From Candidatus Omnitrophota bacterium (GTDB lineage: Bacteria; Omnitrophota; Gorgyraeia; Gygaellales; Profunditerraquicolaceae): DNA of 64,000 nucleotides. The position numbers and the translations under genes were made by a program. How positions within the stretch are numbered: position 1 is the stretch's first letter; each line of letters begins with the position of its first letter. The stretch spans positions 3,188 to 67,187 of the forward strand of contig JBAZJY010000003.1 in NCBI GenBank assembly GCA_041651115.1, in the 5' to 3' direction. The notes below the pieces were generated by a model. It worked only from the letters and a program-made list of their open reading frames with translations. It searched no databases and was not told the origin of the DNA. Below, piece after piece: positions 1-64,000 of the stretch.

Positions 1-523
1 ACCTCAAAAACTTCCAGCGCCCGGACGATCCTGCGCGTGTCATTAGGGTGGATTTTTTGCGCCGCTTCAGGATCAATTTTTGCCAGCCGCTGATGAAGAA
101 AATTACTGCCGTGCATTTTGGCTTCTTTATAAAGCTGCTTACGCAGCCGGCTGTCTTGCGCCTTAACATTAAATATACCGTCAACCACGATTGACATATA
201 CAAGCCTGTCCCCCCGACAAACAGCGGGATCCTGCCGCGGCCGATGATCTCTTTGATCTTTTTTATGGCGCTGCGGCGATAATCGGATACGTTGTATTCT
301 TTTGAAGGAGCGGCTATAGCAATAAGATGATGCGGGATCTTCTTTCTTAAATTTGCCGATGGCTGCGAAGAAATTATCTCCAAGCCCTTGTAAACCTGCA
401 TAGAATCACAAGAGATTATCTCGGCATTGATTTTTTTCGCCAGGCAGGCGGCAATTTCGGTTTTTCCTACGGCAGTTGGGCCGGTAAGAAAAATAATTCT
501 ATTTTTTCGTTTGTGATCTGTCA
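1..523 (-). CDS. miaA: tRNA dimethylallyltransferase MiaA (N-terminal part; C-terminus lies beyond window start)
   Basis: Reverse-complement translation from ATG at 523 gives MTDHKRKNRIIFLTGPTAVGKTEIAACLAKKINAEIISCDSMQVYKGLEIISSQP... The P-loop GPTAVGKT and DSMQVY motif are typical of MiaA. Not in the supplied ORF track because it runs off the window edge. Confidence 0.85.
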
Positions 524-1306
524 TTAAGGAAAGATTTTTGTGGGGTAGCCTTCCGCGGAAAGCCTGGCTTCCAATTCCAAAGCCTCTTGCCGGCTGGCCA
601 GCTTGCCTGATCTTACCCGGTAAACCGGCGCTCCCTGTGAAACCGCTTCTTCAATAAAAGCAGAATAGCCGCTGCGTTCCAGCCGGCGAATGAGATTTTC
701 AGCATTAGCCTTGCTGGCAAAAGAGCCCACCTGCACGGAATAATAGAAGTCATTATTTACCAATAAAAAAGCCTCCCAGCCGGGTTCAACATTCAAGGGA
801 AATTCCCGGCTAAGCCGGTCAAGATAATCCTTGGCAGCAGCGGTATTGCCAAGCTTGGCTTCGCATTGGCTTAAACGGGAATAAACAACCGCTTTTAAAT
901 TTAGCGCATCCTGCCCTGCCAACAGCTCAAGATAACCGTTCTTTGCTTTTTGGAAATCTCCCCGGAAAAAATATGTATCGCTAAGCCCCAGCCGCGCCTG
1001 GGGCGCGTAGCGGCTGGACTTAAGCTCATTAATGATTATTTCAAAAATATCCGACGCGCGCAGGAAATTGCCGTCTTTAAGATAGCTCAAACCGAGAATA
1101 TAATACAGCGCGTCCGCGTCTCTGTCGTTTCCTGCGGAGGCAAGCATCTTTTCGCCTCTGGTTATGGCTGCTCTGTAATCGCCGCTCATCAGATCGGCCT
1201 TAAGCGGATCAAGGTCTAATGCGTAAGCGGGCGTAGAAATCATAAATAATAAGAGCGCCAAATATAAAAAAACATTATCATTGCGAGCGAAGCGAAACAA
1301 TCTCAC
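524..1306 (-). CDS. TPR-repeat protein with C-terminal SPOR (peptidoglycan-binding) domain, signal peptide
   Basis: N-terminal hydrophobic signal (LYLALLLFMISTPAYA). Several TPR-like helical repeats. C-terminal YYSVQVGSF..A..L...L...GY..FI......YRVRSG segment is typical of SPOR domains. Confidence 0.65.
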   Translation of the reverse strand: MRLFRFARNDNVFLYLALLLFMISTPAYALDLDPLKADLMSGDYRAAITRGEKMLASAGNDRDADALYYILGLSYLKDGNFLRASDIFEIIINELKSSRYAPQARLGLSDTYFFRGDFQKAKNGYLELLAGQDALNLKAVVYSRLSQCEAKLGNTAAAKDYLDRLSREFPLNVEPGWEAFLLVNNDFYYSVQVGSFASKANAENLIRRLERSGYSAFIEEAVSQGAPVYRVRSGKLASRQEALELEARLSAEGYPTKIFP

Positions 1307-2445
1307 TTTTTCCCTCTTGATATTTTTTTCTGCAGCTCCAGTATCAACGCGTGCCTTCTTTCCTTTTCCTGCTTCGGCACATCATCTCCCAGCTTAAGGC
1401 TTGCGGTATTCGGCCGGGGTGAATATTTAAAGATGTATGCCGTGTCAAAGCCAACGCCCTTTACAAGATTATAGGTATGCTTAAAATCCGCTTCTGTTTC
1501 TGTCGGAAAACCTACGATGATGTCGGTTGTCAACTTAGGGCTATCTACGATTTTACGATAATTATCCGCCAATGCCAAATAGAATTTTGCCGTATAGCCG
1601 CGGTTCATCAATTTAAGTATCTTGTCCGACCCTGACTGCGCCGGAAGATGCAAATATTTTTTCAGCTTATCGCAAGCTGCCATTGCCTTGAATAATTCAA
1701 CGTCCGCGTCTTTCGGATGAGAGGTGATAAAACTGAATTCCTTCAGCCCCGCAATGGAATTAACGCGCTCAAGCAGCTTAATAAAATCAATATTCCCGTC
1801 TTGATAGGCATTAACGTTTTGGCCTAAAAGAGTGACCTTAACAATACCTTTATCCAGCGCAAGTTTTATTTCATCCAGGATATCTGCGTGCTTACGGTGC
1901 CTTAACCTGCCGCGCGTATAAGGCACAACGCAGTAAGAGCAGAAATTCGAGCAGCCTTCTGAAATAACCACAAAGGAATGCTCTTTATCTTCGTAAAAAC
2001 CCGTATGATAAATTTCCTCTGGCCTGTTCCCGCCTTCCGTTTCCCAGATTTTTACCTCATATAGGCTTTTACCTGTCGCCTGACACCTGTCGCCTGACAC
2101 CTTCTTTATGATTCCCGGGATCTTATGAATATCGGATGGCCCAACTACAAAATCCACGGCTGGACAACGCTCGAAAACCCTATCCTGATAATTCTGCGCC
2201 ATGCAACCAATGAGCCCGATAACCGGGATTCCCTGTTTCTTGAACCTTCCGATCTCGCTCCAAACCTTATCCTCGGCATGTTGCCGGACTGCGCAGGTGT
2301 TAAAGATAAGAATATCCGCCTTTTCCGGGACGCCTGCCAGTTGAAAACCGGAATCCTTCAGCAATCCGGCAACCACTTCCGAATCGCGTAGATTCATTTG
2401 ACAGCCAAAACTGCGAAGATAAACCTTTTTCTTATCTTCTTTCAT
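1303..2445 (-). CDS. radical SAM methylthiotransferase, MiaB/RimO/MtaB family (UPF0004 MTTase domain + radical SAM; TRAM domain apparently absent)
   Basis: N-terminal YLRSFGCQMNLRDSEV...NTCAVRQHAEDK (MTTase domain). CSNFCSYC radical SAM CxxxCxxC. 380 aa ends with a 4-nt ATGA overlap onto the next gene, so it is short rather than frameshifted. Adjacent to miaA. Contains an in-frame 2x14-nt repeat insert (VSGDRCQATGKS) at 2071-2103. Confidence 0.75.
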   Translation of the reverse strand: MKEDKKKVYLRSFGCQMNLRDSEVVAGLLKDSGFQLAGVPEKADILIFNTCAVRQHAEDKVWSEIGRFKKQGIPVIGLIGCMAQNYQDRVFERCPAVDFVVGPSDIHKIPGIIKKVSGDRCQATGKSLYEVKIWETEGGNRPEEIYHTGFYEDKEHSFVVISEGCSNFCSYCVVPYTRGRLRHRKHADILDEIKLALDKGIVKVTLLGQNVNAYQDGNIDFIKLLERVNSIAGLKEFSFITSHPKDADVELFKAMAACDKLKKYLHLPAQSGSDKILKLMNRGYTAKFYLALADNYRKIVDSPKLTTDIIVGFPTETEADFKHTYNLVKGVGFDTAYIFKYSPRPNTASLKLGDDVPKQEKERRHALILELQKKISRGKK

Positions 2446-5188
2446 GTTTATTCTTTTTTAAAAACCAACTGCGGCCCCACTTCTCAATTTCCACAATAAT
2501 GTAAATAAACAAGCCTATCAAAAAAATCCGCGCCCAAGCACTCAGCGAAATCGGAGCGCTATGAAAAAAACGATTCATAGCAGGAGTATACGTAAAAAGC
2601 GTCTGTAAACCGACCATAGTTAAAACACCGAAGACCAGCCAGCGGTTCGAAAATACCCCCAAAGCAAACATTGACTTCGACAGTGACCGACAGTTAAAAA
2701 GATAAAAAAGCTCTCCTATAACCAAAACACCAACGGCTGCGGTGCGCGCTTCTTCAATACTGAATCCGTTATTTCTTTCGTAGAAAAATAGCCCAAAAAC
2801 GCCAAGAGCTAAAAGCACGCCAACAGAGATTGTCCGCGTAATAAGATCCCCGGTCATAATCGGCGTTTTAGGATCACGGGGTAGACGTTGCATCAGATCA
2901 GGTTCCTTGGACTCAAAAGCTAACATCATGCCCAAACATAAAGCGGTAGTCATATTTATCCAAAGTAACTGCACCGGCGCGACAGGAAGCACCATACCTG
3001 CAAAAATGGCAACCATGATAGCAAGGGCTTCGCCTAAATTCGTCGGCAATGTCCAGACAATGAACTTTTTTAAATTATCAAAGACACATCGCCCTTCTTC
3101 GACCGCGGCTTCAATGGAAGCGAAATTATCATCAGTTAAAACCATATCCGCCGCTTCTTTTGCGACCTCTGTACCTGTGCGCCCCATGGCAATGCCTATA
3201 TTAGCTTGTTTAAGCGCCGGAGCATCATTGACGCCGTCTCCGGTCATAGCTACAATAAAACCTCTTGCTTGGATCGCTTTAACAAGCCGCAATTTTTGTT
3301 CCGGAGTCACGCGGGCAAAAACGCTGACCCGATCAACAGATTCCTGTAATTGCTTGTCATCCATATTTTCAAGTTCGCTTCCGCTCAGCGCTGCGAGGTC
3401 TTTAATTAATTCTTCTTCTCCAAGCCGACTTTTAAGGTTTAATTGTTCAGCAATGGCTTTGGCCGTCAGAATATGGTCTCCGGTTATCATCTTAACCAAT
3501 ATCCCGGCCGAATGACAACGTCGTACAGCCTCAATCGCTTCCTTGCGCGGAGGATCTATCATTCCCTGTAATCCTAAAAATGTCAGAGATTCAGTAATAT
3601 CACCGTGATCAATACTATCTTTCTGCGAAGAAATACTGCCACGGGCAAAAGCAAGCACCCTCAAGCCCTTTGCTGCCATAATTTCAACCTGACGCTCAAT
3701 AAGGGCGCGTTTTAAAGGACGGATTTCGCCATTTCCATCGAGATAATTAACGCATTTGGCTAAAATCTTTTCTACCGAACCTTTTAAATAAACAAGCCTA
3801 TTCCCGTTGGGTAAAATATGAAAAGTTACCATATATTGGTATTCCGATTCAAACGGAATAGAATCCTTGCGTGGCAACGAAGGCATGCCCTCGGGAAACA
3901 AGCGTTTGCCTTTATTCGCAGAAACAATAAGAGCCGCCTCTGTCGGGTCACCTTCCACCTGGAATAATCCTTGCCGTTCCACAATCCTGCTGTCGTTGCA
4001 CAATAAGCCTGCACTCAAGCATTCCTTCAGAGCTACATAAGCGGTGGCATCGGAGTTACGCGAAAGCTCTTGAATAGAACCTTCAAAACTATATCCCACC
4101 CCTGAAACTTGATAAGTTTTCCCTGCGCTAAAAATTTCCTGCACAGTCATTTGATTCTCAGTCAGTGTTCCGGTTTTATCAGAACAAATAACTCCGGTAC
4201 TGCCAAGTGTCTCCACTGCCGGTAGCTTACGAATGATAGCGCGGCGCTTAGCCATTCTTGCCACACCTATCGCAAGAGTTATTGTTACAGCTGCAGGCAG
4301 CCCTTCAGGGATAGCCCCTACCGCAAGCGCGACTGCGGCCATAAACATTTCCGCGGCCGATTCCCCTCTAAGGACGCCCACAACAAAAGTAAGTACAGCC
4401 AAGCCCATAATAACGAATAAAAGGTAATGGCTAAAGTGGGCTATTTTAGCGGTAAGGGGCGTCTCTAAATTTTCAGCCGTACTAACCAATTCTGAAATCC
4501 GTCCGACTTCGGTTGAGTCTCCGGTGGCGGTAACAACAGCTTTACCCCGGCCATAGGTAACAAAGGTTGAGGCATAAAGCATATTTAATCTATCCGCTAA
4601 AACAGTTTTTGAATCCAAAGGATTAATTTGCTTCTCAACTGGGACAGATTCACCGGTAAGAGGAGATTCGTTAGTTTGCAGGTCCCTCATAGAAATAAGA
4701 CGCATATCGGCTGATACCTTATCGCCAGATGCAATCATAACAACGTCTCCGGGTACCAACTCGGTAGATGCAATATGCTGTTCCTCACCGTCTCTTAATA
4801 CGGAAACAGAAGATGTCATAAAACGAGAAAGGGCTTCAAGGGCTTTTAAAGCCTTGGATTCCTGCAGAAAACCAACGATGGCATTAATAAGAACAACTCC
4901 AAAGATTACTGAAGCCTCAACCCATTCTTTTAAAAAAAGCGTAGTCACTACCGCCGCCAGAAGAATGTACACAAGGGGCTGATGGAATTGTATTAGAAAA
5001 CGTAGCCACAATGGCATGCCTTTTTTGGGGGTGATTTGATTTAAACCAAAACGTTCCATGCGCCTCTTAACCTCACCCAAGGATAAACCAACAGAAACAT
5101 CAACTTCAAGCCGTTTGATAACTTCATCAGCTGACAATGAATGCCAGGATTCTTTAGTAAGGCTTGAAATTTCACTAATCATAAACAA
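2432..5188 (-). CDS. cation-transporting P-type ATPase (type II, Ca2+/Mg2+-ATPase-like)
   Basis: 918 aa. CSDKTGTLT phosphorylation motif, TGDGVNDAPALKQANIGIAMG hinge motif, 10 predicted TM segments, N-terminal cation ATPase domain. Confidence 0.85.
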   Translation of the reverse strand: MFMISEISSLTKESWHSLSADEVIKRLEVDVSVGLSLGEVKRRMERFGLNQITPKKGMPLWLRFLIQFHQPLVYILLAAVVTTLFLKEWVEASVIFGVVLINAIVGFLQESKALKALEALSRFMTSSVSVLRDGEEQHIASTELVPGDVVMIASGDKVSADMRLISMRDLQTNESPLTGESVPVEKQINPLDSKTVLADRLNMLYASTFVTYGRGKAVVTATGDSTEVGRISELVSTAENLETPLTAKIAHFSHYLLFVIMGLAVLTFVVGVLRGESAAEMFMAAVALAVGAIPEGLPAAVTITLAIGVARMAKRRAIIRKLPAVETLGSTGVICSDKTGTLTENQMTVQEIFSAGKTYQVSGVGYSFEGSIQELSRNSDATAYVALKECLSAGLLCNDSRIVERQGLFQVEGDPTEAALIVSANKGKRLFPEGMPSLPRKDSIPFESEYQYMVTFHILPNGNRLVYLKGSVEKILAKCVNYLDGNGEIRPLKRALIERQVEIMAAKGLRVLAFARGSISSQKDSIDHGDITESLTFLGLQGMIDPPRKEAIEAVRRCHSAGILVKMITGDHILTAKAIAEQLNLKSRLGEEELIKDLAALSGSELENMDDKQLQESVDRVSVFARVTPEQKLRLVKAIQARGFIVAMTGDGVNDAPALKQANIGIAMGRTGTEVAKEAADMVLTDDNFASIEAAVEEGRCVFDNLKKFIVWTLPTNLGEALAIMVAIFAGMVLPVAPVQLLWINMTTALCLGMMLAFESKEPDLMQRLPRDPKTPIMTGDLITRTISVGVLLALGVFGLFFYERNNGFSIEEARTAAVGVLVIGELFYLFNCRSLSKSMFALGVFSNRWLVFGVLTMVGLQTLFTYTPAMNRFFHSAPISLSAWARIFLIGLFIYIIVEIEKWGRSWFLKKNKHERR

Positions 5189-5207
5189 TCCCCTATTCCT
5201 TTTACGT

Positions 5208-6686
5208 TCAGGTCTTTACCACTGATAATGTTTTTTGCAATCTCTTAAGATCATTATCATTTGCAAGCACCAATAAGACGTCGCCCCCTTCGATTACCGT
5301 AGAGCCGTTCGGGACAATAAAGGTATCTTCGCGTGAAATAATAACGACAAGGGCCTTAGGAGGAATATTGATTGCGGCGATAGATTTTCCGACAACATGC
5401 GAATTATACGGCACGATCATGTCGGTAAGCGAAGCATCAATGGCCTCCGAATATTCAAACTCAATAGGGTATTTCTTCTTTGGGTCAAACGGAGCATTAA
5501 CTTTAAGTATTTTTGATATACCCGGTATAGATGTTCCCTGAAGCAGCACAGAGGTTAAAACAACGAAAAACACTATATTAAATATCGCATGCGCCTGCGC
5601 TATCCCGGCCAGAAGCGGGAATGTCGCTAAAATAATCGGCACAGCGCCACGTAATCCTACCCAGGATATCATTGCCTTTTCCGCAAAATTGAATTTAAAC
5701 GGCAACAGGCATAAGAATACGCTGACCGGCCGCGCAAAAAGAATAAGTATAGCGGCTACCAGCAAACCGCTTACAATGATCGGCACTATCCGGGAAGGGA
5801 AAACAAGCAGGCCCAGCGTCAAAAACATCGCAATCTGCATTAACCAGGCAATCCCTTCATAAAAACGGACGATTGACCGCTTATTGACAAAATCACTCCT
5901 ACTCATCATTAACCCCAGCAGATAAACCGCGAGAAATCCGTTTCCCTTGATTAAAGTAGTAAGGGCGTAGGTAAAAACTACTAAGGCAATGGTCAAAACC
6001 GGGTATAATCCCTCATATTCAAGCTTACTCTTATTAATAAGGAAAATGCTTACCCGGGACATAAAATATCCCATCAACAGCCCGACACCCATATTAAGAA
6101 CAAAAAACGGGATCAAATTCAACACGGGAGAGCCAGGATTAATCAAAAGCCCGATACAGCCGATGGTAAGAAAAACAGCCATCGGGTCATTGCTGCCTGA
6201 TTCAAGCTCCAGGAGAGGCTTTAAGTTACCTTTAAGGGATATTTTCCGTGATCTGAGAACGCTGAAAACCGCCGCGGCATCAGTTGAGGATACAATTGAA
6301 CCAAGCAATAGCCCTTCAAGCAGTGAAAATTTAAGGATCAAAACCGCGGAAAAGCCGACAATTACAGCCGTAATAAGCACTCCGGCAGTTGATAAAATTA
6401 AACCCGGGGCGAGCAGCGGCTTAACGGATTTCCATGGCGTGTCCAAACCTCCGGAATAAATAATAAAGATCAGCGCGACGATACCGATTGATTTTGCGAT
6501 ACCATAATCGTTAAAATATATCCTGCCGATCCCCTCAGAACCTGCCAGCATTCCGATAACAAGAAACAGCAATAAGGCAGGCAGAGCAAACCTATCGGAT
6601 ATTTTACTTGCCAATACGCTGATAAGCGTTAAGACTGCAGCCCACAATATAATTGTTTCCATCGTCATGGTAATCGTTATTCCCAC
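5208..6686 (-). CDS. K+/H+ antiporter, CPA1 family with C-terminal TrkA_C/RCK_C domain (NhaP2/CvrA-like)
   Basis: About 12 TM helices followed by a soluble C-terminal domain (VVGKSIAAINIPPKALVVIISREDTFIVPNGSTVIEGGDVLLVLANDNDL) typical of TrkA_C. Confidence 0.7.
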   Translation of the reverse strand: MGITITMTMETIILWAAVLTLISVLASKISDRFALPALLLFLVIGMLAGSEGIGRIYFNDYGIAKSIGIVALIFIIYSGGLDTPWKSVKPLLAPGLILSTAGVLITAVIVGFSAVLILKFSLLEGLLLGSIVSSTDAAAVFSVLRSRKISLKGNLKPLLELESGSNDPMAVFLTIGCIGLLINPGSPVLNLIPFFVLNMGVGLLMGYFMSRVSIFLINKSKLEYEGLYPVLTIALVVFTYALTTLIKGNGFLAVYLLGLMMSRSDFVNKRSIVRFYEGIAWLMQIAMFLTLGLLVFPSRIVPIIVSGLLVAAILILFARPVSVFLCLLPFKFNFAEKAMISWVGLRGAVPIILATFPLLAGIAQAHAIFNIVFFVVLTSVLLQGTSIPGISKILKVNAPFDPKKKYPIEFEYSEAIDASLTDMIVPYNSHVVGKSIAAINIPPKALVVIISREDTFIVPNGSTVIEGGDVLLVLANDNDLKRLQKTLSVVKT

Positions 6687-7858
6687 ATCTCAAATATGTT
6701 TTTGAAAATTCCCCGTACAGCGCTCCGGGGGCTAGACTTAAATGCGTTCTTAAAACTATTGATCCTTGCCCTTATGAACTTTAATCGTAAAATATAGTCC
6801 GCTCTAACATTTAATACATAATGCCCGCATTTATCACAATCTGTCTTTTCGATCACGGTGCCTGTTTTATGTATGTTTTTAGATATCCTGCGAAACTCTC
6901 TGTACATATCCGAGAACCATATTTTACTGAACTTAGATAAACAGTTATCCCCCATCACCAAACCGGAGCCGCAACACGGAAATACCAAACCTGATGAATC
7001 TATCCTGGTAAATAGCCACCCTATGTAACATGGAGTGCTGATTGTTGTTTTCCCCCCGGCAAGGTCTTTATCTTCCTGATTGCCACAATTAAAATAATGC
7101 GATTTTAAAAGTTCGGGAATTGAATTATTGATAAAGTATTTTGCGGCTAATTTTTCCGCCTCCAAAAGGTCTTTCTGAAGATGCGAATGTTGTTCGCTAT
7201 TTAATCTCAAAGATGAGAGCTCTGAATTTAACCATATCGGGCGGATATTGATATTTTTAACTCCGGTATCAACGGCAAAGCGCACCATATTAGTCGTTTC
7301 CGAATAATTAATATTGTTTATCACGGAATGCAGCGTAATCTTGGCTTTCTTTGATTTAGAAAGGATGGAGATACGCCGTTTCAGCCGGTAAAAATCTTCA
7401 GCGGAATGCCGCGGGTGGACCTTGCACCAAACATCGGGTGTCCCCGCGTGCAAGCTTATCCAGAATCGTACGTTTGGCATAGCTAGTTCATCAATCATCC
7501 CTTCCGTAAGGTGTATGCCGCTTGTTACTAAAATACACTCCATCCCGAGAGAAACAACGAATTTTATCATCTTCCCGATTTCCGGGTTTAGGAGCGGCTC
7601 CCCCTTCCCTACTATCTGTATTTTTTTCGTGCCAAGCATGTGCAATTCCCATGCCAATTTCTTAAAAGTTTCAAAAGAGAGGAATGCCTGGCCATTAGCT
7701 TGGTTGTTCCGGCTTGGGAGCAAGGGAGAAAAATTATAGCATAGCATACAGCCAACGTCACATAGCTCCGAAACCTCAATCTGCGCGCTTCTGGGGCCGC
7801 AGAATGCTGAATTGTTGCTTACCATCCCCATAAATGTTTTTAATTTTGTAAACCGCAT
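6677..7858 (-). CDS. radical SAM / SPASM-domain protein (peptide- or protein-modifying maturase-like)
   Basis: CDVGCMLC (CxxxCxxC) near N-terminus. C-terminal Cys-rich region CYIGW...PCCGSG...CDKCGHY consistent with SPASM auxiliary clusters. No adjacent small precursor ORF seen. Confidence 0.6.
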   Translation of the reverse strand: MRFTKLKTFMGMVSNNSAFCGPRSAQIEVSELCDVGCMLCYNFSPLLPSRNNQANGQAFLSFETFKKLAWELHMLGTKKIQIVGKGEPLLNPEIGKMIKFVVSLGMECILVTSGIHLTEGMIDELAMPNVRFWISLHAGTPDVWCKVHPRHSAEDFYRLKRRISILSKSKKAKITLHSVINNINYSETTNMVRFAVDTGVKNINIRPIWLNSELSSLRLNSEQHSHLQKDLLEAEKLAAKYFINNSIPELLKSHYFNCGNQEDKDLAGGKTTISTPCYIGWLFTRIDSSGLVFPCCGSGLVMGDNCLSKFSKIWFSDMYREFRRISKNIHKTGTVIEKTDCDKCGHYVLNVRADYILRLKFIRARINSFKNAFKSSPRSAVRGIFKNIFEMWE

Positions 7859-7865
7859 AATTTTC

Positions 7866-9758
7866 TTATATTTTTCCCTGTTTCCCGGTTGAACGCGAAG
7901 CAGCTTCTATTTGACGATTAATCTCGGAGACTCTGCCCGCATAATCGCCATATTCCGTTAAAAGCTCTTTATATATCTTTAACGCCTCCGTCGGCTCGCC
8001 TTCCTGACGATAAATATCAGCCAGGCTCATGCTGGAATGATATACCCGCCCGCGGTCAGCAGGGTCTTTTTCAAGGCTGATGAGAAATGCCTCCCTTGCT
8101 TCTTTTAATTTACCGATTTCCCGGTAAGCCTGGCCGATATTTATATAGATGTCAGCGGTTTTTTGCGGATCATCATTATATTCTACCAGGAGCTTCCCGT
8201 ATATTTTCAATGCTTCCATTTGCTTATTTTCCTGGCGATCAATTCCGGCCATGGCCAGCTTAGGCCAATAGAGTTTCTCGCGGGTCCCAGGGCCTTTGGC
8301 AATACTCAAGCGAAACGCATCCCTTGCTTCTTTTAATTTACCCATGTCTATATGGACATAACCGATGCTCAAATAAGTATCTGCGATTTTATCCGATAAA
8401 CCGCTATATTCGCTTAAAAATCCTTCATAGACCTGTAAGGCTTCCGCCAATTTACCTTCGCGGCGATAGATATCGGCCAGGCACATCCTTACCCAATATA
8501 CCCGCTCACGATCATTAACGTCATTATCAATACTAAGAAGGAATGCGTCCCTTGCCTCTTTTAACCTATCCATTTCCAGGTAAATCTGCCCGATTGCGGC
8601 ATAAGCGTCTGCCAGCTTGCGCGGAGCATCTTTATATTCGGTCAATATCCGGCCGTAAGTTTTTAATGCCTCCTGCCAGTTTCCCTGCCGTAGGCGGATA
8701 TCAGCCAATGTCATTTTTATCCTATATGCCCATTCGGGATCGCCGGGTTGCATCTCTAAACTTAGCTGGAATTCCTTAGCTGATTTTTCTAATTCGCCTC
8801 CGGCTAAATATACCTGCGCAAGCTCCTCATGTAACCAGGCAAGCTGGTCTTTAGGCAAATGCTTATTTTCCAGGAGCCCGGACAATACGTCCGCTGCTGC
8901 CTTAAAATCTTTATCCAGGCGATAGATCGCGGCAATCTTAACATAAGGAAAGAGGTCGTTTATGCCGTCACGGATATAGCGGGCAGCCAATAACCGATAG
9001 ATCTCTATTGCTTTCGCGGAATTGCCGCGCATATACTCTCTTTCCGCAAGCTGCGGCAAAACGTAAGTGCTCCTGTTCTTCGGGTCGGAAAAATGCACAA
9101 TACCTGACCAAACAGGCAATGCGGCAAGAATAAATAATACCGCCTGAAGAATCCTGTTTGCCTTGAGTACAGCCGCGGCTTTTTTTAATAATACTTTTCC
9201 CCTCGTATAAATCAAACCGTTGTTTTCCTCTATGTACCTCCTCTGCGCATCCGTCAGCCCTGAAGCATAAAAAAACAGCGCGCCCTGCACCTTGGCTTTG
9301 CTAAAGTTAACGCCTGCAACATTCGCGCCTGTCAGGTCAGCCCCGGAAAAATCCGCTCCGTCAACAACGGCATTTGCCAGGTCCGCATCGCGTAAGTCTG
9401 CGCCTGAAAAATCCGCTTCCCATGCGTTTATGCCGGCAAGAGAAGCTGCGCGCAGCATGCATCCGGCAAAACTTGTCTGCAGCGCGCGGCAGCCGGATAA
9501 TCTTGCTTCTTCCAGGATCACGCCGTACAGCCTTGCCCTACTCAAGTCCGCTTCCCGCAGGTCTGCGCCGCGCATAGTTACTCCCGATAGTATCGCCGAC
9601 TCAAAATTAGAGCCGGTAAGAGTAGCGGCGTCCATATCTACCCTTAACAAGCTTACCCTGCTAAAAACCATGCCCGCGAGCTTTGCCTTACGCAAATCAA
9701 CGCCAACCATCCGGGCTGCGCCACTGTGTTTATTTAGAGGATCAATGTTTATTCTCAT
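7866..9758 (-). CDS. pentapeptide-repeat / transmembrane / TPR-repeat protein
   Basis: N-terminal tandem A(D/N)LxxA pentapeptide repeats (ADLREADLSRARL...ADFSGADLRDADLANAVVDGADFSGADLTGANVAGVNFSKA). One TM helix (ILQAVLFILAALPVWSGIV). About 10 TPR repeats (repeated EAL.IY..LL.EY, DKIADTYLSIG, KLKEARDAF). Confidence 0.6.
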   Translation of the reverse strand: MRINIDPLNKHSGAARMVGVDLRKAKLAGMVFSRVSLLRVDMDAATLTGSNFESAILSGVTMRGADLREADLSRARLYGVILEEARLSGCRALQTSFAGCMLRAASLAGINAWEADFSGADLRDADLANAVVDGADFSGADLTGANVAGVNFSKAKVQGALFFYASGLTDAQRRYIEENNGLIYTRGKVLLKKAAAVLKANRILQAVLFILAALPVWSGIVHFSDPKNRSTYVLPQLAEREYMRGNSAKAIEIYRLLAARYIRDGINDLFPYVKIAAIYRLDKDFKAAADVLSGLLENKHLPKDQLAWLHEELAQVYLAGGELEKSAKEFQLSLEMQPGDPEWAYRIKMTLADIRLRQGNWQEALKTYGRILTEYKDAPRKLADAYAAIGQIYLEMDRLKEARDAFLLSIDNDVNDRERVYWVRMCLADIYRREGKLAEALQVYEGFLSEYSGLSDKIADTYLSIGYVHIDMGKLKEARDAFRLSIAKGPGTREKLYWPKLAMAGIDRQENKQMEALKIYGKLLVEYNDDPQKTADIYINIGQAYREIGKLKEAREAFLISLEKDPADRGRVYHSSMSLADIYRQEGEPTEALKIYKELLTEYGDYAGRVSEINRQIEAASRSTGKQGKI

Positions 9759-11442
9759 TTTTATAAACCAGAATTTCTTTATCGTCCGATCTTATTTTCT
9801 GCACTAATCTGATTTTAGGAAAGATGCCGATCAAAACATCTATATGGTTTTTCTTCAACCGATAGGCAGCCGGCATTTCTTTGTCCGGATAAGATCCATC
9901 AATCACCGCAAAATATTCCGCGCAATGAAAGTCAGCCCTATTTGCCTCGTTTAGATCACGCAAAAATTCGTCATACTCCAGCCATTTATTGCCGCGGCCT
10001 ACGGAGCGCACAAACAGGTAAAAATCGCAGTTGGAAATATTTATATTATCACGATAACGGATCAAATCTACCACTTTAGATTTATTATTATATGCCTGGA
10101 GCAGCATGCTTAAATAAGCGCCGCACTCCGGGGGGTTATCATCGGTAATGTAATAGACTACTCCGGCCCTGTATCTTTTCCCCCGGTTGGCCTGATTAAG
10201 GTATTCTGCGGCAGAATACCAGGGGCGCCACTGTTTCAGCGGAAAAGGCATACATTCAACGAACGTATATCTATCTATTGCCCGCGCCAAACCCGATCGT
10301 TCAAAAAACGGCGCTGCCGCAGGAAGCAAGACCGGAGTGAAACGCAGGAACGTAAATATGCTGAAAAATAAAAAAACAACGGCCAATGCCGATCTTAAGG
10401 CCTTCGGCCGCACGTAAGACAGCCCCAATCCGCTGATAATGCCGAAAAAAGGCACATAAGGAACGGCGTATTGGAAGAATCTGGCTGTCATAATGGTCAG
10501 GATGCAAAAAGGCACGATAAACCATACAAGCAGAAGCAATTTATGCCATTTATTTTTATGCTCCCGGAAAAAATAAAAAGCGCCGGTGACGAACAAAATA
10601 ACATTTATAAGGCCAAGATGGTAATTCTTTATCGCGGTCAAATGGTATGCCAGAAAAGAGAGTTGATACGGATGGCTGACTCTCACCCCGTCCTGATTGC
10701 TCAAGAACAGGCGCGCTATACCGTCTCGATCCATACACGAAGGATGGATCAGATAATTCTTATAGTATACCAGCAAAACCAGCAGAAAGCTTAACAGCAA
10801 CGCGATAATCAGGTTGTTGCGGCCGGCTTTGTTGGCTGTTACCGGGATAAACAGATAAAAGAATACCGCGCACAACGGCCCGACAATAAAAAAGATTATG
10901 CTTTGTTTTATCAGCAGGCCTGCCGCAAGCAAAATACCGAACCAAAGCGAATATACAAGGCTGTTAAATCCGCTTGTCCTGATTAAAAAATAGAATATCC
11001 ATACGGACATCGCCGCCTGCGCCAGCTCCAGATCAAAAACCCGCGAGGCTGCATAGATAACCGGATAGAACCCAAGGATCACCGCGCTCAATAAGCCGGC
11101 TGTCCGGTCTTTAATATATTCGCCGATCTTATAGGCGCCGCATAGTAACAGGGCAAGGAACAGGCTTGAAGTCAGAAAAAAATATTTATACCCAAAGACG
11201 ATCCGGATCAAGGCGGAAATTAAATAATAAAGCGGCGGATAGCTGGGCTCAGCGGTTAAGGCGTCCAGAAAACTGTCCTGATGGTTGCCGGTCAGGACCT
11301 TGTACATGCGCGCCCCCTGGCTGGCATGGTAAGCAGTATCCTTCCACGCAAATACGTCGTAATACTGCATAAATATATAATTGGAAAAAACAAAAAAACC
11401 GATAATGGAAAACAATAATACCAGTGCGAGTTTTCTGCTCAT
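9742..11442 (-). CDS. GT-C fold membrane glycosyltransferase, ArnT/PMT-like (COG1807; GT39/GT83)
   Basis: Multi-pass membrane protein. N-terminal periplasmic loop with HASQGARM...EPSYPPLYYLISAL, like the ArnT/PMT DE...YPPL signature region. C-terminal soluble domain. Confidence 0.55.
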   Translation of the reverse strand: MSRKLALVLLFSIIGFFVFSNYIFMQYYDVFAWKDTAYHASQGARMYKVLTGNHQDSFLDALTAEPSYPPLYYLISALIRIVFGYKYFFLTSSLFLALLLCGAYKIGEYIKDRTAGLLSAVILGFYPVIYAASRVFDLELAQAAMSVWIFYFLIRTSGFNSLVYSLWFGILLAAGLLIKQSIIFFIVGPLCAVFFYLFIPVTANKAGRNNLIIALLLSFLLVLLVYYKNYLIHPSCMDRDGIARLFLSNQDGVRVSHPYQLSFLAYHLTAIKNYHLGLINVILFVTGAFYFFREHKNKWHKLLLLVWFIVPFCILTIMTARFFQYAVPYVPFFGIISGLGLSYVRPKALRSALAVVFLFFSIFTFLRFTPVLLPAAAPFFERSGLARAIDRYTFVECMPFPLKQWRPWYSAAEYLNQANRGKRYRAGVVYYITDDNPPECGAYLSMLLQAYNNKSKVVDLIRYRDNINISNCDFYLFVRSVGRGNKWLEYDEFLRDLNEANRADFHCAEYFAVIDGSYPDKEMPAAYRLKKNHIDVLIGIFPKIRLVQKIRSDDKEILVYKNENKH

Positions 11443-11490
11443 TCCTGCCCCTTAAGGTAAGCGTAACTGCCCATACAGCGCCCGAGCCGG

Positions 11491-13140
11491 TCAATAAACC
11501 CGGAAAACAATATTCTCTTCGTCTTCATATATAAGCCGGTAATTTTCTTTATAGAGTCTGATGCGGCCGCGCGCCTCTAAAGGAATAAGGTATTTATGTA
11601 TCACGATATATTTGACTTTATTGACGGACAACTGCAGCTTCTGCAGGCTTAAGTCGTTTAATTCCAGGCGGCTGATAAGCGGTTTGCCTACCCGGCGCGA
11701 AATATAGCCCTGGACTATCGGGAGAGCGTGAAAAGTCTGATACATCATATATCTTGCCGCATACATATAATTATAAGCGGGTAAATCCAAAATGCCGAAT
11801 TTTTCAGTATCCTTGCCGATCGTTTTATAGGCAGGCGGACAATATACCGGCGTTATTGCCGCGCATACCGAGTAATAATCGCAGAATAATAACAGGCTAA
11901 CCAGAAAAAATGCCAGACCCCTCCTTATCAACTTAAAGCCATAAGCCCGATACAGGTATTTTATGGCAAAAGAAACTATGACCGCCCAAAACAGATAAAC
12001 GTAAACTATGGCCCGTGACGGTGTATGCATTACCGATAACAGGGGGATGTGTTTCATCAGCGCGTAAGGAAGCGGTATAGAGCTTTGCCAGCCAAATATA
12101 TGCACGGAAGTACCCATGGACAAGGCTAAAAACGGCAGAGCGGCAAGAAAATATTTTGCGGCTTGCTTTTTTATTCCTTTAAACGCCAGAATAACAAGAA
12201 CAATGCTTATAATGCCCAGATAACCGGTCTGTTCCCACGGATTGCCGGTAAACCTGGTGTTTATGTATTGAAATATACTACTGTCGGCAAGCGCATGGTA
12301 CGGATGCGGCACTATCAAGGCCAAAAGGTCAATTACAAATATATCCGGATTACGCAAGCCGGCTGTCTCAGGGTGGTTCAGGCCTACTTTCGCCATCTTA
12401 AACAGCCACGGCCCAAGAATTAATACGGCAGGCAAAAGAGTTAAAACGGATTTTTTTAAGGCATCGGGAAGGAAAAATCTTCTTCTCCTAAAAACCAGGT
12501 ACACATAACCAAGGCAGACAAAGATAACGCCCAAAACAAAATAATAAAGACTGCTGACGCTGTTTAATGCGAAAAACAGGCCGGCAAGAAATAAATCTTT
12601 TTTGGAATTATAACGCAAGGCCTTTATGAAATACAGGACAAAAAACGGTATGAATTGGATCGTTGCCAGCTCTATGTGGTGCAGGGAATGCGCAAAATGC
12701 GAAGGGTTAAAAGCAAAAATAAAGCCCCCGACCGCGGCCGCAAACGGATCCTTTGTCAAATACCTGACTAAAAGGAAAGCGCCGATACCGGAAAGCACGA
12801 ACGTTGACAATATCAGCAGATTATAGGCAAATACCGGGCTTATGAATTGCTTTAATATTACGGCGATAAAAAGGTTATAAAAAGAAAATGCCTGGAATAA
12901 CAATGAACTGCCTTCCGGATAAAATATATAATTTGAAAAGGCCATGCTCCCGGAATGCCCTACAAACACCTTATTCGCCCACCATATATCCCAGAAATGC
13001 GACAGATTGTCTTCCGCAGGCCCGATCAGCGAAAGTGCGATCTCCTTAAGGCAGGGAGAAAAAAAGACCGCAGTAAAAAAACAATATGCCAGGATAGCGG
13101 CTAAAAAAACGTATCTACTGCTGACGGATTTTTTGGGCAT
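11491..13140 (-). CDS. polytopic membrane protein, probable GT-C type glycosyltransferase (YfhO/ArnT-like)
   Basis: More than 10 TM segments plus a ~120 aa C-terminal soluble domain. Sits between a GT-C and a GT2 gene. No sharp motif recognised. Confidence 0.35.
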   Translation of the reverse strand: MPKKSVSSRYVFLAAILAYCFFTAVFFSPCLKEIALSLIGPAEDNLSHFWDIWWANKVFVGHSGSMAFSNYIFYPEGSSLLFQAFSFYNLFIAVILKQFISPVFAYNLLILSTFVLSGIGAFLLVRYLTKDPFAAAVGGFIFAFNPSHFAHSLHHIELATIQFIPFFVLYFIKALRYNSKKDLFLAGLFFALNSVSSLYYFVLGVIFVCLGYVYLVFRRRRFFLPDALKKSVLTLLPAVLILGPWLFKMAKVGLNHPETAGLRNPDIFVIDLLALIVPHPYHALADSSIFQYINTRFTGNPWEQTGYLGIISIVLVILAFKGIKKQAAKYFLAALPFLALSMGTSVHIFGWQSSIPLPYALMKHIPLLSVMHTPSRAIVYVYLFWAVIVSFAIKYLYRAYGFKLIRRGLAFFLVSLLLFCDYYSVCAAITPVYCPPAYKTIGKDTEKFGILDLPAYNYMYAARYMMYQTFHALPIVQGYISRRVGKPLISRLELNDLSLQKLQLSVNKVKYIVIHKYLIPLEARGRIRLYKENYRLIYEDEENIVFRVY

Positions 13141-14416
13141 CTATTTTTTCCCTGTTAAAAACTCTGATAAAATCAAGAATATAGCGGGCAGCAAGAATCT
13201 CCCGTTTAAAATATAACTTACTTTCATATCTCTCGCTCCACCATATCGGGATCTCTTTTATCTTGTAGCCATGCCTGATCGCCCTTAATAATAATTCCGT
13301 ATCCCAAAATACCCCTCTTCTTAACGACCGGTCGTAACCCATTTCTTCAACCAGCGCCAGGATAACTTCTTTTTTGAAAGCCTTAAAGCCGCACATATGG
13401 TCGGCTATTCCGGTATGAAACATCAGCCGGATAAAAAAATTATATGCGCGGCTGATCGACAGCCTGAAAAGGCTCCTTTTCCTTTTTGCACCGGCAAGAT
13501 ACCTGCTTCCGGTAACAATATCATATCCGCAAACCACCTGGTCAATCAGGTCTTTCAGGAATCTTAGGCTCCTTACGGCATCTACATCAACAAACGCGAT
13601 AATATCGCCACCGGCTTTTTTAAACGACTGCGCCAGATTTTCCCTGCGCGTCGGCCCGATATCGTAATTAAGCAGGCTGACCTTGCGGTTAGAGCGCTCA
13701 ATAGCGCGGCTGATCAGTTCGGTCTGGTCCCTTGAAGCGTCATTTACGATAAATATCTCGTAATCAACGGGGATCTTCCTTATTATATATTCCAACGTAT
13801 GGATCGATCGCTTAAGCGTGCTTTCTTCGTTGAATATGGGGACAAACACGGATACGTGGTGTTTTTCGCCCGACCTGTAATCAACTTTATGTTTTACCGC
13901 TAAAATGGTCGTGCCGAAATTAAGGCGCAGGCCGGACATCCGGAAAAATAATTTATCCAGCCAGCCTGGCAATGGCCGGTGTTTCAAGCCGAAAATTTTC
14001 CGTAAGGATAAGACCGGGACCAGGAACCAAAATAGATGCGTTATTTCAAAGCCGGAAAAATCATTGGCGCTGTACCTGCGGCGGTGGCCGAGAAGCCTGT
14101 CATATTTTCCGTAAAGCCACTTATAGGCAGGGACCGTAATCACGATCTTTTTCCTTGCGACCCTGAGCAGCTCGTTTATGGCCTGCTTATGCGGCCCGAT
14201 GAACTCAAGCGCATCGGAACAAATAACGGTATCAAATGAATCATCGCCAAAGGGCAGCTTTGAAAATTCTCCGCCGATATTTACCGCGTTATCTATAATG
14301 CATCCGTATCCGACACTTAGACAGGAACCCTCAACCATTGATTCCAGGAGTTTGCGCTTATACGTGAAATAAAAATTGGGGCGGCCTTTCAGCCATTCGG
14401 CGTTAAGCTTGTCCAA
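13115..14416 (-). CDS. family 2 glycosyltransferase (polyprenyl-phosphate sugar synthase / Dpm1-ArnC-like) with degenerate N-terminal methyltransferase-like segment
   Basis: VSVFVPIFNEESTLKRSI...YEIFIVNDASRDQT...GSRYLAG is a GT2 Rossmann with DxD. N-terminal KLPFGDDSFDTVICSDALEFI resembles Methyltransf_11 motifs II/III but the GxGxG motif I is missing. Confidence 0.6.
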   Translation of the reverse strand: MDKLNAEWLKGRPNFYFTYKRKLLESMVEGSCLSVGYGCIIDNAVNIGGEFSKLPFGDDSFDTVICSDALEFIGPHKQAINELLRVARKKIVITVPAYKWLYGKYDRLLGHRRRYSANDFSGFEITHLFWFLVPVLSLRKIFGLKHRPLPGWLDKLFFRMSGLRLNFGTTILAVKHKVDYRSGEKHHVSVFVPIFNEESTLKRSIHTLEYIIRKIPVDYEIFIVNDASRDQTELISRAIERSNRKVSLLNYDIGPTRRENLAQSFKKAGGDIIAFVDVDAVRSLRFLKDLIDQVVCGYDIVTGSRYLAGAKRKRSLFRLSISRAYNFFIRLMFHTGIADHMCGFKAFKKEVILALVEEMGYDRSLRRGVFWDTELLLRAIRHGYKIKEIPIWWSERYESKLYFKREILAARYILDFIRVFNREKIDAQKIRQQ

Positions 14417-14446
14417 CGAAGGCTCCTTAAGCGGGTTTTATATAAA

Positions 14447-14488
14447 GAATAACCCCGCACTCAATTTTCTAAAGGAGTGCGGGGTTAT
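14447..14488 (-). terminator. hairpin terminator downstream of the 14514..15191 gene
   Basis: Perfect 15-bp inverted repeat AATAACCCCGCACTC / GAGTGCGGGGTTATT with a 12-nt loop, followed on the minus strand by a T-rich stretch. Confidence 0.5.
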
Positions 14489-14513
14489 TGTGAAGTATCC
14501 TGTAAATATCAAA

Positions 14514-15191
14514 TTATTTTTTCTTTACCTTATCAATAAGCTCTGATACGGCTTTCCCGGCGATATCCTTGCATCCGAGGCCGAATGCCAAAGCAGACCC
14601 AAGGCCAAGAGCGCCAAGGACGATGCTTAAGATCAGCTGCAGGGTGCGCGCGCCGATATTCAATTGCTCAAGCGCCATAATAATGGCAAAGATCATTACT
14701 ATCGCTTCCACGACCTTGCCTAAGAGCTTTTCTTCTGAAAGCCCGGCGTTCGTGGCGATAGTCACGACGATGTTCTTTAAAAGCGTGGCTATGAACATAC
14801 CAAGGATCAAAATGAACACCGCTGCGATGATGCTGGGCACGTAAAGCACAATCCGGTTCAAGAGGTCAGCGGCAATGGTCAGGCCAACAGCGTTGACAGC
14901 AACCATAAAGGTAATCAACATCGTCAGCCAATAGACTATTACCCCCAACATCTCGGAAAGCGAATACTTTATCCCGCCTTTAGCAAGCAGGCTTTCCAGC
15001 TCAATACGGTCAGAGAGGTCGTCAAGCTTGACTACTCTCAGGATCCTCGTGACGACGGTCTTTAAGACTTTTGCCACCAACCAGCCGATAACGAGAATTA
15101 CAAGCACCAGCAAAACGTTAATCATGAACTGCCCGATCTGTTCCAACATCAGCTTGGCGGGTTCAAGTAACACAATTTGCCAAGTACTCAT
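14514..15191 (-). CDS. small membrane protein with conserved TM-helix repeats (MscS-associated TM_helix family)
   Basis: Four or five TM helices with repeated LL...A.L......I....L...I pattern. Strong SD (GGAGGTGGAGG) 5 nt upstream of the ATG at 15191. Confidence 0.45.
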   Translation of the reverse strand: MSTWQIVLLEPAKLMLEQIGQFMINVLLVLVILVIGWLVAKVLKTVVTRILRVVKLDDLSDRIELESLLAKGGIKYSLSEMLGVIVYWLTMLITFMVAVNAVGLTIAADLLNRIVLYVPSIIAAVFILILGMFIATLLKNIVVTIATNAGLSEEKLLGKVVEAIVMIFAIIMALEQLNIGARTLQLILSIVLGALGLGSALAFGLGCKDIAGKAVSELIDKVKKK

Positions 15192-15270
15192 CCTCCACCT
15201 CCTTTGGTTTTATTAAAACGCCATCGGGTTAACTCTATCATAATCATCAAGTTATGTCAAGAAAAATCGG

Positions 15271-16236
15271 TTATCTGCGATAAAAAATCAGGCAGGATTT
15301 CTTTTTAACTGCGGATACGCCTTTAGGCAGGTCTACGACCGAGCCATCGGGCCGGCTTAAAATCAAATCATTTATTTCTTCGGTATGTTTAAAAGTGAGC
15401 CTGCGCGTGTCGCCGCTTACGCGGCTGAAACTGCGGCGCAGGATGAGATTTTGCATTGCCGGATGCAGCTTGAGGAACCGGGGCAGCCGGATTTTTGTTC
15501 CTAATCGCTTTAGCGCCTTTTGCGCGGCTGCGAAAAGATAATCATAATCATATCCGGCGCTTAAAGCAGTGCTGCTGAGGACTTCCTTGATATTTGCATT
15601 ATATTCTTTTTCCAATAAAGGCAGGAGCCGGTTGCGCAGCCTATTCCTTAAATAAATATCTTCCTTATTTGTTTCGTCAATGCGGAAGCTGATCTTATTT
15701 TTTTTCAGGAATGCTTCTATTTCTTTGCGCTTTACTTCCAAAAGCGGCCGGATAAGCGTAAACCCGGAGAATTTCCTTTTCGGCAGGATCGCTGATAATC
15801 CATAGAGCCCGCTGCCCCGGATCAGCCGCATCAAAACGGTTTCTGCCTGGTCATCAAGGTTATGCCCAAGGCAGATCTTCCTTGCCTTTACCTTGCCGGC
15901 TGCTTCAAATAGGAATTCCAGCCTTGCCTTACGGCAGGCTTCTTCTAACGAAACATTTTTTAGCGTCTTTTTTACATCAAATTTGGCAATTATAGCCGGA
16001 ATGCCAAGCTTTATTGCCAACGCCTTGACAAACTCCGCGTCTTTATGGGAATTCCTGCGCAGCATATGGTCCAAATGCGCAATATACAGCTTAATACACA
16101 GCTCATCCTCAAGGCCCTTAAGCAAATAAAGCATGGCCACAGAATCCGGGCCGCCGGAAACCGCGACAATCACCTTTTCCTTTTTATCGATAAGCCGGTA
16201 TTTTTTTATAGTGTTTCTGACTTTACCGGTGAGCAT
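15271..16236 (-). CDS. tilS: tRNA(Ile)-lysidine synthetase TilS
   Basis: PP-loop VAVSGGPDSVAMLYLL (SGGxDS). CLGHNLDDQAETVLMRLIRG. About 320 aa. Confidence 0.8.
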   Translation of the reverse strand: MLTGKVRNTIKKYRLIDKKEKVIVAVSGGPDSVAMLYLLKGLEDELCIKLYIAHLDHMLRRNSHKDAEFVKALAIKLGIPAIIAKFDVKKTLKNVSLEEACRKARLEFLFEAAGKVKARKICLGHNLDDQAETVLMRLIRGSGLYGLSAILPKRKFSGFTLIRPLLEVKRKEIEAFLKKNKISFRIDETNKEDIYLRNRLRNRLLPLLEKEYNANIKEVLSSTALSAGYDYDYLFAAAQKALKRLGTKIRLPRFLKLHPAMQNLILRRSFSRVSGDTRRLTFKHTEEINDLILSRPDGSVVDLPKGVSAVKKKSCLIFYRR

Positions 16237-16238
16237 AA

Positions 16239-17024
16239 TTACCTGGCAGCGAACATATCTTCAAGCTTGGCTTGGGGATGCCTGTAGCGCTTCCTGCCCG
16301 TAGTATTCTTACCGTATTGGATCGCCTGCTCCGGGCACCAGTGAAGGCAGGCAAGGCATTGCTCGCATTTATGCAGCCATACCGGTTTTCCATCAATCAT
16401 CGTGATGTTGTTTACCGGGCAAACTTTGGCGCAAATAGCGCAGCTGGTGCATTTTTCATTCGCCCAAAAACCCTTGTCCATTGCCGGTATTTTCGGGGAC
16501 ATCAATCTATACAAAATTCCGGAAAAGATCAAGTTAAACAATAACGGGCCTTTTTCAATCAGGCCTTTCTTCCTCTGCCTGACTGCCTCGGCAATTACCT
16601 TGATCTTTTCTTTCTCTTTCTCAAACATACCTTCCTGTTGCTCTGCCGGTATGGCTTCATAAAGCGGCGTATAGTTGCCGGGCATGCGGATACCGTACCC
16701 CAAAGCTAATTCCATTCCAACCGCCTTAAGCGCCTTTGCAGTCTGGATAAGCGAGCCGGCAGCAGTGCCGCCGTAAGTAGCCACGCTAAAAATATACTTA
16801 TTCTTATCGGCGACTAATGTATCGATGAATCGTTTTACGATCAGCGGCATACCGAACATATAAACGGGATAGACAATACCGATGCAATCAGCGTTCACGG
16901 CAGCCTTGCTGTTGATTGCCCTGGCAATACTCACTGCCTCTGCCTGGCCCAATTCGTTAGCCAGATCGCGGGCTACTTTAAGGCAATTTCCGGTCCCTGT
17001 AAAATAAAAAATGGTTGTATTCAT
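16239..17024 (-). CDS. flavodoxin-like / 4Fe-4S ferredoxin fusion protein (EFR1-like)
   Basis: N-terminal FYFTGTGNCLKVARDLANEL flavodoxin fold motif. C-terminal CTSCAICAKVCP and CEQCLACLHWCP are two CxxCxxCxxxCP ferredoxin motifs. Confidence 0.6.
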   Translation of the reverse strand: MNTTIFYFTGTGNCLKVARDLANELGQAEAVSIARAINSKAAVNADCIGIVYPVYMFGMPLIVKRFIDTLVADKNKYIFSVATYGGTAAGSLIQTAKALKAVGMELALGYGIRMPGNYTPLYEAIPAEQQEGMFEKEKEKIKVIAEAVRQRKKGLIEKGPLLFNLIFSGILYRLMSPKIPAMDKGFWANEKCTSCAICAKVCPVNNITMIDGKPVWLHKCEQCLACLHWCPEQAIQYGKNTTGRKRYRHPQAKLEDMFAAR

Positions 17025-17030
17025 AAGTTC

Positions 17031-17125
17031 GTTATTAAGTGGCGGAGAGTGGCCCCGCTTGCGCGGGGCTGCCGTTACTATACGACGCCACTTGTTGCGT
17101 TATTAAGTGGCGGAGAGTGGATTTC
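17031..17125. repeat. two tandem copies (17030-17052 and 17097-17119) of a 23-nt repeat CGTTATTAAGTGGCGGAGAGTGG, each with downstream hairpins. Resemble tRNA 3'-end/att-like fragments.
   Basis: Identical 23-mers at 17030 and 17097. On the minus strand they read ...CCACTCTCCGCCACTTAATAACG, similar to the tRNA 3' end CCTCTCGCCGCCACTAAT at 17200. The CTCCGCC part is complementary to the GGCGGAG 5' end of the partial tRNA at 17388-17426. Confidence 0.5.
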
Positions 17126-17199
17126 CAGCCGCCGTTATTTTAACGTCCGGCGGCGCAGTCCCCTGCTTCTTAGGGGAAAACCACCGGATAACAAATTAG

Positions 17200-17273
17200 T
17201 GGCGGCGAGAGGATTTAAACCTCTGACTTATCGGGTATGAGCCGACTACTCTATCGGGCTGAGTTACGCCGCC
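17200..17273 (-). tRNA. tRNA with CAT anticodon (elongator Met or Ile2/lysidine type). No encoded CCA.
   Basis: Minus strand: GGCGGCG-TA-ACTC-AGCCCGATA-GAGT-A-GTCGG-CTCATAC-CCGAT-AAGTC-AGAGG-TTTAAAT-CCTCT-CGCCGCC-A. It folds as a cloverleaf with a 7/4/5/5 bp stem pattern. The D-loop has GA instead of GG18-19 and the T-loop has U56 instead of C56, an apparent A19-U56 covariation. About 125 nt upstream of tilS in the same orientation. Confidence 0.75.
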
Positions 17274-17387
17274 AAAATCTACTATTATAATCCAGGCGCA
17301 TGTCCTTGCTCGCTTTGCTCGCAAGGATTAATTCGGCCAGCAAACTTATGTTTGCTATCGCTCCACAAGTTTGGGCCTCATTTAAGT

Positions 17388-17426
17388 ATGAGCCGCGTGC
17401 TCTATCAGGCTGAGCTACTCCGCCAA
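17388..17426 (-). pseudogene. tRNA(CAT)-like 5' half fragment (acceptor, D-arm, anticodon stem 5' strand and loop only)
   Basis: Minus strand: GGCGGAG-TA-GCTC-AGCCTGATA-GAGC-A-CGCGG-CTCATAC, then no complementary CCGCG or T-arm. About 80% identical to the 5' half of the intact tRNA 115 nt downstream. Confidence 0.45.
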
Positions 17427-17429
17427 ATT

Positions 17430-18026
17430 TTATTTTTTCTTGCGCAGCTGGTATTCTACATAACCGGCAAGGACTTCCGCTACCTTTATCGGAGGCTGCA
17501 CAACAAAATAACGGCTCATTATCGCGTGGGCGATCTCATGGCCAAGCACTTCTTTTGTAAAATTATCCGGAGAAGTATAAATCGTGTTTAAGTCGGCAAC
17601 AAAAAGCGTATGGTTTTCCGGTTCCCTGCCGAAAAACTCCTTATAAAGGTTGCTCAATTGCGCTTCATTGCGGCAAACCTTGATATTGCCGTGAAAACTG
17701 TAAATATGCATATCCAATATATCGGATACCCTTAAAAAAAGCGTATCGACCATATCGGCAAGGCTATCAGCAGAACCACCCGCATAATCAGAGCCCCATT
17801 TTTCAGTAGAGCCGCCGGTAAGGACTCTATCCTCTACTCCGATGTTCAGCTTTTGGCTAAGCTCCGCAGGGTCAACCTGTGAAGCGTAATACACGGTAAA
17901 ATATTTGCCCTCTACGCGGCGCGCCGAACCAAAACCGTCATCAAAACCATAAACCATTCCGGCTGCGGCAGGCACGAGCAGCAAAACGAGGCATATTATA
18001 CAATAAAACCGGGATTTCGGCATCAA
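17430..18026 (-). CDS. secreted protein with HExxH motif (putative small zincin-like metallopeptidase)
   Basis: Signal peptide (CIICLVLLLVPAAAG). HEIAHAIM motif near C-terminus. Otherwise unrecognised. Confidence 0.4.
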   Translation of the reverse strand: MMPKSRFYCIICLVLLLVPAAAGMVYGFDDGFGSARRVEGKYFTVYYASQVDPAELSQKLNIGVEDRVLTGGSTEKWGSDYAGGSADSLADMVDTLFLRVSDILDMHIYSFHGNIKVCRNEAQLSNLYKEFFGREPENHTLFVADLNTIYTSPDNFTKEVLGHEIAHAIMSRYFVVQPPIKVAEVLAGYVEYQLRKKK

Positions 18027-18736
18027 GATTTAAAATACCGGATTATTCTGTCTAATTCGTCGGATATCCTTTTAATATCGGTTAAGTGGCTACGCTTGTG
18101 CTCCGGAAGCTCACCCTCGGAAAGCTTATCCATTTTTTCTTTCAAAGAACCGAAATTAAGCTTAAGCAAATTGATCTGCTCCCTGTTCTTTGCGATCATG
18201 CTATTGAATGCGTTTGTCACGTCCTGCAGCTGGTCAAGCTTGCGGGTCTGGAATTCCGAACAATAATCGCCTCCCTCTACTGCCTTTAGCACTTTTTTAA
18301 ACCGAAAAAGCGGGCCGGCGATCTTATGCGAAATAAACAATGTCACGGCGATCGTAGCAATGCCGACAATTATCCCTACCACCACTACCGTTTGAACCAG
18401 CACCGGCAGGATAAAGTCTGCGGTGGAACGCACCAGCACGCGCGAATGCACAACCGAAACCGTGGTAGAGCGCATTGCCAGGAGGTAAACGCCGCCTACG
18501 GTAAGGATACCTCCCAAGAAAACCAGGGAGCAGAACTTTAAAATAAAATCCGTCTGGAATTTTTTACCGATAAAATAATTCCCGCGCTTGTAAGTTTTGG
18601 CTGCTTCCGCCATCTTAGTCTCCCTCTGCACAGAAAGTGCGCACCAAACCATTCCAGCAGTAAGCGACACTTGCCCATCCTCTAGGGCAAGGTGCCTATT
18701 GGTTTGGGTGTTATTTATTATCTGCTTTAAGGTCAA
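18023..18736 (-). CDS. two-TM membrane protein with HAMP domain and C-terminal coiled coil (real start probably internal ATG near 18613)
   Basis: TM1, periplasmic segment, TM2 (VVVVGIIVGIATIAVTLFISHKIAGPL), then an LFRFKKVLKAVEGGDY...NAFNSMIAKNRE HAMP-like amphipathic helices. No kinase or MCP output domain. The first 41 codons overlap the upstream gene. Confidence 0.45.
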   Translation of the reverse strand: MTLKQIINNTQTNRHLALEDGQVSLTAGMVWCALSVQRETKMAEAAKTYKRGNYFIGKKFQTDFILKFCSLVFLGGILTVGGVYLLAMRSTTVSVVHSRVLVRSTADFILPVLVQTVVVVGIIVGIATIAVTLFISHKIAGPLFRFKKVLKAVEGGDYCSEFQTRKLDQLQDVTNAFNSMIAKNREQINLLKLNFGSLKEKMDKLSEGELPEHKRSHLTDIKRISDELDRIIRYFKS

Positions 18737-19313
18737 GCAGGTTCAAGTTCAGCTTGGTGTCGGCTTGGCTGCGCAACGAAGCCATCCAATCACCCAGTAT
18801 ACGGCTCTCTTTTACGCGGGTAAGCTCCCATTTGATCTGATTATAGAGCTGATCATAGGGCTTATCGGTTTTCCCCTCTTCTTTTAACTTATTATATACT
18901 GCTTCGATCTCTTTATCCGTAACAACTACCGCTCCGGCAACCTCTTTTGCTTTCCTGTCCAGGGTCAATTTTAAAAGCGACTGCTCCCAGAAGCGCTCCA
19001 CCATTTTAAGGAAGTCCTTATCCCTGTCAATGCCCTTTGCCTCGGCATCCTGGAGGATAACCTTGCGGTTGATCAGCATATTCAGGAATTCCTTCCGGGA
19101 ATCGGGAGTATCGATCCTGCCGTAGGCTGAAAGCTTGAATTCTTCGTCAAATTCTTCCTTTGTAATTTCATAATTATTGATCTTGGCAAGGATCTCTTTG
19201 TTTTTAGGCGCTTGCTTTGCGCATCCGCAGATAACAAATACTACCAATAATAAAAAGGCAATTAATCTCTTCATTGCCGGCTCCTTTCCTGGTAAATTTA
19301 CATCATTATACAA
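18711..19313 (-). CDS. lipoprotein with SurA N-terminal-like chaperone domain
   Basis: MKRLIAFLLLVVFVICGC lipobox-like signal. KINNYEITKEEFDEE...RKVILQDAEAKGI resembles the SurA_N / PpiD N-terminal chaperone module. Confidence 0.45.
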   Translation of the reverse strand: MYNDVNLPGKEPAMKRLIAFLLLVVFVICGCAKQAPKNKEILAKINNYEITKEEFDEEFKLSAYGRIDTPDSRKEFLNMLINRKVILQDAEAKGIDRDKDFLKMVERFWEQSLLKLTLDRKAKEVAGAVVVTDKEIEAVYNKLKEEGKTDKPYDQLYNQIKWELTRVKESRILGDWMASLRSQADTKLNLNLLDLKADNK

Positions 19314-19352
19314 TACCTCGCTAGAATTTACTATTAAAAAATCATGCGGGTT

Positions 19353-22300
19353 TTACTTCAAAAACGGCAGCAAGCCTTCATGGCCGAGGATGTTTATCCG
19401 GCCGTCAATAAACTCATAGGCGTCTTCTTCAAGTATGAACTGATCAAAAGCAGAATAATCAGCGCTTACCAGAGGATGATAGAAATAAACCACCGGCATA
19501 AGGGTAAAAGTATTTATCCGGTATAAAGCCATATCTGTCTCGCTAAGCACCGGCTTAAGCAGCGCGTCAGCAGTTGCCAATTGAGAGATAACCGCAGGTA
19601 ATGATCCGGTAATATTAAAATTACCCGATGTTATAGCACTTAAACCTGCCGCAGAAGCAGTCAGCGCATAGCCGGTACCTGGCAGGTTAATGAATAAGTC
19701 GCCAAAAGTAACTACTCCGCCTGAAGCAGTGTGGGTGAGCGTTCCGGAAAGAGCTGCTCCGGAAGGATTAATGCCAAGTGCAATACTCACGGAAGTCGCA
19801 TTATCCGTGCTGGCAGTATTGCCGAATTGATCTCTAAGCGTAATGGTTATTGCCGGCGCGATCAACGTATTAAAATCAACGCTGGACGGCTGCTGGCTAA
19901 ATACCATTATAGCCGCAGCAGCAGGGTTCACGGTTACTGCCAAAGGAACCGATGTAGTAACCGCACCCTGCGTTGCGGAGATCGCGGCGCTTTCCGCGTT
20001 ATATAATACTGCGCTGCCTCCGCTGGTTGAAACGCCGTTAGTAAAAGTAACCACGGTATTTGCGCCAAAACTTATTGCTGCGCCGTTCTTATCCGTGACC
20101 GTAGGAACGAAGCTGCCAATAGAATTTGCTCCGCTAAAGACCAGGGTTTTGTCTCCGGAGTAAGACAAGGCTGTGCCGCCGACCCCGTCAATTGCCGTGA
20201 TCGTCAGGAGATTGGCTGCCCCGGCATTCTGTGAGCCGGAGCCGGAGACTACGAAATGGTCCACCAGGTTCCAGTTAGTATTATTGCCGCTGTCTTTTGA
20301 GCTTGTTGCCGTTATCACAGAAGCGTTGATATTATTTGAATCTTTTACATCTACAAAAGAAACACTGCGGCTTCCTTGCGGATCGATCAGCCATTGCGAG
20401 CCGCTTACTGAACTGCGCAGGATGATCAGGTTACCCGATGTGCCGGTAAGTGTCAACGCTCCGTTAATAGTCAGCGTTGTGCCTGCGGTAAAGGTAACCT
20501 GATTACCCGCGGATACGGTAAAGCTTCCGGTAACAAGCTTATCGCTTAACGAGGCAAACGTCGCCTTGTTGGTATTGGTATCATTAATGCTCAAATTAAA
20601 GTAGTCCGTTGCCCCGAAATCTTTGATCGTAATGGTTTCCGCGATATTCCTGCCTACATATTCCCAGGTTCCGGAGTCAGTATCATTCACTGTCCAGGAT
20701 ACGGTTTCTATTCCCTGCAGCCGCAAGGTACCGTTATTCACGAAAGAAGTGGTAGTGGTAATATTAAATCCGTTAAGATAAAGCACCCCCGAGCTGATCG
20801 TCAGGGTGCCGTTTATATCCAGGTTATTATTGATCAGCGTAACTACCGCTCCGCCGGATTTATTAATCACTAAATCCTGGAAATCGTCGCCTGCAGCAAC
20901 GCCGCCTGAATCAAGCGTAGAATTAATTGAACCGTCAAACGTAACTATGCTATCCTGGGAATTAAACGTTGCGGAATTTGACCAATTACCGGCAACGTTA
21001 ATACTAAAATCGGACGCACTTGTATTAAGTGTGCCGCCTGAGATCGTCAAATTGCCGTCTACATCAAGATTACCGGCAAGGGTTGAGGTACCACCGGTGA
21101 ATTCAATATTATCAAATGCCATAGTGGTTGAGGTCCCCTGTCCGTCTATAGTATTCGCGCCGTTAAAGACCACAAGCGAATTATTGGTAGTAGCGTCCAC
21201 TGTTCCCGCGATATAAGTCCAGGCTCCTGCGCCTGCCCCATTTATGCGGATCGTACCTGCCAGCGTTAAAGTGCCTGCGCTCTTATTAATCGTCAAATCA
21301 GGCAGCTCGCCGGCGCTGACCGTAGCATTGCCGGTAAAAAGCTGGTTGGCAGATCCCGTGATCTGAAGCAGCGCAGAGCCGCCATCAGTCAAACTTCCCT
21401 GGATCAGATCTCCCTGCACATTAATAGTTCCGGTATTGATCGTTCCATCGGTATAGGTAAAAGTACCGGTTATAGTAAGCGTAGTGCCGCTTGCGATTAC
21501 CCTGGTCCCGGCATTATTGAAAGTCACATTATTCAGGGTATGCGAACCCGTAATAGTCATACCGCCGTCAAATACCAGCGTGCTTGAGCCGGTATTCAGC
21601 GTCCCTGCCGTATATGTCCAGGCATTCGCGCCCTGCCCATTGGTACGGATAGTGCCGGCGAGGAAAAGCGTACCGCTGGCCTTGTTGATCGTAACATCGG
21701 GTAATTCGCCTGCCGTTGTAGTGGCGCTGCCGGTAAAAGTCTGATCAGAAGCGCCGTCAATAATCAGCGTAGCTGTGCCTCCGTCAAACGTGGATAATTG
21801 AACAATATTCCCGCGCGCGGAAACTGTGCCGGAATTAATACCGCCGTCGGTCAACGTAAGAGTTCCCATAATAATAATCGTATCTGCTGCAGCTACTGTC
21901 TTGTTTGCGGTAGAATTAAAATTTACATTGTGGAATGTTTCGGTGGTAAGCACATTGATCGTGGCGCCTGCGCCGCTAAAAGTAACGCTGCTGGTACCCT
22001 CGTTAAACGCGCCTGCGCCGGAAATAGTAAAATTATTGGCAATGTCAAGATTAGCTGAACCCGCGTTAAATATGCCTGTGCCTGAAGCAGCAAAGTTATT
22101 CGCTATGTTTATATTGCCGGTACCTGCATTGAAAGTGCCGCCGGAAACGCTAAAATTACGGCTTACTGTCAAAGTTTGACCGCCTAAATTAACCGTACCT
22201 CCTGCCTGGCTGAAATCCCTGACTGAAAGCGAACGCTCAAAAGTAATAGTGCCTGTATAACCCGAACCGATCAACAGGTCGCGGATCGTGCCGGCAAAGG

Positions 22301-24035
22301 CTGCGTCTACAATAGAATCTTTGGTTGAGGTAGCGTCAAAGGTCGCGTCAGTAGTAGAGATTGGCAGGGTATTGCCTGACCAGTTATCCGCGTCAGACCA
22401 GTTATTGGTAGTACCGCCGCCGTCCCAGGTAGGGTCAATTTCAAAATTAACGTTGTTTCCCGCGTCAACGCCGATCGGGATAATAACGGTATTTAACGCG
22501 TAGGCATCACGGATATTCACTCTTTCAAGGAGATATCCTGCAGCCTGAAGGTCCAGATACCAATATTCGCCTGCCTGGCTTGAACGCAGTTTAATGAAAA
22601 ATTCTTCAGGGCCGATATCAACAGCGCCGATTATACTCAAGCTTCCTTTAAAAGTATATGTCTTTCCCGCTTCAAAATATATTTCTTTATCGGGGATCGC
22701 TAAATTGAGATTATAAAAAGTAATATTTCCGTAAAGATATACGGGTTCATTTCCTAAAAAGCTTACTTCTGCTGCCTCTAATGTAAGGCTTGAGCCTTTA
22801 TCATAGAGGATCGCGCCGAATCCATCCGGAGGACCGCGCAGCAACACACTTGTGCCGATGCCTAAGCTTTCCAATATATCTATGTTGCCTAATGACCGGA
22901 TAAAATGAATATGCTCCGCGTCAATTGCGATAGGAAAACCTGCTGCGCCAAGGCTCCTGGCAGTGATATTTACTTCACTTGCCCGGATAACCACAGCTAA
23001 AGTTGCCACGTCAGCTAAAGGATCGCTGTTTAAAGTCGTCTTTATGTTTTCAGCTTCAATAACTACTTCTCCGCCAACAGCTTCTATTAAGCCATCCTGG
23101 ATTACGTCTGCTGCCTTTATATAAACCGCTCCGGCCCCTGCTTCTAACGCCCCGGCATTAATCACCGGAGCGCCTTCGGCTACCAGCTCAATTATCCCAT
23201 TATTGCTTACAAGGTTAGTTGCCTGGATTATACCTGAATTATTGATCGCGTGATCAAAGATATGATTCAAAGCTTTGACGGCTAAAATTACTTTGCCTCC
23301 CGGATTAAGGATTGTCCCGCTATTGCGAACGGCCGAGCTTAATTTTTCGCCGTCAAAGCCAAATATTTCTTCTTTTACAGCTTCATCGATCACTACGGAA
23401 ATCATGCCGGCAGTATCAAGATTAAGGGTGATCTTCTCTCCGGCTGCCAGGACTACCGAGCCTAATGTCGTTTCAATGGTGCCGGCATTAGCTACCGCAG
23501 AGCCCAATAAAACCGCCTGTCCGCCTTCCCTTATTTTTATGTAGCCGTTATTTATTACCGGCTTGCCTACTTTATCTACCCATTTAGTAAAAATATAATT
23601 TGAAGAAAGGAAATCGCTGTTTTGTATATTTAATGTGGAAGCGATAATGCCTGCGGCATCTATCCTTGCCAATGGGCCGATATTTATGCCGTTGGGATTG
23701 ATCAGATAAATTATGCCGTTTGCGCTAAGCGTGCCGAATATGCCGCTTATTTGGTCGCCCAAAACGCGGTTCAAGGCAGCAGAGGTTGCGGACGGCTGAT
23801 AAAAATAAACCGATTCGCCGGCTGCAATGCTAAAACTGTTATAATCAATGATTAATTTATCGGAAGGAGTGGTGATCTTAAGGATGTTCGGTTCGGAGCG
23901 GTCAAAACTGGCGCTACCCTCAATTATGCTTTCTCCTTCAGGAAGGGCAAAAGCAGAATTCAGGCTGATAAGCCAAAGGCTTACCAGTGCCAGTATCCAT
24001 ACGCTTATCTTTTTAACTCTATGCACCCTCAACAT
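19353..24035 (-). CDS. two-partner secretion exoprotein TpsA (filamentous-haemagglutinin family), 1560 aa, beta-helical with internal tandem repeats
   Basis: Signal peptide. N-terminal TPS domain (IIDYNSFSIAAGESVYFYQPSATSAALNRVLGDQISGIFGTLSANGIIYLINPNGINIG) with the NPNGI motif. Long Gly/Thr/Asn-rich beta-helix region with two ~133-aa tandem repeats. C-terminal 50 aa shared with the 24980..26581 protein. Confidence 0.8.
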   Translation of the reverse strand: MLRVHRVKKISVWILALVSLWLISLNSAFALPEGESIIEGSASFDRSEPNILKITTPSDKLIIDYNSFSIAAGESVYFYQPSATSAALNRVLGDQISGIFGTLSANGIIYLINPNGINIGPLARIDAAGIIASTLNIQNSDFLSSNYIFTKWVDKVGKPVINNGYIKIREGGQAVLLGSAVANAGTIETTLGSVVLAAGEKITLNLDTAGMISVVIDEAVKEEIFGFDGEKLSSAVRNSGTILNPGGKVILAVKALNHIFDHAINNSGIIQATNLVSNNGIIELVAEGAPVINAGALEAGAGAVYIKAADVIQDGLIEAVGGEVVIEAENIKTTLNSDPLADVATLAVVIRASEVNITARSLGAAGFPIAIDAEHIHFIRSLGNIDILESLGIGTSVLLRGPPDGFGAILYDKGSSLTLEAAEVSFLGNEPVYLYGNITFYNLNLAIPDKEIYFEAGKTYTFKGSLSIIGAVDIGPEEFFIKLRSSQAGEYWYLDLQAAGYLLERVNIRDAYALNTVIIPIGVDAGNNVNFEIDPTWDGGGTTNNWSDADNWSGNTLPISTTDATFDATSTKDSIVDAAFAGTIRDLLIGSGYTGTITFERSLSVRDFSQAGGTVNLGGQTLTVSRNFSVSGGTFNAGTGNINIANNFAASGTGIFNAGSANLDIANNFTISGAGAFNEGTSSVTFSGAGATINVLTTETFHNVNFNSTANKTVAAADTIIIMGTLTLTDGGINSGTVSARGNIVQLSTFDGGTATLIIDGASDQTFTGSATTTAGELPDVTINKASGTLFLAGTIRTNGQGANAWTYTAGTLNTGSSTLVFDGGMTITGSHTLNNVTFNNAGTRVIASGTTLTITGTFTYTDGTINTGTINVQGDLIQGSLTDGGSALLQITGSANQLFTGNATVSAGELPDLTINKSAGTLTLAGTIRINGAGAGAWTYIAGTVDATTNNSLVVFNGANTIDGQGTSTTMAFDNIEFTGGTSTLAGNLDVDGNLTISGGTLNTSASDFSINVAGNWSNSATFNSQDSIVTFDGSINSTLDSGGVAAGDDFQDLVINKSGGAVVTLINNNLDINGTLTISSGVLYLNGFNITTTTSFVNNGTLRLQGIETVSWTVNDTDSGTWEYVGRNIAETITIKDFGATDYFNLSINDTNTNKATFASLSDKLVTGSFTVSAGNQVTFTAGTTLTINGALTLTGTSGNLIILRSSVSGSQWLIDPQGSRSVSFVDVKDSNNINASVITATSSKDSGNNTNWNLVDHFVVSGSGSQNAGAANLLTITAIDGVGGTALSYSGDKTLVFSGANSIGSFVPTVTDKNGAAISFGANTVVTFTNGVSTSGGSAVLYNAESAAISATQGAVTTSVPLAVTVNPAAAAIMVFSQQPSSVDFNTLIAPAITITLRDQFGNTASTDNATSVSIALGINPSGAALSGTLTHTASGGVVTFGDLFINLPGTGYALTASAAGLSAITSGNFNITGSLPAVISQLATADALLKPVLSETDMALYRINTFTLMPVVYFYHPLVSADYSAFDQFILEEDAYEFIDGRINILGHEGLLPFLK

Positions 24036-24103
24036 CTTAAGCTCCTGTCTGATTGTATCCCCTTTTTTCTACACTATTTAGATGCTTCAGGAGCTAAAAT
24101 GTT

Positions 24104-24886
24104 TCAGGATTTTTTGCGGATAAAATCCGCTATTTTCACCTCCAATTCAATCGGCAAGTCACGGCATTCCAAGAACTTAGCGACTTTGATCGCTTTAGAG
24201 TATTTGCTCAGGAATAATTTGCATGGCCGGCAGTCTTTAATATGCCTATCAAAGGCTTTTTTGCGGGTCTTGCCTAAAGAACCGCGGCTATAGTTATATA
24301 CGAACCCTTCCCAGATGCTGCAGCGGGGGTTTTCCTCTTCATTTTTCTCCAGTTTATCCTTAAAATAATCCTTTGTTTCCGCGGCAAGCATCATCTCTGC
24401 CCTGCGCAGCCTTGTCCTGAATGATGCTTCCTTAAGCTTTAAAACCGCAGCCGCGGCTTCACCCGGCATACGTTCAACATAGTGCAGCACCAAAGGCATA
24501 CGGTATTCAATCGGCAGCTGCTTGATCGCGTTATCAACCCGCTGCCGGAATTCGACATCAAGCGCCTGTTCATCAGGCATTTTTGACCAGTTAACGAACA
24601 GCCCGGAAAGCTCCTTCTTTGTCCCGTCTTTAAAACCGTCAATCAGCTTGAAGCGGCTTGAACGCTTTCGCAGATACATCAACGCTTCATTATAGGCGAT
24701 CTTATATATCCAGGTAGAAAGGTATTCGCGGTTCTTCAGCTCTTTAATGTTATCAATGATCTTCACGAATACGGACTGCACCACGTCTTCAGCATCAGTC
24801 TGATTCCTGGTAATGCTCAAGGCAAGGCCGTAGATCTTATTTTTATAGTTCTTGAAGATCTCTTCTATTTTGATTCGTGGCTTCAT
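24104..24886 (-). CDS. ECF-type sigma-70 factor fused to a C-terminal zf-HC2 anti-sigma domain
   Basis: Region 2 (DAEDVVQSVFVKIIDNIKELKNREYLSTWIYKIAYNEALMYLRKR). Region 4 (LPIEYRMPLVLHYVERMPGEAAAAVLKLKEASFRTRL). Then FDRHIKDCRPCKLF, the HxxxCxxC anti-sigma zinc finger. No TM segment. Confidence 0.7.
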   Translation of the reverse strand: MKPRIKIEEIFKNYKNKIYGLALSITRNQTDAEDVVQSVFVKIIDNIKELKNREYLSTWIYKIAYNEALMYLRKRSSRFKLIDGFKDGTKKELSGLFVNWSKMPDEQALDVEFRQRVDNAIKQLPIEYRMPLVLHYVERMPGEAAAAVLKLKEASFRTRLRRAEMMLAAETKDYFKDKLEKNEEENPRCSIWEGFVYNYSRGSLGKTRKKAFDRHIKDCRPCKLFLSKYSKAIKVAKFLECRDLPIELEVKIADFIRKKS

Positions 24887-24929
24887 AATACCTAATTATA
24901 TACCGCGTTAAAGAAAATGCTACAAAAAA

Positions 24930-24975
24930 AAGAGGGGACGTTTCTAAGGAAACGTCCCCTCTTTTTTAAGAGCTT
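24930..24975 (-). terminator. rho-independent terminator after the 533-aa tpsA gene
   Basis: Perfect hairpin AGAGGGGACGTTTC-(loop)-GAAACGTCCCCTCT flanked by an A-tract on one side and a T-tract on the other. On the minus strand it is followed by TTTTTTTT. Confidence 0.65.
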
Positions 24976-24979
24976 AGTT

Positions 24980-26581
24980 TTACTTTATGCCTTCAAGGAT
25001 CGGAAGCAAGCCCTGATGGCCTTTGATGTTGAGCGAACCTTCAATGAAGTCATAGGCGCCTTCTTCAAGGACAAATTCATCAAACCCGTTCATTGCCGAA
25101 GCAGTGATCGGATGATAGAAATATACCAATCTCGGGTCAACCGCATTATACTGCCAAACGGCAAACTGCTCGTTATAAGGCAAGCCTTCCTTGCCCCACA
25201 AATCGCTCGCAGAAACCCGGGGAGTAGGATCCGGCTCAGGCGGTAAATCCGGGTAGGTGGCAAAGCTTGAGGCAAAACGTATTACAGCATCATCAAAATC
25301 CTGATCCCCGCCGTTGGGATAATCCTCAAACCCATATATGACTCCAGTCTCTTTTACATGATCCTGTTTTGAACCGCTGTTAAGGGAAGATTCTTCATAC
25401 CAGATATAATCATTCTTCCCGTTCTGGAAAATACAATACAGCTTAAACTCAGTGGCATCTAAAGAAGTCTGACCTGTTCCAGAACCACTCTTGATATCTT
25501 TTCCCGGAAGAGCCTGAGCAAAAGGCACGCGCGTAAGCACACCATTATCATAATAGTAATAGCCGAGTTCAATCAATTTAAAACCCCTTGAACCGCTCAA
25601 ATACTCCCATGAAAACACGCCTAAGCTATCTATCTCGCTGCTGTTAAAGCCGGAAACCAGCATGCCGGTATTTGTGACGTCATCAATTATCGGGTCGCCT
25701 TCTGCCACCAACTCGATCACGCCGTTATGATTTACAAGGTTGATTGCCTGAATAACTCCGGTGTTATTAATCGCATAATCAAAAATACCATTAAGGATCT
25801 CAGCATTTAAAATAACTTTCCCGCCGTCAGCACGGATCACACCGGAATTTTTTATCGCACATTTCATACCCAGTACGTCATTCTTCACCACATCATCGAT
25901 GACTACGGATATCGTGCCCGCAGGATCAAGGTTAAGGGTCATTTTTTCTCCTGCTGCCAAAACTACGGTGCCGAGATCAGCAATGATCACCCCGCGGTTT
26001 TCAACTGCCTGCGACAAAAGGCAGACATAACCGCCGTTATTAACATTAATATTGCCTTCGTTAATAATGGAGCCGTCTACTCCGACCTTTTTTAAAAAAT
26101 TATACGCCCCAAGACGGAAATCCGCATCGCTAATCTCAAGGGTAGAAGCAACTAATGCGGGGGCGTCAACGCGTGAACCTGCGCCAAAGATTACACCATT
26201 AGGATTAACTACAAAGATCTTTGCGGTTTCAGAATAGAGCGTACCGAGGAAATTCGTAGGGCTGCCGTTTGCAATACGGTTTAAAACTGTTGAGCCTCCG
26301 TAAAAATTTACCGCTTGGCCTGAATCAGTATCAAAGGTACCCCAATTAATAATTGCGTTGGCTGAAGGATTAGTAATCACGACATCAACTTTAGTATCGG
26401 GAACAGTAGTGACAACAGCTAAACCACTGGTAATATCATCTCCACTTGCCCCGGACGGCAAACAAAACGCCAATGCAGGAGTAATTAAAGTAAGGATTAT
26501 TGCAGCTAAGATTCTTTTATGACGGGCCATTTTGAAGGTCTCCTTATAGTTATGAAAACGCTTTCTTTTTAGCACGAACAA
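24980..26581 (-). CDS. second TpsA-family exoprotein, 533 aa (TPS domain + distinct middle + shared C-terminal tail)
   Basis: Signal peptide. TPS domain (IINWGTFDTDSGQAVNFYGGSTVLNRIANGSPTNFLGTLYSETAKIFVVNPNGVIFG). Region through NHNGVIELVAEG collinear with the large TpsA. Last ~50 aa (VYFYHP...FDEFVLEEGAYDFIEGSLNIKGHQGLLP) about 60% identical to the large TpsA C-terminus. Confidence 0.75.
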   Translation of the reverse strand: MFVLKRKRFHNYKETFKMARHKRILAAIILTLITPALAFCLPSGASGDDITSGLAVVTTVPDTKVDVVITNPSANAIINWGTFDTDSGQAVNFYGGSTVLNRIANGSPTNFLGTLYSETAKIFVVNPNGVIFGAGSRVDAPALVASTLEISDADFRLGAYNFLKKVGVDGSIINEGNINVNNGGYVCLLSQAVENRGVIIADLGTVVLAAGEKMTLNLDPAGTISVVIDDVVKNDVLGMKCAIKNSGVIRADGGKVILNAEILNGIFDYAINNTGVIQAINLVNHNGVIELVAEGDPIIDDVTNTGMLVSGFNSSEIDSLGVFSWEYLSGSRGFKLIELGYYYYDNGVLTRVPFAQALPGKDIKSGSGTGQTSLDATEFKLYCIFQNGKNDYIWYEESSLNSGSKQDHVKETGVIYGFEDYPNGGDQDFDDAVIRFASSFATYPDLPPEPDPTPRVSASDLWGKEGLPYNEQFAVWQYNAVDPRLVYFYHPITASAMNGFDEFVLEEGAYDFIEGSLNIKGHQGLLPILEGIK

Positions 26582-26776
26582 AAGAAAGTTTACCCAATGG
26601 AAACGGCTTTGTCAAGGCGATATTTTAATGAGGCCATGGCTTATTGAGCGAATAAAAACGAGCGAAAATAAGCCATTGGGCCGAATTGAGATCCTTAAGT
26701 TTTGATTTAGCGAAATCCCGCAGCTGCGAGTAGATTTCTACAAAATCTACGAGCTGCTTGCTGTCGGGATCTATCC

Positions 26777-28480
26777 CTAGAACGTTTTGGAAACTTCCGC
26801 CCAGGTTTGCACGCCTTTTCCGTCAGACGGCTTCTGGTCCAGAGGCCAGGCAAATTCTACGCGCGCGCTGAAATCTTCCGGTAAATTAATGCGCAAACCG
26901 CATCCCGCGCCTCTTAAGGTCTTATTCTTCTGTTCTCCTGCCTGCGGCCTTCTTAACCTGACATTTGCCCAGTCATAAAAAGTAACGATCCTTACCGCAT
27001 CATAGATTTTTGCCTTTGAAAGCGGGAATCCGATGGACTTCGGCACAAAATACGGCGGGATTGACCATTCCCAGGTCATGGAATAACCATTATCGCCTAC
27101 TGCTTCCGCAGCCGGATAACCGCGCACGTTGACAATGCTGCCGATCTGAAACTGTTCTGTAGAAGTAAGGATATTGGGGGTAAGCTGTATCTGGTTTTTC
27201 CAGTATATGGAAGAATCAAACGGCAGTTTCTGGCGATGTAAAAGGTTTATTATCTCTTTGGTAAACTCCCCGCCTGCGCCGTCGCGGGACGCGCGGGTAT
27301 CGCGCTTCTTCAAGCCTGCCATAATATCCGGGATGCCATAATCAAATTCTGCCATAAGCAGCGTGCGGCTTAACCTGGTGGTAACATCCCAGTCAAAGCC
27401 TATGCGGCTGATGCGCAGCCGGTCGCGGCTGGTTTCCTCTCCTGCCTGGAAATTAAAAACATCCTTGTAATCAAAACCAAGGTTTAAGACTAAATTGCTA
27501 TTCTCGTTATTGACTAATATCTGCTGGGCATAAACGCCATAGATCCGGCTCTTGCCGCGGACATTCAGGTCCTCAAATTCTTTTTGCAGCTTGATCCGTG
27601 AGTTTGCGGCTACAAAGCCGATATTCAGGTCTCTGGTTACCGGCAGGATATAACGGCCGCTCAACAAAACATAATTTTCGCCTTCCGAGCCCTGATAATT
27701 AACCTCCAGGCTGTCGTCAAAGCCTAAAAGGTTATTATGCGTAAGCGTAGTTTTAAAACGATTGTAATTAATATAGCGCGAGCCAAAATTATCCCAGGCA
27801 AGGCCCAAATGTATGGGCAGGCGGTCCTTTACCTCTACCAGCACATCGGTTGTCCCGGGGTCTTTGCCCGGAGCAATGACTGCCTTAGCGTTACGGTCTG
27901 CCTGTTCATTGATCAGGCTTAAGCCTTCGCGCAATTTTTCGTAATTAAAAGGCTGCCCCTTTTTAAGCGCGATCTTACGCTGATACAGGGAAGATTTAAA
28001 GAACCGGTTACCTTTTATTTCTACGTCGCCGGTAATTCCTTCCAGGACTTTTACTTCAAGGTTTCCGCTTTCAATTTTTTGCGGGGGCAGGTAGGCGCGG
28101 GAAGTAACAAAGCCTTTCCTGCGGTAGATATCGGTGATCATGTCTACCATCTTCTGCATATCCTTAAGCATAAGCTCTTTGTTTTTGAATTCCGCGGTAA
28201 CCGCATTGATCTCGTCTTCCGTAATAAGCGTAGCGCCGGTTACGGTAATACTCGTAACCATGACTTTTTCGGTTGACTCCGGGAGCCGGGGCTGCGCAGC
28301 CTGAGGCTCTTCCTCAATTTCCGCCTTTGGGCTGGGCTTATCAAACTTTTCCTGCAACCGTATTTCCTTGTCAATCTTACGCTGGGACGTAGAAATCGTG
28401 CCCGCCTCGTCAGCGGCATATACAAAACCAAACGCAAAGATAAAAACTAAACCTAAAAGAATCGCGGGCGCCTTTTTCAT
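26777..28480 (-). CDS. TpsB outer-membrane transporter (ShlB/FhaC family; POTRA domains + 16-strand beta-barrel)
   Basis: Start assigned to the internal ATG at 28480 (MKKAPAILLGLVFIFAFGFVYA signal peptide; AGGAGG SD 8 nt upstream; ATGA overlap with the upstream stop). POTRA-like VTSITVTGATLITEDEI...DIYRRKGFVTSRAYLPPQKIESGNLEVKVLEG. Ends ...WAEVSKTF with the aromatic terminal residue typical of OMPs. Confidence 0.8.
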   Translation of the reverse strand: MKKAPAILLGLVFIFAFGFVYAADEAGTISTSQRKIDKEIRLQEKFDKPSPKAEIEEEPQAAQPRLPESTEKVMVTSITVTGATLITEDEINAVTAEFKNKELMLKDMQKMVDMITDIYRRKGFVTSRAYLPPQKIESGNLEVKVLEGITGDVEIKGNRFFKSSLYQRKIALKKGQPFNYEKLREGLSLINEQADRNAKAVIAPGKDPGTTDVLVEVKDRLPIHLGLAWDNFGSRYINYNRFKTTLTHNNLLGFDDSLEVNYQGSEGENYVLLSGRYILPVTRDLNIGFVAANSRIKLQKEFEDLNVRGKSRIYGVYAQQILVNNENSNLVLNLGFDYKDVFNFQAGEETSRDRLRISRIGFDWDVTTRLSRTLLMAEFDYGIPDIMAGLKKRDTRASRDGAGGEFTKEIINLLHRQKLPFDSSIYWKNQIQLTPNILTSTEQFQIGSIVNVRGYPAAEAVGDNGYSMTWEWSIPPYFVPKSIGFPLSKAKIYDAVRIVTFYDWANVRLRRPQAGEQKNKTLRGAGCGLRINLPEDFSARVEFAWPLDQKPSDGKGVQTWAEVSKTF

Positions 28481-29238
28481 CGCTGTCCCTCCTTTTTGTC
28501 TAAACTTGTAATTTCGCTTTTTATGCAAACTTCAAGAATGTCACCTTTAATTTCTGTTGTTATTTCATCGGCTGCCAGCTTAACGCCTTTTTTCTCATAA
28601 GCCTGCGTAAGCGCGCCGGCTATCTGGTTGATATCGTCTTCAGTCAGCCAGTGCCCTTCAAGCGGCGGAATGATCTCCCCGATTTCTTTTTCATTGAGCA
28701 ATTCGGCGCCTTTTATGCTGATTTTTTTAACGAATACTTTGTCCGGGCTATTGATCTTTTGCCTTAGCGCCGCCTCTTCTTCAAGCAACTCCTCAAACCG
28801 CGCTATTTCGCCGGCGGTTTTTTGCGCAAAGCAAAGAGGTATACCGCCATCGATAATATTGGCAATCCTTTTTGCAAATAAAGCATAACCTACGGCAAGC
28901 GCGTTCAGGCAGGCGATCAAAGAAACTGCCGCGGCAATGTCTTTAACCAGCTTTATCAGGATATGATACTTGCGGGTAGTCATATCAATCATCATTTCAA
29001 TTGCCGTATTGAAGATCTCCGCCATAAATACGAGAGTGATGGTAATGCATAGCGCGATCAATTCAAGGCCGTTTAATCCAAAATAGACGCCCAAAAGGAA
29101 TGCCGCGACCCCGAGCATGAACATGATGCGCATATTGCGGTGATAAAGGAACAGATAGCCGACGCCTTGCGCTGCCAGCCGCATGCTTTGAAAAAATCCC
29201 GTGAAACGGAAGATATGCTTAAGTACCCGCTTTTTCAT
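28477..29238 (-). CDS. prokaryotic diacylglycerol/undecaprenol kinase (DgkA) fused to a C-terminal POTRA-like periplasmic domain
   Basis: N-terminal 125 aa has three TM helices and the DgkA signature EIFNTAIEMMID plus KDIAAAVSLIACLNALAVGY. C-terminal 125 aa (VFVKKISIKGAELLNEKEIGEII...DDINQIAGALTQAYEKKGVKLA...GDILEVCI) is collinear with the POTRA_2 region of the adjacent TpsB. Start TAATG overlaps the acsE stop. Stop overlaps the tpsB start. Confidence 0.6.
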   Translation of the reverse strand: MKKRVLKHIFRFTGFFQSMRLAAQGVGYLFLYHRNMRIMFMLGVAAFLLGVYFGLNGLELIALCITITLVFMAEIFNTAIEMMIDMTTRKYHILIKLVKDIAAAVSLIACLNALAVGYALFAKRIANIIDGGIPLCFAQKTAGEIARFEELLEEEAALRQKINSPDKVFVKKISIKGAELLNEKEIGEIIPPLEGHWLTEDDINQIAGALTQAYEKKGVKLAADEITTEIKGDILEVCIKSEITSLDKKEGQR

Positions 29239-30026
29239 TATTTTTTTCTATACGCGTCCAAATAAGAATCGCAATAAATATGCTTATTGAGGATCAATTC
29301 CGCGGTTATCGCTGAATCTACAAGCTCTTTATCTTTAGGATCCATTATAGCAGCATCTAAGCCATAAGCAACTGCCATTGTTAAGAACGTGCGGTTGATC
29401 AAACCACGCACACAGCTGCCCTGCGATACGTTGCTTAAGCCCAGGATTGTCTTGGGCGAAGGCTCGGAGATAATCTTAAATTCACGGATAGATTCCAGAA
29501 TGTCTAGCATCTGCGGCTGGGCAACGTTCACCGGCAGCACGATCGGATCAAGAAAAAGGTCATCAATAGCAAAACCCTGGTCAACGCAGGTAGAGACAAT
29601 AGTTGCTGCCAGTTCCAGGCGCTGGTCTTTATTCTGCGGAATGCCTTTTGCGCTTATGGTGATGCCGATCAGCCTGGCCTTATATTGCTTTGCCAACCCT
29701 ACCAAAACCTCTAATTTGTCCGGATCAGCAGTAGTAGAATTGATGATCGGCCTGCTCTTTATCACTTTTAAGCCGGACTCAATGACTTTAGGCTTGCTGG
29801 AATCAAGCGCCAGCGGCTTATCGGTTACTTCCTGTATGGTTTCCACCAGCCACTGAATATCGGAAACCGGGTCGCGCGACACCGGGCCGCAATTCACATC
29901 TAAAGCGTCTGCGCCTGCCTCAACCTGTTCAAGCGCGCATTTTTGTATGGCTGACTTATCGTGCTCCTTGATCGCTTTGCCGATATTCTGATACATCCCA
30001 TTGATCAGCTCGCCGATTATGAACAT
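29238..30026 (-). CDS. acsE: methyltetrahydrofolate:corrinoid/iron-sulfur protein methyltransferase AcsE (pterin-binding MeTr)
   Basis: MFIIGELINGM...DVNCGP...INSTTAD...LGLSNVSQ...IYCDSYL matches AcsE/MeTr. Start placed at ATG 30026 (AAGGAG SD 7 nt upstream) rather than the TTG at 30056, which lies inside a palindromic repeat. Confidence 0.75.
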   Translation of the reverse strand: MFIIGELINGMYQNIGKAIKEHDKSAIQKCALEQVEAGADALDVNCGPVSRDPVSDIQWLVETIQEVTDKPLALDSSKPKVIESGLKVIKSRPIINSTTADPDKLEVLVGLAKQYKARLIGITISAKGIPQNKDQRLELAATIVSTCVDQGFAIDDLFLDPIVLPVNVAQPQMLDILESIREFKIISEPSPKTILGLSNVSQGSCVRGLINRTFLTMAVAYGLDAAIMDPKDKELVDSAITAELILNKHIYCDSYLDAYRKK

Positions 30027-30040
30027 ATAGCTCCTTAGAT

Positions 30041-30117
30041 TAGGGACGGTTCTCAACTCAAAGCTAAAGTGTCCCCCCTACGGGGACACTTTACGATTGG
30101 CTTGAGAACCGTCCCTA
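30041..30117. repeat. ~76-bp nested palindromic intergenic element, copy 1 (REP/MITE-like)
   Basis: TAGGGACGGTTCTCA...GTGTCCCC-CCTAC-GGGGACAC...TGAGAACCGTCCCTA. 15-bp perfect terminal inverted repeats plus an inner 8-bp hairpin. A second copy with identical termini is at 61018-61093. Confidence 0.6.
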
Positions 30118-31073
30118 AACAGGTTATCGATATATTTTTTTATTTTCTCAATTGCGACCGGATGTCTCATCACCAGGATATCCGCGCCTGCCTGGACCAG
30201 CGCGGCTGCGGTTACAGCTTCCCAGGTCACGCCCCGCTCCATTTCCGGGCCCCATGCCGGCATTTCTGCAACAGGCAATTTCGCTTCTTTTGCCCGCCAT
30301 GATTCCTGACCCACAAAACAGATAAACGGGCTGGCAACGGTTTTATCTCCGGCTAAAGCTGCCAGACGGCTGCGTTCCATAATTGAATAAGCATACTCAA
30401 GCCCATACCCCAGGGCGCCGATCGTCGGGTTGATCACGATCCGCTCTAAGGGCAATCCCATATCTGAAATCAAGATATTCAACTGCTTGGCAATATTTAT
30501 GTCTATGGGCGATTCGGCAATAATGCTGTGGCCGTCAGCCAGGACCGCGGCTGCCAGCGTTTTATAATTATCCTGCACAGCGCTCCCGATCAAGCAGCGT
30601 TCACCTTTGGCAGCTTCACAACAGGCAGGCAAAACCTGATTATCTTTGGCATCATCCCCGCATCCGGTGATCACCAGCGGCACAGTTATCTTTTTCAATA
30701 GTTTTTTAATAAAGTCTGCTGCCTCGGCAGGCCCCTTATTGCCGGATTCAGGATGCGTTCCCTGTAATTTTACGCAAAGCAGCTCGGCCTTATATTCGCG
30801 CACGCATTTCTCCGCCCAGGCAAAGGGATCCTTTAGAACTTTTCCGTAGGCACAAGCTAATGCTTCCGGCCAGTCATTCGGAAGTATATCCCAAACCTCA
30901 TAAGCGATCACCGGCTTATTGGGGATCGCGCCTTCTGCGAATAAATACGGTAAGGCTTTTTGGCCGCCGACCTTGACCTGCCGGCTGCGTGAACCGCCCT
31001 CTTGCTTTGTCGCTCCGATAGTTACCGTAAAAACTTCACCCGACCATTTTTCCAGCATCAACTCAGTTGCCAT
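30078..31073 (-). CDS. acsD: corrinoid iron-sulfur protein small subunit AcsD (CdhD-like, TIM-barrel)
   Basis: 331 aa. WSGEVFTVTIGAT...VITGCGDDAKDNQVLPACCEAA... Collinear with CFeSP small subunits. The last ~13 codons overlap the palindromic element. Confidence 0.7.
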   Translation of the reverse strand: MATELMLEKWSGEVFTVTIGATKQEGGSRSRQVKVGGQKALPYLFAEGAIPNKPVIAYEVWDILPNDWPEALACAYGKVLKDPFAWAEKCVREYKAELLCVKLQGTHPESGNKGPAEAADFIKKLLKKITVPLVITGCGDDAKDNQVLPACCEAAKGERCLIGSAVQDNYKTLAAAVLADGHSIIAESPIDINIAKQLNILISDMGLPLERIVINPTIGALGYGLEYAYSIMERSRLAALAGDKTVASPFICFVGQESWRAKEAKLPVAEMPAWGPEMERGVTWEAVTAAALVQAGADILVMRHPVAIEKIKKYIDNLFRDGSQANRKVSP

Positions 31074-31815
31074 TCTTAATTTCCCCCCATATCTTGTTTA
31101 ACGCGCGCAAGCTTAAACTATCGGTTTCCAATTTCCATAACGAAGTTCCGTTAAGGCTGATTTTAGCAATCTCCTCATCCAAAGGCAGGTTACCTATATA
31201 TTGCAGGCCTAAGGCTTCAAGTTTTTCTTTTTCCATTTTGCCGTTCCAGCGGTTTATGATCAGCTGCTTGGCCCTAGCCTTAATGCCTAACTGCCCTACT
31301 AAAAGCGCGATCCTTGCCGCAGCCTTCAGCCCTACTCCGGTTGCGTCTGAAATCACCAACAGCACATCCGCGCTTCTTGTGGTGCGCCGCGAGAGATGTT
31401 CCAGGCCCGCCTCGTTATCCATAACCACAAAATCATAATCATCCGTCAGCTTGCTCATTACCGACCTTAAAATGTTATTCACGTAACAATAACAACCCGG
31501 GCCTTCGGGCTTGCCCATTGTAATAATATCAAAGCCGTCTTCTTCCTGAACTGCCGATTGCACGCGGTATTCAACAAAGCGATCCTTGGTCCATCCTTGC
31601 GGTATTTTATCCGGATGCGCCGCGACTTGATCAAGAATATCCCCGATGGTTTCTTTTACTTCCACGCCGAGGCTTTCCGCCAGGTTTGAATTCGGGTCGG
31701 CATCCACTGCCAAAACCGAACCCAAACCAGCCTCCTTGATTAACCTGACAAGAAGGGCAGCAATCGTAGTTTTACCCGTACCGCCTTTACCGGCAAGGGC
31801 GATCGTATAGCTCAT
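31063..31815 (-). CDS. CooC/AcsF-type P-loop ATPase (Ni-insertion accessory protein of CODH/ACS; MinD/ParA fold)
   Basis: IALAGKGGTGKTTIAALL deviant Walker A. 250 aa. Located inside the acs cluster. Confidence 0.7.
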   Translation of the reverse strand: MSYTIALAGKGGTGKTTIAALLVRLIKEAGLGSVLAVDADPNSNLAESLGVEVKETIGDILDQVAAHPDKIPQGWTKDRFVEYRVQSAVQEEDGFDIITMGKPEGPGCYCYVNNILRSVMSKLTDDYDFVVMDNEAGLEHLSRRTTRSADVLLVISDATGVGLKAAARIALLVGQLGIKARAKQLIINRWNGKMEKEKLEALGLQYIGNLPLDEEIAKISLNGTSLWKLETDSLSLRALNKIWGEIKNGN

Positions 31816-33731
31816 AATTTAACACTGGGGAATCTGGCCAGGTCCGTATGCGGAAAAAATAAAGCCGCCACATATTCATCCATATACGCCGGTTCAGTGG
31901 ATAATTCCAGGTAAGTCATTTTCCGGGCGATTTCTTCTGCCTGCCTCATTGCTTCATAAGATAAAATTATTGCCCTGGCCCCGGAAAGCGAGCTATTGCC
32001 GACAAAAACGATCCGGCTGCGCTGGATATCCGGCAGTAATCCGATGTTTATGGCGTTATTGATGTCAACTGAAGTGCCAAAGCCTCCGGCAATGAATAAT
32101 TTCTTCACGTCATTAAGGTCAATGTCCATGCGCCGCAGCAACACCAGCATAGCCGAATAGATCGCGGCCTTGGCGCGCTTAAGATTATCTATATCAACTT
32201 CCGTAATTACTATATCTGAAGTTGAATCCGCGTCTTCCTTAAATACCACGACGAATTCCCTGCCCATTTCCGACTGGCGGATACGCTTATGTTTAAGATC
32301 CTTGATCTTACCGCCCTTATCCAATATTCCGGCAGCCAGCATTTCCGCGATCAAGTCAATATAGCCTGAGCCGCAGATACCTTTGGCTTTCATCCCGCCG
32401 ATCGTCTCATAAGAAATGTTAAAATCTTTACCGGAAATCTTTACTTTTTGCACCGCGCCTTTTGTCGCGCGCATGCCGCAGCTAACACCGCTTCCTTCAA
32501 ACGCCGGCCCGGCAGACGCAGCACAACTGACCATAAAATCCCTATCTCCCAGGACGATCTCTCCGTTGGTGCCGATATCAATAAGGATGCTTAAATCATC
32601 CGCCTTATCTATGCCGCAGGACAATACTCCGCTGGTTACGTCTCCGCCCACATAACTTGCCACGCCCGGCACGCAGGTTAACAAGCCGCGCGGGTTTATT
32701 TTTACGCCGGCTTCTGTGGCGCGCAAAGGCGGGATAAAATTCGCTGCCGGCACATACGGCTCTTTCCTGATATAGGTCGGGTCAATGCGTAAAAGCAGAT
32801 GCATCATTGTGGTATTACCGGCGCACAACACGCAGGTAACGTCGTTTAAGTCTATGCTATGCTCGGCGATCAACTCCTGGCTCATACGGTTCATTTCTTC
32901 TGCCACGGCGCAATGCAGCTTTTCCAGGCCGTCCGGCTCGCGGGCATAGATTATGCGCGTGATCACATCGCTGCCAAAAGTCGCCTGCTTGTTATAAGCT
33001 ACCTTGGTGCCCAGGACCTTGCTTTTATTTAAATCCACAAGCTGGCCGGTAACCGTAGTTGTGCCGATATCAAAACACATCCCAAAATTCCTCTGTGAAG
33101 TATCTCCCGGCTCGATCTGAATGATCTCTGTCACGCCGTTACGCCTGGCAAGGGTTACCGTAATCTTCCATCCGGAAGAACGCAGCAACTCACTTAAATT
33201 GCGAATACTGACAATGCCGGTCTGGATGATCAAGGCATTGGGAAGCATTTTATTTATCTGCCGGTACAACCGCTCCAGATCGCTGACCTTATCATCCAGG
33301 TCAGGAGCCGGAAGCTCAAGATAGAACTTTGAAGTAAACGGAAGATTGCTAAATGCCTGCTCTGCCAGCCCGGGCTTTACCGGTTCAATATCCTCAATAT
33401 CGGAATAAGTATTTTTCAGCTCTTGATCGCTGACTTTTTCAAAATCCGCTGCCGATTCCGGAGGGATTTCAACTTCCAGATCGCCCTGGACTTCAGAAAG
33501 GCAGGCAAGATATACGCCCCTTGCTTTTTCTTCGCTGCTTAAAAGACCGGTTGCCTGCATCAGGACACTGCCTTTTTTCAAAACTACTTTGCAGCGGCCG
33601 CATACGCCGTCTCCGCCGCAGACTGAATTAAGCGGCACTCCCGCGGAAACCGCCGCGGAAAGAATGGTAGTATCCTTTTCCACTTCCACGGTTTTGTTAT
33701 AAGGATAGAATGTAACTTTGAATTTACTCAT
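31812..33731 (-). CDS. reductive activator of corrinoid Fe-S protein (RACo): N-terminal [2Fe-2S] ferredoxin + ASKHA-type ATPase
   Basis: Start assigned to ATG at 33731 (MSKFKVTFYPYNKTVEV...). CGGDGVCGRCKV plant-type ferredoxin cysteines. About 600 aa ATPase body. Gene order acsC-RACo-cooC-acsD-acsE. Confidence 0.7.
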   Translation of the reverse strand: MSKFKVTFYPYNKTVEVEKDTTILSAAVSAGVPLNSVCGGDGVCGRCKVVLKKGSVLMQATGLLSSEEKARGVYLACLSEVQGDLEVEIPPESAADFEKVSDQELKNTYSDIEDIEPVKPGLAEQAFSNLPFTSKFYLELPAPDLDDKVSDLERLYRQINKMLPNALIIQTGIVSIRNLSELLRSSGWKITVTLARRNGVTEIIQIEPGDTSQRNFGMCFDIGTTTVTGQLVDLNKSKVLGTKVAYNKQATFGSDVITRIIYAREPDGLEKLHCAVAEEMNRMSQELIAEHSIDLNDVTCVLCAGNTTMMHLLLRIDPTYIRKEPYVPAANFIPPLRATEAGVKINPRGLLTCVPGVASYVGGDVTSGVLSCGIDKADDLSILIDIGTNGEIVLGDRDFMVSCAASAGPAFEGSGVSCGMRATKGAVQKVKISGKDFNISYETIGGMKAKGICGSGYIDLIAEMLAAGILDKGGKIKDLKHKRIRQSEMGREFVVVFKEDADSTSDIVITEVDIDNLKRAKAAIYSAMLVLLRRMDIDLNDVKKLFIAGGFGTSVDINNAINIGLLPDIQRSRIVFVGNSSLSGARAIILSYEAMRQAEEIARKMTYLELSTEPAYMDEYVAALFFPHTDLARFPSVKL

Positions 33732-35065
33732 GCCATATTCTTTAAAAATGACGGCAGACCGGCAGCTTCCTTTGGCCCGACAATGATCTCCCATCCGGAT
33801 TTATCCTCCAGCTCGCCGCTCATCATTGCTACGTAACCGGGGATGATCAACCGTTTATGGGAAACCGTATCCTTGATCCCGAATTTATTCATTGAATCGG
33901 CGATCTTTTCAGGAGTGAATTTTTCCGCTGCCCAGGCAGTTAAAACCGACATGCCCTCCGTATCCACGCTAATGATATACGACGGGATCTTGCTGGCTTC
34001 AACTTCGCCTAAGACTGTAAAATAGGAAAGCGAAAAGTTAGTAGTCACTAAAACCGGAGATTTATCGTTTACGCTGCCTACCGGATAAACCTTGGGCTCG
34101 ATCTGCAGAGGTTTTTGCGGGTCAGTGTAGATATTCTGGCGTAAAGTTAAAAGCGCCAGCGCCTGCTGGGGCTCTGCGCCTTTAAGCAGCACAATACCGG
34201 CGTACTTAGCAATATAACCGGATGCTTCTATCGCCTCTTCATACGGGTCAACGGATGAAGTCATTGTCATTACCGGATACCCTAAACTGCGATTGGATTT
34301 TTTTAAGGCCTGCCTTCTTATTTGCGTCAGGTCCCAGATCTTTTCTGCCGGAGATTTTATGCCGGTATCTAAAACCAGTTCACTTACGCCCTGGTTATTC
34401 AATTCTTTTGTAATCGCGGTTAAACTATCCAGGTCATGGGCGCTTACCGCAAGCGCGGTATTGAATTCTTTGGCGAGCTTCCCCATTTCCGCGGCATTAG
34501 AGGCATTCGCATAACAAACCAGCGGCTTTCGCGCTTTAGACAATTCAAGCGCAGGCCGCAACGCGCTCAGATCTCCGGAGATCAGGGCAATGTTCAGCTT
34601 GGTCGCCTTTAAAACCAGCTCCGCTGCTTTAACAAACCTGTCTTTAGTGCTATTTTGCTTTATCGCCACGAGGTTCACATCCAGCTTCTGGCCCACGCGC
34701 TCAAATGCCAGGCGGTTTATCTTTTCCAGCTTCTTGCTGATCTCTCCGTCCGTTAAGCTGTCGTCAATGATAAAGCCAATGCCGCATGGCCGGTGGAATT
34801 TTTCTTCGTGCCGGAAAAGCACTGATTCATTGCCGATCTCAAGTTTGTTTTCGCCCTCGCCGACAGTAACCAACTTGATCGGCGGCTGCGAAGATGCCTC
34901 AAGGACTTTTTTTGCCTCTGCGCTTAAAAACGGGCATTTATCAATGCTCACTGCTTTTTTGGCAAGCTGCATTGCAAAGGCAAGGCAAGTGACAAAGCCG
35001 CATTCGCGGCAGTTGGTTTTCGGCAATAACTTGTAGATGTCCAATCCGGAAAGAGCCATGCGCAA
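33728..35065 (-). CDS. acsC: corrinoid iron-sulfur protein large subunit AcsC ([4Fe-4S] domain + TIM barrel + B12-binding Rossmann domain)
   Basis: MALSGLDIYKLLPKTNCRECGFVTCLAFAMQLAKKAVSIDKCP is the N-terminal CxxCxxxxC...C cluster motif of CFeSP large subunits. 445 aa. Confidence 0.8.
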   Translation of the reverse strand: MRMALSGLDIYKLLPKTNCRECGFVTCLAFAMQLAKKAVSIDKCPFLSAEAKKVLEASSQPPIKLVTVGEGENKLEIGNESVLFRHEEKFHRPCGIGFIIDDSLTDGEISKKLEKINRLAFERVGQKLDVNLVAIKQNSTKDRFVKAAELVLKATKLNIALISGDLSALRPALELSKARKPLVCYANASNAAEMGKLAKEFNTALAVSAHDLDSLTAITKELNNQGVSELVLDTGIKSPAEKIWDLTQIRRQALKKSNRSLGYPVMTMTSSVDPYEEAIEASGYIAKYAGIVLLKGAEPQQALALLTLRQNIYTDPQKPLQIEPKVYPVGSVNDKSPVLVTTNFSLSYFTVLGEVEASKIPSYIISVDTEGMSVLTAWAAEKFTPEKIADSMNKFGIKDTVSHKRLIIPGYVAMMSGELEDKSGWEIIVGPKEAAGLPSFLKNMA

Positions 35066-35076
35066 TCCTCCTAAGA

Positions 35077-35742
35077 TTACTTATTAATCAAGCTCGCAAA
35101 ATACCCCGCGCCAAATCCATTATCTATGTTGACTACCGTAACTCCCGGAGAGCAGCCGTTAAGCATTGAAAGCAATGCCGCAAGCCCCCCGAAACTCGCT
35201 CCATAACCGCAGCTCGTCGGAACGGCGATCACCGGCGAACTTACCAGGCCGCTGACTAAACTTGCCAGCGCGCCTTCCATACCGGCGACCACGACGATCA
35301 CCTTGGCCTTCTTTAAATAGTCCAGATTATGCATCAGCCTGTGCACGCCGGCAACCCCGACATCATAAAGCTTGACCGCGCGGTTACCCATTACTTCAAG
35401 CGTGACAAAGGCTTCATCGGCTATGGGAATGTCGGAAGTGCCCGCGGAAATAACTACCGCCAACCCCTTAGCGGGCCTTTTAACTGCGACAGAATATCCC
35501 AACCTGGCGGAAATATTATATTTTAGGCGAGGAAAACTTTTTTTCAGGTAAGCGTAAACCGGCTTATCCAGCCGGGTAAGTAACAAATCCTGCTTATTGG
35601 CAATAAGCTTGCGGCAAATTTCCCTGATATGCTCTCTTGTCTTACCAGCGCAATATATGACTTCAGGAAAACCCCTGCGCCTATGCCGGTCAATATCCAC
35701 TTTGGCAAAGCCAAGGTCGCAGAAACCAGTTTCAGAAACCAT
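35077..35742 (-). CDS. larB: LarB-like PurE-fold carboxylase (pyridinium-3,5-biscarboxylic acid mononucleotide synthase family)
   Basis: DLGFAKVDIDRHRRRGFPEVIYCAGKT N-terminal motif. Flavodoxin-like PurE fold (VVISAGTSDIP...VVAGMEGALASLV). 11 nt upstream of acsC. Confidence 0.55.
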   Translation of the reverse strand: MVSETGFCDLGFAKVDIDRHRRRGFPEVIYCAGKTREHIREICRKLIANKQDLLLTRLDKPVYAYLKKSFPRLKYNISARLGYSVAVKRPAKGLAVVISAGTSDIPIADEAFVTLEVMGNRAVKLYDVGVAGVHRLMHNLDYLKKAKVIVVVAGMEGALASLVSGLVSSPVIAVPTSCGYGASFGGLAALLSMLNGCSPGVTVVNIDNGFGAGYFASLINK

Positions 35743-36053
35743 TAAAATCCCCGGAAAATGATCACCAGTATTGCCGCGATGATTAAAGCGGACAGGATAT
35801 AAAAATCGTTAAAATAGAAGAAATCCCCGACCTTTTCTCCGAAACTCGCCTTCAGGAGAGCGCTACTCTTCTGCGCATGCGGTTTGGAATTCTTTTTGAA
35901 CTCTTCAACCTGATAGCGCTTGAACCTTAAATATACGCCGCCGATCTTATAGGCAGGCAAGATCTGGCTTTCAGCCAAGTCAATGACTTCCTTTTCCGAT
36001 ATATCAAGGAATAGCGACACTTCCCTTATAGTCAAAAGTTTTTCTTCAGACAT
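35742..36053 (-). CDS. small protein: N-terminal excisionase-type HTH (HTH_17) + C-terminal TM helix
   Basis: LLTIREVSLFLDISEKEVIDLAESQILPAYKIGGVYLRFKRYQVEEF HTH. C-terminal FYILSALIIAAILVIIF membrane anchor. Stop/start overlap with larB. Confidence 0.45.
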   Translation of the reverse strand: MSEEKLLTIREVSLFLDISEKEVIDLAESQILPAYKIGGVYLRFKRYQVEEFKKNSKPHAQKSSALLKASFGEKVGDFFYFNDFYILSALIIAAILVIIFRGF

Positions 36054-36089
36054 ATTAATAGTAAATAATCGCGGCGTTTATGAGTTAAT

Positions 36090-36179
36090 CCCGTAGCTAT
36101 TTCGAAAAATACCTGTATGCTACGGGATAAGTTCGGACATATAAGTTATGTTCGCTTCGCTCCATAACTTCTTATGTCC
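36090..36179. promoter_or_regulatory. two intergenic palindromes (CCCGTAGC...GCTACGGG and GGACATATAAGTTATG...CATAACTTCTTATGTCC), candidate operator sites
   Basis: Inverted repeats between the bactofilin-HTH gene stop and the HTH-TM gene start. No U-tract after either, so not classical terminators. Confidence 0.3.
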
Positions 36180-36183
36180 TTAC

Positions 36184-36696
36184 TTATTTTCCTACTTTTC
36201 CCGAAGCGACCCACGAATCAATCGCCTTCCTCTCGAATTTCCAGTTCTCGCCTTCCTTGAACCCGGGGACTTTACCGGAATTGGCCCATTCAAACACCGA
36301 ATTCAGGTCCACTTCAAGGTAGCGCGCCAGTTCTTCGGAGTTCAGGAAATCGTGCAGCATCAAACAGCGGCCTTCAAGTATTGCGCCTTCTGCGACGTTG
36401 AGTTTCGCCGGGTATATGTCTCCCTCAACGATCGCGCTGGGCAAGAGGGTCAATCTTTCTTTCGCGGTGATCTTACCTTTTACCCTGCCGCCGATAACGA
36501 TGTTGTCGCCGATAATGTCGGCGAAAACTATCGCCGAATTCCCGACGGTAAGGTTGCCTTTAGTATCAAGGTTGCCTTCAAACTTGCCGTTGATACGCAG
36601 GTTAACCGGGTCCTTAAAACTTAAGGTGCCCTGCATTGCCGCGTCTACATCAAGGACTTTCTCTTCCGGTTTCTTATTAAACGCCATTGCCCTCAC
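36184..36696 (-). CDS. bactofilin (DUF583) polymer-forming protein fused to a C-terminal excisionase-type HTH (HTH_17) domain
   Basis: Bactofilin beta-helix repeats (GNLTVGNSAIVFADIIGDNIVIGGRVKGKITAKERLTLLPSAIVEGDIYPAKLNVAEGAILEG). C-terminal LNSEELARYLEVDLNSVFEWANSGKVPGFKEG.NWKFERKAIDSWV HTH. Confidence 0.6.
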   Translation of the reverse strand: MRAMAFNKKPEEKVLDVDAAMQGTLSFKDPVNLRINGKFEGNLDTKGNLTVGNSAIVFADIIGDNIVIGGRVKGKITAKERLTLLPSAIVEGDIYPAKLNVAEGAILEGRCLMLHDFLNSEELARYLEVDLNSVFEWANSGKVPGFKEGENWKFERKAIDSWVASGKVGK

Positions 36697-37144
36697 CTCC
36701 TTTAATTTTTTCTTCTTTTCCGAGTATCATGCCGTCAACATAACGTAGAAAGAAAAGAACCATAAGCGTAAGGATGGTAGTAACAATAGCCGCGCTGTAG
36801 AAACCGCAGCCCACGGCAAGGCCGATGCCGGCAACCGTCCAAAGGCTGGCAGCCGTGGTCAGGCCTTTTACGCCCTGCCCCTGCGTGATTATTGCGCCTG
36901 CGCCCAGGAATCCTACTCCGGTAATCACTCCGGCGGCAATGCGCGCCGGGTCAAGCGCTACTATATTTTTATATATATCAAAAATATACAGCGATGTCAA
37001 CATTATAAGGCAAGAGCCGAGGCATACCAAAATATGCGTGCGCAATCCGGCTGTGCGGCGGTGTAACTGCCGCTCAAGGCCGATCAGGCCGCTCAATGCC
37101 ACTGACATGACTAACCGCGCTGTGACCTGAAAATCCGTAAGCAT
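36677..37144 (-). CDS. MgtC/SapB family membrane protein
   Basis: LIGLERQLHRRTAGLRTHILVCLGSCLIM...AAGVITGVGFLGAGAII is the MgtC signature. 155 aa. Confidence 0.7.
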   Translation of the reverse strand: MLTDFQVTARLVMSVALSGLIGLERQLHRRTAGLRTHILVCLGSCLIMLTSLYIFDIYKNIVALDPARIAAGVITGVGFLGAGAIITQGQGVKGLTTAASLWTVAGIGLAVGCGFYSAAIVTTILTLMVLFFLRYVDGMILGKEEKIKGGEGNGV

Positions 37145-37159
37145 AAGTACCTCGCTTTC

Positions 37160-38131
37160 TTAAAAGTCTAACTCCGATTTATGCCCTCTTTTAAATAACT
37201 GAAAACCCAAGCCGGCCACCATTGCCGCGTTATCCATGCATAACTGCCGGGAAGGAAAATGCAGGCTGACCTTGCGGCTTTGCGCATGCAGGGAAAATTT
37301 TTCCCTTAAGTAGCTGTTTGCCGCCACCCCGCCGCCAATCACCAACCGGTTAATTTTTTTCATCCTGCAGGCAAGCAGAGATTTTTCTACCAGCGTATCG
37401 GTTACTGCCTCCTGGAACGAAGCGGCAATATCACAGACAGTTTGCCGACTTAGGGTTTTTTCTGCCTTTACGCGGTAAAGAACCGCGGTTTTTATGCCGC
37501 TGAAACTAAAGTCAAGTTGGCCATGCGTGCCCGAACAACGGAATTTTATCTTTTTAGGGTTGCCTTTTTTTGCCAACTGCTCGATCAACGGGCCGCCGGG
37601 ATAACCCAATCCGAGGAGCTTGGCAATTTTGTCAAATGCTTCTCCGCAGGCGTCATCCTGCGTTGCGCCGAGTGTTTTGATATTGTCAAAATCCTTCACC
37701 AGAAAAAGGCTGGTGTGGCCGCCGGAAACGATCAGGGCAATAAATGGCAGCTGGATCGGTTTCCTGTCCAAGGCACTGGCATAGATATGCGCGTAAATAT
37801 GGTCAACAGCTAAAAGCGGCGCGCCTAAACTAAAAGCTATTGCCTTGGCAAATGATGTCCCCACCAAAAGCGACCCCGGCAAGCCCGGCCCTGCAGTTAC
37901 GCTAACCAGCCCGATATCTTTAAGTTTTATCCCTGCCTCTTCTACTGCCGAATCAACGACCTGGGTTATCGTCTCCAGCTGCATGCGTGAGGCGATCTCC
38001 GGGATAACGCCTCCATACTTGGCGTGAAATTTAATGCTTGAACTGACTACGTTAGAGAGGATGTCTCTGCCGTCTTTTACGATCGCCGCGGATGTTTCAT
38101 CGCAGGACGTCTCAATGCCTAATACGCGCAT
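37160..38131 (-). CDS. tsaD: tRNA N6-adenosine threonylcarbamoyltransferase TsaD (Kae1/YgjD)
   Basis: MRVLGIETSCDETSAAIV...SGGHTSL...GGVAAN. ASKHA fold. 323 aa. Confidence 0.85.
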   Translation of the reverse strand: MRVLGIETSCDETSAAIVKDGRDILSNVVSSSIKFHAKYGGVIPEIASRMQLETITQVVDSAVEEAGIKLKDIGLVSVTAGPGLPGSLLVGTSFAKAIAFSLGAPLLAVDHIYAHIYASALDRKPIQLPFIALIVSGGHTSLFLVKDFDNIKTLGATQDDACGEAFDKIAKLLGLGYPGGPLIEQLAKKGNPKKIKFRCSGTHGQLDFSFSGIKTAVLYRVKAEKTLSRQTVCDIAASFQEAVTDTLVEKSLLACRMKKINRLVIGGGVAANSYLREKFSLHAQSRKVSLHFPSRQLCMDNAAMVAGLGFQLFKRGHKSELDF

Positions 38132-38934
38132 TATTTTATCAGCTCCGATACAAAAACGAACCTGTAGCCTTCTTTTTCCATCTGCGGCATTAACTCCTTC
38201 AAAACCTGCAAGGTAAGCCTGCGGTCATGGCCAATGCCGATTGCCTTGCCATAGAGGCGCGCTTTCTTTTTTAGTTGGTTAACCTGATTTTTTATATATT
38301 CGGCGTCTTCTTTATTATCAAGGAACACGTTCCTGCGCGCATAGCCTACCTCCATCGTGCCAGCCAGGCCAGCAGCAACATTTCCTGAAGTAACATAGCT
38401 ATCAAGGAAATATAAGCCGCGCCTCTTTAATTCGGCGAAAATAACGGTCATTGTCCGCATATCACTTACCGCTGCGGAACCCATATGATTGGAAATGCCC
38501 CTGGCGGAATTCACACTGTCAAGGTCTAAGGCAAGGATCTGCCTGATCGTCGGCTCATCCATTCCTGTCATGATCGTGTTCTGCTCAAGATGGGATTTTT
38601 CCTGCGGTTCCATCGGGAAATGCAGGATCACCTCCTGGCCCAAGGCCCGCGCTTCCTGGCTGATCTTGACGGAATAGGGCAGATTCGGCAGTATTGCCAA
38701 TGTGACGCGCTGCTTGATCTGCTTTAATAAGGCTAAATTATTCTGATTATACCCCCAATCGTCTATGACAATGGCGATCTTGCCGATTTGCGCGGCAGGC
38801 GCAGGACGCCGCTTTACTTTCATTATCTTTTTTTTCGGCCGGGAAAAAAGCAGCGCGAAAATCGCGATTGCTTCAATGACAACAACCAGCGCCAGGATAA
38901 CAACCAGTTTTTTATATTTATTACGATGCGCCAT
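38131..38934 (-). CDS. divergent polysaccharide deacetylase (YibQ family) with N-terminal membrane anchor
   Basis: IAIVIDDWGYN...LPNLPYS...ILHFPMEP is the YibQ-like motif series. Confidence 0.55.
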   Translation of the reverse strand: MAHRNKYKKLVVILALVVVIEAIAIFALLFSRPKKKIMKVKRRPAPAAQIGKIAIVIDDWGYNQNNLALLKQIKQRVTLAILPNLPYSVKISQEARALGQEVILHFPMEPQEKSHLEQNTIMTGMDEPTIRQILALDLDSVNSARGISNHMGSAAVSDMRTMTVIFAELKRRGLYFLDSYVTSGNVAAGLAGTMEVGYARRNVFLDNKEDAEYIKNQVNQLKKKARLYGKAIGIGHDRRLTLQVLKELMPQMEKEGYRFVFVSELIK

Positions 38935-40216
38935 GTGCCTTATCGCCGGTGTCTTGCTGATAGACCTTTATTGCTTTCAACGCGTCTATCGCAGCCATAA
39001 GCTGCTTATCGGACTTATAATCCATAACAGGCGCGGCTTCTTTTTCTTCAGGCTTGGCTTCAAGTTGTTCAAAGACGTCTTCGGTCTTAACAGCCGGCTG
39101 TTCCTGTTTCTCTTCTTTTTTTAGCGGCTCGCTCTCTACCTCGATATCCGGCATTATGCCGATACCCTGTATCGGCCTGTCTAAAGGAGTAAAATAACGG
39201 CTGGTAGTAAGTTTTATTGCTGACCCGTCGCCCAGCGGGATCACCGTCTGCACAAAACCCTTGCCGAAGGATTTTTTCCCCAGGATCACTGCGCGCTTAT
39301 AGTCCTGAAAACATCCGGCAACGATTTCGCTTCCGGAAGCAGAGCCCTCGTTGATCAATACGGCAATGGGAATATCCTGGTATATCCGGCGGCCATGAGC
39401 AAAAAACTGCAGGTTCTGCGAATCCTTACGGCCTTTAGTGGAAACGATGAGCTTGCCTTCCGGTATGAATTTTTCGCTGACCTTCGCGGCAATATCCAAC
39501 AGCCCTCCGGGGTTATTGCGCAGGTCAAGCACCAGCGCGCTCATTCCTTCTTTGCTCAATCTATCCAGTACTTTATCCATATCCCCGGGAGTATTTTCCC
39601 GGAATTCAATTAATCGGATATAGGCAATGCCGTCCTCAAGTATCCTGGCATCTTTAATATCCCGGATCTTGATGATGTCGCGGACAATCCTGAATTCCAA
39701 AACCTTTTTTTCCGATTCACGCCAGATCGCCAGGTCAACCGCCTCTCCGGGCTTGCCGCGCATTTTTTTCACTGCGTCGGTAAGGGTAATGTCACGCGTC
39801 AACTCATTATTGATCTTAACGATCCGGTCTCCGGCTTTTATCCCGGCTTTCCACGCCGGCGTATCTTCAATCGGCGTGATTATCGTCAGCAACCCGTCTT
39901 TAATGGAAATCTCAATGCCCAGCCCGCCGAATTGCCCCTCTGTATCAATCTTAAGTTCGTTATAGTCATTCGGGTCAAGGAACTGGCTGTGCGGGTCAAG
40001 CGCAGAAAGCATTCCTTTTAACGCGCCGTAGATCAGGTCTTTGCCGGATACATTGTCTACATATTCATCCTCAACGATCACCAGCGCATTAGAAAAAAGC
40101 TCAACCTGCTTAAGCATGTCGTCTTTCTTCTTTTTATCTATCCCGGAAACCGCAAAAGACGTCGCGACGAGGATAGCGCTGCAAAGCGCCGCTGCGCCAA
40201 GGATCTTTTTAAACAC
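38921..40216 (-). CDS. ctpA: carboxyl-terminal processing protease (S41 family, PDZ domain), secreted
   Basis: Signal peptide. PDZ (GIKAGDRIVKINNE). S41 catalytic region (VLINEGSASGSEIVAG..., KSFGKG). Confidence 0.8.
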   Translation of the reverse strand: MFKKILGAAALCSAILVATSFAVSGIDKKKKDDMLKQVELFSNALVIVEDEYVDNVSGKDLIYGALKGMLSALDPHSQFLDPNDYNELKIDTEGQFGGLGIEISIKDGLLTIITPIEDTPAWKAGIKAGDRIVKINNELTRDITLTDAVKKMRGKPGEAVDLAIWRESEKKVLEFRIVRDIIKIRDIKDARILEDGIAYIRLIEFRENTPGDMDKVLDRLSKEGMSALVLDLRNNPGGLLDIAAKVSEKFIPEGKLIVSTKGRKDSQNLQFFAHGRRIYQDIPIAVLINEGSASGSEIVAGCFQDYKRAVILGKKSFGKGFVQTVIPLGDGSAIKLTTSRYFTPLDRPIQGIGIMPDIEVESEPLKKEEKQEQPAVKTEDVFEQLEAKPEEKEAAPVMDYKSDKQLMAAIDALKAIKVYQQDTGDKAHGAS

Positions 40217-41639
40217 TTTCCAGCCTCCGCTTTAGCATTTCCTGCACTACCTTTGGGTTTGCCTTGCCGCCGGTCTTTTTCATCACTTGCCCGACAAGGA
40301 ACATCAAGGCATTGGCTTTTCCCGAACGGTAATCCGCAACTGACTTGGCGTTCTCAGAGATCGCTGCCTCCATCTCTTTCTCTAGTGCGCCTTCGTCAGA
40401 AATCTGCGCCAGGTTCTTTTCCTGAATAATAAGCGCCGGCGGCTTACCAGTAGCAGCCATTTCAGCCAACACTTCTTTTCCTTTAAGATTAGAGATTACC
40501 TGCTTATTCTCCACAAGGTCGATCAATTCCAGAAAGTCACCTGTAGAAATTTTAATTTCCGAAATTTCAATGTTATTGCTGCCGGCTATTCCGGCCAATG
40601 GCCCGATTAACCAATTGGCTACCGATTTCTTATTTTTACCTTGCCTAAGGCGATCTTCGGCATAATCAGCGTTGTCTTTAGTTGAAACTAAAATCCCGGC
40701 ATCATATTCGGAAAGGCCGTATTCTTTCATAAAGCGCAATGCCTTTGCCTTAGGCAACTCCGGGATCTGTTTACGAATTGCCTCGATCTGATCCTTGGCG
40801 ATGATAAACGGCGGCAGGTCAGGTTCCGGAAAATAACGGTAATCCTTTGCCTCTTCCTTTGTGCGCATAGGGAATGTTTTCATTGCCTTGACATCCCAGA
40901 GCCTTGTCTCCTGGATGATCGTTTCCCCGTTTTCCAGCGCATGCTCCTGCCTTTCTATCTCATAAGCAAGCGCATCCTTAACACCCTTAAAAGAATTCAT
41001 ATTTTTCAGCTCGGCCTTTGTGCCTAACCGTGTCTGGCCTTTTTTCCTGATGGAAATATTGGCATCGCAGCGCAAAGACCCCTTTTCCATATCGCAGTCG
41101 GAAACGTCAAGGTACTCAATAATACTCTTTAACGCAGAAAGATATTCGTACGCTTCCTGCGCCGAGTTGATATCCGGCTCAGTAACGATCTCCAAGAGCG
41201 GTATGCCGGCGCGGTTTAAGTCAACCTGGCTTGAATTTGCAGCGTGGATAAGCTTGCCTGCGTCTTCTTCCAGATGCGCGCGCTTGATGCGGATGCGCTT
41301 AGGCGTATTGCCAACGTTAATATCTAAAAATCCGTCTTTAGAAACCGGCAGGTCATACTGCGAGATCTGATAATTTTTCGGAAGGTCAGGATAGTAATAA
41401 TGCTTGCGGTCAAATTTAGTATATTCCTGCACGCTGCAGCCTAATGCCAATCCGACTTTAATGGCGTATTCCAACGCGGTCTTATTTAATACCGGTAGCG
41501 ACCCCGGAAATCCCAGGCAAACCGGGCAAACCTGAGAGTTGGGCTCAGCGCCGAATTCAGTGGAACAGCCGCAAAAAGCCTTGGTCTTAGTACTTAGATG
41601 AATATGGACCTCAAGTCCGATTACTGCTTCGTATTCCAT
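40209..41639 (-). CDS. gatB: Asp-tRNA(Asn)/Glu-tRNA(Gln) amidotransferase subunit B
   Basis: MEYEAVIGLEVHIHL...CGCSTEFGAEPNSQVCPVCLGFPGSLPVLN is the canonical GatB N-terminus. C-terminal GatB/YqeY domain. Confidence 0.9.
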   Translation of the reverse strand: MEYEAVIGLEVHIHLSTKTKAFCGCSTEFGAEPNSQVCPVCLGFPGSLPVLNKTALEYAIKVGLALGCSVQEYTKFDRKHYYYPDLPKNYQISQYDLPVSKDGFLDINVGNTPKRIRIKRAHLEEDAGKLIHAANSSQVDLNRAGIPLLEIVTEPDINSAQEAYEYLSALKSIIEYLDVSDCDMEKGSLRCDANISIRKKGQTRLGTKAELKNMNSFKGVKDALAYEIERQEHALENGETIIQETRLWDVKAMKTFPMRTKEEAKDYRYFPEPDLPPFIIAKDQIEAIRKQIPELPKAKALRFMKEYGLSEYDAGILVSTKDNADYAEDRLRQGKNKKSVANWLIGPLAGIAGSNNIEISEIKISTGDFLELIDLVENKQVISNLKGKEVLAEMAATGKPPALIIQEKNLAQISDEGALEKEMEAAISENAKSVADYRSGKANALMFLVGQVMKKTGGKANPKVVQEMLKRRLESV

Positions 41640-41642
41640 ATT

Positions 41643-43103
41643 TTATAACTTTGGTTTTTGCAAATGCCACGCCGTGCCTTGTTCATAAGCATGGGCCGCG
41701 CGTAAAATGGCCTCTTCGTTAAAAGGCCTGGCCAAGATCTGCAAGCCGACAGGCAGCCCGGCCTTCGTAAAGCCGCATGGTAGGGATATTGCCGGAATAC
41801 CTGCCAGGTTCACGGATATCGTATAGATATCCGACAAATACATACTTAAAGGGTCTTGCGCCTTCTCCCCGATCTTAAACGCCGGAGTAGGTGAAGTAGG
41901 GGTAATAATACAGTCAAAATCAGCGAACACAGCGTCAAAATCCTGTTTGATCAGAGTCCTCACCTTTAATGCGCGTAAATAGTAAGCATCGTAATAGCCG
42001 TGTGAAAGCGCGAATGTTCCCAAAAGAATCCTGCGTTTTGCCTCTTCGCCAAAACCCTGGCCGCGCGTTCTTTTATACATCTCAATCATGCTCTGGCCAT
42101 GCGCAGCAGTATTTTTGGCGCGATAGCCGTATTGCACGCCGTCAAAACGGGCGAGATTAGAGCTCGCCTCGGCAGTGGCAATAATATAATAAACCGGAAC
42201 AGCATATTCGGTATGGGGCAAAGACACCTGCTTGCAAGAAGCGCCCAAACTTTTTAATTTTTCAACTGCTTCTTCAACAATGCTCCTTACTTCCGGGTCC
42301 ATTCCATCAATAAAATATTCTTTAGGCAATGCGATCTTCATTCCCTTAATATCATTGGTCAGCGATCTTGTGTAATCCGGCACCGGCAGGTCGACAGAAG
42401 TAGAATCGTTTGTATCATGGCCGGAAATAACATTCATTAGCAGCGCCGAATCGCGCACATCTTTGGTGATCGGGCCGATCTGATCAAGGCTTGAGGCAAA
42501 TGCGATCAAGCCGTAACGGGAAACCCTGCCGTATGTCGGCTTCAACCCAACCACTCCGCAGAAGGCTGCCGGTTGGCGGATGGAACCGCCGGTATCAGAG
42601 CCTAATGCCATAATTGCTTCATCCGCGGCAATTGCCGCAGCAGATCCACCGGATGAGCCGCCGGGCACGCGCTCCAAATCCCAGGGGTTGCGCGTGGGGC
42701 CAAAACAGGAATTCTCCGTAGATGAACCAAACGCAAATTCATCCATATTTGCCTTGGCAGCTAAAACTACTGCTCCTGCACTTTTAAGTTTTTTTATGAC
42801 TGTCGCATCATAAGGAGGCTTAAATCCGGCAAGGATCTTTGAGCAGCATTCGGTATTCTGGCCGTCGGTGCAGATATTGTCCTTGATGGTAACGGGGATG
42901 CCGCTTAGGTGATAGGTGTCAGGTGTCAGGTGTTGGGCGTCAGGTGATAGGCCCAAGGGATCAGAAAGCCTGACATAGGCCTTAACCTTAGGATCGGTTT
43001 TTTTAATACATCGTTCTAAATCTGCAATAACATCCCGGGAGGTTATTTCTTTTTTCCCTAATTTCCCTAAAAATTCATGCGCAGTTAATCTATTTAGTTC
43101 CAT
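41643..43103 (-). CDS. gatA: Asp-tRNA(Asn)/Glu-tRNA(Gln) amidotransferase subunit A (amidase signature)
   Basis: [13 protein letters not shown] amidase signature. 486 aa. Contains an in-frame heptamer-repeat-derived insert ([13 protein letters not shown]) at 42908-42952. Confidence 0.9.
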
Positions 43104-43152
43104 TATATTCTTTCTAACCTGACACCTAACACCTAAGACCTAACACCTATCA
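43104..43152. repeat. tandem heptanucleotide repeats (mRNA strand GATAGGT GTTAGGT CTTAGGT GTTAGGT GTCAGGT) filling the gatC-gatA junction
   Basis: Five tandem GTYAGGT units on the minus (mRNA) strand between the gatC stop (43150) and the gatA start (43103). Each unit carries an SD-like AGGT(G). Confidence 0.65.
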
Positions 43153-43437
43153 TTCAATGACTTTCGGCACGATGAAAAACGTATCGCGTTTTTCCGGCGC
43201 GTTTGCCAGCGCCTTTTGGCTGGACAGGGAAATCCCCGGATGATCTTGCCGCAATACATTGCTTAACGGAAGGATATGGCTTGTCGCTGCGATATTATCC
43301 GTGTTTACGCCTTTTAGCTTATCAATAAAATCAAGTATACTGCTAAGCTGCCCGGAGATCTTCTCCAATTCCTGCGGCTCAAGCTCAATGCGGCTTAAAT
43401 GCGCGACATATTCAACTATTTCTTTATTTATTGCCAT
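43150..43437 (-). CDS. gatC: Asp-tRNA(Asn)/Glu-tRNA(Gln) amidotransferase subunit C
   Basis: 95 aa. IEYVAHLSRIELEPQELEKISGQLSSILDFIDKL is the typical GatC sequence. Confidence 0.8.
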   Translation of the reverse strand: MAINKEIVEYVAHLSRIELEPQELEKISGQLSSILDFIDKLKGVNTDNIAATSHILPLSNVLRQDHPGISLSSQKALANAPEKRDTFFIVPKVIE

Positions 43438-43473
43438 ATTTACCTCGGTTTTAAGCCTTTATAATACCATCAC

Positions 43474-45177
43474 TTGCTTAAAAAGTCTATACAAAAATGC
43501 TGCTTGGAAATAAGCCGGTTTGGTGGTAATATGTCCGGTAAGATGCTCTCTCGTGGCTCTAAAATATATCTTTTTGGTCTATTGGCGATTATAGCATTCT
43601 GCGGTATCAATAATTATATCTGGTTGAGCCTGAACCAGCACCCTCCTGTTGACGATGAAGCCTTCCACCTGATCGCCAGCCTGCGCTACATGGACATCTT
43701 ATCTAATTTGCCCGCGTATACATTTCGCGAATTTGTCCAGGTGGACCAACTTTACCCTCCGCTGACCCCGCTGGTTGCCAGCTTGTTCGGGTTGGCCTTC
43801 GGCAGGAACACTATTACCCTGATCATGTCTAACGTGTTCTTTCTCATAGGCACTCTTATATCTTTGTATCTTATCGGGATAAAGGCAGGAAACAGAAAAG
43901 CCGGCTTGCTGGCTGCCCTCTTGTTGTGTCTCTACCCCATGTTTTTCCATCTAAGCCGGATGTTCATGTTTAGCGCGACGTTCTGTTTTACGGTAACTGC
44001 CGGCATTACTGCTTTATATTATTCCGAAGGCTTCAGAAAAACAGGCGCGAGCCTCTTATTCGGCTTATTCCTGGGCCTCGGCCTGCTTACAAAACAAACC
44101 TACCTGGTATTTATAGCCGGGCCGCTGCTTTTTTTAGTATCGGGGTCTTTCCCTAACGCGAATACCGTCGTAAGAAAAAAGATAGTCGGAAATCTGATAC
44201 TTTCTATTATCATCGGGGCTATCATGGCCTCCTGGTGGTACATCCCAAATCTAACAAACATGCTGCCGCTGGCGATAGACTCGGCTACAGACCCATTATT
44301 AGTGCCGCACGACATACCGATATTTTCATTTCGTTCGCTTTTCTTTTATCTTCGCGTATTGATCACCGAACAGATATTATTGTTTTTCTTTGCGTTGTTT
44401 GTGATATCCCTTTATTCGCTTTCTAAAAAGAAAAAGACTGAATTATTTTTCCTGTGCCTGGCATGGATTATTGTTCCTTACATCTTTTTTACCTTTGTCA
44501 AAAACAAATTCTGGTATTACACATTGCCGTATTTGCCGGCCATTGCCCTGATTTCCGCTTACGGCGTCACGAAGATAAAAAGGGCTATTTTTAAAAAAAT
44601 AACTGTTTTTTTAATACTCGCGATCGGCCTTTTCCAGTTCTTTATTATTTCTTATACCAAATATAAGCATACGCGGCTGCATCTTAATCTTTACGGGTAC
44701 AGGTTCAATATCTTGCTTGTTCCCACCGCGGATATCCTGGGCGGGGTGAAGTATTTTCCCCGCAAGGGCAAATGGAAACAAAAAGCCATAATTGAGTGCA
44801 TATTAAAGGAAACTACCAAGGCAAAGCCACTGGTAGGAGTCATTAGCTTTGACCCGAACCTGGAAGAAAGAAAAGATCCGCAAAAATCTATTATTATGAG
44901 CAGGTTGAGCAGTTACACCGGCACTGATTTTGAGAGCTTACGCTACCATTTGCTGCTAAGCAATATTCCTTTAAAGATCATCCATCTCCATGATATTTTA
45001 CCGGCAGAGAAAAGGAAAAAACTGGATTTCATAGTCAGCCCCATAGAATTAAAACACGCGCCTGACTACGGGATCCGGGCAGAAGATTTCACGGTCGTAA
45101 GAGAATTTGTCATGCCGGACAAGAGCAAGGTCTATCTGTATAAATCAAAGAAAATAGCCAACGGAAGAAAAGCATAG
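43474..45177 (+). CDS. GT-C fold membrane glycosyltransferase, ArnT/PMT-like (COG1807). True start probably the internal Met near 43531.
   Basis: HPPVDDEAFHLIASLRYMD...VDQLYPPLTPLVASL is the DE/YPPL signature loop of ArnT/PMT-type enzymes. About 12 TM segments. One of only two plus-strand genes. Confidence 0.55.
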   Translation: MLKKSIQKCCLEISRFGGNMSGKMLSRGSKIYLFGLLAIIAFCGINNYIWLSLNQHPPVDDEAFHLIASLRYMDILSNLPAYTFREFVQVDQLYPPLTPLVASLFGLAFGRNTITLIMSNVFFLIGTLISLYLIGIKAGNRKAGLLAALLLCLYPMFFHLSRMFMFSATFCFTVTAGITALYYSEGFRKTGASLLFGLFLGLGLLTKQTYLVFIAGPLLFLVSGSFPNANTVVRKKIVGNLILSIIIGAIMASWWYIPNLTNMLPLAIDSATDPLLVPHDIPIFSFRSLFFYLRVLITEQILLFFFALFVISLYSLSKKKKTELFFLCLAWIIVPYIFFTFVKNKFWYYTLPYLPAIALISAYGVTKIKRAIFKKITVFLILAIGLFQFFIISYTKYKHTRLHLNLYGYRFNILLVPTADILGGVKYFPRKGKWKQKAIIECILKETTKAKPLVGVISFDPNLEERKDPQKSIIMSRLSSYTGTDFESLRYHLLLSNIPLKIIHLHDILPAEKRKKLDFIVSPIELKHAPDYGIRAEDFTVVREFVMPDKSKVYLYKSKKIANGRKA

Positions 45178-45227
45178 ACAAAGCTGAAAAAATATGTAGA
45201 ATATCATCGTTAATATAACCCACTGCG

Positions 45228-48200
45228 ATGAAGACAAATACAGCAATAAGAAAACCTGAATACCAGCTTGATCCAAACGGCGAGTTTGTGATTGAAAACT
45301 TCAATTTTTCCAAGCCGTTTGCCAACTTTTTTCCCGGTATTGCCGGCCCATACGGCATACCGATTTGGGCGTTTTACGTTAACCGCGGCCAGGCAATCTC
45401 CAGTTTCGGCACAAAAGATAAAGATAACGCCTTTCTTGAATTCCAGCCGGCAAACAAGGCCTGGGAAACTACCCCCCTGCGCGGCTTTCGCACGTTCATC
45501 AAAACCTCAAACCGTAAAAACGAATACTTTTACGAGCCGTTTGCCAACGGGACGGTGAATCTTGGCTTTGCGCTGTCCAACCGCATGGCAATTACTTCCT
45601 GGAACTTGAAGCTTGAAGAGATCAACGCTACTTTAGGCTTAAAAATAAACGTTGAATACTTTACCATTCCCAATGATAATTTCGGCGCATTAGCCAGGGC
45701 CGTGACTATCACTAATACCGGTAAAAAAACAAAAAAAATCAGCCTGCTCGACGGACTGCCGCAGATAGTGCCGTTCGGAACAAATAATTTTTTCCTGAAG
45801 GAAATGAGCCGCACCATCGAAGCATGGATGAATATTTTAAACCTTGAAAACGGCGTGCCCTTCTATAAATTGGCAGTCGACCCGGTAGACAAGCCGGAAG
45901 TAGTCCACATTAGAGAAGGGAACTTTTATCTCGGGTTCCACTATCATAAAGGTAAGCCCGAGATCATAAAACCGATCGTAGATCCCCGCTCTATATTCGG
46001 CCCGGTAACCGACTTTACCTGCCCTTACTTATTCCTGCACGCGAAAAAGTTCCGCTATCCAGGCGAACAACTGATAAAAAGCCAGACGCCGTGCGCGTTC
46101 TCATTGCTGGACTTTGAATTGGCGGCAGGCGGACAAAAATCATTCTATGCTGCCGCAGGCTATATGCCCAGCGAGGCAACCCTGAATGCCGCCGCAAAAA
46201 AAATAATCGCAGCCGGATATCTGGCCGATAAATGCGAAGAAAATAAACAGCTTATCAATTCGCTTCAGGACAATATAAATACCGAAAGCAGCTTGCCTGA
46301 ATTTGACCTCTATGCCCGCCAGACCTATCTGGATAACCTGCTGCGCGGAGGCTATCCCGTAACTTTTAAGTCCAAATACGGCAGCGCGATATTCTACCTT
46401 TATTCACGCAAGCACGGCGACCTGGAGCGCGATTATAACAAATTCCAGCTCCAGCCTGCTTATTTTTCGCAAGGCAACGGTAACTACCGCGACGTTAACC
46501 AGAACCGGCGTTCTGACGTCTGGTTTAATCCTGAGATCAAAGACGAAAATATCGTCGGCTTCTTTAACCTTCTGCAACTCGACGGGTTTAACCCCCTGGT
46601 GGTCAAAGGCTCGACATTCATTGCCAGGAATGTGCAGGATATAAAAACAGCGTTAGCGAGGCTAACAAGCCAGGAAAATTTGAATAAGATCGCCGGCATT
46701 ATAAACAAGCCGTTCTCTCCCGGAGAACTGATACTCCACATTGAAGAAAGTAAAATAAAACTTAATCTCTCATATGATGAATTCCTTGATATCCTCCTTC
46801 CGCTCTGCGACAAAAATCAGGAGGCAGAGCACGGGGAGGGATTTTGGACAGACCATTGGACTTATAATTTAGACCTTCTGGAAAATTACCTGGGGGTTTA
46901 TCCGGAGAACTTGAAAGAGATTATTTTTGAGAAAAAAGACTTCACCTTCTACGATAACGCCGAGGTCGTACGGCCGCGGAATAAAAAATACGTTATTTAT
47001 AAAGGAAGCGTCAAGCAATTGCATTCTGTCGGGATCGACCCGGTAAAAAAAGAAATGATCCGCAAGCGCCACAGCCAGCCCAATACTGTCCGGGCGGGCT
47101 TCGGCGAAGGCCAGATCTACCGGACAACATTGATCAATAAATTATTAAGCCTGGCAGCGGTCAAGGCTGCTTCGCTTGACCCTTTTGGCGTGGGCGTAGA
47201 AATGGAAGCTAACAAGCCGAACTGGTACGACGCGCTTAACGGCCTTCCTGCGCTATGCGGCTCATCTGTTTGCGAAACCATGGAATTAAAACGCCTTGTC
47301 CTTTTTATTATCTCCGCTATAACGCAATCCGGAAAAAGTAAAATTACCGTTACGGAAGAGATTTACGGGTTGCTCAGCGCCATTGACGGATTGATCCGGG
47401 AATATTTCACTTCCGGCAGCCAAAATAAAGATTTTACCTTCTGGGATAAAAGCCATAGCCTGATGGAGGAATACCGGCTGAAAACGAAAACCGGATTAAG
47501 CGGCGCGGAAACAGAAATCCCTGCCGCCGGCCTTTCTTCCATTATGAAAGAGATCCTGAAAAAATTAAACGAAGGCATTGAGAAGGCGCTGGATAAAAAG
47601 ACAAATATTTACTGCGCCTATTTTATAAACGAAGTGGTTAAATACGAACTTACGGCGGATAATTTTGTAAGGCCGCTTGCGTTCAGGCAAAAAAGGCTGC
47701 CCCTGTTCCTGGAATCGCAAGTCCACGCTTTAAAACTGGCTAAAAATAGCGCTGCGGCAAAATTCCTTTATGAGCCGGTTAAGGCCAGCCCCCTCTATGA
47801 TAAAAAACTTAAGATGTATAAGGAAACCGCGGACTTAAGCCAAATGCCGGAAGAGATCGGCAGATGCCGGATATTCACTCCGGGATGGCTGGAAAATGAA
47901 TCTATCTGGCTGCATATGGAATACAAATATTTACTGGAGATTTTGCGCGCCGGGCTATATGAAGAATTCTATAAAGAATTCAGGAATATCCTTATCCCGT
48001 TCATGGACCCGCAAATTTACGGCCGCAGCATCCTGGAAAATTCTTCGTTTATCGCAAGCAGCGCCTTTCCGGATAAAAATATACACGGGCAAGGCTTTGT
48101 TGCCAGGCTTTCCGGATCAACCGCGGAATTTCTAAGCATCTGGCTGGCGATGAACAGCGGCCTAAAACCGTTCTTCCTGAATGAGAACGGCGAATTAAAC

Positions 48201-48464
48201 CTGCGTTTTGCACCGGTACTGCCCGGCTGGTTATTTGATAAAAAAGGTGATTATAAATTCAATTTCTTCGGTAAAACCCTGGTGACTTATCACAATAAAA
48301 AAAGAAAGAATACTTTTGGCAAAGACTGCGCGCAGATCAAACGGATCAGCCTCACGGAAAACTCCGGGAAACTCACTGAGTTTGCCCAAAAGATCATCCC
48401 CGCCCCTTACGCTGAAAAAATCAGGAACCTGGAAGTAAAATCAATAGAGATATACTTGGAATAA
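45228..48464 (+). CDS. large cytoplasmic glycoside hydrolase/phosphorylase-like protein ((alpha/alpha)6-barrel; cellobiose-phosphorylase/GH94-like N-terminus). Tentative.
   Basis: 1078 aa, no signal peptide. N-terminal FVIENFNF..PFANFFPGIAGPYGIPIWAFYVNRGQ resembles the N-terminal beta-sandwich of GH94/GH65-type phosphorylases. Family assignment not secure. Confidence 0.3.
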   Translation: MKTNTAIRKPEYQLDPNGEFVIENFNFSKPFANFFPGIAGPYGIPIWAFYVNRGQAISSFGTKDKDNAFLEFQPANKAWETTPLRGFRTFIKTSNRKNEYFYEPFANGTVNLGFALSNRMAITSWNLKLEEINATLGLKINVEYFTIPNDNFGALARAVTITNTGKKTKKISLLDGLPQIVPFGTNNFFLKEMSRTIEAWMNILNLENGVPFYKLAVDPVDKPEVVHIREGNFYLGFHYHKGKPEIIKPIVDPRSIFGPVTDFTCPYLFLHAKKFRYPGEQLIKSQTPCAFSLLDFELAAGGQKSFYAAAGYMPSEATLNAAAKKIIAAGYLADKCEENKQLINSLQDNINTESSLPEFDLYARQTYLDNLLRGGYPVTFKSKYGSAIFYLYSRKHGDLERDYNKFQLQPAYFSQGNGNYRDVNQNRRSDVWFNPEIKDENIVGFFNLLQLDGFNPLVVKGSTFIARNVQDIKTALARLTSQENLNKIAGIINKPFSPGELILHIEESKIKLNLSYDEFLDILLPLCDKNQEAEHGEGFWTDHWTYNLDLLENYLGVYPENLKEIIFEKKDFTFYDNAEVVRPRNKKYVIYKGSVKQLHSVGIDPVKKEMIRKRHSQPNTVRAGFGEGQIYRTTLINKLLSLAAVKAASLDPFGVGVEMEANKPNWYDALNGLPALCGSSVCETMELKRLVLFIISAITQSGKSKITVTEEIYGLLSAIDGLIREYFTSGSQNKDFTFWDKSHSLMEEYRLKTKTGLSGAETEIPAAGLSSIMKEILKKLNEGIEKALDKKTNIYCAYFINEVVKYELTADNFVRPLAFRQKRLPLFLESQVHALKLAKNSAAAKFLYEPVKASPLYDKKLKMYKETADLSQMPEEIGRCRIFTPGWLENESIWLHMEYKYLLEILRAGLYEEFYKEFRNILIPFMDPQIYGRSILENSSFIASSAFPDKNIHGQGFVARLSGSTAEFLSIWLAMNSGLKPFFLNENGELNLRFAPVLPGWLFDKKGDYKFNFFGKTLVTYHNKKRKNTFGKDCAQIKRISLTENSGKLTEFAQKIIPAPYAEKIRNLEVKSIEIYLE

Positions 48465-48465
48465 G

Positions 48466-51243
48466 TTAGAACTTGCGGCGGTAATAAAGGCGGAAGATGT
48501 GCTCTGTGTCCAGGGTTTCTACGCTGCTGCCATAAGGATCCCATCCGACGTTAAGCAAACCTCCCTCATAGGGGTTACGGCTTGCTTCGCCGTATTGGAA
48601 AACAAAATTTTCCAATTCCGACTTACGGTACATCAGCTCAATGAACGCGTTGTGATGGCTGTATAATTTTGTGCTGCCGGCGATCAATTTATCAAGGTCC
48701 TGCCAACGGGAATAAATATATTTAAAGAAAATACCTAATTTCGGAGTAGGCGAATAAGAAACCTCCAGGCCGATATGGTTCAAGTTACCGTCTACCTGCC
48801 CTGCTTTTTCATATGAATTGCGCGTATAATCAAGGTAAAACTGCCATTTCTCCGAAGGAGTAAGAGTCAGGCCGGTGCGGAATATATTATAAAAATCATA
48901 GGGCGGCTTTGGAAAAAACTGCTGACTGTAAAGGAACGCGCGCTCTTGCCGGTATTGGTTATCGTATTCGGAAAATGTCGAGCCCATATCCGTACTTGAT
49001 AATATCGACCTTGGAAACCCGTCATAACCAAGGGTATAATCATTGGTATATTCCCAGATGCCGTTTACCGTCATCCAATCATTAAGGGCATATTCAAGCC
49101 CCAGGGAACCGGTTTTTAGCGTAGGATCCAGGCCGTCGGTAATTTCGGAATTGGCATAATACTGCCGCGTCAGCGGATCAAAAAGGAACGGATCAAGGCC
49201 TGCCGTTGTCCTCGGCAGCTTATTATAAATACCTAACATCTTCGTCGTCAATTTTTCGTTTGCCTGCCATGTCAATTCATCCCGCACGACATTCTCAATA
49301 AATTTCCCGTTTGTCCCATGGACATTGCGCACGTCAAAGAGATTATCCACCTGCTTATCCCATAACTGAGATTCTATGCGCAGGCCAATAGTGTTACGGC
49401 CGATATCAATGCCGTTACCGACTTTGCGATTCTTTACATCATCCCAAGTCAATAGTTTGCCTTCCCCCTGGTCTCCTTCATAGAAAAACCGGAACGGCTG
49501 CCGGAAATTCAAGTGCCTTCCCCACCATTCGTCATCGCGCGTTTCCACATAAGAAGACAGGGACTGATCAAAAGACTCATCCATGCGGGATACGAAGAAC
49601 CGGAATTTGTTAAAGAAGCGGTCTTTCTCATCCGGCTGTATTCCGTCATAACCATATTTAGTGTTAATAACGCTGGCAAAGGGAAATCTTCCGATAAGCG
49701 AAAAATAGTACGCATTGCCGCCTTTTTCGGATTTGAATTGGTCGTCGCTCAAGTCATAGTATGATTTTGATGCGGCAACTTCTGCGCTGGCCATGATGCC
49801 GTTAATCGGCTCATAGTTTATGTCTCCGCCGGCAACGTAATTCTTTGCATCGGTCCGGTACTCTTTCTCCGTCTCAAATCCTAAGCGGGCGGTATAAGTG
49901 GCGCCGATATTAAGGCTATCCCAGATTCGGTGTTTTAGCCGCGTAGCGGAAATAATATTATCTGCATCCGAATAATCCTGCCAAAGGTCCTTTGGGGTCG
50001 CAAAATTGGAAACTATGGACGTCCCTTCCCACGGGGTCAGCTGAAGATCCAAACCCCGCAGTCCGGTCAGGCGTTGGCCCTCGCTGTCGCGCGTATAAAA
50101 AGAAAGTGTATTGTCCCAGTAGCCCCTGGTGAAATCAACCGGCGTAAGCCCGGAATTCCTTCTGCCCGGAGTCCACCTGCGTATCCACGGGCTGTCTTCC
50201 CACCACTGCCGGTTATTGGACAGCCTTAAAGGATCGTCAAACGTCGAAGCCTGGTTCTCGTAGGCAAGCGGATAAAATTTGGCGCTAAAAATATCGCTAT
50301 TATAACCAGCCCATAATTCGCGTACCGGCTGGAATTGATAATAGATTTTCGTTGCGGGAATGGTAAAACTGTCGGAAACAGGAATAGTATAATCACCGGC
50401 CTTGGTAAACGCGTCTGTACGTCCGTCTTTAACTTTTATTTCGGGGAGGTTAAATGAATTACCCAGGCTGGTTGTATAGGCTTTCTCATTAATCGTATAA
50501 CCCGTATTGGACCAATATTTTAATTCTACTTCGGCGGTATCGCCAAATGCGCTGGAGACAGTGGTCTTAGCGCTCTTACCAGTAAAGCTCCAGGGATCGA
50601 CGACCACATTACTATAAAAACTAAGGCCTTCTTCGTTATTTCCTTTTTCCAGCTTTACCGCCATACGGTCGTATATCCGCGGATCGTATGTATTTTCCTT
50701 ATTATCGAAAGCAGAATCTGAATTCCTGCGGTAATTACGCTCATTCAAATCCCAGTTCGCCCTCTTCCATACGGCATCGCCGGAATCCATACCAACCCTT
50801 ATCTGCGCTTCTCCGGTAACCTTTACGCCGGCGATCTCTAAAGCTTCGTCAACTGCCTCATCTTTGGCAGCGGGCTTAACAACGGGAGCTGCCGGTTTAG
50901 CTTGAGCCTTGGGAGCCTCTTTATAATTATTCAACGCCTGTTCCATAGCGTCGTATTTATCGGCTTTGAATTGCGCGGGAACTGCTTCCAGCTGCTGCGC
51001 AGGTTCAGATGATGCGGAAAAAATATCGTTTATGTATCTTAAAGCAGTCTTATTGGAAGAGTCTAGACTAAGCGCTTTTTTAAACTCGGTAAGCGCGTCA
51101 TCGTATCTTCCTTGACGGTAGAATTGAATGCCTAATTCGCAGAGATATTCTACCGTAGCGGGGGCACTATGGGCGGGCTCGATACAGATAAAACCTGATA
51201 TCCAAATTACTACTAAAGCTAGGGAAAATAATTTCTTGAGCAT
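48466..51243 (-). CDS. large outer-membrane beta-barrel protein with N-terminal TPR module (BcsC/PgaA-like exopolysaccharide export porin architecture)
   Basis: Signal peptide. N-terminal TPR-like helices (YLCELGIQFYRQGRYDDALTEFKKALSLD). Long region of alternating amphipathic beta-strands ending ...HIFRLYYRRKF (terminal Phe). Converges stop-to-stop (1 nt gap) with the plus-strand gene. Confidence 0.5.
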   Translation of the reverse strand: MLKKLFSLALVVIWISGFICIEPAHSAPATVEYLCELGIQFYRQGRYDDALTEFKKALSLDSSNKTALRYINDIFSASSEPAQQLEAVPAQFKADKYDAMEQALNNYKEAPKAQAKPAAPVVKPAAKDEAVDEALEIAGVKVTGEAQIRVGMDSGDAVWKRANWDLNERNYRRNSDSAFDNKENTYDPRIYDRMAVKLEKGNNEEGLSFYSNVVVDPWSFTGKSAKTTVSSAFGDTAEVELKYWSNTGYTINEKAYTTSLGNSFNLPEIKVKDGRTDAFTKAGDYTIPVSDSFTIPATKIYYQFQPVRELWAGYNSDIFSAKFYPLAYENQASTFDDPLRLSNNRQWWEDSPWIRRWTPGRRNSGLTPVDFTRGYWDNTLSFYTRDSEGQRLTGLRGLDLQLTPWEGTSIVSNFATPKDLWQDYSDADNIISATRLKHRIWDSLNIGATYTARLGFETEKEYRTDAKNYVAGGDINYEPINGIMASAEVAASKSYYDLSDDQFKSEKGGNAYYFSLIGRFPFASVINTKYGYDGIQPDEKDRFFNKFRFFVSRMDESFDQSLSSYVETRDDEWWGRHLNFRQPFRFFYEGDQGEGKLLTWDDVKNRKVGNGIDIGRNTIGLRIESQLWDKQVDNLFDVRNVHGTNGKFIENVVRDELTWQANEKLTTKMLGIYNKLPRTTAGLDPFLFDPLTRQYYANSEITDGLDPTLKTGSLGLEYALNDWMTVNGIWEYTNDYTLGYDGFPRSILSSTDMGSTFSEYDNQYRQERAFLYSQQFFPKPPYDFYNIFRTGLTLTPSEKWQFYLDYTRNSYEKAGQVDGNLNHIGLEVSYSPTPKLGIFFKYIYSRWQDLDKLIAGSTKLYSHHNAFIELMYRKSELENFVFQYGEASRNPYEGGLLNVGWDPYGSSVETLDTEHIFRLYYRRKF

Positions 51244-51285
51244 ATTTGCTATATATTATAGCGGCTGCTCCAATATGTCAAGAAA

Positions 51286-51335
51286 AAAATAGGGACAGAG
51301 ACTACTTTTCCGTACGAAAAGTAGTCTCTGTCCCT
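51286..51335 (-). terminator. rho-independent terminator
   Basis: 19-bp perfect hairpin AGGGACAGAGACTACTTTT-CCGTACG-AAAAGTAGTCTCTGTCCCT. Flanked by an A-run upstream and a T-run downstream, so it could terminate in both directions. Lies after the 51345..51677 ORF. Confidence 0.65.
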
Positions 51336-51344
51336 ATTTTTATT

Positions 51345-51677
51345 CTATTTTATCAGCCCTTGCTGCGCTGCGAAAAGGCTGATCTTAAGCGAATGCACAA
51401 AAAGTATAAGGAACAACTTGCCGTTACTGACTGCGCAGACGCTCCCTTTTATCTTACAAAAAAACTTCTCTTTCTGCTCCCGGCTGTTATGCTCTTTTAC
51501 CACATGTACATATGGCTGAGGCCGCGAAACATCGGAGTCCGGGATCTCTTTTACCATGCACACAAAGTGCCGGTTAATCACGCTGCGCACACCTTCCCTG
51601 TCTACGACCTCAGAGCTGGTGATGATCTTGCGCCGCTTGTCATCCGAAGTTAAATTTTTGAATAATAGATTTCTCAC
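51345..51677 (-). CDS. hypothetical small protein (110 aa)
   Basis: ORF on the dominant coding strand followed by a strong terminator. Mixed charged composition. No motif recognised. The overlapping plus-strand ORF 51246..51653 has unprotein-like composition. Confidence 0.35.
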   Translation of the reverse strand: MRNLLFKNLTSDDKRRKIITSSEVVDREGVRSVINRHFVCMVKEIPDSDVSRPQPYVHVVKEHNSREQKEKFFCKIKGSVCAVSNGKLFLILFVHSLKISLFAAQQGLIK

Positions 51678-51829
51678 TTTGCGCCTCTTTTCTTAAGCTG
51701 ACTATTATAATCCTTAAGAGAAGTATAGCTTCGCAACCTGGCGCAAACAAGGCAATAACGCGGATTTTAGAAAGCGCTTCCAAATCTTAATGTTTGATGC
51801 TGAAGTTTAACTTTATTATTTACAACGAG

Positions 51830-52432
51830 TTACACGAGGCGGGATTCCTTGCCTTGCGACAGCCTTTTAATATTAGGTTTATGCCGCAAGATCACTAATA
51901 GCGAGAGCACAACACTAAGAGAAACTACAATAACGGATTGTTTGAATGACAACGCCAGTACCGGAAGGGCAATTACGCTGACTATCGAAGCCAGGGAAAC
52001 AATACGAGAAACTATAAAGGTAAGCAGCCATACAAGCAGGGTTATCCCTAAAACAATCCTTAGTCCGGGTATTTTAAGGGCAAGCCCGATCAAGACTCCC
52101 AAGGTAGTAGCCATGCCCTTCCCGCCCTTAAACCCTAAGAAAACAGTCCAGATATGCCCGACTACGCAGCTTAGGCCAAAACTTATCCACAACAATTCTC
52201 CGGAAAAATATCCGCCCACAAACGCCACAGCCGCAACGCCCTTAAGCGCATCCAGAATTAAAACAAGTATGCCCGGGCCTTTGCCTAATACGCGAAATGC
52301 ATTGGTCGCCCCGATATTCCCGGAACCGAACTTGCGGATATCGATCCCTTTTAATACCCTGCCGAAAATATAAGCAGTAGGTATTGAGCCGATAAGATAA
52401 CTAATGAGTATTCCGGTGATTATCCGCAGCAT
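51830..52432 (-). CDS. plsY: glycerol-3-phosphate acyltransferase PlsY (acyl-phosphate dependent)
   Basis: LIGSIPTAYIFGRVLKGIDIRKFGSGNIGATNAFRVLG is the PlsY signature. 200 aa. Confidence 0.85.
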   Translation of the reverse strand: MLRIITGILISYLIGSIPTAYIFGRVLKGIDIRKFGSGNIGATNAFRVLGKGPGILVLILDALKGVAAVAFVGGYFSGELLWISFGLSCVVGHIWTVFLGFKGGKGMATTLGVLIGLALKIPGLRIVLGITLLVWLLTFIVSRIVSLASIVSVIALPVLALSFKQSVIVVSLSVVLSLLVILRHKPNIKRLSQGKESRLV

Positions 52433-52964
52433 AGAGAATTTTAAACCCCCTCATCACGTAATCAATCCCTGAAATAAGCGTTAAACCCGCTGCCAGCCAC
52501 CAAAAGATATAAGCTGAATTCCATTGCAACAGGACCACAAGCACTGCCGACATCTGAAAAGTAGTGGTAAGTTTTCCCCAGCGCGTGGGAAAGATCGCGA
52601 TATTCTGTTTCACAAGATAAATCACCAGCGCGCCGATAAGAATGATCGTATCGCGGCTGATTACGATCAATACCACCCACAAAGGAAACCTGATCGCAAA
52701 GTTTTCAATAAAAGCTAAACTTATGAATGCGGTCATCAACAGCAGCTTATCGCCTAATGGATCAAGGATCAGCCCGGCCTTTGACTGCTGGCCGGACTTG
52801 CGGGCAATATAGCCGTCTGCCGCATCGGAGATCACCCCTAAAATAAAGATCGCCAGGGCGACAAATCTTAAGTATGGCCTTTCCGGAGAATAATAGATCA
52901 GGCTGGCAAAGAAAAACGGAACGCTTAAAATACGGAACGTGGAAATCTTATTGGCAAAATTCAC
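52401..52964 (-). CDS. pgsA: CDP-diacylglycerol--glycerol-3-phosphate 3-phosphatidyltransferase (CDP-alcohol phosphatidyltransferase family)
   Basis: DAADGYIARKSGQQSKAGLILDPLGDKLL matches the CDP-OH transferase motif D..DG....(8)G..LD...D. Start assigned to the GTG at 52964, which overlaps the lepB stop as GTGA. The upstream 27 codons of the tracked ORF lie inside lepB. Confidence 0.75.
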   Translation of the reverse strand: MNFANKISTFRILSVPFFFASLIYYSPERPYLRFVALAIFILGVISDAADGYIARKSGQQSKAGLILDPLGDKLLLMTAFISLAFIENFAIRFPLWVVLIVISRDTIILIGALVIYLVKQNIAIFPTRWGKLTTTFQMSAVLVVLLQWNSAYIFWWLAAGLTLISGIDYVMRGFKILYAADNHRNTH

Positions 52965-53566
52965 TTTATTATCCTTACCCTTTGCGGCGGCCAATATACT
53001 ACCATTGCCTGCCCCAGGATATTCTCCGCCGGAACAAACCCCCAATAACGGCTGTCTTGCGAAGAAGCAGAGTTATCACCCAAAACAAAATAGCTGTCCT
53101 TCGGGACAGCGATCTTTACCCCTTCCGGCGCGAAATCACCCCGGTTATAGTAATACCTCTGGCTAAAGCCATAATCAATAAGCGGATGGTTATTGATATA
53201 TATGGTGCCGTTCTTGATCTCAACCGTATCTCCGGGCAAACCCACCAGCCGTTTTATGAAATCTTTTTTCGGGTCGTCAGGATAAATAAAAACTACGATA
53301 TCCCCTCTTTTCGGTATGCGTACTTTCGGTATCCTGAAGTTGATAAAAGGTACCTTTGCCCCGTAAATGAATTTATTGACCAGGATAATATCTCCCTCTA
53401 AAAGCGTCGGCCGCATTGAACCGGTGGGTATCTTAAAAGCCTGCACTACGAACGTGCGGATGAACATCGCCAAAATAAAAGCGATAAGAATAGACTCTGC
53501 CCATTCACGGACAACCGATTTCTTTTTTATGCCTGCGCTTTCATGCCCTGTAGCTTTGTCGCTCAT
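52961..53566 (-). CDS. lepB: signal peptidase I (S26)
   Basis: SMRPTLLEGDIILVNK (catalytic Ser box) and GDNSASSQDSRYWGFVPAENILGQA (box E). Confidence 0.85.
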   Translation of the reverse strand: MSDKATGHESAGIKKKSVVREWAESILIAFILAMFIRTFVVQAFKIPTGSMRPTLLEGDIILVNKFIYGAKVPFINFRIPKVRIPKRGDIVVFIYPDDPKKDFIKRLVGLPGDTVEIKNGTIYINNHPLIDYGFSQRYYYNRGDFAPEGVKIAVPKDSYFVLGDNSASSQDSRYWGFVPAENILGQAMVVYWPPQRVRIIK

Positions 53567-55359
53567 ATTTTTAATACCTCCAAAAATGCCTCTTGCGGGA
53601 TTTCTACCCTGCCGAATTGCTTAAGCCGCTTCTTGCCTTCCTTCTGCTTATCCCAAAGTTTACGTTTACGGGTGATATCCCCGCCGTAGCATTTGCTGGT
53701 TACTGCCTTTGCCAGCGCCCGGATCTTCTGCGAAGCAATAATCTGGCTGCCTACCGCTGCCTGGATCACAACTTCAAATACCTGCCGCGGGATCAACTCT
53801 CTAAGCTTGTCAACTAAGGCATGCGCCTTATGCGCAGCCTTATCCTTATGCATTAAAGAAGAAAACGCGTCGCAAACAATGCCGTTTAAAAGAATATCCA
53901 GTTTTACCAGCTTAGTCGGCAGATAATCGCTGAATTCATAATCAATAGAACCGTAGCCCTTGGTCAGTGATTTCATCCGGTCATAAAAATCCACGATGAT
54001 CTCCGAAAGCGGGATCTCAAATACCACCTTCACCCTATCCTCTCCCAGATAATCGCTGGAACGGAATGTCCCCCGCCGCGATTTAGCCAGTTCGCATACC
54101 AGGTCAATGGTATCCACGGGAATGATCATCAATAAATTCACATAAGGCTCATACGCCTCTAAAACGTCCTGCGGCGAGAATTTTGCCGGGGTATCTACCT
54201 CAATGACCGCGCCGTCCCTGCCTTTTACTTTATAGACTACATTCGGGACAGTAAGTATCAAATTTAAATTATATTCCCGCTCTAATCGTTCCTGCACGAT
54301 CTCCATATGCAAAAGGCCTAAGAATCCGCAGCGGAAACCAAAACCGAATGACTGTGAATTTTCCGGCTCAAATACGAACGAGGCGTCGGATAATTTCAGC
54401 TTATCCATTGCCTCGCGCAGGTCGGGAAAATCCGCGGCATTCACCGGATAGATGCCGCAGAAAACCAAAGGCTTAAGGATTTTGTAACCGGGTAGAACAC
54501 CGTCGCAAGGATTGCGGTTATCGGCGATCGTGTCGCCGATGATGATCTCGCGCGCGTCGCGGATATTGGCGGTAAAATAACCTACTTCGCCTGCGGTCAA
54601 ACTGCCGACTTTCGTATATTTGAGGTTTGCCAGAACGCCCAATTCTTCGATTTTATAAATCGTCCCGGAATGCATCATTTTAAGCGGGGTATTCGGCATA
54701 ACTTCTCCGTCCACTACCCTGACAAAAACTACCACTCCCTTAAAAGGATCATAACGGCAGTCAAAAACCAGCGCCTTCAAAGGCCGGCTGTTCTCCCCTG
54801 CCGGTTCAGGCACCACCTCAATGATCCGCTCTAAGATATCTTCAATGCCGATGCCTTCTTTGGCGGAAGCAAGAATAATCTCTTCTTCCTCAAACCCCAG
54901 GACAGTATTGATCTGCCGTTTTACACGCGGCAGATCAATGGCAGTCAAGTCGATCTTATTGATCACCGGGATTATTTTCAGGTTATTTTCCCGCGCCAGA
55001 TAATAATTCGCCACTGTCTGCGCTTCAATACCCTGGCCTGCATCCACGACCAGCACCGCGGCTTCGCAGGCAGCTAAAGATTTAGAAACTTCGTAAGTAA
55101 AATCTACGTGGCCGGGGGTATCAATGAGGTTCAGGATATAATCTTTACCGGTTTTTTTAGAACGATAGGCAAGCCTGACCATTGAGGCCTTAATGGTAAT
55201 GCCGCGCTCTCGCTCAAGGTCCATATCGTCTAAAAGCTGGGCGCGCGACGTCCGCTTATCTACCGCCCCGGTCAATTCAAGGATACGGTCGGCAAGTGTA
55301 GATTTGCCGTGGTCTATATGGGCGATTATTGAAAAATTACGGATCAAAGATTTATCCAT
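53563..55359 (-). CDS. lepA: translation elongation factor 4 (LepA/EF4)
   Basis: IRNFSIIAHIDHGKSTLADRIL G-domain plus the LepA-specific C-terminal domain. 598 aa. No SD visible upstream of the ATG. Confidence 0.9.
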   Translation of the reverse strand: MDKSLIRNFSIIAHIDHGKSTLADRILELTGAVDKRTSRAQLLDDMDLERERGITIKASMVRLAYRSKKTGKDYILNLIDTPGHVDFTYEVSKSLAACEAAVLVVDAGQGIEAQTVANYYLARENNLKIIPVINKIDLTAIDLPRVKRQINTVLGFEEEEIILASAKEGIGIEDILERIIEVVPEPAGENSRPLKALVFDCRYDPFKGVVVFVRVVDGEVMPNTPLKMMHSGTIYKIEELGVLANLKYTKVGSLTAGEVGYFTANIRDAREIIIGDTIADNRNPCDGVLPGYKILKPLVFCGIYPVNAADFPDLREAMDKLKLSDASFVFEPENSQSFGFGFRCGFLGLLHMEIVQERLEREYNLNLILTVPNVVYKVKGRDGAVIEVDTPAKFSPQDVLEAYEPYVNLLMIIPVDTIDLVCELAKSRRGTFRSSDYLGEDRVKVVFEIPLSEIIVDFYDRMKSLTKGYGSIDYEFSDYLPTKLVKLDILLNGIVCDAFSSLMHKDKAAHKAHALVDKLRELIPRQVFEVVIQAAVGSQIIASQKIRALAKAVTSKCYGGDITRKRKLWDKQKEGKKRLKQFGRVEIPQEAFLEVLKI

Positions 55360-55360
55360 A

Positions 55361-55500
55361 TGGTAATTTTAGGTTAAGTTATTAGGTTAAGGTTAAGAGG
55401 CCAGTATGGTAAATAGGTTAGGGTTAAGTATCAATGGCCTAAACTTAACCCTTAAACCATACCGGCTTCCTGCCCCTAACCCTAACCATAACCTACAGAT
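55361..55500. repeat. ~135-nt imperfect inverted repeat built from telomere-like heptamers (GGTTAAG/GGTTAGG ... CCCTAACC) between cmk and lepA
   Basis: Left arm GGTTAAGTTATTAGGTTAAGGTTAAG...GGTTAGGGTTAAGT. Right arm ACTTAACCCTTAAACC...CCCTAACCCTAACC is its approximate reverse complement. Immediately adjacent to the lepA start codon. Confidence 0.55.
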
Positions 55501-56146
55501 ATCCCGAAAGTGCTTTCACAACTTCTTCTATACTCATTTCCGTCGTATCTATGTAAATTGCGTCGTCTGCTTTCTTAAGCGGCGAATGCGAGCGCGTTGA
55601 ATCGATCGTGTCGCGGTTACACAGGTCAGCCTGAACGTCTTCTAAGGTAACGGCCTGGCCTGCGGCAATAAGTTCCTTATGCCGCCTTACTGCCCGCTCC
55701 TCAAACTGCGCGTCCACATAAAATTTCCTGTCTGCTGCGGGAAAAACCACGGTCCCGATATCGCGGCCGTCAAGCACGCTGTCTTTATAGGCCCCCAGCC
55801 GCCTTTGCAGCTTAACAAGGATCTCCCGCACTTCTTTTATCTTGGCTACGTCAGAAACAACGGCAGTAACCCGCGGCTCTCTGATCTCCTGCGAAACGTC
55901 GCGGCCGTCTAAAAATACTTTTAGCGGGCCTGCGCCGGGGTCATTTACCAGGTCGATATCGCTGGCTGATGCCATTTTCACTACCGCGGCAGCATCTTTA
56001 ATGTCAATCCCGGATTCAATCGCCTTTAATGCCAGGGCGCGGTACATTGCCCCGGTGTCAATATAAAGAAAGCCCAGTTTCTGGGCCAATAATTTCGCGA
56101 CTGTGCTCTTGCCCGCGCCTGCCGGGCCGTCAATGGCAATGATCAC
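55493..56146 (-). CDS. cmk: cytidylate kinase
   Basis: IIAIDGPAGAGKSTVAKLLAQKLGFLYIDTGAMYRA is the canonical Cmk N-terminus. Confidence 0.85.
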   Translation of the reverse strand: MIIAIDGPAGAGKSTVAKLLAQKLGFLYIDTGAMYRALALKAIESGIDIKDAAAVVKMASASDIDLVNDPGAGPLKVFLDGRDVSQEIREPRVTAVVSDVAKIKEVREILVKLQRRLGAYKDSVLDGRDIGTVVFPAADRKFYVDAQFEERAVRRHKELIAAGQAVTLEDVQADLCNRDTIDSTRSHSPLKKADDAIYIDTTEMSIEEVVKALSGYL

Positions 56147-56970
56147 AAATTGTCCCTTTTTTTCTTTGCCGATTTAAGGATTTTATTCAGGTTATTGATA
56201 TCTTTTGCCGCGATTGCTTTTTTTATCGCCGCGATATTTTTTTCCAGCGACCTGACCGCAAAAAGCAGGTTCTTGCGGTTGCTCAAAAAAATACTGCTCC
56301 AGATCTCACTGTCAGATGCGGCGATGCGCGTAGTATCACGCAATCCGCTTGCGGCAAATTTAAAATATTGCTGCGGCACGCTGTTGATCAATGAAAACGC
56401 GGCAATATGGGGCAGGTGGCTGACAAAAGAAAGCGCGCGGTCATGGCTTGCGGAAGGCATGACAATGACCTTTGCTCCGAGGCAAACCCATAACTTTCTC
56501 ACCTTTAATAGGACCTTTTTATCTGTCTTTGGCGTAGGGGTCAATATGCAGGTTGAGCCTTTGAACATCCCGGGATCTGAATTAGTAATGCCGCGCTTCT
56601 CCGATCCGGCCATCGGGTGGCTGCCCACATACCGGGGAAAGACCCGGCTAAGCTTTGTTACGATCGCCTGTTTTGTGCTTGCCACATCAAAGACAATGCA
56701 TTCCGGGCCGATAAGTTTGGCGATCTGCGGAGCAAGCCTTAATACGCTGCCTACGGGCACAGCAATGATCACCAGGTCTGCGCCGCGGATAACACTTAGG
56801 TCCTGCGACCCCTTATCAATGGCCCTACGGCGTTTTGCCAGCAACAGATTCTTCTTATGACGGCTGGTGCCCACGACCGTACCCGCCAGATTATTTTTCT
56901 TTATTGCCGCAGCAATCGAACCGCCGATCAGGCCAACTCCGATAACCGCGACTTTTTTAAATAGTCTCAT
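56143..56970 (-). CDS. tyrA: prephenate/arogenate dehydrogenase
   Basis: VAVIGVGLIGGSIAAAIK Rossmann motif. GSHPMAG... consistent with the TyrA family. Confidence 0.7.
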   Translation of the reverse strand: MRLFKKVAVIGVGLIGGSIAAAIKKNNLAGTVVGTSRHKKNLLLAKRRRAIDKGSQDLSVIRGADLVIIAVPVGSVLRLAPQIAKLIGPECIVFDVASTKQAIVTKLSRVFPRYVGSHPMAGSEKRGITNSDPGMFKGSTCILTPTPKTDKKVLLKVRKLWVCLGAKVIVMPSASHDRALSFVSHLPHIAAFSLINSVPQQYFKFAASGLRDTTRIAASDSEIWSSIFLSNRKNLLFAVRSLEKNIAAIKKAIAAKDINNLNKILKSAKKKRDNL

Positions 56971-56972
56971 CT

Positions 56973-57989
56973 TTAAACTTCCCTACCTACTGCCCTTGCC
57001 ACGCTTTTCAAGCTTTCTACCAGCTGGGCAAAATTTGACGGGATCAATGACTGTACGCCGTCTGAAAGCGCGTCTTCCGGATGGCAATGCACTTCAATGA
57101 TCAAACCGTCTGCGCCGCAGGCGACTGCTGCCCTGGAAAGCGGGGCAACTAAACCCCATTTGCCTGCAGCGTGGCTCGGGTCAACGATGATCGGAAGATG
57201 CGAAAGTTGCTTGATCACCGGCACCGCGCTGATATCCAGGGTATTGCGCGTAGAATCTTCAAAGGTCCGGATGCCGCGCTCGCATAAAATAATATTAAAA
57301 TTCCCTCCGGCGGCAATATATTCCGCGGACATCAATAATTCCTTGATCGTTGAAGACAGGCCGCGCTTCAAGAGTACCGGCTTTTTCGTCTGGCCGATCT
57401 CTTTTAATAAATGGAAATTCTGCATATTGCGCGCGCCGACCTGCAGCACATCCACATAGCGCGAGACCAGGTCCACGTCTCCGGAATCCATCACCTCGCT
57501 TACCGTGACCATATCCAATTCATCGCCGGCTTTTTTCAAATACTCCAGGCCTTCTTTTCCCAGGCCCTGGAAGCTGTAAGGCGAGGAACGCGGCTTAAAT
57601 GCGCCGCCGCGCAGCACCTTTGCCCCGGCCTTTTTCACTTCTTTAGCAATATCAAAAAGGGTCTGATAATTTTCTATCGCGCAAGGCCCGGCCATCATCA
57701 CCAGCTTATTGCCGCCGATCTTTACCCCCTTACCAAGGTCAATGAGCGAACCTTCTTTGCGAAATTCCCGGGAAACCAGCTTATACGGGGCAAGCACCGG
57801 CATAACTTGTTCTACGCCGGGAAAAACTTCCAAAGGAGTAACGCGTAAAATATCCTCCGGCCCGATAACGCCGATTATCGTGCGCTCCGTGCCTTTGGAA
57901 ACATGCGGCTTAAGGCCGAGTTTCTGCACGCGCTCAATTATATGGTTTATCTGTTCATCTGTTGCGTCAGGCCTTAATACGATAATCAT
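56973..57989 (-). CDS. 3-deoxy-7-phosphoheptulonate (DAHP) synthase, type I-beta with N-terminal regulatory domain
   Basis: N-terminal ACT/ferredoxin-like domain (MIIVLRPDATDEQINHII...). Then MMAGPCAIE...KVLRGGAFKPRSSPYSFQGLG, the DAHPS/KDO8PS TIM-barrel motifs. Confidence 0.8.
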   Translation of the reverse strand: MIIVLRPDATDEQINHIIERVQKLGLKPHVSKGTERTIIGVIGPEDILRVTPLEVFPGVEQVMPVLAPYKLVSREFRKEGSLIDLGKGVKIGGNKLVMMAGPCAIENYQTLFDIAKEVKKAGAKVLRGGAFKPRSSPYSFQGLGKEGLEYLKKAGDELDMVTVSEVMDSGDVDLVSRYVDVLQVGARNMQNFHLLKEIGQTKKPVLLKRGLSSTIKELLMSAEYIAAGGNFNIILCERGIRTFEDSTRNTLDISAVPVIKQLSHLPIIVDPSHAAGKWGLVAPLSRAAVACGADGLIIEVHCHPEDALSDGVQSLIPSNFAQLVESLKSVARAVGREV

Positions 57990-58007
57990 AAATACCCCCT
58001 TATATCT

Positions 58008-58250
58008 TTACCAGACCTTCACCAAAAAAGCCATCAATGAAACTATCAAAAAGGCAATGCCAAGGCTTATCCTGCGCTTGGGATGGCCCATGAAAAATTT
58101 ATCCAGATCTATGGTCTTTGATAAAAAGTGGCTGATCGCGGAGGTTATGTGGGCGCCGAGCACGGCATCCAGGCCGAATACTAATCCGCCCAAGCCGATA
58201 AAGAAAGAAACCTTTTTGATCAAAAGCACCGTTGCTAAATTCTCATCCAT
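58008..58250 (-). CDS. hypothetical small membrane protein (80 aa, 2 TM)
   Basis: ORF on the coding strand between hisC and the DAHP synthase gene. Two hydrophobic helices. No motif recognised. Confidence 0.3.
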   Translation of the reverse strand: MDENLATVLLIKKVSFFIGLGGLVFGLDAVLGAHITSAISHFLSKTIDLDKFFMGHPKRRISLGIAFLIVSLMAFLVKVW

Positions 58251-58266
58251 TTCTTGCCCCCCCTCG

Positions 58267-59358
58267 TTATGAAATTTTCTTTAACGCCTCCACGAACTTC
58301 CGGTTTTCCTTTTTTGTACCGATGGTTACGCGGATAAAATTCTTTAAGCCGTATTGTTTCATGTCCCTGACAATCACTCCGCGCTTAAGCAGGTCCTTGA
58401 ATACAGCCGAGCCGTCCCTGCCTGTATCAACCAGTATAAAATTGGCTACTGACGGTACAAAGGCAAGCCCCATTTTCTTCAACTCCTCATAAAGGTAATT
58501 CTTACCTTCCAGTACTGCCCTGCGCGATTTCTGCAGGAATTTTTTATCGTCAAGGGCCGCTGCGGCAGCAGCCTGGGCCAAGCTATTCACGTTAAACGGC
58601 TGGCGCGCTTTTTCCATTGCCTGGATCAATTCCTGCTTGGCAACGGCATAACCAACGCGCAAGCCCGCAAGGCCGTAAACCTTAGAGAACGTCTTCAGAA
58701 TAATCACATTCCCGCCGCCAATGTGGCTGATGCTTGAAGGAAAATCATTCACGTCAATGAAAGTCTCATAAGCCTCATCAAGCACGAGTAAAACATCGTC
58801 CGGCAGGCTCTTAAGGAATTCCTGCACTTCATGGCGCGTAATATAGGTACCGGTCGGGTTATTGGGATTGGCGATAAATATTGTCTTTGTTTTCCTGTCA
58901 ATCTTTTTCCTGATCGCTTCAAGGTCAAATTTAAAATATTTCAGCGGCGCGGTGACCACCTTGCGGTTATTTACCTTGGCAATGATCGCGTATTCAAGGA
59001 ACGTGGTATCGGCGGTAACAATGTTCTCATCTTCCTCAACAAAGGTCTTGATGATAATATCGATGATCTCATCCGAGCCGTTACCCAGAAGGATATTTGC
59101 CGGTTTAAGGTTAAGGCAGCGCGCCAGCTTCTTCTTCAGGTAAAATCCTCCGGAATCCGGATAGCGGTTGATCTTACCGAGGCTTTTCCTTATTGCCTCG
59201 ATCGCCTTAGGGGGCGCCCCAAGCGGATTTTCATTAGAAGCAAGCTTGATCACGTCCTTAAGGCCGAACTCGCGCTTTGTCTCTTCAATCGGCTTTCCCG
59301 CGATATACGGAGTTATCTCAGCTATATTTTTTCTTACCAGATCTTTCATCATAATCAC
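58267..59358 (-). CDS. hisC: histidinol-phosphate/aromatic aminotransferase (class II PLP aminotransferase)
   Basis: KLASNENPLGAPPKA...YPD N-terminal motif. PLP-lysine region (TFSKVYGLAGLRVGY). GTG start at 59358 or ATG at 59352/59349. Confidence 0.75.
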   Translation of the reverse strand: MIMMKDLVRKNIAEITPYIAGKPIEETKREFGLKDVIKLASNENPLGAPPKAIEAIRKSLGKINRYPDSGGFYLKKKLARCLNLKPANILLGNGSDEIIDIIIKTFVEEDENIVTADTTFLEYAIIAKVNNRKVVTAPLKYFKFDLEAIRKKIDRKTKTIFIANPNNPTGTYITRHEVQEFLKSLPDDVLLVLDEAYETFIDVNDFPSSISHIGGGNVIILKTFSKVYGLAGLRVGYAVAKQELIQAMEKARQPFNVNSLAQAAAAAALDDKKFLQKSRRAVLEGKNYLYEELKKMGLAFVPSVANFILVDTGRDGSAVFKDLLKRGVIVRDMKQYGLKNFIRVTIGTKKENRKFVEALKKIS

Positions 59359-59386
59359 CTAATGCCTATCACCTAACACCTAATTA
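59355..59386. repeat. tandem heptanucleotide repeats (mRNA strand TTAGGTG TTAGGTG ATAGGCA TTAGGTG AT) at the pheA-hisC junction
   Basis: Same GTYAGGT family as at the gatC-gatA junction. Gives AGGTGAT SD-like motifs 4-8 nt before the hisC start codons. Confidence 0.65.
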
Positions 59387-60445
59387 TTCCCCCACCGGAT
59401 ATGATCCGAGGACCTTCATGAATTTACATTTTCCTTCCAGCTCTTGCAGCGCTTTTTTTACCCTGATTTCGCTTACATGCCCCTGAAGATCAACGTAGAA
59501 ATAATAGTCCCATGCCTTTTTCTTGGAAGGCCGTGACTCGATCTTTGTCAGGTTAAGCTTATATTTTTTAAAAGGTAAAAGCATGTCATGCAGCGCGCCG
59601 ACTTTGTCCTTAATAGAAAACATTATTGACGTGCGGTCATTGCCGGTTGCCGGGACGTCGGATTTTCCGATCACAAGGAACCGGGTGATGTTATGCGGAG
59701 AATCTTCTATGCCGGAAGCGATTACCTTGAGCTTATATATTTTTGCCGCCAAGAGCGAAGCAATACAGGCGCTGCCTTTTTCTTTCGCAGCGATCTGCGC
59801 GGCGCGAGTGGTACTGGAAACCTCTATTTTCTGCGCGCAGGCAAGGTTCTTCTCAAGCCACAGCCGGCATTGCCCGAATACGTTCGGATTGGAATACACT
59901 TTTTTAATTTTATTTTTTGGGCAATTCGCCAAAAGATTATGCGATATATCAAGGATTATCTGGCTGCAGATCTTTAGATCCGAGTCAATGAACATATCCA
60001 ACGTATAGCTGATCGCTCCTTCAATGGAATTTTCTATCGGCACCACACCGTAATCGGCATTACCTCTTTCCACTTCCAAAAATACCTCGCCGATAGAATC
60101 ACAGGCAAGATACTCTACCTGCGTGCCGAATCTTTTTATTGCCGCAAGATTGCTGAAAGATGCCTCGGGCCCCATATAAGCGACCTTCATCGCCTTACCT
60201 AGCGCAAGGCTGGACGACATGATCTCCCGGTATATTGCTTCCAAAGCCCCGGTGCCAAGCGGCCCCCTGCCAAGCGATGCTACTTTTTTCAAGACTTCTC
60301 TTTCGCGGTCAGGCGAATAAACGCTTTTTCCGGAGCTGATCTTTACCTTAGCAATGCCGGAGCTGACCTTGGCGCGCGCGTTCAAAAGCCCGATGATCTT
60401 TTTATCAATGCCGTCAATTTCCTTCCGTAGCTTTTGCAGGCTCAT
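59384..60445 (-). CDS. pheA: bifunctional chorismate mutase / prephenate dehydratase with ACT domain
   Basis: N-terminal chorismate-mutase helix (LRKEIDGIDKKIIGLLNARAKV). PDT domain. C-terminal ACT (IMFSIKDKVGALHDMLLPF). Confidence 0.8.
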   Translation of the reverse strand: MSLQKLRKEIDGIDKKIIGLLNARAKVSSGIAKVKISSGKSVYSPDREREVLKKVASLGRGPLGTGALEAIYREIMSSSLALGKAMKVAYMGPEASFSNLAAIKRFGTQVEYLACDSIGEVFLEVERGNADYGVVPIENSIEGAISYTLDMFIDSDLKICSQIILDISHNLLANCPKNKIKKVYSNPNVFGQCRLWLEKNLACAQKIEVSSTTRAAQIAAKEKGSACIASLLAAKIYKLKVIASGIEDSPHNITRFLVIGKSDVPATGNDRTSIMFSIKDKVGALHDMLLPFKKYKLNLTKIESRPSKKKAWDYYFYVDLQGHVSEIRVKKALQELEGKCKFMKVLGSYPVGE

Positions 60446-61010
60446 CTTTCTTCTCCTCTACCTTTTCTTCTGCCTTTTCCTCTATTATTTTTGGCTCGGA
60501 AAAATCTTCCATCTTAGGCAAGTCTTCCAGGGACTTTAAACCGAAATGTTCCAGGAATTGCCGTGTTGTCCCGTATACGATCGGCCGTCCGGGCGCGTTC
60601 TTTCTACCGGTGATACGGATCAACCCCTTTTCAAGCAGGCTGGACATTACGCCGTCAACGTTCACGTTCCTTAAAGATTCAATTTCAATCTTTGTCAACG
60701 GCTGTTTATAGGCAATGATCGCCAGTGTTTCAAGCGCCGGCTTGGAAAGTTTTTCTGCCCTGCGCTGTTTATACATTTTTCTTAAAAACGGCGCCAGCGC
60801 AGGCGGAGTGATCATCCTGAAACCCCCGGCAACCTCGGTAATGCGGATGCCGCGGTTTGATTCTTCATATCCGGCGTTGAGCTCGGCAACGACCTTGCGC
60901 ACCCCATTGGCGTCAAGGCCGTCAACAACGTCTTTTATCTGTTCGATAGTCAGCGGCTTTTCGCTGATAAAAAGCATTGCCTCAACTACAGCGTGCGTAT
61001 TTTCCAGCAT
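60414..61010 (-). CDS. scpB: segregation and condensation protein B
   Basis: VEAMLFISEKPLTIEQIKDV and two winged-helix repeats. 198 aa. Confidence 0.8.
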   Translation of the reverse strand: MLENTHAVVEAMLFISEKPLTIEQIKDVVDGLDANGVRKVVAELNAGYEESNRGIRITEVAGGFRMITPPALAPFLRKMYKQRRAEKLSKPALETLAIIAYKQPLTKIEIESLRNVNVDGVMSSLLEKGLIRITGRKNAPGRPIVYGTTRQFLEHFGLKSLEDLPKMEDFSEPKIIEEKAEEKVEEKKDEPAKATEGN

Positions 61011-61017
61011 ATCTCTT

Positions 61018-61093
61018 TAGGGACGGTTCTCAGACCAAGGGAAAAGTGTCCCCATTCGGGGACATTTTTCTCCTTGGCCGAGAACCGTCCCTA
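61018..61093. repeat. ~76-bp nested palindromic intergenic element, copy 2
   Basis: TAGGGACGGTTCTCA...GTGTCCCC-ATTC-GGGGACAT...GAGAACCGTCCCTA. Fills the gap between the ruvA stop (61091) and the scpB start (61010). Termini identical to copy 1 at 30041-30117. Confidence 0.6.
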
Positions 61094-61717
61094 TCCCATT
61101 TTCCTCTGTTTATATACCTCATTAAGCAGCTCTTCAGTGGTCTCGATATCCGGCGATCTTTCCAGCGCTTTCCTGACCATGGCCTGGGCTTCCGATTTCT
61201 TATATTCCAGCTGGGTCAATACTGCCATCGCTTCTTCCTGAATATCGCGGGTTTCCGCCCCCGGCTCTCTCCTGCCGGCATCCTGGATCAGGCCGAACTT
61301 GCCGACTTTATTTTGCAGCTTGGCAACGATCTCTTTTGCCCGCTGTTGGCCGATACCGGGTAAAGATTTCAGGAAGTCAATATTTGCTTCATCTATTGCC
61401 TGCGCAATCAATGATATCGGCTTATTAAGCGCCCTGACTGCCGCGCGCGGCCCGATGCCTGAAACCGTAATGAATGCTTCAAAAAATTCTTTTTCTATTT
61501 CATTTAAAAAACCTATCAATACCGGGATGCTGCGCGAAGGCTCGACCTGGTGATAATGGTAAGTAATCAGGCTTACCGGCCCCTCGCCCGGCACATTCTC
61601 GTCAATATTCTGCATCACTGCCTGCGGGATAAGCACCTCATAGCAGAACCCGCCGGCTTCAAGGATAAGAAAGCCGCTTCCCCTCTCGATTATTTTTCCC
61701 GAAATGCGCGCGATCAT
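61091..61717 (-). CDS. ruvA: Holliday junction branch-migration complex subunit RuvA
   Basis: MIARISGKIIERGSGFLILEAGGFCYEVLIP N-terminal OB fold. HhH motifs (LPGIGQQRAKEIV). Confidence 0.85.
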   Translation of the reverse strand: MIARISGKIIERGSGFLILEAGGFCYEVLIPQAVMQNIDENVPGEGPVSLITYHYHQVEPSRSIPVLIGFLNEIEKEFFEAFITVSGIGPRAAVRALNKPISLIAQAIDEANIDFLKSLPGIGQQRAKEIVAKLQNKVGKFGLIQDAGRREPGAETRDIQEEAMAVLTQLEYKKSEAQAMVRKALERSPDIETTEELLNEVYKQRKMG

Positions 61718-62196
61718 AGCTTAAATTTTATGATATTTGAATGCGCGATTGCCAGCGCCAGGGCATCGGTCACATCCAGGTATTCCGGCAGCTTCTTAAG
61801 ATTAAGCAAATTTGCCACCATTCTCTGGACCTGATACTTTGATGCCATGCCGTTTCCGGCAATTGCTTTTTTTATGCGCGTGGCCGCGTATTCAACTACC
61901 GGCACGCCTGCTTCAGCCGCTGCCAGGTATATTACGCCCCTGGCGTGGCCCAATAAATACGACGTAGTTGGATGATGATAATGCGCAAATAATTTTTCCA
62001 ACACCATCACATCCGGCTTGGTTTCCGAGATAAGGTCGGTTATGCCCCGGAATATTTTGCTTAAACGCTGCGATAAAAGCTGCTTGGCAGAAGTCTTGAT
62101 GATGCCTGCTTCAAGCAGCTGCGGGCTGCTACGCTGGAAATCCACAATGCCGTAGCCGGTGATTGTCAGCGCCGGGTCAACCCCTAATATCCTCAT
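61714..62196 (-). CDS. ruvC: Holliday junction resolvase RuvC
   Basis: MRILGVDPALTITGYGIV catalytic Asp motif. 160 aa. Confidence 0.85.
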   Translation of the reverse strand: MRILGVDPALTITGYGIVDFQRSSPQLLEAGIIKTSAKQLLSQRLSKIFRGITDLISETKPDVMVLEKLFAHYHHPTTSYLLGHARGVIYLAAAEAGVPVVEYAATRIKKAIAGNGMASKYQVQRMVANLLNLKKLPEYLDVTDALALAIAHSNIIKFKL

Positions 62197-62954
62197 TCTT
62201 CAGATGACGCAGCGATCTGCTCCATTATCTCATCCGGTATGTCAAAATTAGCATAGACCTGTTGGACATCATCATGCTCTTCCAGCGCGTCAATAAGCGT
62301 TAATACCTGCTTCGCTTCATTACCCGCGACCTTCACGCTTGAAGAAGGTATCATCGTCAGTTCTGCGTCCTGCCACTTTATGCCTTTATCCTGTATCGCC
62401 TTTTTTACATTTTCCAGGTCCTGCACGGCGGTAGTGATTTCATAATTCTTATCATCGGATTTGAAATCCTCTGCGCCTGCTTCAAGGGCGATATTCATCA
62501 GTTCGTCCTCTTTAGCCTGCGATTTCTCAATCAGGATATAACCTTTCTTGGCAAACATCCAGCTTACCGCGCCGGCGCCTGCCATATTCGCGCCTTTTTT
62601 GGACATTATGTTACGGATCTCCGCGGTGGTGCGATTCTTGTTATCGGTCAGCGCCTCGATCAATATTGCCACGCCGCCCGGGCCATAGGCTTCATACATA
62701 ACTGTCTCGTATACAACGCCGGGAAGCTCGCCGGTACCGCGCTTAATCGCCATTTTAACGTTGTCATTGGGCATATTAGCTTCTTTTGCCTTTTGCATGA
62801 CTGCGCGTAATTTAGGATTGGTATCGGGGTTACCGCCGCCTTCACGGGCAAGCACGGTAAGCTCTTTAATGATCTTCGTATAGGTTGCCCCTTTTTTGGC
62901 GTCAGCCGCCATTTTTTTACCCTTATTTGTTTTCCATTTAGAGTGACCTGACAT
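62193..62954 (-). CDS. yebC: YebC/PmpR family DNA-binding transcriptional regulator
   Basis: MSGHSKWKTNKGKK...AKKGATYTKIIKEL is the YebC signature. AGGAGG SD upstream. Confidence 0.85.
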   Translation of the reverse strand: MSGHSKWKTNKGKKMAADAKKGATYTKIIKELTVLAREGGGNPDTNPKLRAVMQKAKEANMPNDNVKMAIKRGTGELPGVVYETVMYEAYGPGGVAILIEALTDNKNRTTAEIRNIMSKKGANMAGAGAVSWMFAKKGYILIEKSQAKEDELMNIALEAGAEDFKSDDKNYEITTAVQDLENVKKAIQDKGIKWQDAELTMIPSSSVKVAGNEAKQVLTLIDALEEHDDVQQVYANFDIPDEIMEQIAASSEE

Positions 62955-62989
62955 CTGTTCCTCCTATTTTTTGTTTTTAATTAATAGAC

Positions 62990-63320
62990 AAGCAGGATAA
63001 GCCGGGTTCTGTGTGGGATGCGAATATCCGCTTCCTAAAGTGGCCATTCCTCTAAACCCCGGCGTTGCCGCCGGGATCAAGCAGCCTACCCGAGACTATT
63101 AACGGAGAGGCACTCCTCGTCTCTTATTCGGCCTTGCTCCTCGTAGAGATTGCTCGTTTCACCCCCGCCGTTTTGAGGCGGCGGGACTCGTCTCTGTAGC
63201 TCTGATCCTCACCCCGGCAATACTGCCTGAGCGGACGGGTGTTACCCGCTACGGTGCCTTCTGGAGCCCGGACTTTCCTCCCCCGCAGCTTAAACTGCGG
63301 GGGCAGCCACATCCTGCCTG
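62990..63320 (-). ncRNA. rnpB: RNase P RNA (bacterial type A)
   Basis: Minus strand contains GGAAAGTCCGGGCTCC (P4 5' strand), a P3 hairpin CCCGCAG..CTGCGGG, GGGTAGGCTGCTTGA and 3' ACAGAACCCGGCTTATC. The P1 strands GCAGGAT/ATCCTGC pair. The ORF 63124..63312 in the track is therefore spurious. Confidence 0.8.
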
Positions 63321-63321
63321 C

Positions 63322-63735
63322 CTAAACCTTTTTCCTTACGGCTTTTTTAACCGCTTCATTAGCCAATTTATCCGCGCCGCGGTTTTCCTCGCGCGGAATG
63401 TGTTTTATGGAAACCTTCTTGAATCCGGACAGCAAATGCACTGCCTGATTATACAAACCGATGATGCTTTGGCTTTTAACCTTATATTCTTTATTCAACT
63501 GGCGGCAAAGAAGCTGGCTGTCCGATTTGATATTTACCGCTTCCGCCTTGTTAACCAATGCTTCCTGCAGCGCGTAGATGAGCGCCGTATATTCGGCAAA
63601 ATTATTCGTTGCCTCTCCGATATATTCCGAAATGTTTTTTACGACTTCACCTTCCCGGCAGATGACTACGCCAATACCCGCAGGCCCCGGGTTATTCTTT
63701 GAAGCGCCGTCAATATAGATATCAAGCAGTTTCAT
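63322..63735 (-). CDS. rnhA: ribonuclease H (RNase HI-like)
   Basis: IYIDGASKNNPGPAGIGVV...NNFAEYTALIYAL...D are the DEDD RNase H catalytic motifs. 137 aa. Confidence 0.75.
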   Translation of the reverse strand: MKLLDIYIDGASKNNPGPAGIGVVICREGEVVKNISEYIGEATNNFAEYTALIYALQEALVNKAEAVNIKSDSQLLCRQLNKEYKVKSQSIIGLYNQAVHLLSGFKKVSIKHIPREENRGADKLANEAVKKAVRKKV

Positions 63736-64000
63736 CGTCTATATACAATATCCGGTTGCACATTTCGCAAGTAATAATATGGTCATACATTTTTATTAAA
63801 TTTATCACCTGCGGGGGCACGTACATATTGCATCCCTGGCAGGAATTATTTTTTGCCAGGACGATCGCCAAACCGTCACGATTGGCGAGGATCCTTTCAT
63901 ATTGAGTGATTATCTTTGGATCGATCGCCGGCGCGATCTGCTTGCGCTGGCCGTCTAAAACGCTGACCCGGTCGTCAATCTCTTTTACCCTTACCTGGAC
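63725..64000 (-). CDS. C-terminal part of a COG1579-type zinc-ribbon domain protein (partial; N-terminus beyond window end)
   Basis: Reverse-strand translation ...DGLAIVLAKNNSCQGCNMYVPPQVINLIKMYDHIITCEMCNRILYIDDETA has a CxxC...CxxC zinc ribbon. An 11-nt overlap with the rnhA start (ATGAAACTGCTTGA) suggests coupling. Confidence 0.5.

Follow-up and report, generated by a model that had tools for sequence, protein, structure and literature searches.

The window, by which we mean the whole 64,000-nucleotide stretch of Candidatus Omnitrophota DNA analysed here, carries a set of minus-strand genes for two-partner secretion (TPS), the textbook minimal secretion system with one cargo and one transporter. 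It encodes two TpsA exoproteins which end in the same short tail, and the genes and features around this tail are as follows.

17430–18023, minus strand: accessory gene 3, encoding an exported 197-aa HExxH protein, a putative metalloprotease of small gluzincin-like type
18023–18613, minus strand: accessory gene 2, encoding a two-TM inner-membrane HAMP protein (short periplasmic loop, HAMP, coiled coil, no output domain)
18711–19274, minus strand: accessory gene 1, encoding a SurA_N/PpiD-like chaperone-domain lipoprotein of 187 aa (lipobox ..VICGC)
19353–24035, minus strand: TpsA exoprotein of 1560 aa (signal peptide, TPS domain, long β-helix/Ig-like body, tail; Pfam TPS PF05860, E=1.4e-29)
19356–19493, minus strand: tail core of the 1560-aa TpsA, residues 1515–1560, VVYFYHPLVSADYSAFDQFILEEDAYEFIDGRINILGHEGLLPFLK (family HMM E=3e-29)
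19494–19553, minus strand: weakly conserved lead-in of the tail module, residues ~1495–1514, '..LP.LEQL..YQ[VI]NTF..' (from the alignment of 182 unique tails and the ends of the tail ORFs)
24104–24886, minus strand: ECF sigma factor whose C-terminal extension is Cys-rich and ZAS-like (HxxxCxxC); its gene separates those of the two TpsA proteins
24980–26581, minus strand: short TpsA paralogue, 533 aa as listed, with a probable ATG at 26530 (TPS domain, PF05860, E=9.5e-22; DUF4114; tail)
24983–25129, minus strand: tail core of the 533-aa TpsA, residues 485–533, LVYFYHPITASAMNGFDEFVLEEGAYDFIEGSLNIKGHQGLLPILEGIK (family HMM E=8e-29)
26777–28480 (ORF to 28528), minus strand: TpsB outer-membrane transporter (POTRA_2, POTRA, ShlB barrel and Omp85 matches)
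28477–29238, minus strand: DgkA (diacylglycerol kinase, three TM helices) fused to one extra POTRA domain

Judged by their predicted architecture, a TPS domain following a Sec signal peptide with a TpsB gene nearby, both exoproteins are genuine TpsA (type Vb) proteins, and both are also matched by TIGR01901 (E=5e-19 and 9e-14). The start of the short TpsA at 26530 is the probable one given the signal peptide in the translation, and the 1560-aa TpsA has no Cys along its whole length. The TpsB gene lies just upstream of the short TpsA gene, and its ATG overlaps the stop codon of the upstream DgkA-POTRA gene (ATGA), the POTRA part of which shares ~40% identity with a POTRA protein of 132 aa that stands alone upstream of TpsB in another locus (L002). 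The ECF sigma/ZAS gene was considered as a member of the system and set aside, as none of the other loci has an equivalent.

When the two TpsA proteins are compared by BLASTP, only two segments are significant: the N-terminal TPS region (45% identity across 310 aa, E=8e-60) and the last 46 aa, which align without gaps at 57% identity (26/46, E=1e-15). This bears out the sequence-only reading, which had described a conserved tail common to both C-termini and unrelated middle sections between the two proteins, and whose tail coordinates and quoted C-terminal sequences, both on the minus strand, were exact; its description of the tail as His/Tyr-rich was overstated, the composition being mainly acidic and aromatic. 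The same reading had named compositional similarity as one of two results that would overturn it, the other being a match of the tail to a domain family already well characterised. The tail pair has a Smith-Waterman score of 160; shuffling one tail 2000 times gave 23.2±4.5, with a maximum of 58 (z≈30), and the similarity is positional rather than compositional. At the DNA level the tails of the two genes are 64% identical, with 80% identity at codon position 2 and 48% at position 3, a difference which indicates purifying selection on the tail, and different codons are used at 7 of the 26 identical residues. That the tails owe their likeness to recent gene conversion was rejected, given that third codon positions are just 48% identical. 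A tblastn search of the window found these two copies only.

A profile built from the two tails and run with HMMER against 1.84 billion proteins matched 216 clusters at E≤1e-3, counted at the 50% identity level, and 55 at E≤1e-10. This exhaustive search recovered the family where a word-indexed homologue search did not, the latter giving no candidates with the two tails and only 8 short fragments with a 60-tail profile. The match ends at most about 20 aa from the end of the protein in almost all of the 150 matches listed, and the motif is the C-terminus of the ORF in 42 of the 42 loci fetched by tail-only patterns. Carriers range from ~280 to >5000 aa and have unrelated bodies. Among the matches listed, 37 of the 52 with at least 700 aa contain a TPS domain, including nearly all those with a signal-peptide-like N-terminus, and most of the TPS-less ones look like 5'-truncated fragments. 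The consensus reads ..LP.LEQL..YQvNTF...gpvYFYHPLTp.D.SAFDqF.L[ED]EGAY[ED]FIdG.., often followed by N[IL].GH.GLLP.LEEIKKKK; its near-invariant columns are Y, H, P, D, A, F, Y and F, and the terminal Lys run is present in 83/182 tails and absent from those of the window. Searches with six tails against Pfam (E≤10) gave no match, NCBIfam (E≤1) gave one chance-level match, and a PDB profile search gave nothing relevant, in agreement with the earlier view that this is a conserved C-terminal module of no recognised family. We conclude that the tail is an unannotated C-terminal domain family of about 50–75 aa, a conclusion that is well supported, and that it occurs specifically on TpsA (type Vb) exoproteins, in Omnitrophota and in some uncultured bacteria of Planctomycetota-like type. 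Literature searches on TPS in Omnitrophota found nothing relevant. AF2 modelling of the tail from a 51-sequence alignment gave a pTM of 0.24, with a short helix and a β-hairpin only (local pLDDT 77–82) and no globular fold, and the absence of a predicted globular fold would suit a binding tag.

Restriction to the C-terminus, short length, several tagged paralogues per genome and one dedicated processing system are features of the tail which recall PEP-CTERM/exosortase, LPXTG/sortase, GlyGly-CTERM/rhombosortase and T9SS CTD/PorU. Unlike those signals, however, the tail has neither a TM helix with a basic cluster nor a β-sandwich CTD (its maximum Kyte-Doolittle hydropathy over 19 aa is 1.0 and 0.4 in the two window tails), its carriers already use Sec and TpsB, and the candidate enzyme is a gluzincin instead of a sortase, exosortase, rhomboid or PorU. 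PEP-CTERM, LPXTG and GlyGly-CTERM signals were rejected, as the last 80 aa contain no TM-grade stretch and no NCBIfam or Pfam model matches. An RTX/T1SS signal was rejected as well, given that GGxGxD is absent, that no ABC transporter, MFP or TolC-type family was found among the cluster genes scanned, and that the proteins carry Sec and TPS signals; the earlier exclusion of PEP-CTERM, T9SS CTD, LPXTG and RTX-type signals is supported. A CdiA-CT toxin would have a VENN-type pretoxin motif, a C-terminus that differs from one homologue to the next and an immunity gene downstream; this reading was rejected, as [VIL]ENN is absent and the C-terminus is the conserved part. An OMP β-signal was rejected too, its defining motif being likewise absent.

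The three accessory genes downstream of the 1560-aa TpsA gene (hereafter the trio) adjoin a tail gene in 26 of the 38 informative loci obtained by tail-only searches, co-directionally in Omnitrophota-type loci and convergently in Planctomycetales-type loci. In the reverse direction, starting from homologues of the HExxH protein, a tail gene lies upstream within 8 kb in six of eight informative loci, one of these genes encoding a giant protein of 5019 aa. Because the HExxH family is small (420 matches among 5.8 billion clusters), its adjacency to tail genes is far beyond chance, and we regard the linkage of the tail family to the trio as well supported. For the remaining 12/38 tail genes, the available sequence contains no trio. 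Conversely, one locus (L048) has the order DgkA-trio-TilS-FtsH, with no TpsA within 10 kb, and so has the backbone of the window minus the TPS island; another (L050) likewise has the trio with no tail gene nearby. To judge by these two loci, the trio may have a wider function in the envelope, and in Omnitrophota, where it sits in a conserved housekeeping backbone beside TilS-FtsH, its vicinity may simply be a preferred insertion site of the TPS island. In Planctomycetales-type loci this backbone is absent and the linkage is kept. Tail subtype and lipoprotein form also covary: GH..LLP..KKKK tails pair with a long form of the lipoprotein in the window and in 9 of the 11 other classifiable loci, and all 11 loci with the short form have tails without the extension, a covariation which is confounded with phylogeny and has exceptions in L003 and L045. 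TpsB accompanies tagged TpsA in most loci with 5' context (L002, L022, L027, L033, L035, L040 and L049). The co-occurrence check proposed in the sequence-only reading was positive and more clear-cut than anticipated, with the HExxH protein and two further conserved genes linked to the tail. Linkage of the DgkA-POTRA gene was not general: apart from the window, an extra POTRA protein was seen in L002 and L022 only, which are the nearest of the Omnitrophota loci.

All three accessory proteins have envelope topology, the first having a lipobox, the second two TM helices and the third a signal peptide. The ORF of the lipoprotein begins 78 nt past the TpsA stop codon; the protein scores 31.5 bits against Pfam SurA_N_3 (PF13624; cut-off 27.2), lacks a parvulin/PPIase domain and has a mature-N-terminal Cys which is kept in its homologues. 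The HAMP match is weak in the window protein and above cut-off in its L002 orthologue. The stop codon of the HAMP gene overlaps the ATG of the HExxH gene (TGATG), and the same 1-nt overlap is found in other loci. No Pfam or NCBIfam family matches the 197-aa HExxH protein, which nevertheless has the hallmarks of a gluzincin (clan MA), namely HExxH with a downstream Glu as third ligand, a zincin fold and intact active-site residues.

Taken together, these data lead us to propose, tentatively and with somewhat more doubt than assurance, that the tail serves as a tag for retention or processing in the periplasm and that the trio deals with it, probably by holding or clipping it. The sequence-only reading had suggested a processing, sorting, retention or partner-binding signal; the class of module is supported by our results, and the choice among these functions we infer, as we do the binding of the tag, its periplasmic location, its cleavage and the role of the HAMP protein. 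As the last part of TpsA to leave the Sec translocon, the tag would be captured in the periplasm by the accessory set encoded alongside. The SurA_N/PpiD-like lipoprotein would be the candidate receptor or adaptor for the tag, the exported HExxH gluzincin the candidate protease acting on it, and the two-TM HAMP protein, whose gene shows translational coupling with that of the protease, a candidate inner-membrane partner or regulator. While the tag is held, the C-terminus of the threaded TpsA would stay on the periplasmic side of TpsB and the protein would stay on the surface; once the tag is cleaved, the exoprotein would be released or matured, or stalled copies would be cleared. One trio could serve several tagged TpsA paralogues, of which the window has two.

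A tag of this kind would have counterparts in better studied TPS systems. The C-termini of the Haemophilus TpsA proteins HMW1 and HxuA stay in the periplasm as anchors (Buscher et al. 2006, via PMC5422565), defined by two Cys that close a disulfide loop, which lodges in the pore of TpsB. The likeness lies in a module of 20–66 aa at the extreme TpsA C-terminus, thought to be on the periplasmic side, which governs retention versus release and is present in only some TpsA proteins. The window tails, in contrast, contain no Cys, the tail has three dedicated accessory genes which the Haemophilus systems do not have, and the database searches that were run found no sequence relationship between tail and anchor. 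The prodomain of Bordetella FhaB is intracellular and degraded by periplasmic proteases (PMC8263021); like the tail as we read it, it is a C-terminal part of a TpsA protein that is kept in the cell and removed by periplasmic or surface proteases, controlling maturation and release (PMC4542190 and PMC8263021). However, it has ~1200 aa (370 kDa to 250 kDa) and is handled by general housekeeping proteases and an autotransporter (DegP, CtpA and SphB1), whereas the tail has about 50–75 aa and the protease proposed for it is a small zincin, dedicated to the tag and encoded by a neighbouring gene. With one carrier of 533 aa in total, the tail was rejected as an FhaB-type prodomain. It would be a functional analogue of the HMW1/HxuA anchor and the FhaB prodomain while being apparently unrelated to them in sequence. 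In the NlpI-Prc system of E. coli and the LbcA-CtpA system of Pseudomonas, a protease acting on C-terminal regions receives its substrates from a periplasmic lipoprotein, and this may serve as a plausible working analogy for the SurA_N-like lipoprotein and the zincin. Those systems differ in pairing TPR lipoproteins with S41 serine proteases, instead of a SurA_N-like domain with a zincin, and have no HAMP partner.

Alternatively, the tail could be an extracellular functional tip, the last part to emerge, which binds a conserved ligand on prey, host cells or surfaces, or is delivered into a target as FhaB-CT is, the trio being a neighbouring envelope-maintenance module that does not touch it. 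In favour of such a tip, Omnitrophota are thought to be host-dependent nanobacteria, the trio has no nearby TpsA in two loci (L048 and L050), and in Omnitrophota it has its place in the housekeeping backbone. In FHA-like proteins, moreover, the mature C-terminus is the distal tip, and FhaB has a C-terminal domain with a function of its own, so that a conserved module at this position could act outside the cell just as well. We nevertheless consider such a tip unlikely: the tail is only about 50 aa and is not predicted to fold, its subtype tracks the form of the lipoprotein, and the trio linkage survives the changed gene order and orientation of Planctomycetales-type loci.

Dispensing with the trio in another way, the tail could complete secretion or plug the pore, by binding the POTRA domains of TpsB or of the extra POTRA protein, or by lodging in the barrel, and so end translocation and tether the protein. 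The pore-lodged TpsA anchors mentioned above (PMC5422565) are a precedent, but the disulfide loop that defines them is absent, at least two Cys being present in only 2/182 tails. TpsB is indeed the usual neighbour of tagged TpsA, whereas an extra POTRA protein or fusion is encoded upstream in the window, L002 and L022 but not in most loci; and the Lys run of many tails could hinder passage, yet the tails of the window itself do not have it. As the tight linkage to three further conserved genes would also be left unexplained, a plug of this kind seems improbable to us. It is hardly credible, finally, that the tail is only a relic of common descent with no specific function, kept at one end of paralogues whose middle was swapped. 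The window proteins are paralogues, as their similar N-terminal 310 aa indicate, but a mere remnant is already contradicted by the family-wide conservation seen in the sequences, with the tail kept in 216 clusters on unrelated bodies of very different length, near-invariant key columns, and third codon positions in the window far less alike than second ones.

To our knowledge, how the C-termini of very large TPS cargos are handled (release, tethering, quality control) has been worked out in a few pathogens only, with a different answer in each. If the tail is a tag handled by the trio as proposed, the combination of a conserved tag with its own chaperone-like lipoprotein, protease and membrane transducer would amount to a general answer, defined genetically, in a large lineage of uncultured bacteria, and would offer a handle for predicting which giant Omnitrophota surface proteins are tethered or processed. 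A further step, which we think possible if doubtful, is that Omnitrophota and Planctomycetota-like bacteria carry out type Vb secretion with a system of five components and not of two partners, in which the tag would be read by the SurA_N-like lipoprotein as receptor and by the mini-gluzincin as a 'TPS tag peptidase' of a new family, while the HAMP protein would act as a transducer reporting tag occupancy or cleavage to the cytoplasm. Such a combination of tag and processing enzyme, following the logic of sortase and exosortase, would be undescribed for any type V system. Family databases would gain a C-terminal domain and a family of small zincins, both of them new, and in fragmented metagenomes the tail HMM is a practical marker for locating TpsA 3' ends.

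Judging from their PF05860 and TIGR01901 matches, both proteins of the window that end in the conserved C-terminal tail are true TpsA proteins of a two-partner secretion (TPS) system. The gene for the larger one is directly followed by three accessory genes (the trio), and the region is organised as follows:

17430-18023, gene 3 of the trio, exported HExxH protein of 197 aa
18023-18613, gene 2 of the trio, inner-membrane protein without output domain; two TM helices plus a short periplasmic loop, HAMP domain and coiled coil
18711-19274, gene 1 of the trio, lipoprotein with a SurA_N/PpiD-like chaperone domain (PF13624, above cut-off), without PPIase domain
19353..24035, minus strand, 1560-aa TpsA ORF, ends in the tail
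24104-24886, minus strand, ECF sigma factor, between the two TpsA genes
24980..26581, minus strand, 533-aa TpsA ORF, ends in the tail
26777..28528, TpsB, the outer-membrane transporter, upstream of the TpsA genes
28477-29238, minus strand, diacylglycerol kinase DgkA (3 TM) with a single ShlB-type POTRA domain joined to it in frame

Only two segments of the two TpsA proteins align significantly by BLASTP, namely the N-terminal TPS regions (45% identical over 310 aa, E=8e-60) and the final 46 residues (26/46 identical without gaps, E=1e-15), which bears out the sequence-only reading that the middles are unrelated; the C-terminal sequences it quoted are exact. The likeness of the tails is positional and not compositional, as the pair reaches a Smith-Waterman score of 160 against 23.2±4.5 (maximum 58) for 2000 shuffles. 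At the DNA level the tails are 64% identical, with 80% identity in second and 48% in third codon positions, which argues for selection on the peptide and rules out recent gene conversion; the idea that the tail is a mere remnant of paralogy is essentially excluded. A sequence search found no third copy within the 64,000-nt window. The 1560-aa TpsA contains no cysteine, and a DUF4114 domain (PF13448) lies at residues 392-437 of the 533-aa protein, as well as at residues 718-764 of the 1667-aa TpsA of comparison locus L002.

That the tail resembles no recognised module, as had been noticed from the sequence, agrees with our searches: six family tails gave no Pfam match at E≤10, NCBIfam gave one chance-level match at E≤1, and a PDB profile search returned nothing relevant. 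An exhaustive HMMER search of 1.84 billion representative proteins, using a profile of the two window tails only, retrieved 216 clusters at E≤1e-3, of which 55 reach ≤1e-10. With few exceptions, the 150 matches listed stop about 0-20 residues short of the protein end. Among the listed proteins of at least 700 aa, 37 of 52 carry a TPS domain, including nearly all that start with a signal-peptide-like N-terminus, and most of the others look like 5'-truncated metagenomic fragments. Tail proteins bearing a source name are called 'filamentous hemagglutinin family protein', and the sole organism named is Omnitrophota. Pattern scans of genomes and metagenomes yielded 42 loci (3 Omnitrophota MAGs, 1 Planctomycetales MAG and 38 metagenome contigs), in every one of which the motif is at an ORF C-terminus. 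One such ORF (L003, 8717-10159) has neither a TPS domain nor a start near a signal peptide, is directly preceded by minus-strand genes and has the appearance of a TpsA remnant left by truncation or rearrangement. The GH..LLP end has been lost from its tail, although a full trio sits 1.7 kb downstream.

Across 182 unique tails, conservation is highest in the columns Y-H-P-L-T, D, A-F, L, A-Y, F-I and G, with a median of 49.5 aa from the YHP motif to the C-terminus and a mean net charge of -5.3 over the 28-aa core; a Lys/Arg run ends 83 of them and only 2 have two or more cysteines. AlphaFold2, given the last 120 aa of the 1560-aa TpsA and a 51-sequence alignment, returned a pTM of 0.24; within the tail the prediction is confined to one short helix (SADYSAFD) and one hairpin (YEFI-DG-RINI), with pLDDT 77-82. 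The tail thus has the look of a peptide dependent on a partner rather than an autonomous domain. The tag occurs strictly at the C-terminus, is specific to TpsA proteins, is non-globular and is under purifying selection.

The tail gene is linked in both directions to the genes of three envelope proteins. In loci picked by the tail alone, the trio adjoins the tail gene in 26 of the 38 with enough sequence beside it. Omnitrophota-type loci have it co-directional and immediately downstream, and Planctomycetales-type loci (L004, L025, L026, L031, L033) have it convergent, with TpsB on the far side; a linkage that outlasts rearrangement argues for function. Conversely, in the gene contexts of nine HExxH homologues, a tail gene lies within 8 kb upstream in 6 of 8 informative loci (L043, L045, L046, L049, L051, L052), borne by a 5019-aa giant protein in L046 and in complete TpsB-TpsA-trio order in L049. 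Tail genes that lack a trio have other neighbours behind them: another TpsA or TpsB in L042 and L028, a T2SS/type-IV-pilus-like cluster in L014 and L016, and unrelated genes elsewhere. In L045 this kind of cluster lies between the tail gene and a trio located 7.6 kb beyond it. L048 has no TpsA within 10 kb of its trio, and the sequence available around the L050 trio holds no tail gene; both count against strict dedication of the trio to the tail.

In the window a single trio accompanies two tagged paralogues. Gene 1 starts 78 nt past the TpsA stop codon, and the lipid-modified cysteine of its product is kept in homologues; the gene 2 stop overlaps the gene 3 ATG, and the HExxH protein belongs to the zincins, its active site being intact. 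The form of the lipoprotein seems to vary with the tail. Extended tails (N[IL].GH.GLLP.LEEIKKKK) pair with a long form, which has about 110-120 aa after the ILQDA motif, in the window and in 9 of 11 other classifiable loci (the exceptions are L003 and L045), and where the lipoprotein is of the short form (65 aa; 11 loci), the tail always lacks the extension. This covariation would fit contact between the tail end and the C-terminal half of the lipoprotein, but it is a lead only, as clade structure alone could yield the same pattern.

The sequence-only reading had proposed processing, sorting, retention or partner binding, and this holds up for an unannotated C-terminal module linked to the trio. 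Our preferred, though tentative, proposal is periplasmic retention or processing of the tail by the trio. The tail would be the last TpsA segment to leave the Sec translocon. Its capture by the SurA_N-like lipoprotein on the periplasmic side would keep the C-terminus of the threaded TpsA periplasmic relative to TpsB and so retain the protein at the surface. The zincin might then clip the tail, leading to TpsA release or maturation or to clearance of stalled copies, and the HAMP protein, whose translation is coupled to that of the zincin, may anchor or regulate this enzyme. We consider it unlikely that the tail has an extracellular tip function to which the trio is unrelated. Similarly improbable is a plug directed at TpsB or its POTRA domains that does not need the trio. 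The closest functional precedent, also a short C-terminal TpsA module, is the HMW1/HxuA anchor, described as probably periplasmic and locking TpsA in its TpsB (PMC5422565); however, its defining disulfide loop is absent from the tail, which is therefore not a member of that class. The FhaB prodomain, reported to be intracellular and degraded by periplasmic proteases (PMC4542190, PMC8263021), shares intracellular retention and periplasmic proteolysis with the proposed trio mechanism, but is about 1200 aa long and handled by general proteases. Sortase-, exosortase- and PorU-type tags follow the same genomic logic (a C-terminal tag, several carriers, one dedicated enzyme), but none of their defining features is present. 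Readings as a CdiA-CT toxin or an RTX signal fail the motif test.

No paper on the TPS systems of Omnitrophota turned up in literature searches. We class the tail as a new, hitherto unannotated tag at the C-terminus of TpsA proteins, accompanied by a dedicated accessory module that is likewise new and includes a new family of mini-zincins. The genes are strongly linked, and the system is small enough for reconstitution in a heterologous host; the mechanism is a proposal, in organisms that are uncultured.

The short gap between tail-bearing TpsA and trio appears to be an insertion hot spot, with mobile or defence genes (AAA_14/DUF4143, AbiEii, a Polbeta/HepT toxin-antitoxin pair, PDDEXK_3) wedged into it (L043 7556-8776; L049 7471-8876; L045 7454-8135; L047 605-982). 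The T2SS/type-IV-pilus-like cluster, with an MshEN/T2SSE ATPase, T2SSF and N_methyl pseudopilins, turns up repeatedly next to tail genes or the trio (L045 637-6949; L014 1512-6085; L016 346-3308; L050 9714-13964).

The POTRA-TpsB-TpsA-sigma-TpsA block (about 19353-28850) looks like an island of about 9 kb inserted in a conserved Omnitrophota backbone, which runs CdhD, pterin-binding protein, DgkA, island site, trio, TilS, FtsH, DAC, PdxJ, ACPS. L048 (8463-10576 compared) has exactly this backbone without the island (CdhD-Pterin_bind-DgkA-trio-TilS-FtsH), its DgkA being directly followed by the trio. The C-terminal extension of the ECF sigma factor, about 90 aa long, contains an HxxxCxxC motif (RHIKDCRPC) in the manner of a zinc-binding anti-sigma (ZAS) domain. 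The protein is possibly a fusion of sigma and anti-sigma factor; at E≤1e-4, no counterpart was found in the other 41 tail loci. The stop of the DgkA-POTRA gene overlaps the TpsB start (ATGA), and the L048 DgkA at the same backbone position has 128 aa and no POTRA. The fused POTRA domain, periplasmic and anchored in the inner membrane, may be functional or may have arisen as a by-product when the island inserted. It is about 40% identical to a stand-alone POTRA protein (132 aa, 2845-3243) upstream of TpsB in L002 and to a counterpart in L022.

Follow-up and report, generated by a model that had tools for sequence, protein, structure and literature searches.

In-frame fusion of a diacylglycerol kinase to a barrel-less TpsB-type POTRA module ahead of a two-partner secretion operon in an Omnitrophota bacterium

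In TpsB transporters of two-partner secretion (TPS) such as FhaC, CdiB, and ShlB, the POTRA domains bind the TPS domain, the N-terminal helix H1 is dispensable and mobile, and in FhaC the linker is needed for activity (PMC5422565). A 2014 survey of the Omp85/TpsB superfamily knew POTRA domains only from the N termini of barrel proteins and from FtsQ (PMC4104836). FtsQ/DivIB combines an N-in/C-out transmembrane (TM) anchor with a periplasmic POTRA domain, and the bcpAIOB operon of Burkholderia contains a small extra gene product, BcpO, that is possibly needed for function of the TpsA partner (PMC5422565). DgkA, in turn, is a trimer with its active site at the membrane/cytosol interface, and residues E28 and E34 of the Escherichia coli enzyme are listed as affecting catalysis (PMC4703834). 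Here we compare these systems with a protein of an Omnitrophota bacterium in which a DgkA kinase and a TpsB-type POTRA domain share one reading frame.

The window, i.e., the whole stretch of 64,000 nucleotides (nt) that was analysed, carries the genes described in this paragraph on its reverse strand. The fused open reading frame (ORF; 28477..29238) encodes 253 amino acids (aa). A complete DgkA (residues 1-124) comes first, followed by a linker of 14 residues, a charged helix, and a single POTRA domain of the TpsB type (168-239); exact look-up identified it as NCBI entry MFA5157028.1, whose label is "diacylglycerol kinase" only. That both domains reside in one protein had been proposed in a sequence-only reading of this DNA, and the two Pfam profiles indeed score over threshold. 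As that reading also stated, the gene overlaps both of its neighbours and is followed by a tpsB gene with a Shine-Dalgarno sequence: its ATG (29238-29236) shares bases with the acsE stop codon TAA (29240-29238) as TAATG, its stop codon TGA (28479-28477) shares bases with the tpsB ATG (28480-28478) as ATGA, and a Shine-Dalgarno sequence for tpsB, AGGAGGG (28487..28493), lies within the 3' end of the fused ORF, 6 nt before the tpsB ATG. The upstream gene (29238..30056) encodes an AcsE-like methyltransferase (Pfam Pterin_bind) and is the final acs-cluster gene ahead of dgkA. Downstream, tpsB (26777..28480) encodes a 567-aa protein with a signal peptide, an H1-like helix, a linker, POTRA_2 and POTRA domains, and a ShlB barrel, and two tpsA genes follow, namely, tpsA-1 (24980..26530; 516 aa, TPS domain and DUF4114) and tpsA-2 (19353..24035; 1,560 aa, TPS domain). 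Scans for promoters and terminators between acsE, the fusion, and tpsB gave nothing informative. Likewise, no in-frame ATG or GTG that could serve as an internal start for the POTRA module occurs between residues 86 and 139 of the fused ORF, and neither M86 nor TTG107 is preceded by a Shine-Dalgarno sequence.

The DgkA part (28867..29238) has, as judged from Pfam, alignment, and hydropathy, three TM helices preceded by an amphipathic helix on the cytoplasmic side; DNA homology to the unfused relative L026 stops exactly at 28867. The DAGK_prokar profile (PF01219) matches residues 21-121 (E = 4.5e-26; 91.1 bits versus a cut-off of 22.3) over profile positions 2-102 of 102, and the domain is therefore full length. 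Compared with E. coli DgkA (PDB 3ZE3 and 2KDC) and with bacterial DgkA/undecaprenol kinases, it has kept six essential catalytic and metal-binding residues as well as the three TM helices, and it differs from E. coli DgkA at the positions of E28 and E34 and in its extra C-terminal ~130 residues. More specifically, alignment to the PDB DgkA sequences (offset +5) equates E74, N77, E81, D85, K99, and D100 with E. coli E69, N72, E76, D80, K94, and D95, respectively. The positions of E. coli E28 and E34 are occupied by H33 and M39, and the same residues ("YHRNMRI") are common to all unfused Omnitrophota orthologues examined, indicative of a lineage trait rather than of decay caused by the fusion. 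Hydropathy analysis delineated three hydrophobic segments (centres ~44-58, 60-72, and 101-114) and none beyond residue 124, the first 37 residues contain 8 K/R and 0 D/E, and AF2 predicted three long helices (pLDDT 65-85, in a region without alignment depth). The charge bias, together with an active site facing the cytosol, points to an N-in/C-out orientation that would place the POTRA domain in the periplasm. A periplasmic C terminus had previously been deduced from DgkA topology, and hydropathy, N-terminal charge, and the AF2 helices agree with it.

Following the linker, the mature N terminus and the charged helix occupy residues 139-165 (28744..28824), aligned by BLASTP to TpsB residues 19-51; the helix itself (142-162; AF2 pLDDT 81-88) is the counterpart of the H1-like N-terminal helix of the cognate TpsB. 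The POTRA domain (residues 166-240; 28519..28743) is of the TpsB POTRA1 type, with a beta-alpha-alpha-beta-beta order supported by Pfam, AF2, and Foldseek. An HMM check proposed with the sequence-only reading gave a POTRA_2 (PF08479) match above the gathering threshold at residues 170-218 (E = 1.4e-7; 31.6 bits versus a cut-off of 24), spanning only profile positions 3-51 of 76. The Pfam POTRA profile reached 20.3 bits, slightly below its cut-off, and an NCBIfam scan of the fused ORF returned BamA matches only, all of them sub-threshold. AF2 was run on a 19-sequence alignment of POTRA-family rows only, a combined alignment of DgkA and POTRA homologues having been set aside because POTRA leaders were misaligned onto DgkA. 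At residues 168-239, it predicted strands 168-176, 226-231, and 234-239 and helices 183-189 and 200-216 (pLDDT 91-95), and the objection that the C-terminal half might be disordered or lack a POTRA fold thus fails. Foldseek searches of the PDB placed CdiB, BamA POTRA domains, FhaC, and the TpsB4 POTRA on top (probability ~1.0; rmsd 2.3-3.7 Å over ~75 residues) at E-values of 2e-3 or weaker, none being <=0.001, so that these matches support Pfam and AF2 rather than standing alone; DgkA (3ZE4) appeared further down the list.

The resemblance of this half to the POTRA region of the downstream TpsB, already noted in the sequence-only reading, is genuine, although modest: BLASTP aligned 141 columns at 23% identity (E = 6e-7). 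These columns cover the signal-peptide c-region, the helix, and POTRA1, with a 21-residue gap at the TpsB linker. Neither a 16-stranded outer-membrane barrel (PF03865 or PF01103) nor a second POTRA domain is present, and the protein ends 14 residues beyond the single POTRA. Judged from these alignments, the module is a paralogue of the TpsB N terminus (H1 helix plus POTRA1) that lacks the barrel, and not a TpsB. In common with TpsB transporters such as FhaC, CdiB, and ShlB, it has the c-region, helix, and POTRA1 that align with the cognate TpsB, a match to the TpsB-specific POTRA_2 profile, and the tpsB-tpsA operon context, whereas it lacks the barrel, POTRA2, and the ~21- to 30-residue linker; it is encoded as a small secreted protein of its own or, as here, is appended to the C terminus of an inner-membrane enzyme, and the adjacent TpsB is itself complete. 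An uncleaved fusion would resemble FtsQ/DivIB in architecture. However, FtsQ has an FtsQ-type POTRA rather than POTRA_2, a divisome function, and no linkage to TPS operons; FtsQ-family profiles (Pfam and NCBIfam) did not match the fused ORF, the context of which is an acs operon and a TPS operon. BcpO is likewise a small extra component of a TPS operon, but it is a predicted lipoprotein or cytoplasmic protein in which a POTRA domain is not described, whereas the module presented here is a paralogue of the transporter's own N terminus.

The linker between the two halves (residues 125-138, IANIIDGGIPLCFA; 28825..28866), defined from alignments and AF2, ends in the signal-peptidase I motif C-F-A|Q. 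The predicted cut in the fused protein lies between A138 and Q139, in a PLCFA|QK motif like that of small stand-alone POTRA proteins related to the module, with P134 at -5. C136 and F137 show no variation among the first five aligned sequences, unlike in the family as a whole, and Q139 is near-invariant across 19 family members. In AF2, the linker is disordered (pLDDT <50 at 135-138). The candidate site lies 14-17 residues past the end of TM3, farther than in ordinary signal peptides, and the POTRA module may for that reason stay tethered. We also considered whether the conserved Cys of the stand-alone small POTRA proteins marks lipoproteins and rejected this reading: the Cys sits at -3 of x-F-A|Q, which fits signal peptidase I, and not as an invariant residue at +1 of a lipobox (L-[AS]-[GA]-C); P0010, P0011, P0014, P0016, and P0027 have G, S, or Y in its place, and the residue preceding it is variously L, F, V, A, T, or N.

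We also asked whether two genes could have been joined by an assembly or sequencing error, or by a recent, deleterious deletion that left the locus without function. The full-length fusion was found in one population only, all of its copies are identical and might go back to overlapping sets of reads, and its relatives carry two genes; L002, the nearest other genome at 88% identity, breaks off at residue 107. Against an artefact, the same junction was obtained from an ENA MEGAHIT contig, an NCBI MAG, JGI, and the Logan assembly of run SRR8542065 (100% identical over 3,794 nt, junction included), and the exact protein is present in NCBI (MFA5157028.1), JGI, and ENA. The other two frames at the junction contain stops and encode nothing like a signal peptide. 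Correcting one base would therefore not bring back two genes, and we rejected a single-base frameshift; no single indel yields a start codon plus a signal peptide, and the junction is ~29 nt shorter than that of L009. In addition, the join is exactly in frame, the conserved residues of both halves are intact, and translational coupling to tpsB is kept. The sequencing-error objection raised in the sequence-only reading is thus answered by copies from different assemblers and sources and by the frames, and we regard an artefact or a broken locus as very improbable.

To place the fusion in context, we compared gene neighbourhoods across Omnitrophota. Synteny of cdhD-acsE-dgkA was seen in most of 24 Omnitrophota loci, and tpsB was directly downstream of the module in all 10 distinct members with readable downstream DNA (i.e., the window, L003, L008, L009, L021, L027-29, L030-32, L034/35, L036/37, and L038). 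Four related genomes (L003, L009, L021, and L034) encode the kinase and the POTRA protein in adjacent but separate genes, the POTRA protein being made with a signal peptide of its own; in L009 and L021, dgkA is in another frame with a stop/start overlap between the two genes, and in L003 and L034 they are separated by a short gap. Two genes lie between dgkA and the POTRA gene in L008. Other modules are preceded by a polysaccharide gene cluster (L030), by a tRNA and then a non-coding gap (L027), or by ParA-like and MamF-like genes (L036 and L038), and dgkA is not near the module in L027, L036, and L038. The constant partner of the module is tpsB, not dgkA. Furthermore, the DgkA proteins P0022 and P0023, which are 89-91% identical to the DgkA part of the window, are unfused and end at 128-129 aa, and the module is also found joined to unrelated proteins, namely, to a GT2 glycosyltransferase (P0043; motif APAYA|QSSAS; in three assemblies) and to a response-regulator receiver domain, REC (P0179; motif NICFA|QTPP), each lying upstream of it. 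The -3/-1 cleavage motif is kept in every fused form. A coupling of lipid recycling to secretion, which the sequence-only reading had offered, is not supported in view of the separate dgkA genes of four genomes, the ~90%-identical unfused DgkAs, the GT2 and REC partners, and the loci without dgkA.

Profile searches showed the module to belong to a family of small POTRA proteins comprising ~50 clusters at 90% identity, nearly all of 102-164 aa and each composed of a leader, a helix, and a POTRA domain, with a mature length of ~105 aa and 30-60% identity between members. Where a taxon name is attached, it is Omnitrophota/Omnitrophica, except for one partial Deltaproteobacteria entry, and the precomputed domain annotation of members lists PF08479, either alone or together with PF07244. 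Alignment of 33 mature modules with that of the window was nearly gapless (one or two single-residue internal gaps); Y214 is the one invariant position, and another eight to ten, including W197 and L198, are near-invariant. Nearly all complete members have some form of export signal, the exception (P0015) being an N-terminally shortened copy of P0008, and most members have an ordinary cleavable signal peptide and no anchor. All family members seen other than that of the window have their own leader or a different upstream partner, and an exhaustive search of 1.84 billion representatives returned no protein matching both halves of the query.

One could take these genes for decaying, functionless remnants of a partial tpsB duplication, which would make the fusion mere noise. 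Their origin in the 5' end of tpsB is clear, and they are small, fast-evolving at the identities given above, and unstudied. Against decay stand the number of clusters of intact ORFs of near-constant length, the almost gapless alignment around one invariant and some eight to ten near-invariant core positions, the confident fold prediction, the near-universal export signal (P0015 excepted), and a place and orientation before tpsB kept in 10/10 loci despite varied upstream context; we give this explanation very little credence. Among the papers listed in literature searches, none described a DgkA-POTRA fusion, those retrieved for stand-alone POTRA proteins in TPS were unrelated, and none dealt with Omnitrophota and two-partner secretion. 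The sequence-only reading had considered the fusion apparently undescribed, in line with this silence and with an NCBI name that mentions the kinase only. The small-POTRA family is likewise undescribed and is more interesting than the fusion itself.

Taken together, we favour, with a probability of roughly 60%, an opportunistic, lineage-specific in-frame fusion of neighbouring genes in which TM3 acts as the export signal and the module serves secretion. One parent gene would be dgkA, the conserved last gene after acsE in Omnitrophota, and the other a mini-POTRA gene of the tpsB-tpsA operon, which encodes the c-region, the H1-like helix, and POTRA1 but not the linker, POTRA2, and barrel of TpsB. 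In the lineage of the window, the stop codon of dgkA would have disappeared, together with the start codon of the mini-POTRA gene and the hydrophobic part of its signal peptide, and DgkA TM3, which by its topology runs from cytoplasm to periplasm, would now export the module. Given the retained motif, we consider a cut of the precursor after A138 probable. Cleavage would leave a normal DgkA with a short periplasmic tail plus a mature mini-POTRA as in the two-gene state, so that the fusion would be nearly neutral. If uncut, the module would hang off the trimeric kinase by a ~45-residue linker. Cut or uncut, it would serve the secretion system and not lipid metabolism.

An adaptive version of the uncut state would have the DgkA trimer present, from the inner membrane, three POTRA domains that catch TpsA on its exit from Sec and transfer it to TpsB, or would link kinase activity to secretion. 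The periplasmic location of the module by topology, a linker and helix that could extend toward the outer membrane, the trimeric state of DgkA (PMC4703834), and the unusual distance of the predicted cut site from the TM helix are consistent with such a receptor. Further evidence on this point comes from the nearest stand-alone relatives P0037, P0027, and P0001, the leaders of which resemble DgkA residues 86-125. Smith-Waterman z-scores against DgkA were 9-10 for P0037, ~6 for P0027, and 4-5 for P0001, compared with -2 to +2.5 for ~25 other leaders, and the score against the window's own DgkA was reached by <=1/500 shuffles (0/1,000 in a repeat). Thus, DgkA TM3 appears to be the export signal in several lineages. 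A tree grouped the window with P0001 and P0027 at 97% bootstrap (28-32% with P0037 added); the contigs of P0001 and P0027, like that of P0022, are from JGI sample 3300075153, and two metagenome scans yielded no matches. The TM3-like leaders suggest that the fused state may be old and kept for some time, a DgkA-derived anchor having been retained over 40-60% sequence divergence, and an old, maintained fused state would argue for more than a neutral accident. However, only the TM3 part of DgkA is left in P0001, P0027, and P0037, so kinase activity is not what is kept. Moreover, most family members are unanchored with cleavable signal peptides, dgkA and the POTRA gene are separate in four genomes, DgkAs of ~90% identity are unfused, unrelated GT2 and REC proteins are fused to the same module, and all fused forms have kept the -3/-1 motif. 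We therefore hold a tethered receptor to be unlikely relative to an opportunistic fusion.

POTRA domains bind their partners by beta-augmentation. Homology and gene order suggest that the likeliest role of the module would be to bind, in this manner, the unfolded TPS domain of TpsA or to dock on the POTRA arm of TpsB, and that the module is probably a third component of the secretion system. The module may aid in handing over TpsA, which would then be a trait of the whole small-POTRA family rather than of the fusion. More tentatively, and with more doubt than conviction on our part, TPS in Omnitrophota could be a three-partner system. In the periplasm, a dedicated barrel-less paralogue of the TpsB N terminus would serve the TPS domain of very large TpsA proteins as receptor or holdase, or would dock on TpsB as an additional POTRA. 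Since nothing but its periplasmic location would matter, its export signal could be borrowed from any membrane or cytoplasmic protein encoded upstream (DgkA TM3, the TM helix of GT2, or REC plus the module's own signal peptide), and the copy in the window might stay tethered to the trimeric kinase and span the periplasm.

With a conserved family of TpsB-type POTRA proteins that lack a barrel and are encoded directly ahead of tpsB, a secretion pathway regarded as the simplest would gain a third component, and this family would offer a natural "POTRA in trans" reagent for recognition of the TPS domain in the periplasm. The fusions would show that a signal peptide can be replaced by the C-out TM helix of whatever protein is encoded upstream, and, if signal peptidase resolves them, that joining two genes in a densely packed genome can come close to being neutral. 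Practical value is limited by uncultured hosts, with heterologous tests being feasible. For annotation, a protein so far labelled as a diacylglycerol kinase has a POTRA part that is unmarked.

The origin of the linker was also considered. Its ANIIDGG stretch recalls the N terminus of an epimerase ("KNILIAGG"), and a remnant of this kind would imply a 1.2-kb deletion; this candidate was rejected since the match was not significant. At the DNA level, 15/17 nt match (score 10 versus 6.6 ± 1.3 for shuffles; p ~0.03 on 90 nt), and chance matches elsewhere in L026 equal or beat it. A derivation of IANIIDGGI from an epimerase remnant would thus be a weak lead; an epimerase gene does sit between dgkA and the POTRA gene in L026 and on the contig of P0001.

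Translation of the minus-strand open reading frame at 28477..29238 gives a protein of 253 amino acids (aa), whose first half is a DgkA, as the sequence-only reading had claimed, and belongs to PF01219: the Pfam DAGK_prokar profile matches at full length over residues 21-121 (E 4.5e-26), and hydropathy analysis reveals three hydrophobic segments, none of them beyond residue 124. Residues 1-37 contain eight K/R and no acidic residues, and from hydropathy and N-terminal charge together an N-in/C-out topology is expected, matching that of DgkA and supporting the earlier placement of the C-terminus in the periplasm. As for the second half, the POTRA_2 profile matches residues 170-218 with 31.6 bits (cut-off 24; E 1.4e-7), the general POTRA profile falls slightly below threshold, and an NCBIfam scan gave weak BamA-type matches and nothing more. 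Consistent with the likeness to the downstream transporter noted from the sequence alone, this half (hereafter the module) is 23% identical to TpsB (E 6e-7) in an alignment that starts at the signal-peptide c-region (LCFA|QKTAG versus FVYA|ADEAG, the bar marking the predicted cut), passes through the N-terminal helix, and reaches into POTRA1, with 21 residues of the TpsB linker left out. Judged by sequence, the module is a paralogue of its own transporter's N-terminus. AlphaFold2 modeling from a 19-sequence alignment (mean pLDDT 80) predicted three long helices, a disordered stretch (131-141; pLDDT <50 at 135-138), a further helix (142-162), and, at 168-239, a beta-alpha-alpha-beta-beta domain of POTRA fold (pLDDT 91-95). 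The top Foldseek matches in the PDB were CdiB, BamA POTRAs, FhaC, and the TpsB4 POTRA, with DgkA lower down; because their E-values are 2e-3 or weaker, we treat them as supporting evidence. The gene overlaps described earlier are all present: the acsE stop codon is shared with the start ATG as TAATG, the tpsB ATG is shared with the stop as ATGA, and AGGAGGG lies 6 nucleotides (nt) 5' of the tpsB start. The sequence-only observation is borne out on all points.

Aligned with the solved E. coli DgkA (offset +5), whose active site lies at the membrane/cytosol interface (PMC4703834), the fused protein retains E69, N72, E76, D80, K94, and D95 as E74, N77, E81, D85, K99, and D100, and carries H33 and M39 at the positions of E28 and E34. 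Both substitutions are common to unfused Omnitrophota orthologues; indeed, all Omnitrophota DgkAs examined (the window protein, those of loci L003, L009, L021, and L008, and relatives P0022 and P0023) contain YHRNMRI[IM]F, i.e., His at E28 and Met/Ile at E34. In the E. coli enzyme, E28 binds metal/ATP and E34 is a proposed pKa switch (PMC4703834); thus, the active site or the substrate of DgkA may differ in Omnitrophota.

The possibility that a sequencing error had joined two genes was addressed with database copies and a further assembly. The identical protein is present in JGI, in ENA, where a 198-kb contig carries the fused frame, and in NCBI, where MFA5157028.1 (Candidatus Omnitrophota) is annotated "MAG: diacylglycerol kinase"; a Logan per-run assembly (SRR8542065) spans the junction with 3794 nt of 100% identity. 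Both alternative frames are interrupted by stops at the junction and lack a signal peptide there, and the junction is ~29 nt shorter than in L009; no single-base error would turn it back into two genes. Every copy found belongs to one population, and when the full-length protein was searched exhaustively against 1.84 billion representatives, no protein matched both halves and at least 18 representatives matched residues ~132-241 only. The fusion is real and lineage-specific, and most likely opportunistic. Its 90% cluster also includes P0022 (128 aa) and P0023 (129 aa), which are 89-91% identical to the DgkA part and have normal ends. In L026, the locus of P0023, the genes that come next are an epimerase, tilS, and an MscS-like one; the last two also occur in the window, downstream of its TPS island. 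At the DNA level, homology between L026 and the window stops precisely at the final codon of DgkA (position 28867). A representative search also returned P0024 (164 aa), a DgkA sharing 53% identity with that of the window, in which ~40 extra C-terminal K/R/E/G-rich residues resemble an out-of-frame translation of a gene for a small POTRA protein; the junction may have been altered in this lineage too.

Searching with the C-terminal half as sole query yielded one protein, P0001 (146 aa, 59% identical), consisting of leader, helix, and POTRA; it shares a sample with P0022, and its gene lies downstream of an epimerase with a 4-nt overlap with the next gene. Profile searches extended this to ~50 clusters of such small-POTRA proteins at 90% identity, almost all 102-164 aa long, labeled "POTRA domain-containing protein" or "hemolysin activation/secretion protein" and, where taxa are named, from Omnitrophota or Omnitrophica, with one exception (a partial entry labeled Deltaproteobacteria). 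An alignment of 33 mature modules with the window's is nearly free of internal gaps; Y214 is invariant and 8-10 further positions, including W197 and L198, nearly so. The family conserves a cleavage-type motif, x-F-A|Q, but not strictly the Cys at -3, and the residues before this Cys form no lipobox; therefore, we reject a lipoprotein reading and regard these proteins as predicted signal peptidase I substrates that are secreted.

We scanned one genome per species for close DgkA relatives, obtaining 24 Omnitrophota loci, most of which keep the order cdhD-acsE-dgkA. In L003, L009, L021, and L034/35, dgkA (~128 aa, ending in F-x-[KR]-R-x-x-K) is directly followed by a separate small-POTRA gene in another frame with its own signal peptide, and then by tpsB and tpsA; in L008, two unrelated genes intervene between dgkA and the small-POTRA gene. 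In three independent assemblies (L030-32), five polysaccharide genes follow dgkA, of which the fifth encodes P0043 (416 aa, ...APAYA|QSSAS...), an in-frame fusion of a GT2 glycosyltransferase, bearing TM helices at its C-terminus, with the module; tpsB and tpsA come next. A response-regulator receiver (REC) domain is fused to the module in P0179, which keeps the hydrophobic signal core of the module itself (...GLAIILFFLFLWWGAKNICFA|QTPP...), and L027-29, L036/37, and L038 have no dgkA nearby. Wherever the DNA downstream of the small-POTRA sequence could be read (10/10 distinct cases), tpsB is the next gene. What stays constant is the set small-POTRA, tpsB, and tpsA, and the upstream gene is variable.

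In a neighbor-joining tree of modules, those nearest to the window's are P0001 and P0027 (97% bootstrap), followed with weak support by P0032 and P0037. In P0037, P0027, and P0001, the leader is similar to residues 86-125 of DgkA, i.e., the last cytoplasmic turn and TM3 (Smith-Waterman z of 9-10, ~6, and 4-5, respectively, versus -2 to +2.5 for ~25 other leaders); their scores against the window's DgkA were reached by at most 1/500 shuffles (0/1000 in a repeat), and M86 aligns with the start Met of P0001 and P0037. Thus, at least three stand-alone proteins appear to use a 5'-truncated DgkA remnant as export signal. Either a dgkA::POTRA fusion existed before the window lineage arose and was truncated to give these three, or the leaders came from partial duplications of dgkA; both are possible, and under either history DgkA TM3 evidently works, to judge from these leaders, as an export signal for the module. 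Weaker likeness to TM3 was seen for P0118 (z 4.4 versus L003-type TM3) and for the P0170/P0181 leaders (P0170, z 3.7), the P0005 leader (LFLASINL) is like LLASLNAL of the dgkA immediately upstream, and small-POTRA proteins repeatedly have a conserved Asn at -5/-6 relative to the cleavage site; these features may be due to chance or to a deeper link between signal peptide and TM3.

In the window fusion, DgkA TM3 would replace the signal peptide core. Since the cleavage site is kept here (C-F-A|Q) as well as where GT2 or REC is the partner, the DgkA part and the module are probably split by signal peptidase, which would make the fusion nearly neutral. Because the predicted site lies 14-17 residues beyond TM3, an uncleaved fusion tethering the module in trimeric form is a serious alternative; its topology would match that of FtsQ, although the module is not FtsQ-like in the Pfam and NCBIfam scans. 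The most economical interpretation is that the small-POTRA protein acts as a periplasmic accessory of the secretion system, either serving the TPS domains of the two downstream-encoded TpsA proteins (516 and 1560 aa) as holdase or receptor, or docking on TpsB as an extra POTRA. In FhaC, the substrate's TPS domain binds in unfolded form to the POTRA domains, the plug helix H1 is mobile and dispensable, and the linker, which occupies the POTRA2 substrate site, is required (PMC5422565); this linker is absent from small-POTRA proteins. The proposed coupling of lipid recycling to secretion found no support, gene order being the only link of the module to lipid metabolism.

Although the module shares its POTRA domain type with TpsB, it lacks barrel and POTRA2 and hence is not a TpsB. 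Literature searches found no barrel-less POTRA partners in TPS operons, no TPS systems in Omnitrophota, and, in agreement with the initial impression of novelty, no DgkA-POTRA fusions. The locus type is a TPS operon whose third component is POTRA-only and in some cases fused to the neighbor upstream, and the lasting interest lies in the small-POTRA family and its constant pairing with tpsB more than in the fusion.

Several features of these loci are also recorded. In two lineages (L036, 840-3412; L038, 508-3704), the same neighborhood recurs ahead of small-POTRA and tpsB: a ParA-like ATPase that carries a CBM48/AMPK1_CBM domain, a membrane protein like MamF/MmsF, and several ORFs of 60-90 aa. 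Beside P0037, tpsB (871-2598 in both L027 and L028) is split by gene calling into two (172 and 384 aa) in one Logan run and left as one 575-aa gene in the other, reflecting either strain variation or assembly error; these contigs start within tRNA-like sequence and continue with an AT-rich gap, a hint that the TPS cluster lies on an island beside a tRNA gene. Downstream of tpsB in L034 (GCA_041643025.1; 6908-8384 and beyond), there is an ORF of 4072 aa for which no Pfam hit is recorded; it is presumably a TpsA-like substrate of giant size. The two window TpsA proteins have unrelated central regions and a common C-terminal stretch of ~46 residues (19356-19493 and 24983-25120, minus strand; 57% identical; ...YFYHP...F(D/N)xFxLEE(D/G)AY(E/D)FI(D/E)G...GH(E/Q)GLLP...), which may be a sorting, anchoring, or processing element. 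Between their genes lies an ECF-type sigma factor (24104-24886, minus strand; Sigma70_r2 and r4_2) with a ~90-residue C-terminal extension bearing Cys/His pairs, and directly downstream of the large tpsA is encoded a 200-aa protein (18711-19313, minus strand) whose N-terminal chaperone domain is SurA-like and which may be a further periplasmic helper of the system. Finally, a hairpin with a perfect 12-bp stem (30065-30093, minus strand; TAAAGTGTCCCC GTAGG GGGGACACTTTA) takes in the CdhD-like gene's stop codon together with the intergenic gap to acsE; as no T-run follows, it may serve mRNA processing or stability rather than termination.

What the first reader, a model, noticed from the sequence alone, without database searches (positions are those of the whole stretch)
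28477..35742. Partial Wood-Ljungdahl methyl-branch operon (acsC-RACo-cooC-acsD-acsE) without CODH/ACS, running on into dgkA-POTRA and tpsB
The genes form one tightly packed co-directional string, with overlaps or gaps of 12 nt or less except at the two repeat-containing junctions. The order is the HTH-TM gene, larB, acsC, RACo, cooC/acsF, acsD, acsE, dgkA-POTRA, tpsB.

The corrinoid protein, its activator and methyltransferase are complete. acsA and acsB are not within roughly 30 kb on either side in this window.

Two readings fit. (a) CODH/ACS is encoded elsewhere and this is a split acs locus. (b) The CFeSP module serves another corrinoid-dependent methyl-transfer function. The apparent transcriptional fusion of a carbon-fixation module to a secretion transporter is odd and may mark a recent insertion junction. 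The palindromic element at 30041-30117 sits exactly there.
Basis: partly seen in the sequence, partly recalled or inferred. Interest (0 to 1): 0.5.

Follow-up and report, generated by a model that had tools for sequence, protein, structure and literature searches.

The report
Split Wood-Ljungdahl operon plus secretion island
This is the corrinoid-protein half of the acetyl-CoA (Wood-Ljungdahl) pathway of an uncultured Omnitrophota bacterium, kept apart from the CO-dehydrogenase/acetyl-CoA-synthase half as in about 47 related species, with a secretion-gene island inserted just behind it; it is ordinary for this phylum apart from one rare gene fusion.

Summary
The gene string is real. On the minus strand it runs HTH/TM, larB, acsC, RACo, cooC/acsF-like, acsD, acsE, a DgkA-POTRA fusion and tpsB, with 1-11 nt overlaps or short gaps. 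No acsA/cooS or acsB lies in the 64 kb window, in the 10 kb to its right, or in the 4.5 kb to its left.

The window comes from a Candidatus Omnitrophota MAG. Forty-seven related species share the order gatAB…larB-acsC-RACo-(cooC)-acsD-acsE-dgkA-tRNA(CAT)-tilS, and none has acsB or cooS nearby. A second conserved locus, fhs-fchA-folD-metF-cooS-fdx-acsB-polA, carries the missing half. One relative MAG (GCA_028710715.1) holds both loci on different contigs. Reading (a), a split acs locus, is therefore supported. This genome's own acsB was not located.

The TPS genes form an island of about 11.6 kb inserted between dgkA and the tRNA gene. Most relatives lack it. An in-frame deletion fused dgkA to a small secreted POTRA gene. 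This fusion has no counterpart among 1.84 billion representative proteins.

The palindrome at 30040-30118 is a REP-like repeat at the acsD/acsE junction, not at the island junction.

Interest is low to moderate.

The parts
35742..36053 (-). HTH_17 DNA-binding protein with a C-terminal transmembrane segment. It is the first gene of the tight string.
   Evidence: Pfam PF12728, E 7.6e-9. Conserved directly upstream of larB in the 47 related loci.
35077..35742 (-). larB (nickel-pincer cofactor biosynthesis carboxylase/hydrolase)
   Evidence: NCBIfam NF033503, 281 bits against a cutoff of 175. PDB 7MJ0, 235 bits. Present upstream of acsC in 45 of 47 related loci.
33728..35059 (-). acsC, large subunit of the corrinoid iron-sulfur protein (CFeSP)
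   Evidence: PF04060 + PF03599. PRK04165, 567 bits. Full-length match to PDB 2H9A/2YCL and 4DJD. CX2CX4CX16C motif seen in the translation. Identical to NCBI MFA5157033.1.
31812..33731 (-). RACo/AcsV, ATP-dependent reductive activator of the corrinoid protein
   Evidence: Fer2 + RACo_linker + Raco_middle + RACo_C_ter. PDB 3ZYY, 603 bits over residues 1-637.
31063..31815 (-). CooC/AcsF-type P-loop nickel-insertion ATPase
   Evidence: CbiA/AAA_31 Pfam hits. Best PDB match is CooC1 3KJE, 93 bits. GKGGTGKT P-loop and CYC motif seen in the translation. Occupies the position of acsF in complete clusters.
30078..31073 (-). acsD, small subunit of CFeSP. Its last ~12 codons are encoded by the 5' arm of the palindromic element.
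   Evidence: PRK04452.1-2, 429 bits. The C-terminal tail FRDGSQANRKVSP is shared only with L007.
30040..30118 (.). REP-like palindromic element (37-nt arms, 5-nt loop) at the acsD/acsE junction. The acsD stop codon lies in the apical loop.
   Evidence: dG -59.9 kcal/mol, z -10.4. Second copy at 61017-61094. Orthologous copy in L007.
29238..30026 (-). acsE, methyltetrahydrofolate:CFeSP methyltransferase
   Evidence: PRK07535, 299 bits. PDB 2YCI, 277 bits and 2E7F, 263 bits. The true start is the ATG at 30026, preceded by AAGGAG.
28477..29238 (-). In-frame fusion of dgkA (three-helix membrane lipid kinase) with a small ShlB-type POTRA protein that has lost most of its signal peptide
   Evidence: PF01219 + PF08479. 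Alignment with the separate dgkA and POTRA genes of L183 and L003. AlphaFold model with pLDDT 88. It matches DgkA crystal structures (target TM-score 0.8-0.9) and the POTRA domains of CdiB, BamA and FhaC.
26777..28480 (-). tpsB, Omp85-family two-partner-secretion transporter
   Evidence: POTRA_2 + POTRA + ShlB. The ATGA start overlaps the stop of the fusion gene.
24980..26530 (-). Small TpsA-type exoprotein (TPS domain + DUF4114), with its own promoter-like site upstream
   Evidence: PF05860, TIGR01901. TTGACA-17-TAAACT at 26615-26587.
24922..24971 (.). Bidirectional intrinsic-terminator-like hairpin. It is the first canonical terminator downstream of the acs genes.
   Evidence: 13-bp GC-rich stem flanked by A and U tracts, dG -37.7 kcal/mol, z -8.3.
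24104..24886 (-). ECF-type sigma factor inside the island
   Evidence: Sigma70_r2 + r4_2.
19353..24035 (-). Large TpsA-type exoprotein (1560 aa)
   Evidence: PF05860, E 1.4e-29.
17199..17273 (-). tRNA with CAT anticodon. In relatives it lies 5-800 nt after dgkA; here it marks the far end of the island.
15271..16236 (-). tilS, the conserved downstream anchor of the syntenic block
   Evidence: Homologs lie downstream of dgkA/tRNA in relatives.

Best explanation
Origin. The window comes from a Candidatus Omnitrophota genome in which the Wood-Ljungdahl genes lie in two conserved loci.

Locus 1 (this window). It encodes the methyl-transfer module:
- CFeSP (AcsC/AcsD).
- Its ATP-dependent reductive activator, RACo.
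- A CooC/AcsF-type nickel-insertion ATPase.
- The methyl-H4folate:CFeSP methyltransferase AcsE.
- These genes sit in a long co-directional housekeeping array: gatAB-ctpA-…-tsaD-mgtC-bactofilin/HTH-HTH/TM-larB-[acs genes]-dgkA-tRNA(CAT)-tilS.

Locus 2 (elsewhere). In relatives it reads trmD-rplS-…-fhs-fchA-folD-metF-cooS-fdx-FAD oxidoreductase-acsB-TPR-polA. It supplies the methyl-branch enzymes and CODH/ACS.

How it works (inferred from the characterised Moorella and Carboxydothermus enzymes).
- AcsE methylates Co(I)-CFeSP.
- RACo re-reduces inactive Co(II).
- Methyl-CFeSP donates the methyl group to the A-cluster of AcsB, which is encoded at the other locus.

The secretion genes.
- An island of about 11.6 kb was inserted in this lineage into the short dgkA-tRNA spacer. 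It carries a mini-POTRA gene, tpsB, two tpsA genes, an ECF sigma gene and three small genes.
- A deletion of about 18 codons then removed the dgkA stop codon and the hydrophobic core of the mini-POTRA signal peptide.
- The result is a DgkA::POTRA fusion. Its POTRA domain still faces the periplasm, because the C-terminus of DgkA is periplasmic, but it is now membrane-tethered.
- Given the overlapping stop and start codons, tpsB is probably read through from the acs operon. The first canonical terminator is at 24922-24971.

The hairpin. The 78-nt hairpin at the acsD/acsE junction is a dispersed REP-like element, not an insertion scar.
For: Gene identities.

Taxon: the best AcsC matches are Omnitrophota MAGs. 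The window's AcsC equals NCBI MFA5157033.1, named 'Candidatus Omnitrophota bacterium', on a 357-kb contig.

Synteny:
- 47 species-representative loci share the array.
- 45 of 47 have larB.
- 32 of 39 have cooC.
- None has AcsB or CooS within a median of ±10 kb.

Phylogeny: a concatenated AcsC+RACo+AcsD+AcsE NJ tree makes the window-type loci one clade. That clade is sister to Omnitrophota with the complete cooS-acsB-acsC…acsE cluster.

The complementary locus:
- 26 loci read fhs…cooS…acsB and are followed by TPR-polA rather than acsC.
- NCBI names these AcsB proteins Omnitrophota.

Co-occurrence:
- GCA_028710715.1 has cooS-fdx-FADox-acsB-TPR-polA on contig JAQTTO010000004.
- The same MAG has larB-FmdE-acsC-RACo-cooC-acsD-acsE-dgkA-POTRA-tpsB on contig JAQTTO010000006.
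- Their protein accessions lie 218 and 221 apart in the two accession series.
- A second AcsC/AcsB pair, MFA5356426 and MFA5357067, lies 641 apart.

Literature: Seymour et al. 2023 (PMC10066038) report partial and complete WLP (AcsB-E ± CooS) in these Omnitrophota families.

Island:
- In relatives the tRNA(CAT) gene follows dgkA by 5-800 nt, or 2 kb in L045, and tilS follows it.
- In the window, 11.6 kb intervene.

Fusion:
- Alignment with the separate 132-aa DgkA and 132-aa signal-peptide POTRA proteins of L183 and L003.
- The fold model and its matches.
- The same fusion ORF occurs on two assembled contigs.

Hairpin family.
Against: - The acsB/cooS locus of this particular genome was not found. 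Only about 78 kb of it could be read, so co-occurrence rests on relatives at about 72% AcsC identity.
- cooC is missing from 7 of 39 related clusters. Its presence is therefore not an absolute marker of ACS.
- No expression data exist. Co-transcription of acsE, dgkA::POTRA and tpsB is inferred from the 1-nt and 4-nt overlaps and from the lack of a canonical terminator.
- The promoter scan is no better than chance (18 sites found against 17.9 expected).
- The TPS module occurs in two separate sub-branches of the tree: the window on one, L003 with L183 on the other. 'Insertion' cannot therefore be told apart from 'ancestral with many losses'.
- Both contigs carrying the fusion may derive from the same or related samples.
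Confidence: 0.8

Rival explanations
1. CODH/ACS has been lost from this genome. The retained CFeSP-RACo-AcsE module serves another corrinoid-dependent methyl transfer, for example methyl-group shuttling for biosynthesis.
For: - No acsB or cooS in about 78 kb of this genome.
- Seymour et al. describe Omnitrophota with incomplete WLP variants.
- cooC is absent from 7 of 39 related clusters, which could signal relaxed need for Ni insertion in some lineages.
Against: - A relative with the same locus layout carries cooS and acsB on another contig.
- A second AcsC/AcsB pair is linked by accession proximity.
- 26 'acsB without acsC' loci exist, attributed to Omnitrophota, and they are the natural complement.
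- The window keeps an intact CooC/AcsF-type ATPase, whose only known clients are CODH and ACS (established knowledge).
- AcsC, AcsD, AcsE and RACo are full-length and conserved.
Confidence: 0.1
2. The DgkA-POTRA 'fusion' is not a functional protein. It would be an assembly or sequencing artefact, or a fresh inactivating deletion, that happens to stay in frame.
For: - The fusion is unique. Among the best 150 of 5117 hits in 1.84 billion representatives, no other protein covers both halves.
- Relatives have two separate genes.
- The deletion removes the signal-peptide core of the POTRA protein.
Against: - The identical 253-aa ORF is called on two contigs.
- The frame is kept, and the downstream ATGA coupling to tpsB and its AAGGAGG site are intact.
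- DgkA has an odd number of helices, so its C-terminus is periplasmic (knowledge of E. coli DgkA). The POTRA domain therefore stays in its native compartment.
- Both halves fold confidently (pLDDT 88).
- Other membrane-anchored versions exist: P0395 (GT2 + POTRA) and P0389.
Confidence: 0.12
3. The TPS genes are transcriptionally independent of the acs genes. Their adjacency is only a consequence of insertion into a permissive spacer next to a tRNA gene, with no regulatory link.
For: - In L183 and L003 the POTRA and tpsB genes are separated by about 40-75 nt.
- The small tpsA has a promoter-like site (10 of 12 matches) at 26615-26587.
- An ECF sigma gene lies inside the island.
- A hairpin follows tpsB (z -3.6).
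Against: - In the window, acsE/dgkA::POTRA overlap by 1 nt and dgkA::POTRA/tpsB overlap by 4 nt.
- No sigma-70-like site and no canonical terminator lies between them.
- tpsB at least has no room for its own promoter outside coding sequence.
Confidence: 0.3

Closest known systems
acs gene cluster of Moorella thermoacetica / Carboxydothermus hydrogenoformans (cooC-acsA-acsB-acsC-orf7/RACo-acsF-acsD-acsE)
   Same: - The order acsC-RACo-cooC/acsF-acsD-acsE is identical.
- The proteins match the solved CFeSP (2H9A, 2YCL, 4DJD), RACo (3ZYY, 4C1N) and MeTr (2YCI, 2E7F) over their full lengths.
   Different: - acsA and acsB are detached, and in relatives lie in a second locus with the methyl-branch genes.
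- The module is preceded by larB and an HTH/TM gene and followed by dgkA.
- The gene order of the reference clusters is from my own knowledge, not tested here.
Complete WLP cluster of other Omnitrophota (fhs-fchA-folD-metF-cooS-fdx-FADox-acsB-acsC-RACo-cooC-acsD-acsE)
   Same: - The same proteins, at 55-62% AcsC identity.
- It is the sister clade in the concatenated tree.
   Different: There the cluster is unbroken. In the window's clade it is cut between acsB and acsC, and the 3' half sits in a different housekeeping array.
Wood-Ljungdahl variants described for Omnitrophota (Seymour et al. 2023, PMC10066038)
   Same: The families concerned, for example Profunditerraquicolaceae (the family of relative UBA1562 = L003), are reported to encode AcsB-E with or without CooS.
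   Different: In the passages and supplements searched, the paper scores gene presence and I found no description of locus structure. The split, the larB/dgkA neighbours and the TPS island were not found there. The paper was not read in full.
Two-partner secretion systems (FhaB/FhaC, CdiA/CdiB, ShlA/ShlB)
   Same: - TpsB with two POTRA domains plus a ShlB barrel.
- Two exoproteins with an N-terminal TPS domain.
   Different: - An extra single-POTRA protein is encoded directly upstream of tpsB, and here it is fused to DgkA.
- An ECF sigma gene lies between the two tpsA genes.
REP / BIME-type intergenic palindromes of bacteria
   Same: - A palindrome of about 78 nt with conserved ends, found in multiple copies.
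- It lies in short gaps between co-directional genes.
- The predicted hairpin is very stable.
   Different: - Only two copies occur in about 76 kb.
- It overlaps coding sequence, supplying the last 12 codons and the stop of acsD and the stop of ruvA.
- No RAYT transposase was looked for.

Membership tests
Corrinoid iron-sulfur protein (AcsC/AcsD, CFeSP) | Large subunit with an N-terminal [4Fe-4S] CX2CX4CX16C motif, a TIM-barrel (CdhD) domain and a C-terminal corrinoid-binding domain | tested here: met
   PF04060 + PF03599. PRK04165, 567 bits against a cutoff of 306. Residues 1-441 align to 2H9A residues 1-441. The motif C-RE-C-GFVT-C-x16-C is seen in the translation.
Corrinoid iron-sulfur protein (AcsC/AcsD, CFeSP) | Small TIM-barrel subunit AcsD encoded alongside | tested here: met
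   PRK04452.1-2, 429 bits against a cutoff of 280.
RACo (reductive activator of corrinoid enzymes) | [2Fe-2S] ferredoxin domain, linker, middle domain and C-terminal ASKHA ATPase domain | tested here: met
   All four Pfam domains found. 3ZYY matched over residues 1-637, 603 bits. The AcsV NCBIfam model scores 692 bits, below its strict 'exception' cutoff of 800.
Methyl-H4folate:CFeSP methyltransferase (AcsE) | Pterin-binding TIM barrel of the MeTr type | tested here: met
   PRK07535, 299 bits against a cutoff of 259. 2YCI, 277 bits, full length.
Complete Wood-Ljungdahl carbonyl branch in one genome | AcsB (ACS), with or without AcsA/CooS (CODH), in the same genome as CFeSP | not testable with these tools
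   - Absent from the window and its flanks.
- Shown for relative GCA_028710715.1.
- Implied for a second MAG by accession proximity.
- The rest of this genome could not be read.
CooC/AcsF Ni-insertion ATPases | MinD-type P-loop (deviant Walker A) plus a CXC metal-binding motif | tested here: met
   GKGGTGKT and GCYC in the translation. The best solved relative is CooC1 3KJE. Whether it serves ACS (AcsF) or CODH (CooC) was not resolved.
LarB | Equivalog-level match to the NaAD carboxylase/hydrolase of nickel-pincer cofactor synthesis | tested here: met
   NF033503, 281 bits against a cutoff of 175. 7MJ0, 235 bits. LarC and LarE were not found in the window.
Two-partner secretion system | Omp85-type TpsB with POTRA domains and a ShlB barrel, plus a cognate exoprotein with a TPS domain | tested here: met
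   PF08479 + PF07244 + PF03865 in 26777-28480. PF05860 in 24980-26530 and in 19353-24035.
Prokaryotic diacylglycerol kinase (DgkA) | Fold of about 120 aa with three transmembrane helices and an N-terminal surface helix | tested here: met
   PF01219, E 4.5e-26. The model superposes on E. coli DgkA structures 3ZE3, 3ZE4 and 3ZE5 at 1.5-2.2 Å rmsd, with target TM-scores of 0.8-0.9. Substrate and catalytic residues were not examined.
REP-like repeated extragenic palindromes | Multiple dispersed copies of an imperfect palindrome in intergenic positions | tested here: inconclusive
   Two copies in the window (30040-30118 and 61017-61094) and an orthologous copy in L007. The genome-wide copy number is unknown.

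The most novel reading that the evidence does not exclude
The ~130-aa signal-peptide + single ShlB-type POTRA proteins may be a so far undescribed periplasmic accessory component of a subclass of two-partner secretion systems. They are encoded directly upstream of tpsB in L003, L183 and the window, and have many homologs among representative proteins. In this organism the accessory would have been captured as a DgkA::POTRA fusion. That fusion tethers the accessory to the inner membrane and places tpsB under the acs operon.
Probability: 0.2. Interest if true: 0.45.

Novelty: new member of a known kind. Interest (0 to 1): 0.22.

Why it matters
- For annotators of Omnitrophota and similar streamlined genomes: a 'partial' Wood-Ljungdahl cluster can be one half of a conserved two-locus arrangement. 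Counting it as an incomplete pathway from a single contig would mislead metabolic reconstructions of MAGs.
- The dgkA-tRNA(CAT) spacer is a variable insertion site in this clade.
- The DgkA::POTRA fusion is a clean natural example of a secreted protein converted into a membrane-anchored one by loss of its signal-peptide core.
- None of this changes what is known about the pathway itself.

Tried and rejected
Locating this genome's own acsB:
- I looked up AcsB hits that share the window's data sources (P0014, P0032, P0069). All came from other samples and carried complete clusters.
- I compared 'longest contig' lengths between the AcsC and AcsB hit lists. No contig was shared.
- I checked NCBI accession proximity to MFA5157033. 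No AcsB in the MFA515… range appeared among the 20 examined.
- The 357-kb NCBI contig could not be displayed.

Literature:
- The supplementary tables of Seymour et al. that I opened gave no usable per-genome acs table.
- A 2026 preprint on complete Omnitrophota genomes does not mention the pathway.

Ideas rejected:
- The palindrome as an island scar. It lies one gene upstream of the junction, has a second copy 31 kb away, and has an orthologous copy in a relative without the island.
- Classical tRNA-3'-end integration. The island lies on the 5' side of the tRNA gene, and no integrase was found.
- A deep paralog origin for the window-type acsCDE. The tree shows one clade sister to the complete-type Omnitrophota.

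Full report
**Observation.**

All ORFs of the region lie on the minus strand.

| Gene | Coordinates | Main evidence |
|---|---|---|
| HTH_17 protein with a C-terminal hydrophobic tail | 35742-36053 | Pfam PF12728 |
| LarB | 35077-35742 | NF033503, 281 bits; PDB 7MJ0 |
| AcsC | 33728-35059 | PRK04165, 567 bits; full-length match to the solved CFeSP large subunit 2H9A/2YCL |
| RACo | 31812-33731 | Four RACo domains; 3ZYY, 603 bits |
| CooC-type ATPase | 31063-31815 | Best solved relative CooC1 3KJE |
| AcsD | 30078-31073 | PRK04452.1-2, 429 bits |
| AcsE | 29238-30026 | 2YCI, 277 bits |
| DAGK_prokar + POTRA_2 protein | 28477-29238 | PF01219 + PF08479 |
| TpsB | 26777-28480 | POTRA_2 + POTRA + ShlB |

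Reading the junctions gives:
- TAATG at acsE/dgkA.
- ATGA at dgkA-POTRA/tpsB and at acsC/RACo.
- A 17-nt gap between larB and acsC.
- A 51-nt gap between acsD and acsE.
- A 246-nt gap between tpsB and the next gene.

The packing claim therefore holds. Three corrections apply. The stated coordinates omit two genes named in the text. The acsE start is the ATG at 30026.

**Absence of CODH/ACS nearby.**

I took AcsB and CooS from Omnitrophota loci where they are present (Pfam-confirmed). tblastn with them finds nothing in the window.

The identical sequence lies on a 198-kb metagenome contig, ENA ERZ27247363 k141_297481. Reading 10 kb beyond the right edge shows only housekeeping genes. So does the 4.5 kb to the contig end on the left.

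**Whose genome.**

A scan of one genome per species with AcsC returned mostly Candidatus Omnitrophota MAGs, with at most 73% identity. The window's AcsC is identical to NCBI MFA5157033.1, named 'Candidatus Omnitrophota bacterium', on a 357-kb contig. Relative L003 (UBA1562) belongs to Profunditerraquicolaceae, class Velamenicoccia/Koll11, according to the tables of Seymour et al. 2023.

**Comparative synteny.**

I annotated the 80 loci by BLAST against the window's proteins. Forty-seven species share this order:

gatA-gatB-ctpA-deacetylase-tsaD-mgtC-bactofilin/HTH-HTH/TM-larB-acsC-RACo-(cooC)-acsD-acsE

- larB is present in 45 of 47.
- cooC is present in 32 of 39.
- None has acsB or cooS within a median of 10 kb on either side.

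Other Omnitrophota carry an unbroken cluster: fhs-fchA-folD-metF-cooS-fdx-FAD oxidoreductase-acsB-acsC-RACo-cooC-acsD-acsE.

A neighbour-joining tree of concatenated AcsC, RACo, AcsD and AcsE puts all window-type loci in one clade. That clade is sister to the complete-cluster Omnitrophota. The break between acsB and acsC is therefore one old event, not a recent accident of this genome.

**Where the other half is.**

A metagenome scan with AcsB, annotated the same way, gave two classes:
- 30 loci where acsC follows acsB.
- 26 loci where fhs…metF-cooS-fdx-FADox-acsB is followed by TPR protein-polA-glgA-coaE-rho-rpmE-prfA (gene content).

These 'acsB without acsC' proteins are about 80% identical to each other. 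Their many database relatives are named Omnitrophota.

One MAG links the two classes directly. In GCA_028710715.1:
- Contig JAQTTO010000004 carries cooS-fdx-FADox-acsB-TPR-polA.
- Contig JAQTTO010000006 carries gatAB…larB-FmdE-acsC-RACo-cooC-acsD-acsE-dgkA-POTRA-tpsB.

The protein accessions of the two genes lie 218 and 221 apart in two accession series. A second AcsC/AcsB pair (MFA5356426 and MFA5357067) lies 641 apart.

Seymour et al. (PMC10066038) independently score AcsB-E, with or without CooS, in these families.

I conclude that reading (a), a split locus, is correct for the clade and very probably for this genome. I could not find this genome's own acsB, so about 10% remains for loss of ACS.

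**Mechanism.**

This section rests on established knowledge of the Moorella and Carboxydothermus enzymes, not on tests made here.
- AcsE transfers the methyl group of methyl-H4folate to Co(I) of CFeSP.
- RACo uses ATP to re-reduce Co(II).
- CooC/AcsF-type ATPases load nickel into CODH/ACS.
- Methyl-CFeSP delivers the methyl group to the A-cluster of AcsB.

The window supplies all of the first set in intact form. The AcsC iron-sulfur motif, the RACo [2Fe-2S] cysteines, and the CooC P-loop and CXC motif are all visible in the translations.

**The secretion genes.**

In relatives, acsE is followed by a 125-146-aa dgkA. BLAST detects it in 15 of 30 loci, and similar-sized ORFs sit in the same position in others. 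A tRNA(CAT) gene comes 5-800 nt later (2 kb in L045), followed by tilS.

In the window, about 11.6 kb separate dgkA from that tRNA (17199-17273). This stretch holds:
- The POTRA segment.
- tpsB.
- A 516-aa TpsA (TPS + DUF4114).
- An ECF sigma gene.
- A 1560-aa TpsA.
- Three small genes.

Only L003 and L183 share the POTRA-tpsB pair at this site. They sit on a different branch of the tree from the window. The module is therefore either a repeated insertion into a permissive spacer or an old feature lost many times. No integrase is present.

The junction, however, is at the 3' end of dgkA.

**The fusion.**

L183 and L003 encode a 132-aa (L183) or 128-aa (L003) DgkA. A separate POTRA protein of 132 aa (L183) or 134 aa (L003) follows, with a signal peptide ending in CFA|Q.

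The window's 253-aa protein aligns to the two joined end to end. About 18 residues are missing: the dgkA stop codon, and the n-region and hydrophobic core of the signal peptide. The PLCFAQK motif is kept.

An AlphaFold model (pLDDT 88) shows the following:
- A surface helix and three long helices.
- A low-confidence linker of about 10 residues.
- One further helix.
- A β-α-β-α-β-β domain.

The N-terminal half superposes on E. coli DgkA (rmsd 1.5-2.2 Å). The C-terminal half matches the POTRA domains of CdiB, BamA, FhaC and TpsB4.

DgkA has three membrane helices and a cytoplasmic N-terminus (knowledge of the E. coli enzyme). The fused POTRA domain therefore remains periplasmic.

An exhaustive search of 1.84 billion representative proteins found many separate DgkA proteins and many separate 'mini-POTRA' proteins. 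It found no other protein covering both halves. Two other anchored variants turned up: a GT2 membrane glycosyltransferase with a C-terminal POTRA (P0395), and P0389.

The fusion ORF is called on two assembled contigs. It is rare and topologically sensible, but its functional consequence is unknown.

**The palindrome.**

The arms at 30040-30076 and 30082-30118 are 86% complementary. As RNA the region folds to -59.9 kcal/mol, z -10.4.

- The 5' arm encodes the last ~12 residues of AcsD, a tail shared only with L007.
- The acsD stop codon lies in the loop.
- The 3' arm ends 7 nt before the acsE ribosome-binding site.

A second copy lies between ruvA and scpB at 61017-61094. An orthologous copy sits at the same acsD/acsE junction in L007.

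It is a dispersed REP-like element. A role as an mRNA stabiliser or attenuator within the operon is plausible but untested.

**Transcription.**

The consensus promoter scan is uninformative: 18 sites against 17.9 expected. No canonical terminator lies between acsE and tpsB.

- A hairpin without a U-tract follows tpsB (z -3.6).
- A textbook bidirectional terminator lies at 24922-24971, after the small tpsA (z -8.3).
- The small tpsA has a promoter-like site with 10 of 12 matches.

Read-through from the acs genes into tpsB is therefore likely but unproven.

**Verdict.**

- The arrangement is a conserved property of a large Omnitrophota clade. It is consistent with published metabolic reconstructions.
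- The only unusual item is the DgkA::POTRA fusion and the little-known mini-POTRA family behind it.
- Interest is 0.22. Novelty class: new member of a known kind.

Noticed in passing
L046 6161-9988; also L170, L140, L167; P0015, P0016, P0019, P0022, P0023: AcsB of several Omnitrophota is interrupted by an intein with a LAGLIDADG homing endonuclease. The protein grows to 1170-1276 aa from 725 aa. The insertion lies between the CdhC domain and the C-terminal domain.
   Followed up: partly
window 17199-17273 and 15271-16236: The tRNA called tRNA-Met(CAT) is conserved just upstream of tilS throughout the clade. It may in fact be tRNA-Ile2, the substrate whose CAU anticodon TilS converts to lysidine.
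   Followed up: no
window 61017-61094 (second copy); L007 14690-14770: A REP-like palindrome family with ends TAGGGACGGTTCTC…GAGAACCGTCCCTA. At 61 kb the element supplies the TAG stop codon of ruvA. In L007 it occupies the same acsD/acsE position as in the window.
   Followed up: partly
L183 14412-14810; L003 ~7174-7575; P0378, P0379, P0384, P0399 and others: A family of ~130-aa proteins, each with a signal peptide ending in CFA|Q, a helix and a single ShlB-type POTRA domain. It is encoded directly upstream of tpsB wherever context was available. I could recall no description of such a TPS accessory.
   Followed up: partly
P0395 (416 aa), P0389 (156 aa): Two other proteins carry the mini-POTRA on a membrane anchor: a GT2 membrane glycosyltransferase fusion, and a protein whose N-terminus resembles DgkA helix 3.
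   Followed up: no
L183 7406-7828, and the ~400-nt larB-acsC gaps in L002-L004 and others: Many relatives have a 140-aa FmdE-domain gene between larB and acsC. The window lacks it, so larB and acsC are only 17 nt apart.
   Followed up: no
window 36184-36696: A bactofilin + HTH_17 fusion protein is 75-84% identical among the closest ~40 related species and 55-65% in the more distant ones. In most loci that makes it more conserved than the neighbouring housekeeping genes.
   Followed up: no
window 51285-51341: A perfect 26-bp inverted repeat with a 5-nt loop, flanked by A and T runs. It lies just inside the 5' end of a + strand ORF (51246-51653) that diverges from the 925-aa TPR gene on the minus strand. 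It shares the TAGGGAC motif with the REP-like element.
   Followed up: no
window 45228-48464: A 1078-aa ORF on the plus strand with no Pfam match at E ≤ 0.001.
   Followed up: no
L173-L176, L110, L104 (AcsB loci): The 'other half' of the pathway is also embedded in a conserved housekeeping array: trmD-rplS-rnhB-…-fhs…acsB-TPR-polA-glgA-coaE-rho-rpmE-prfA-prmC-aroA.
   Followed up: partly
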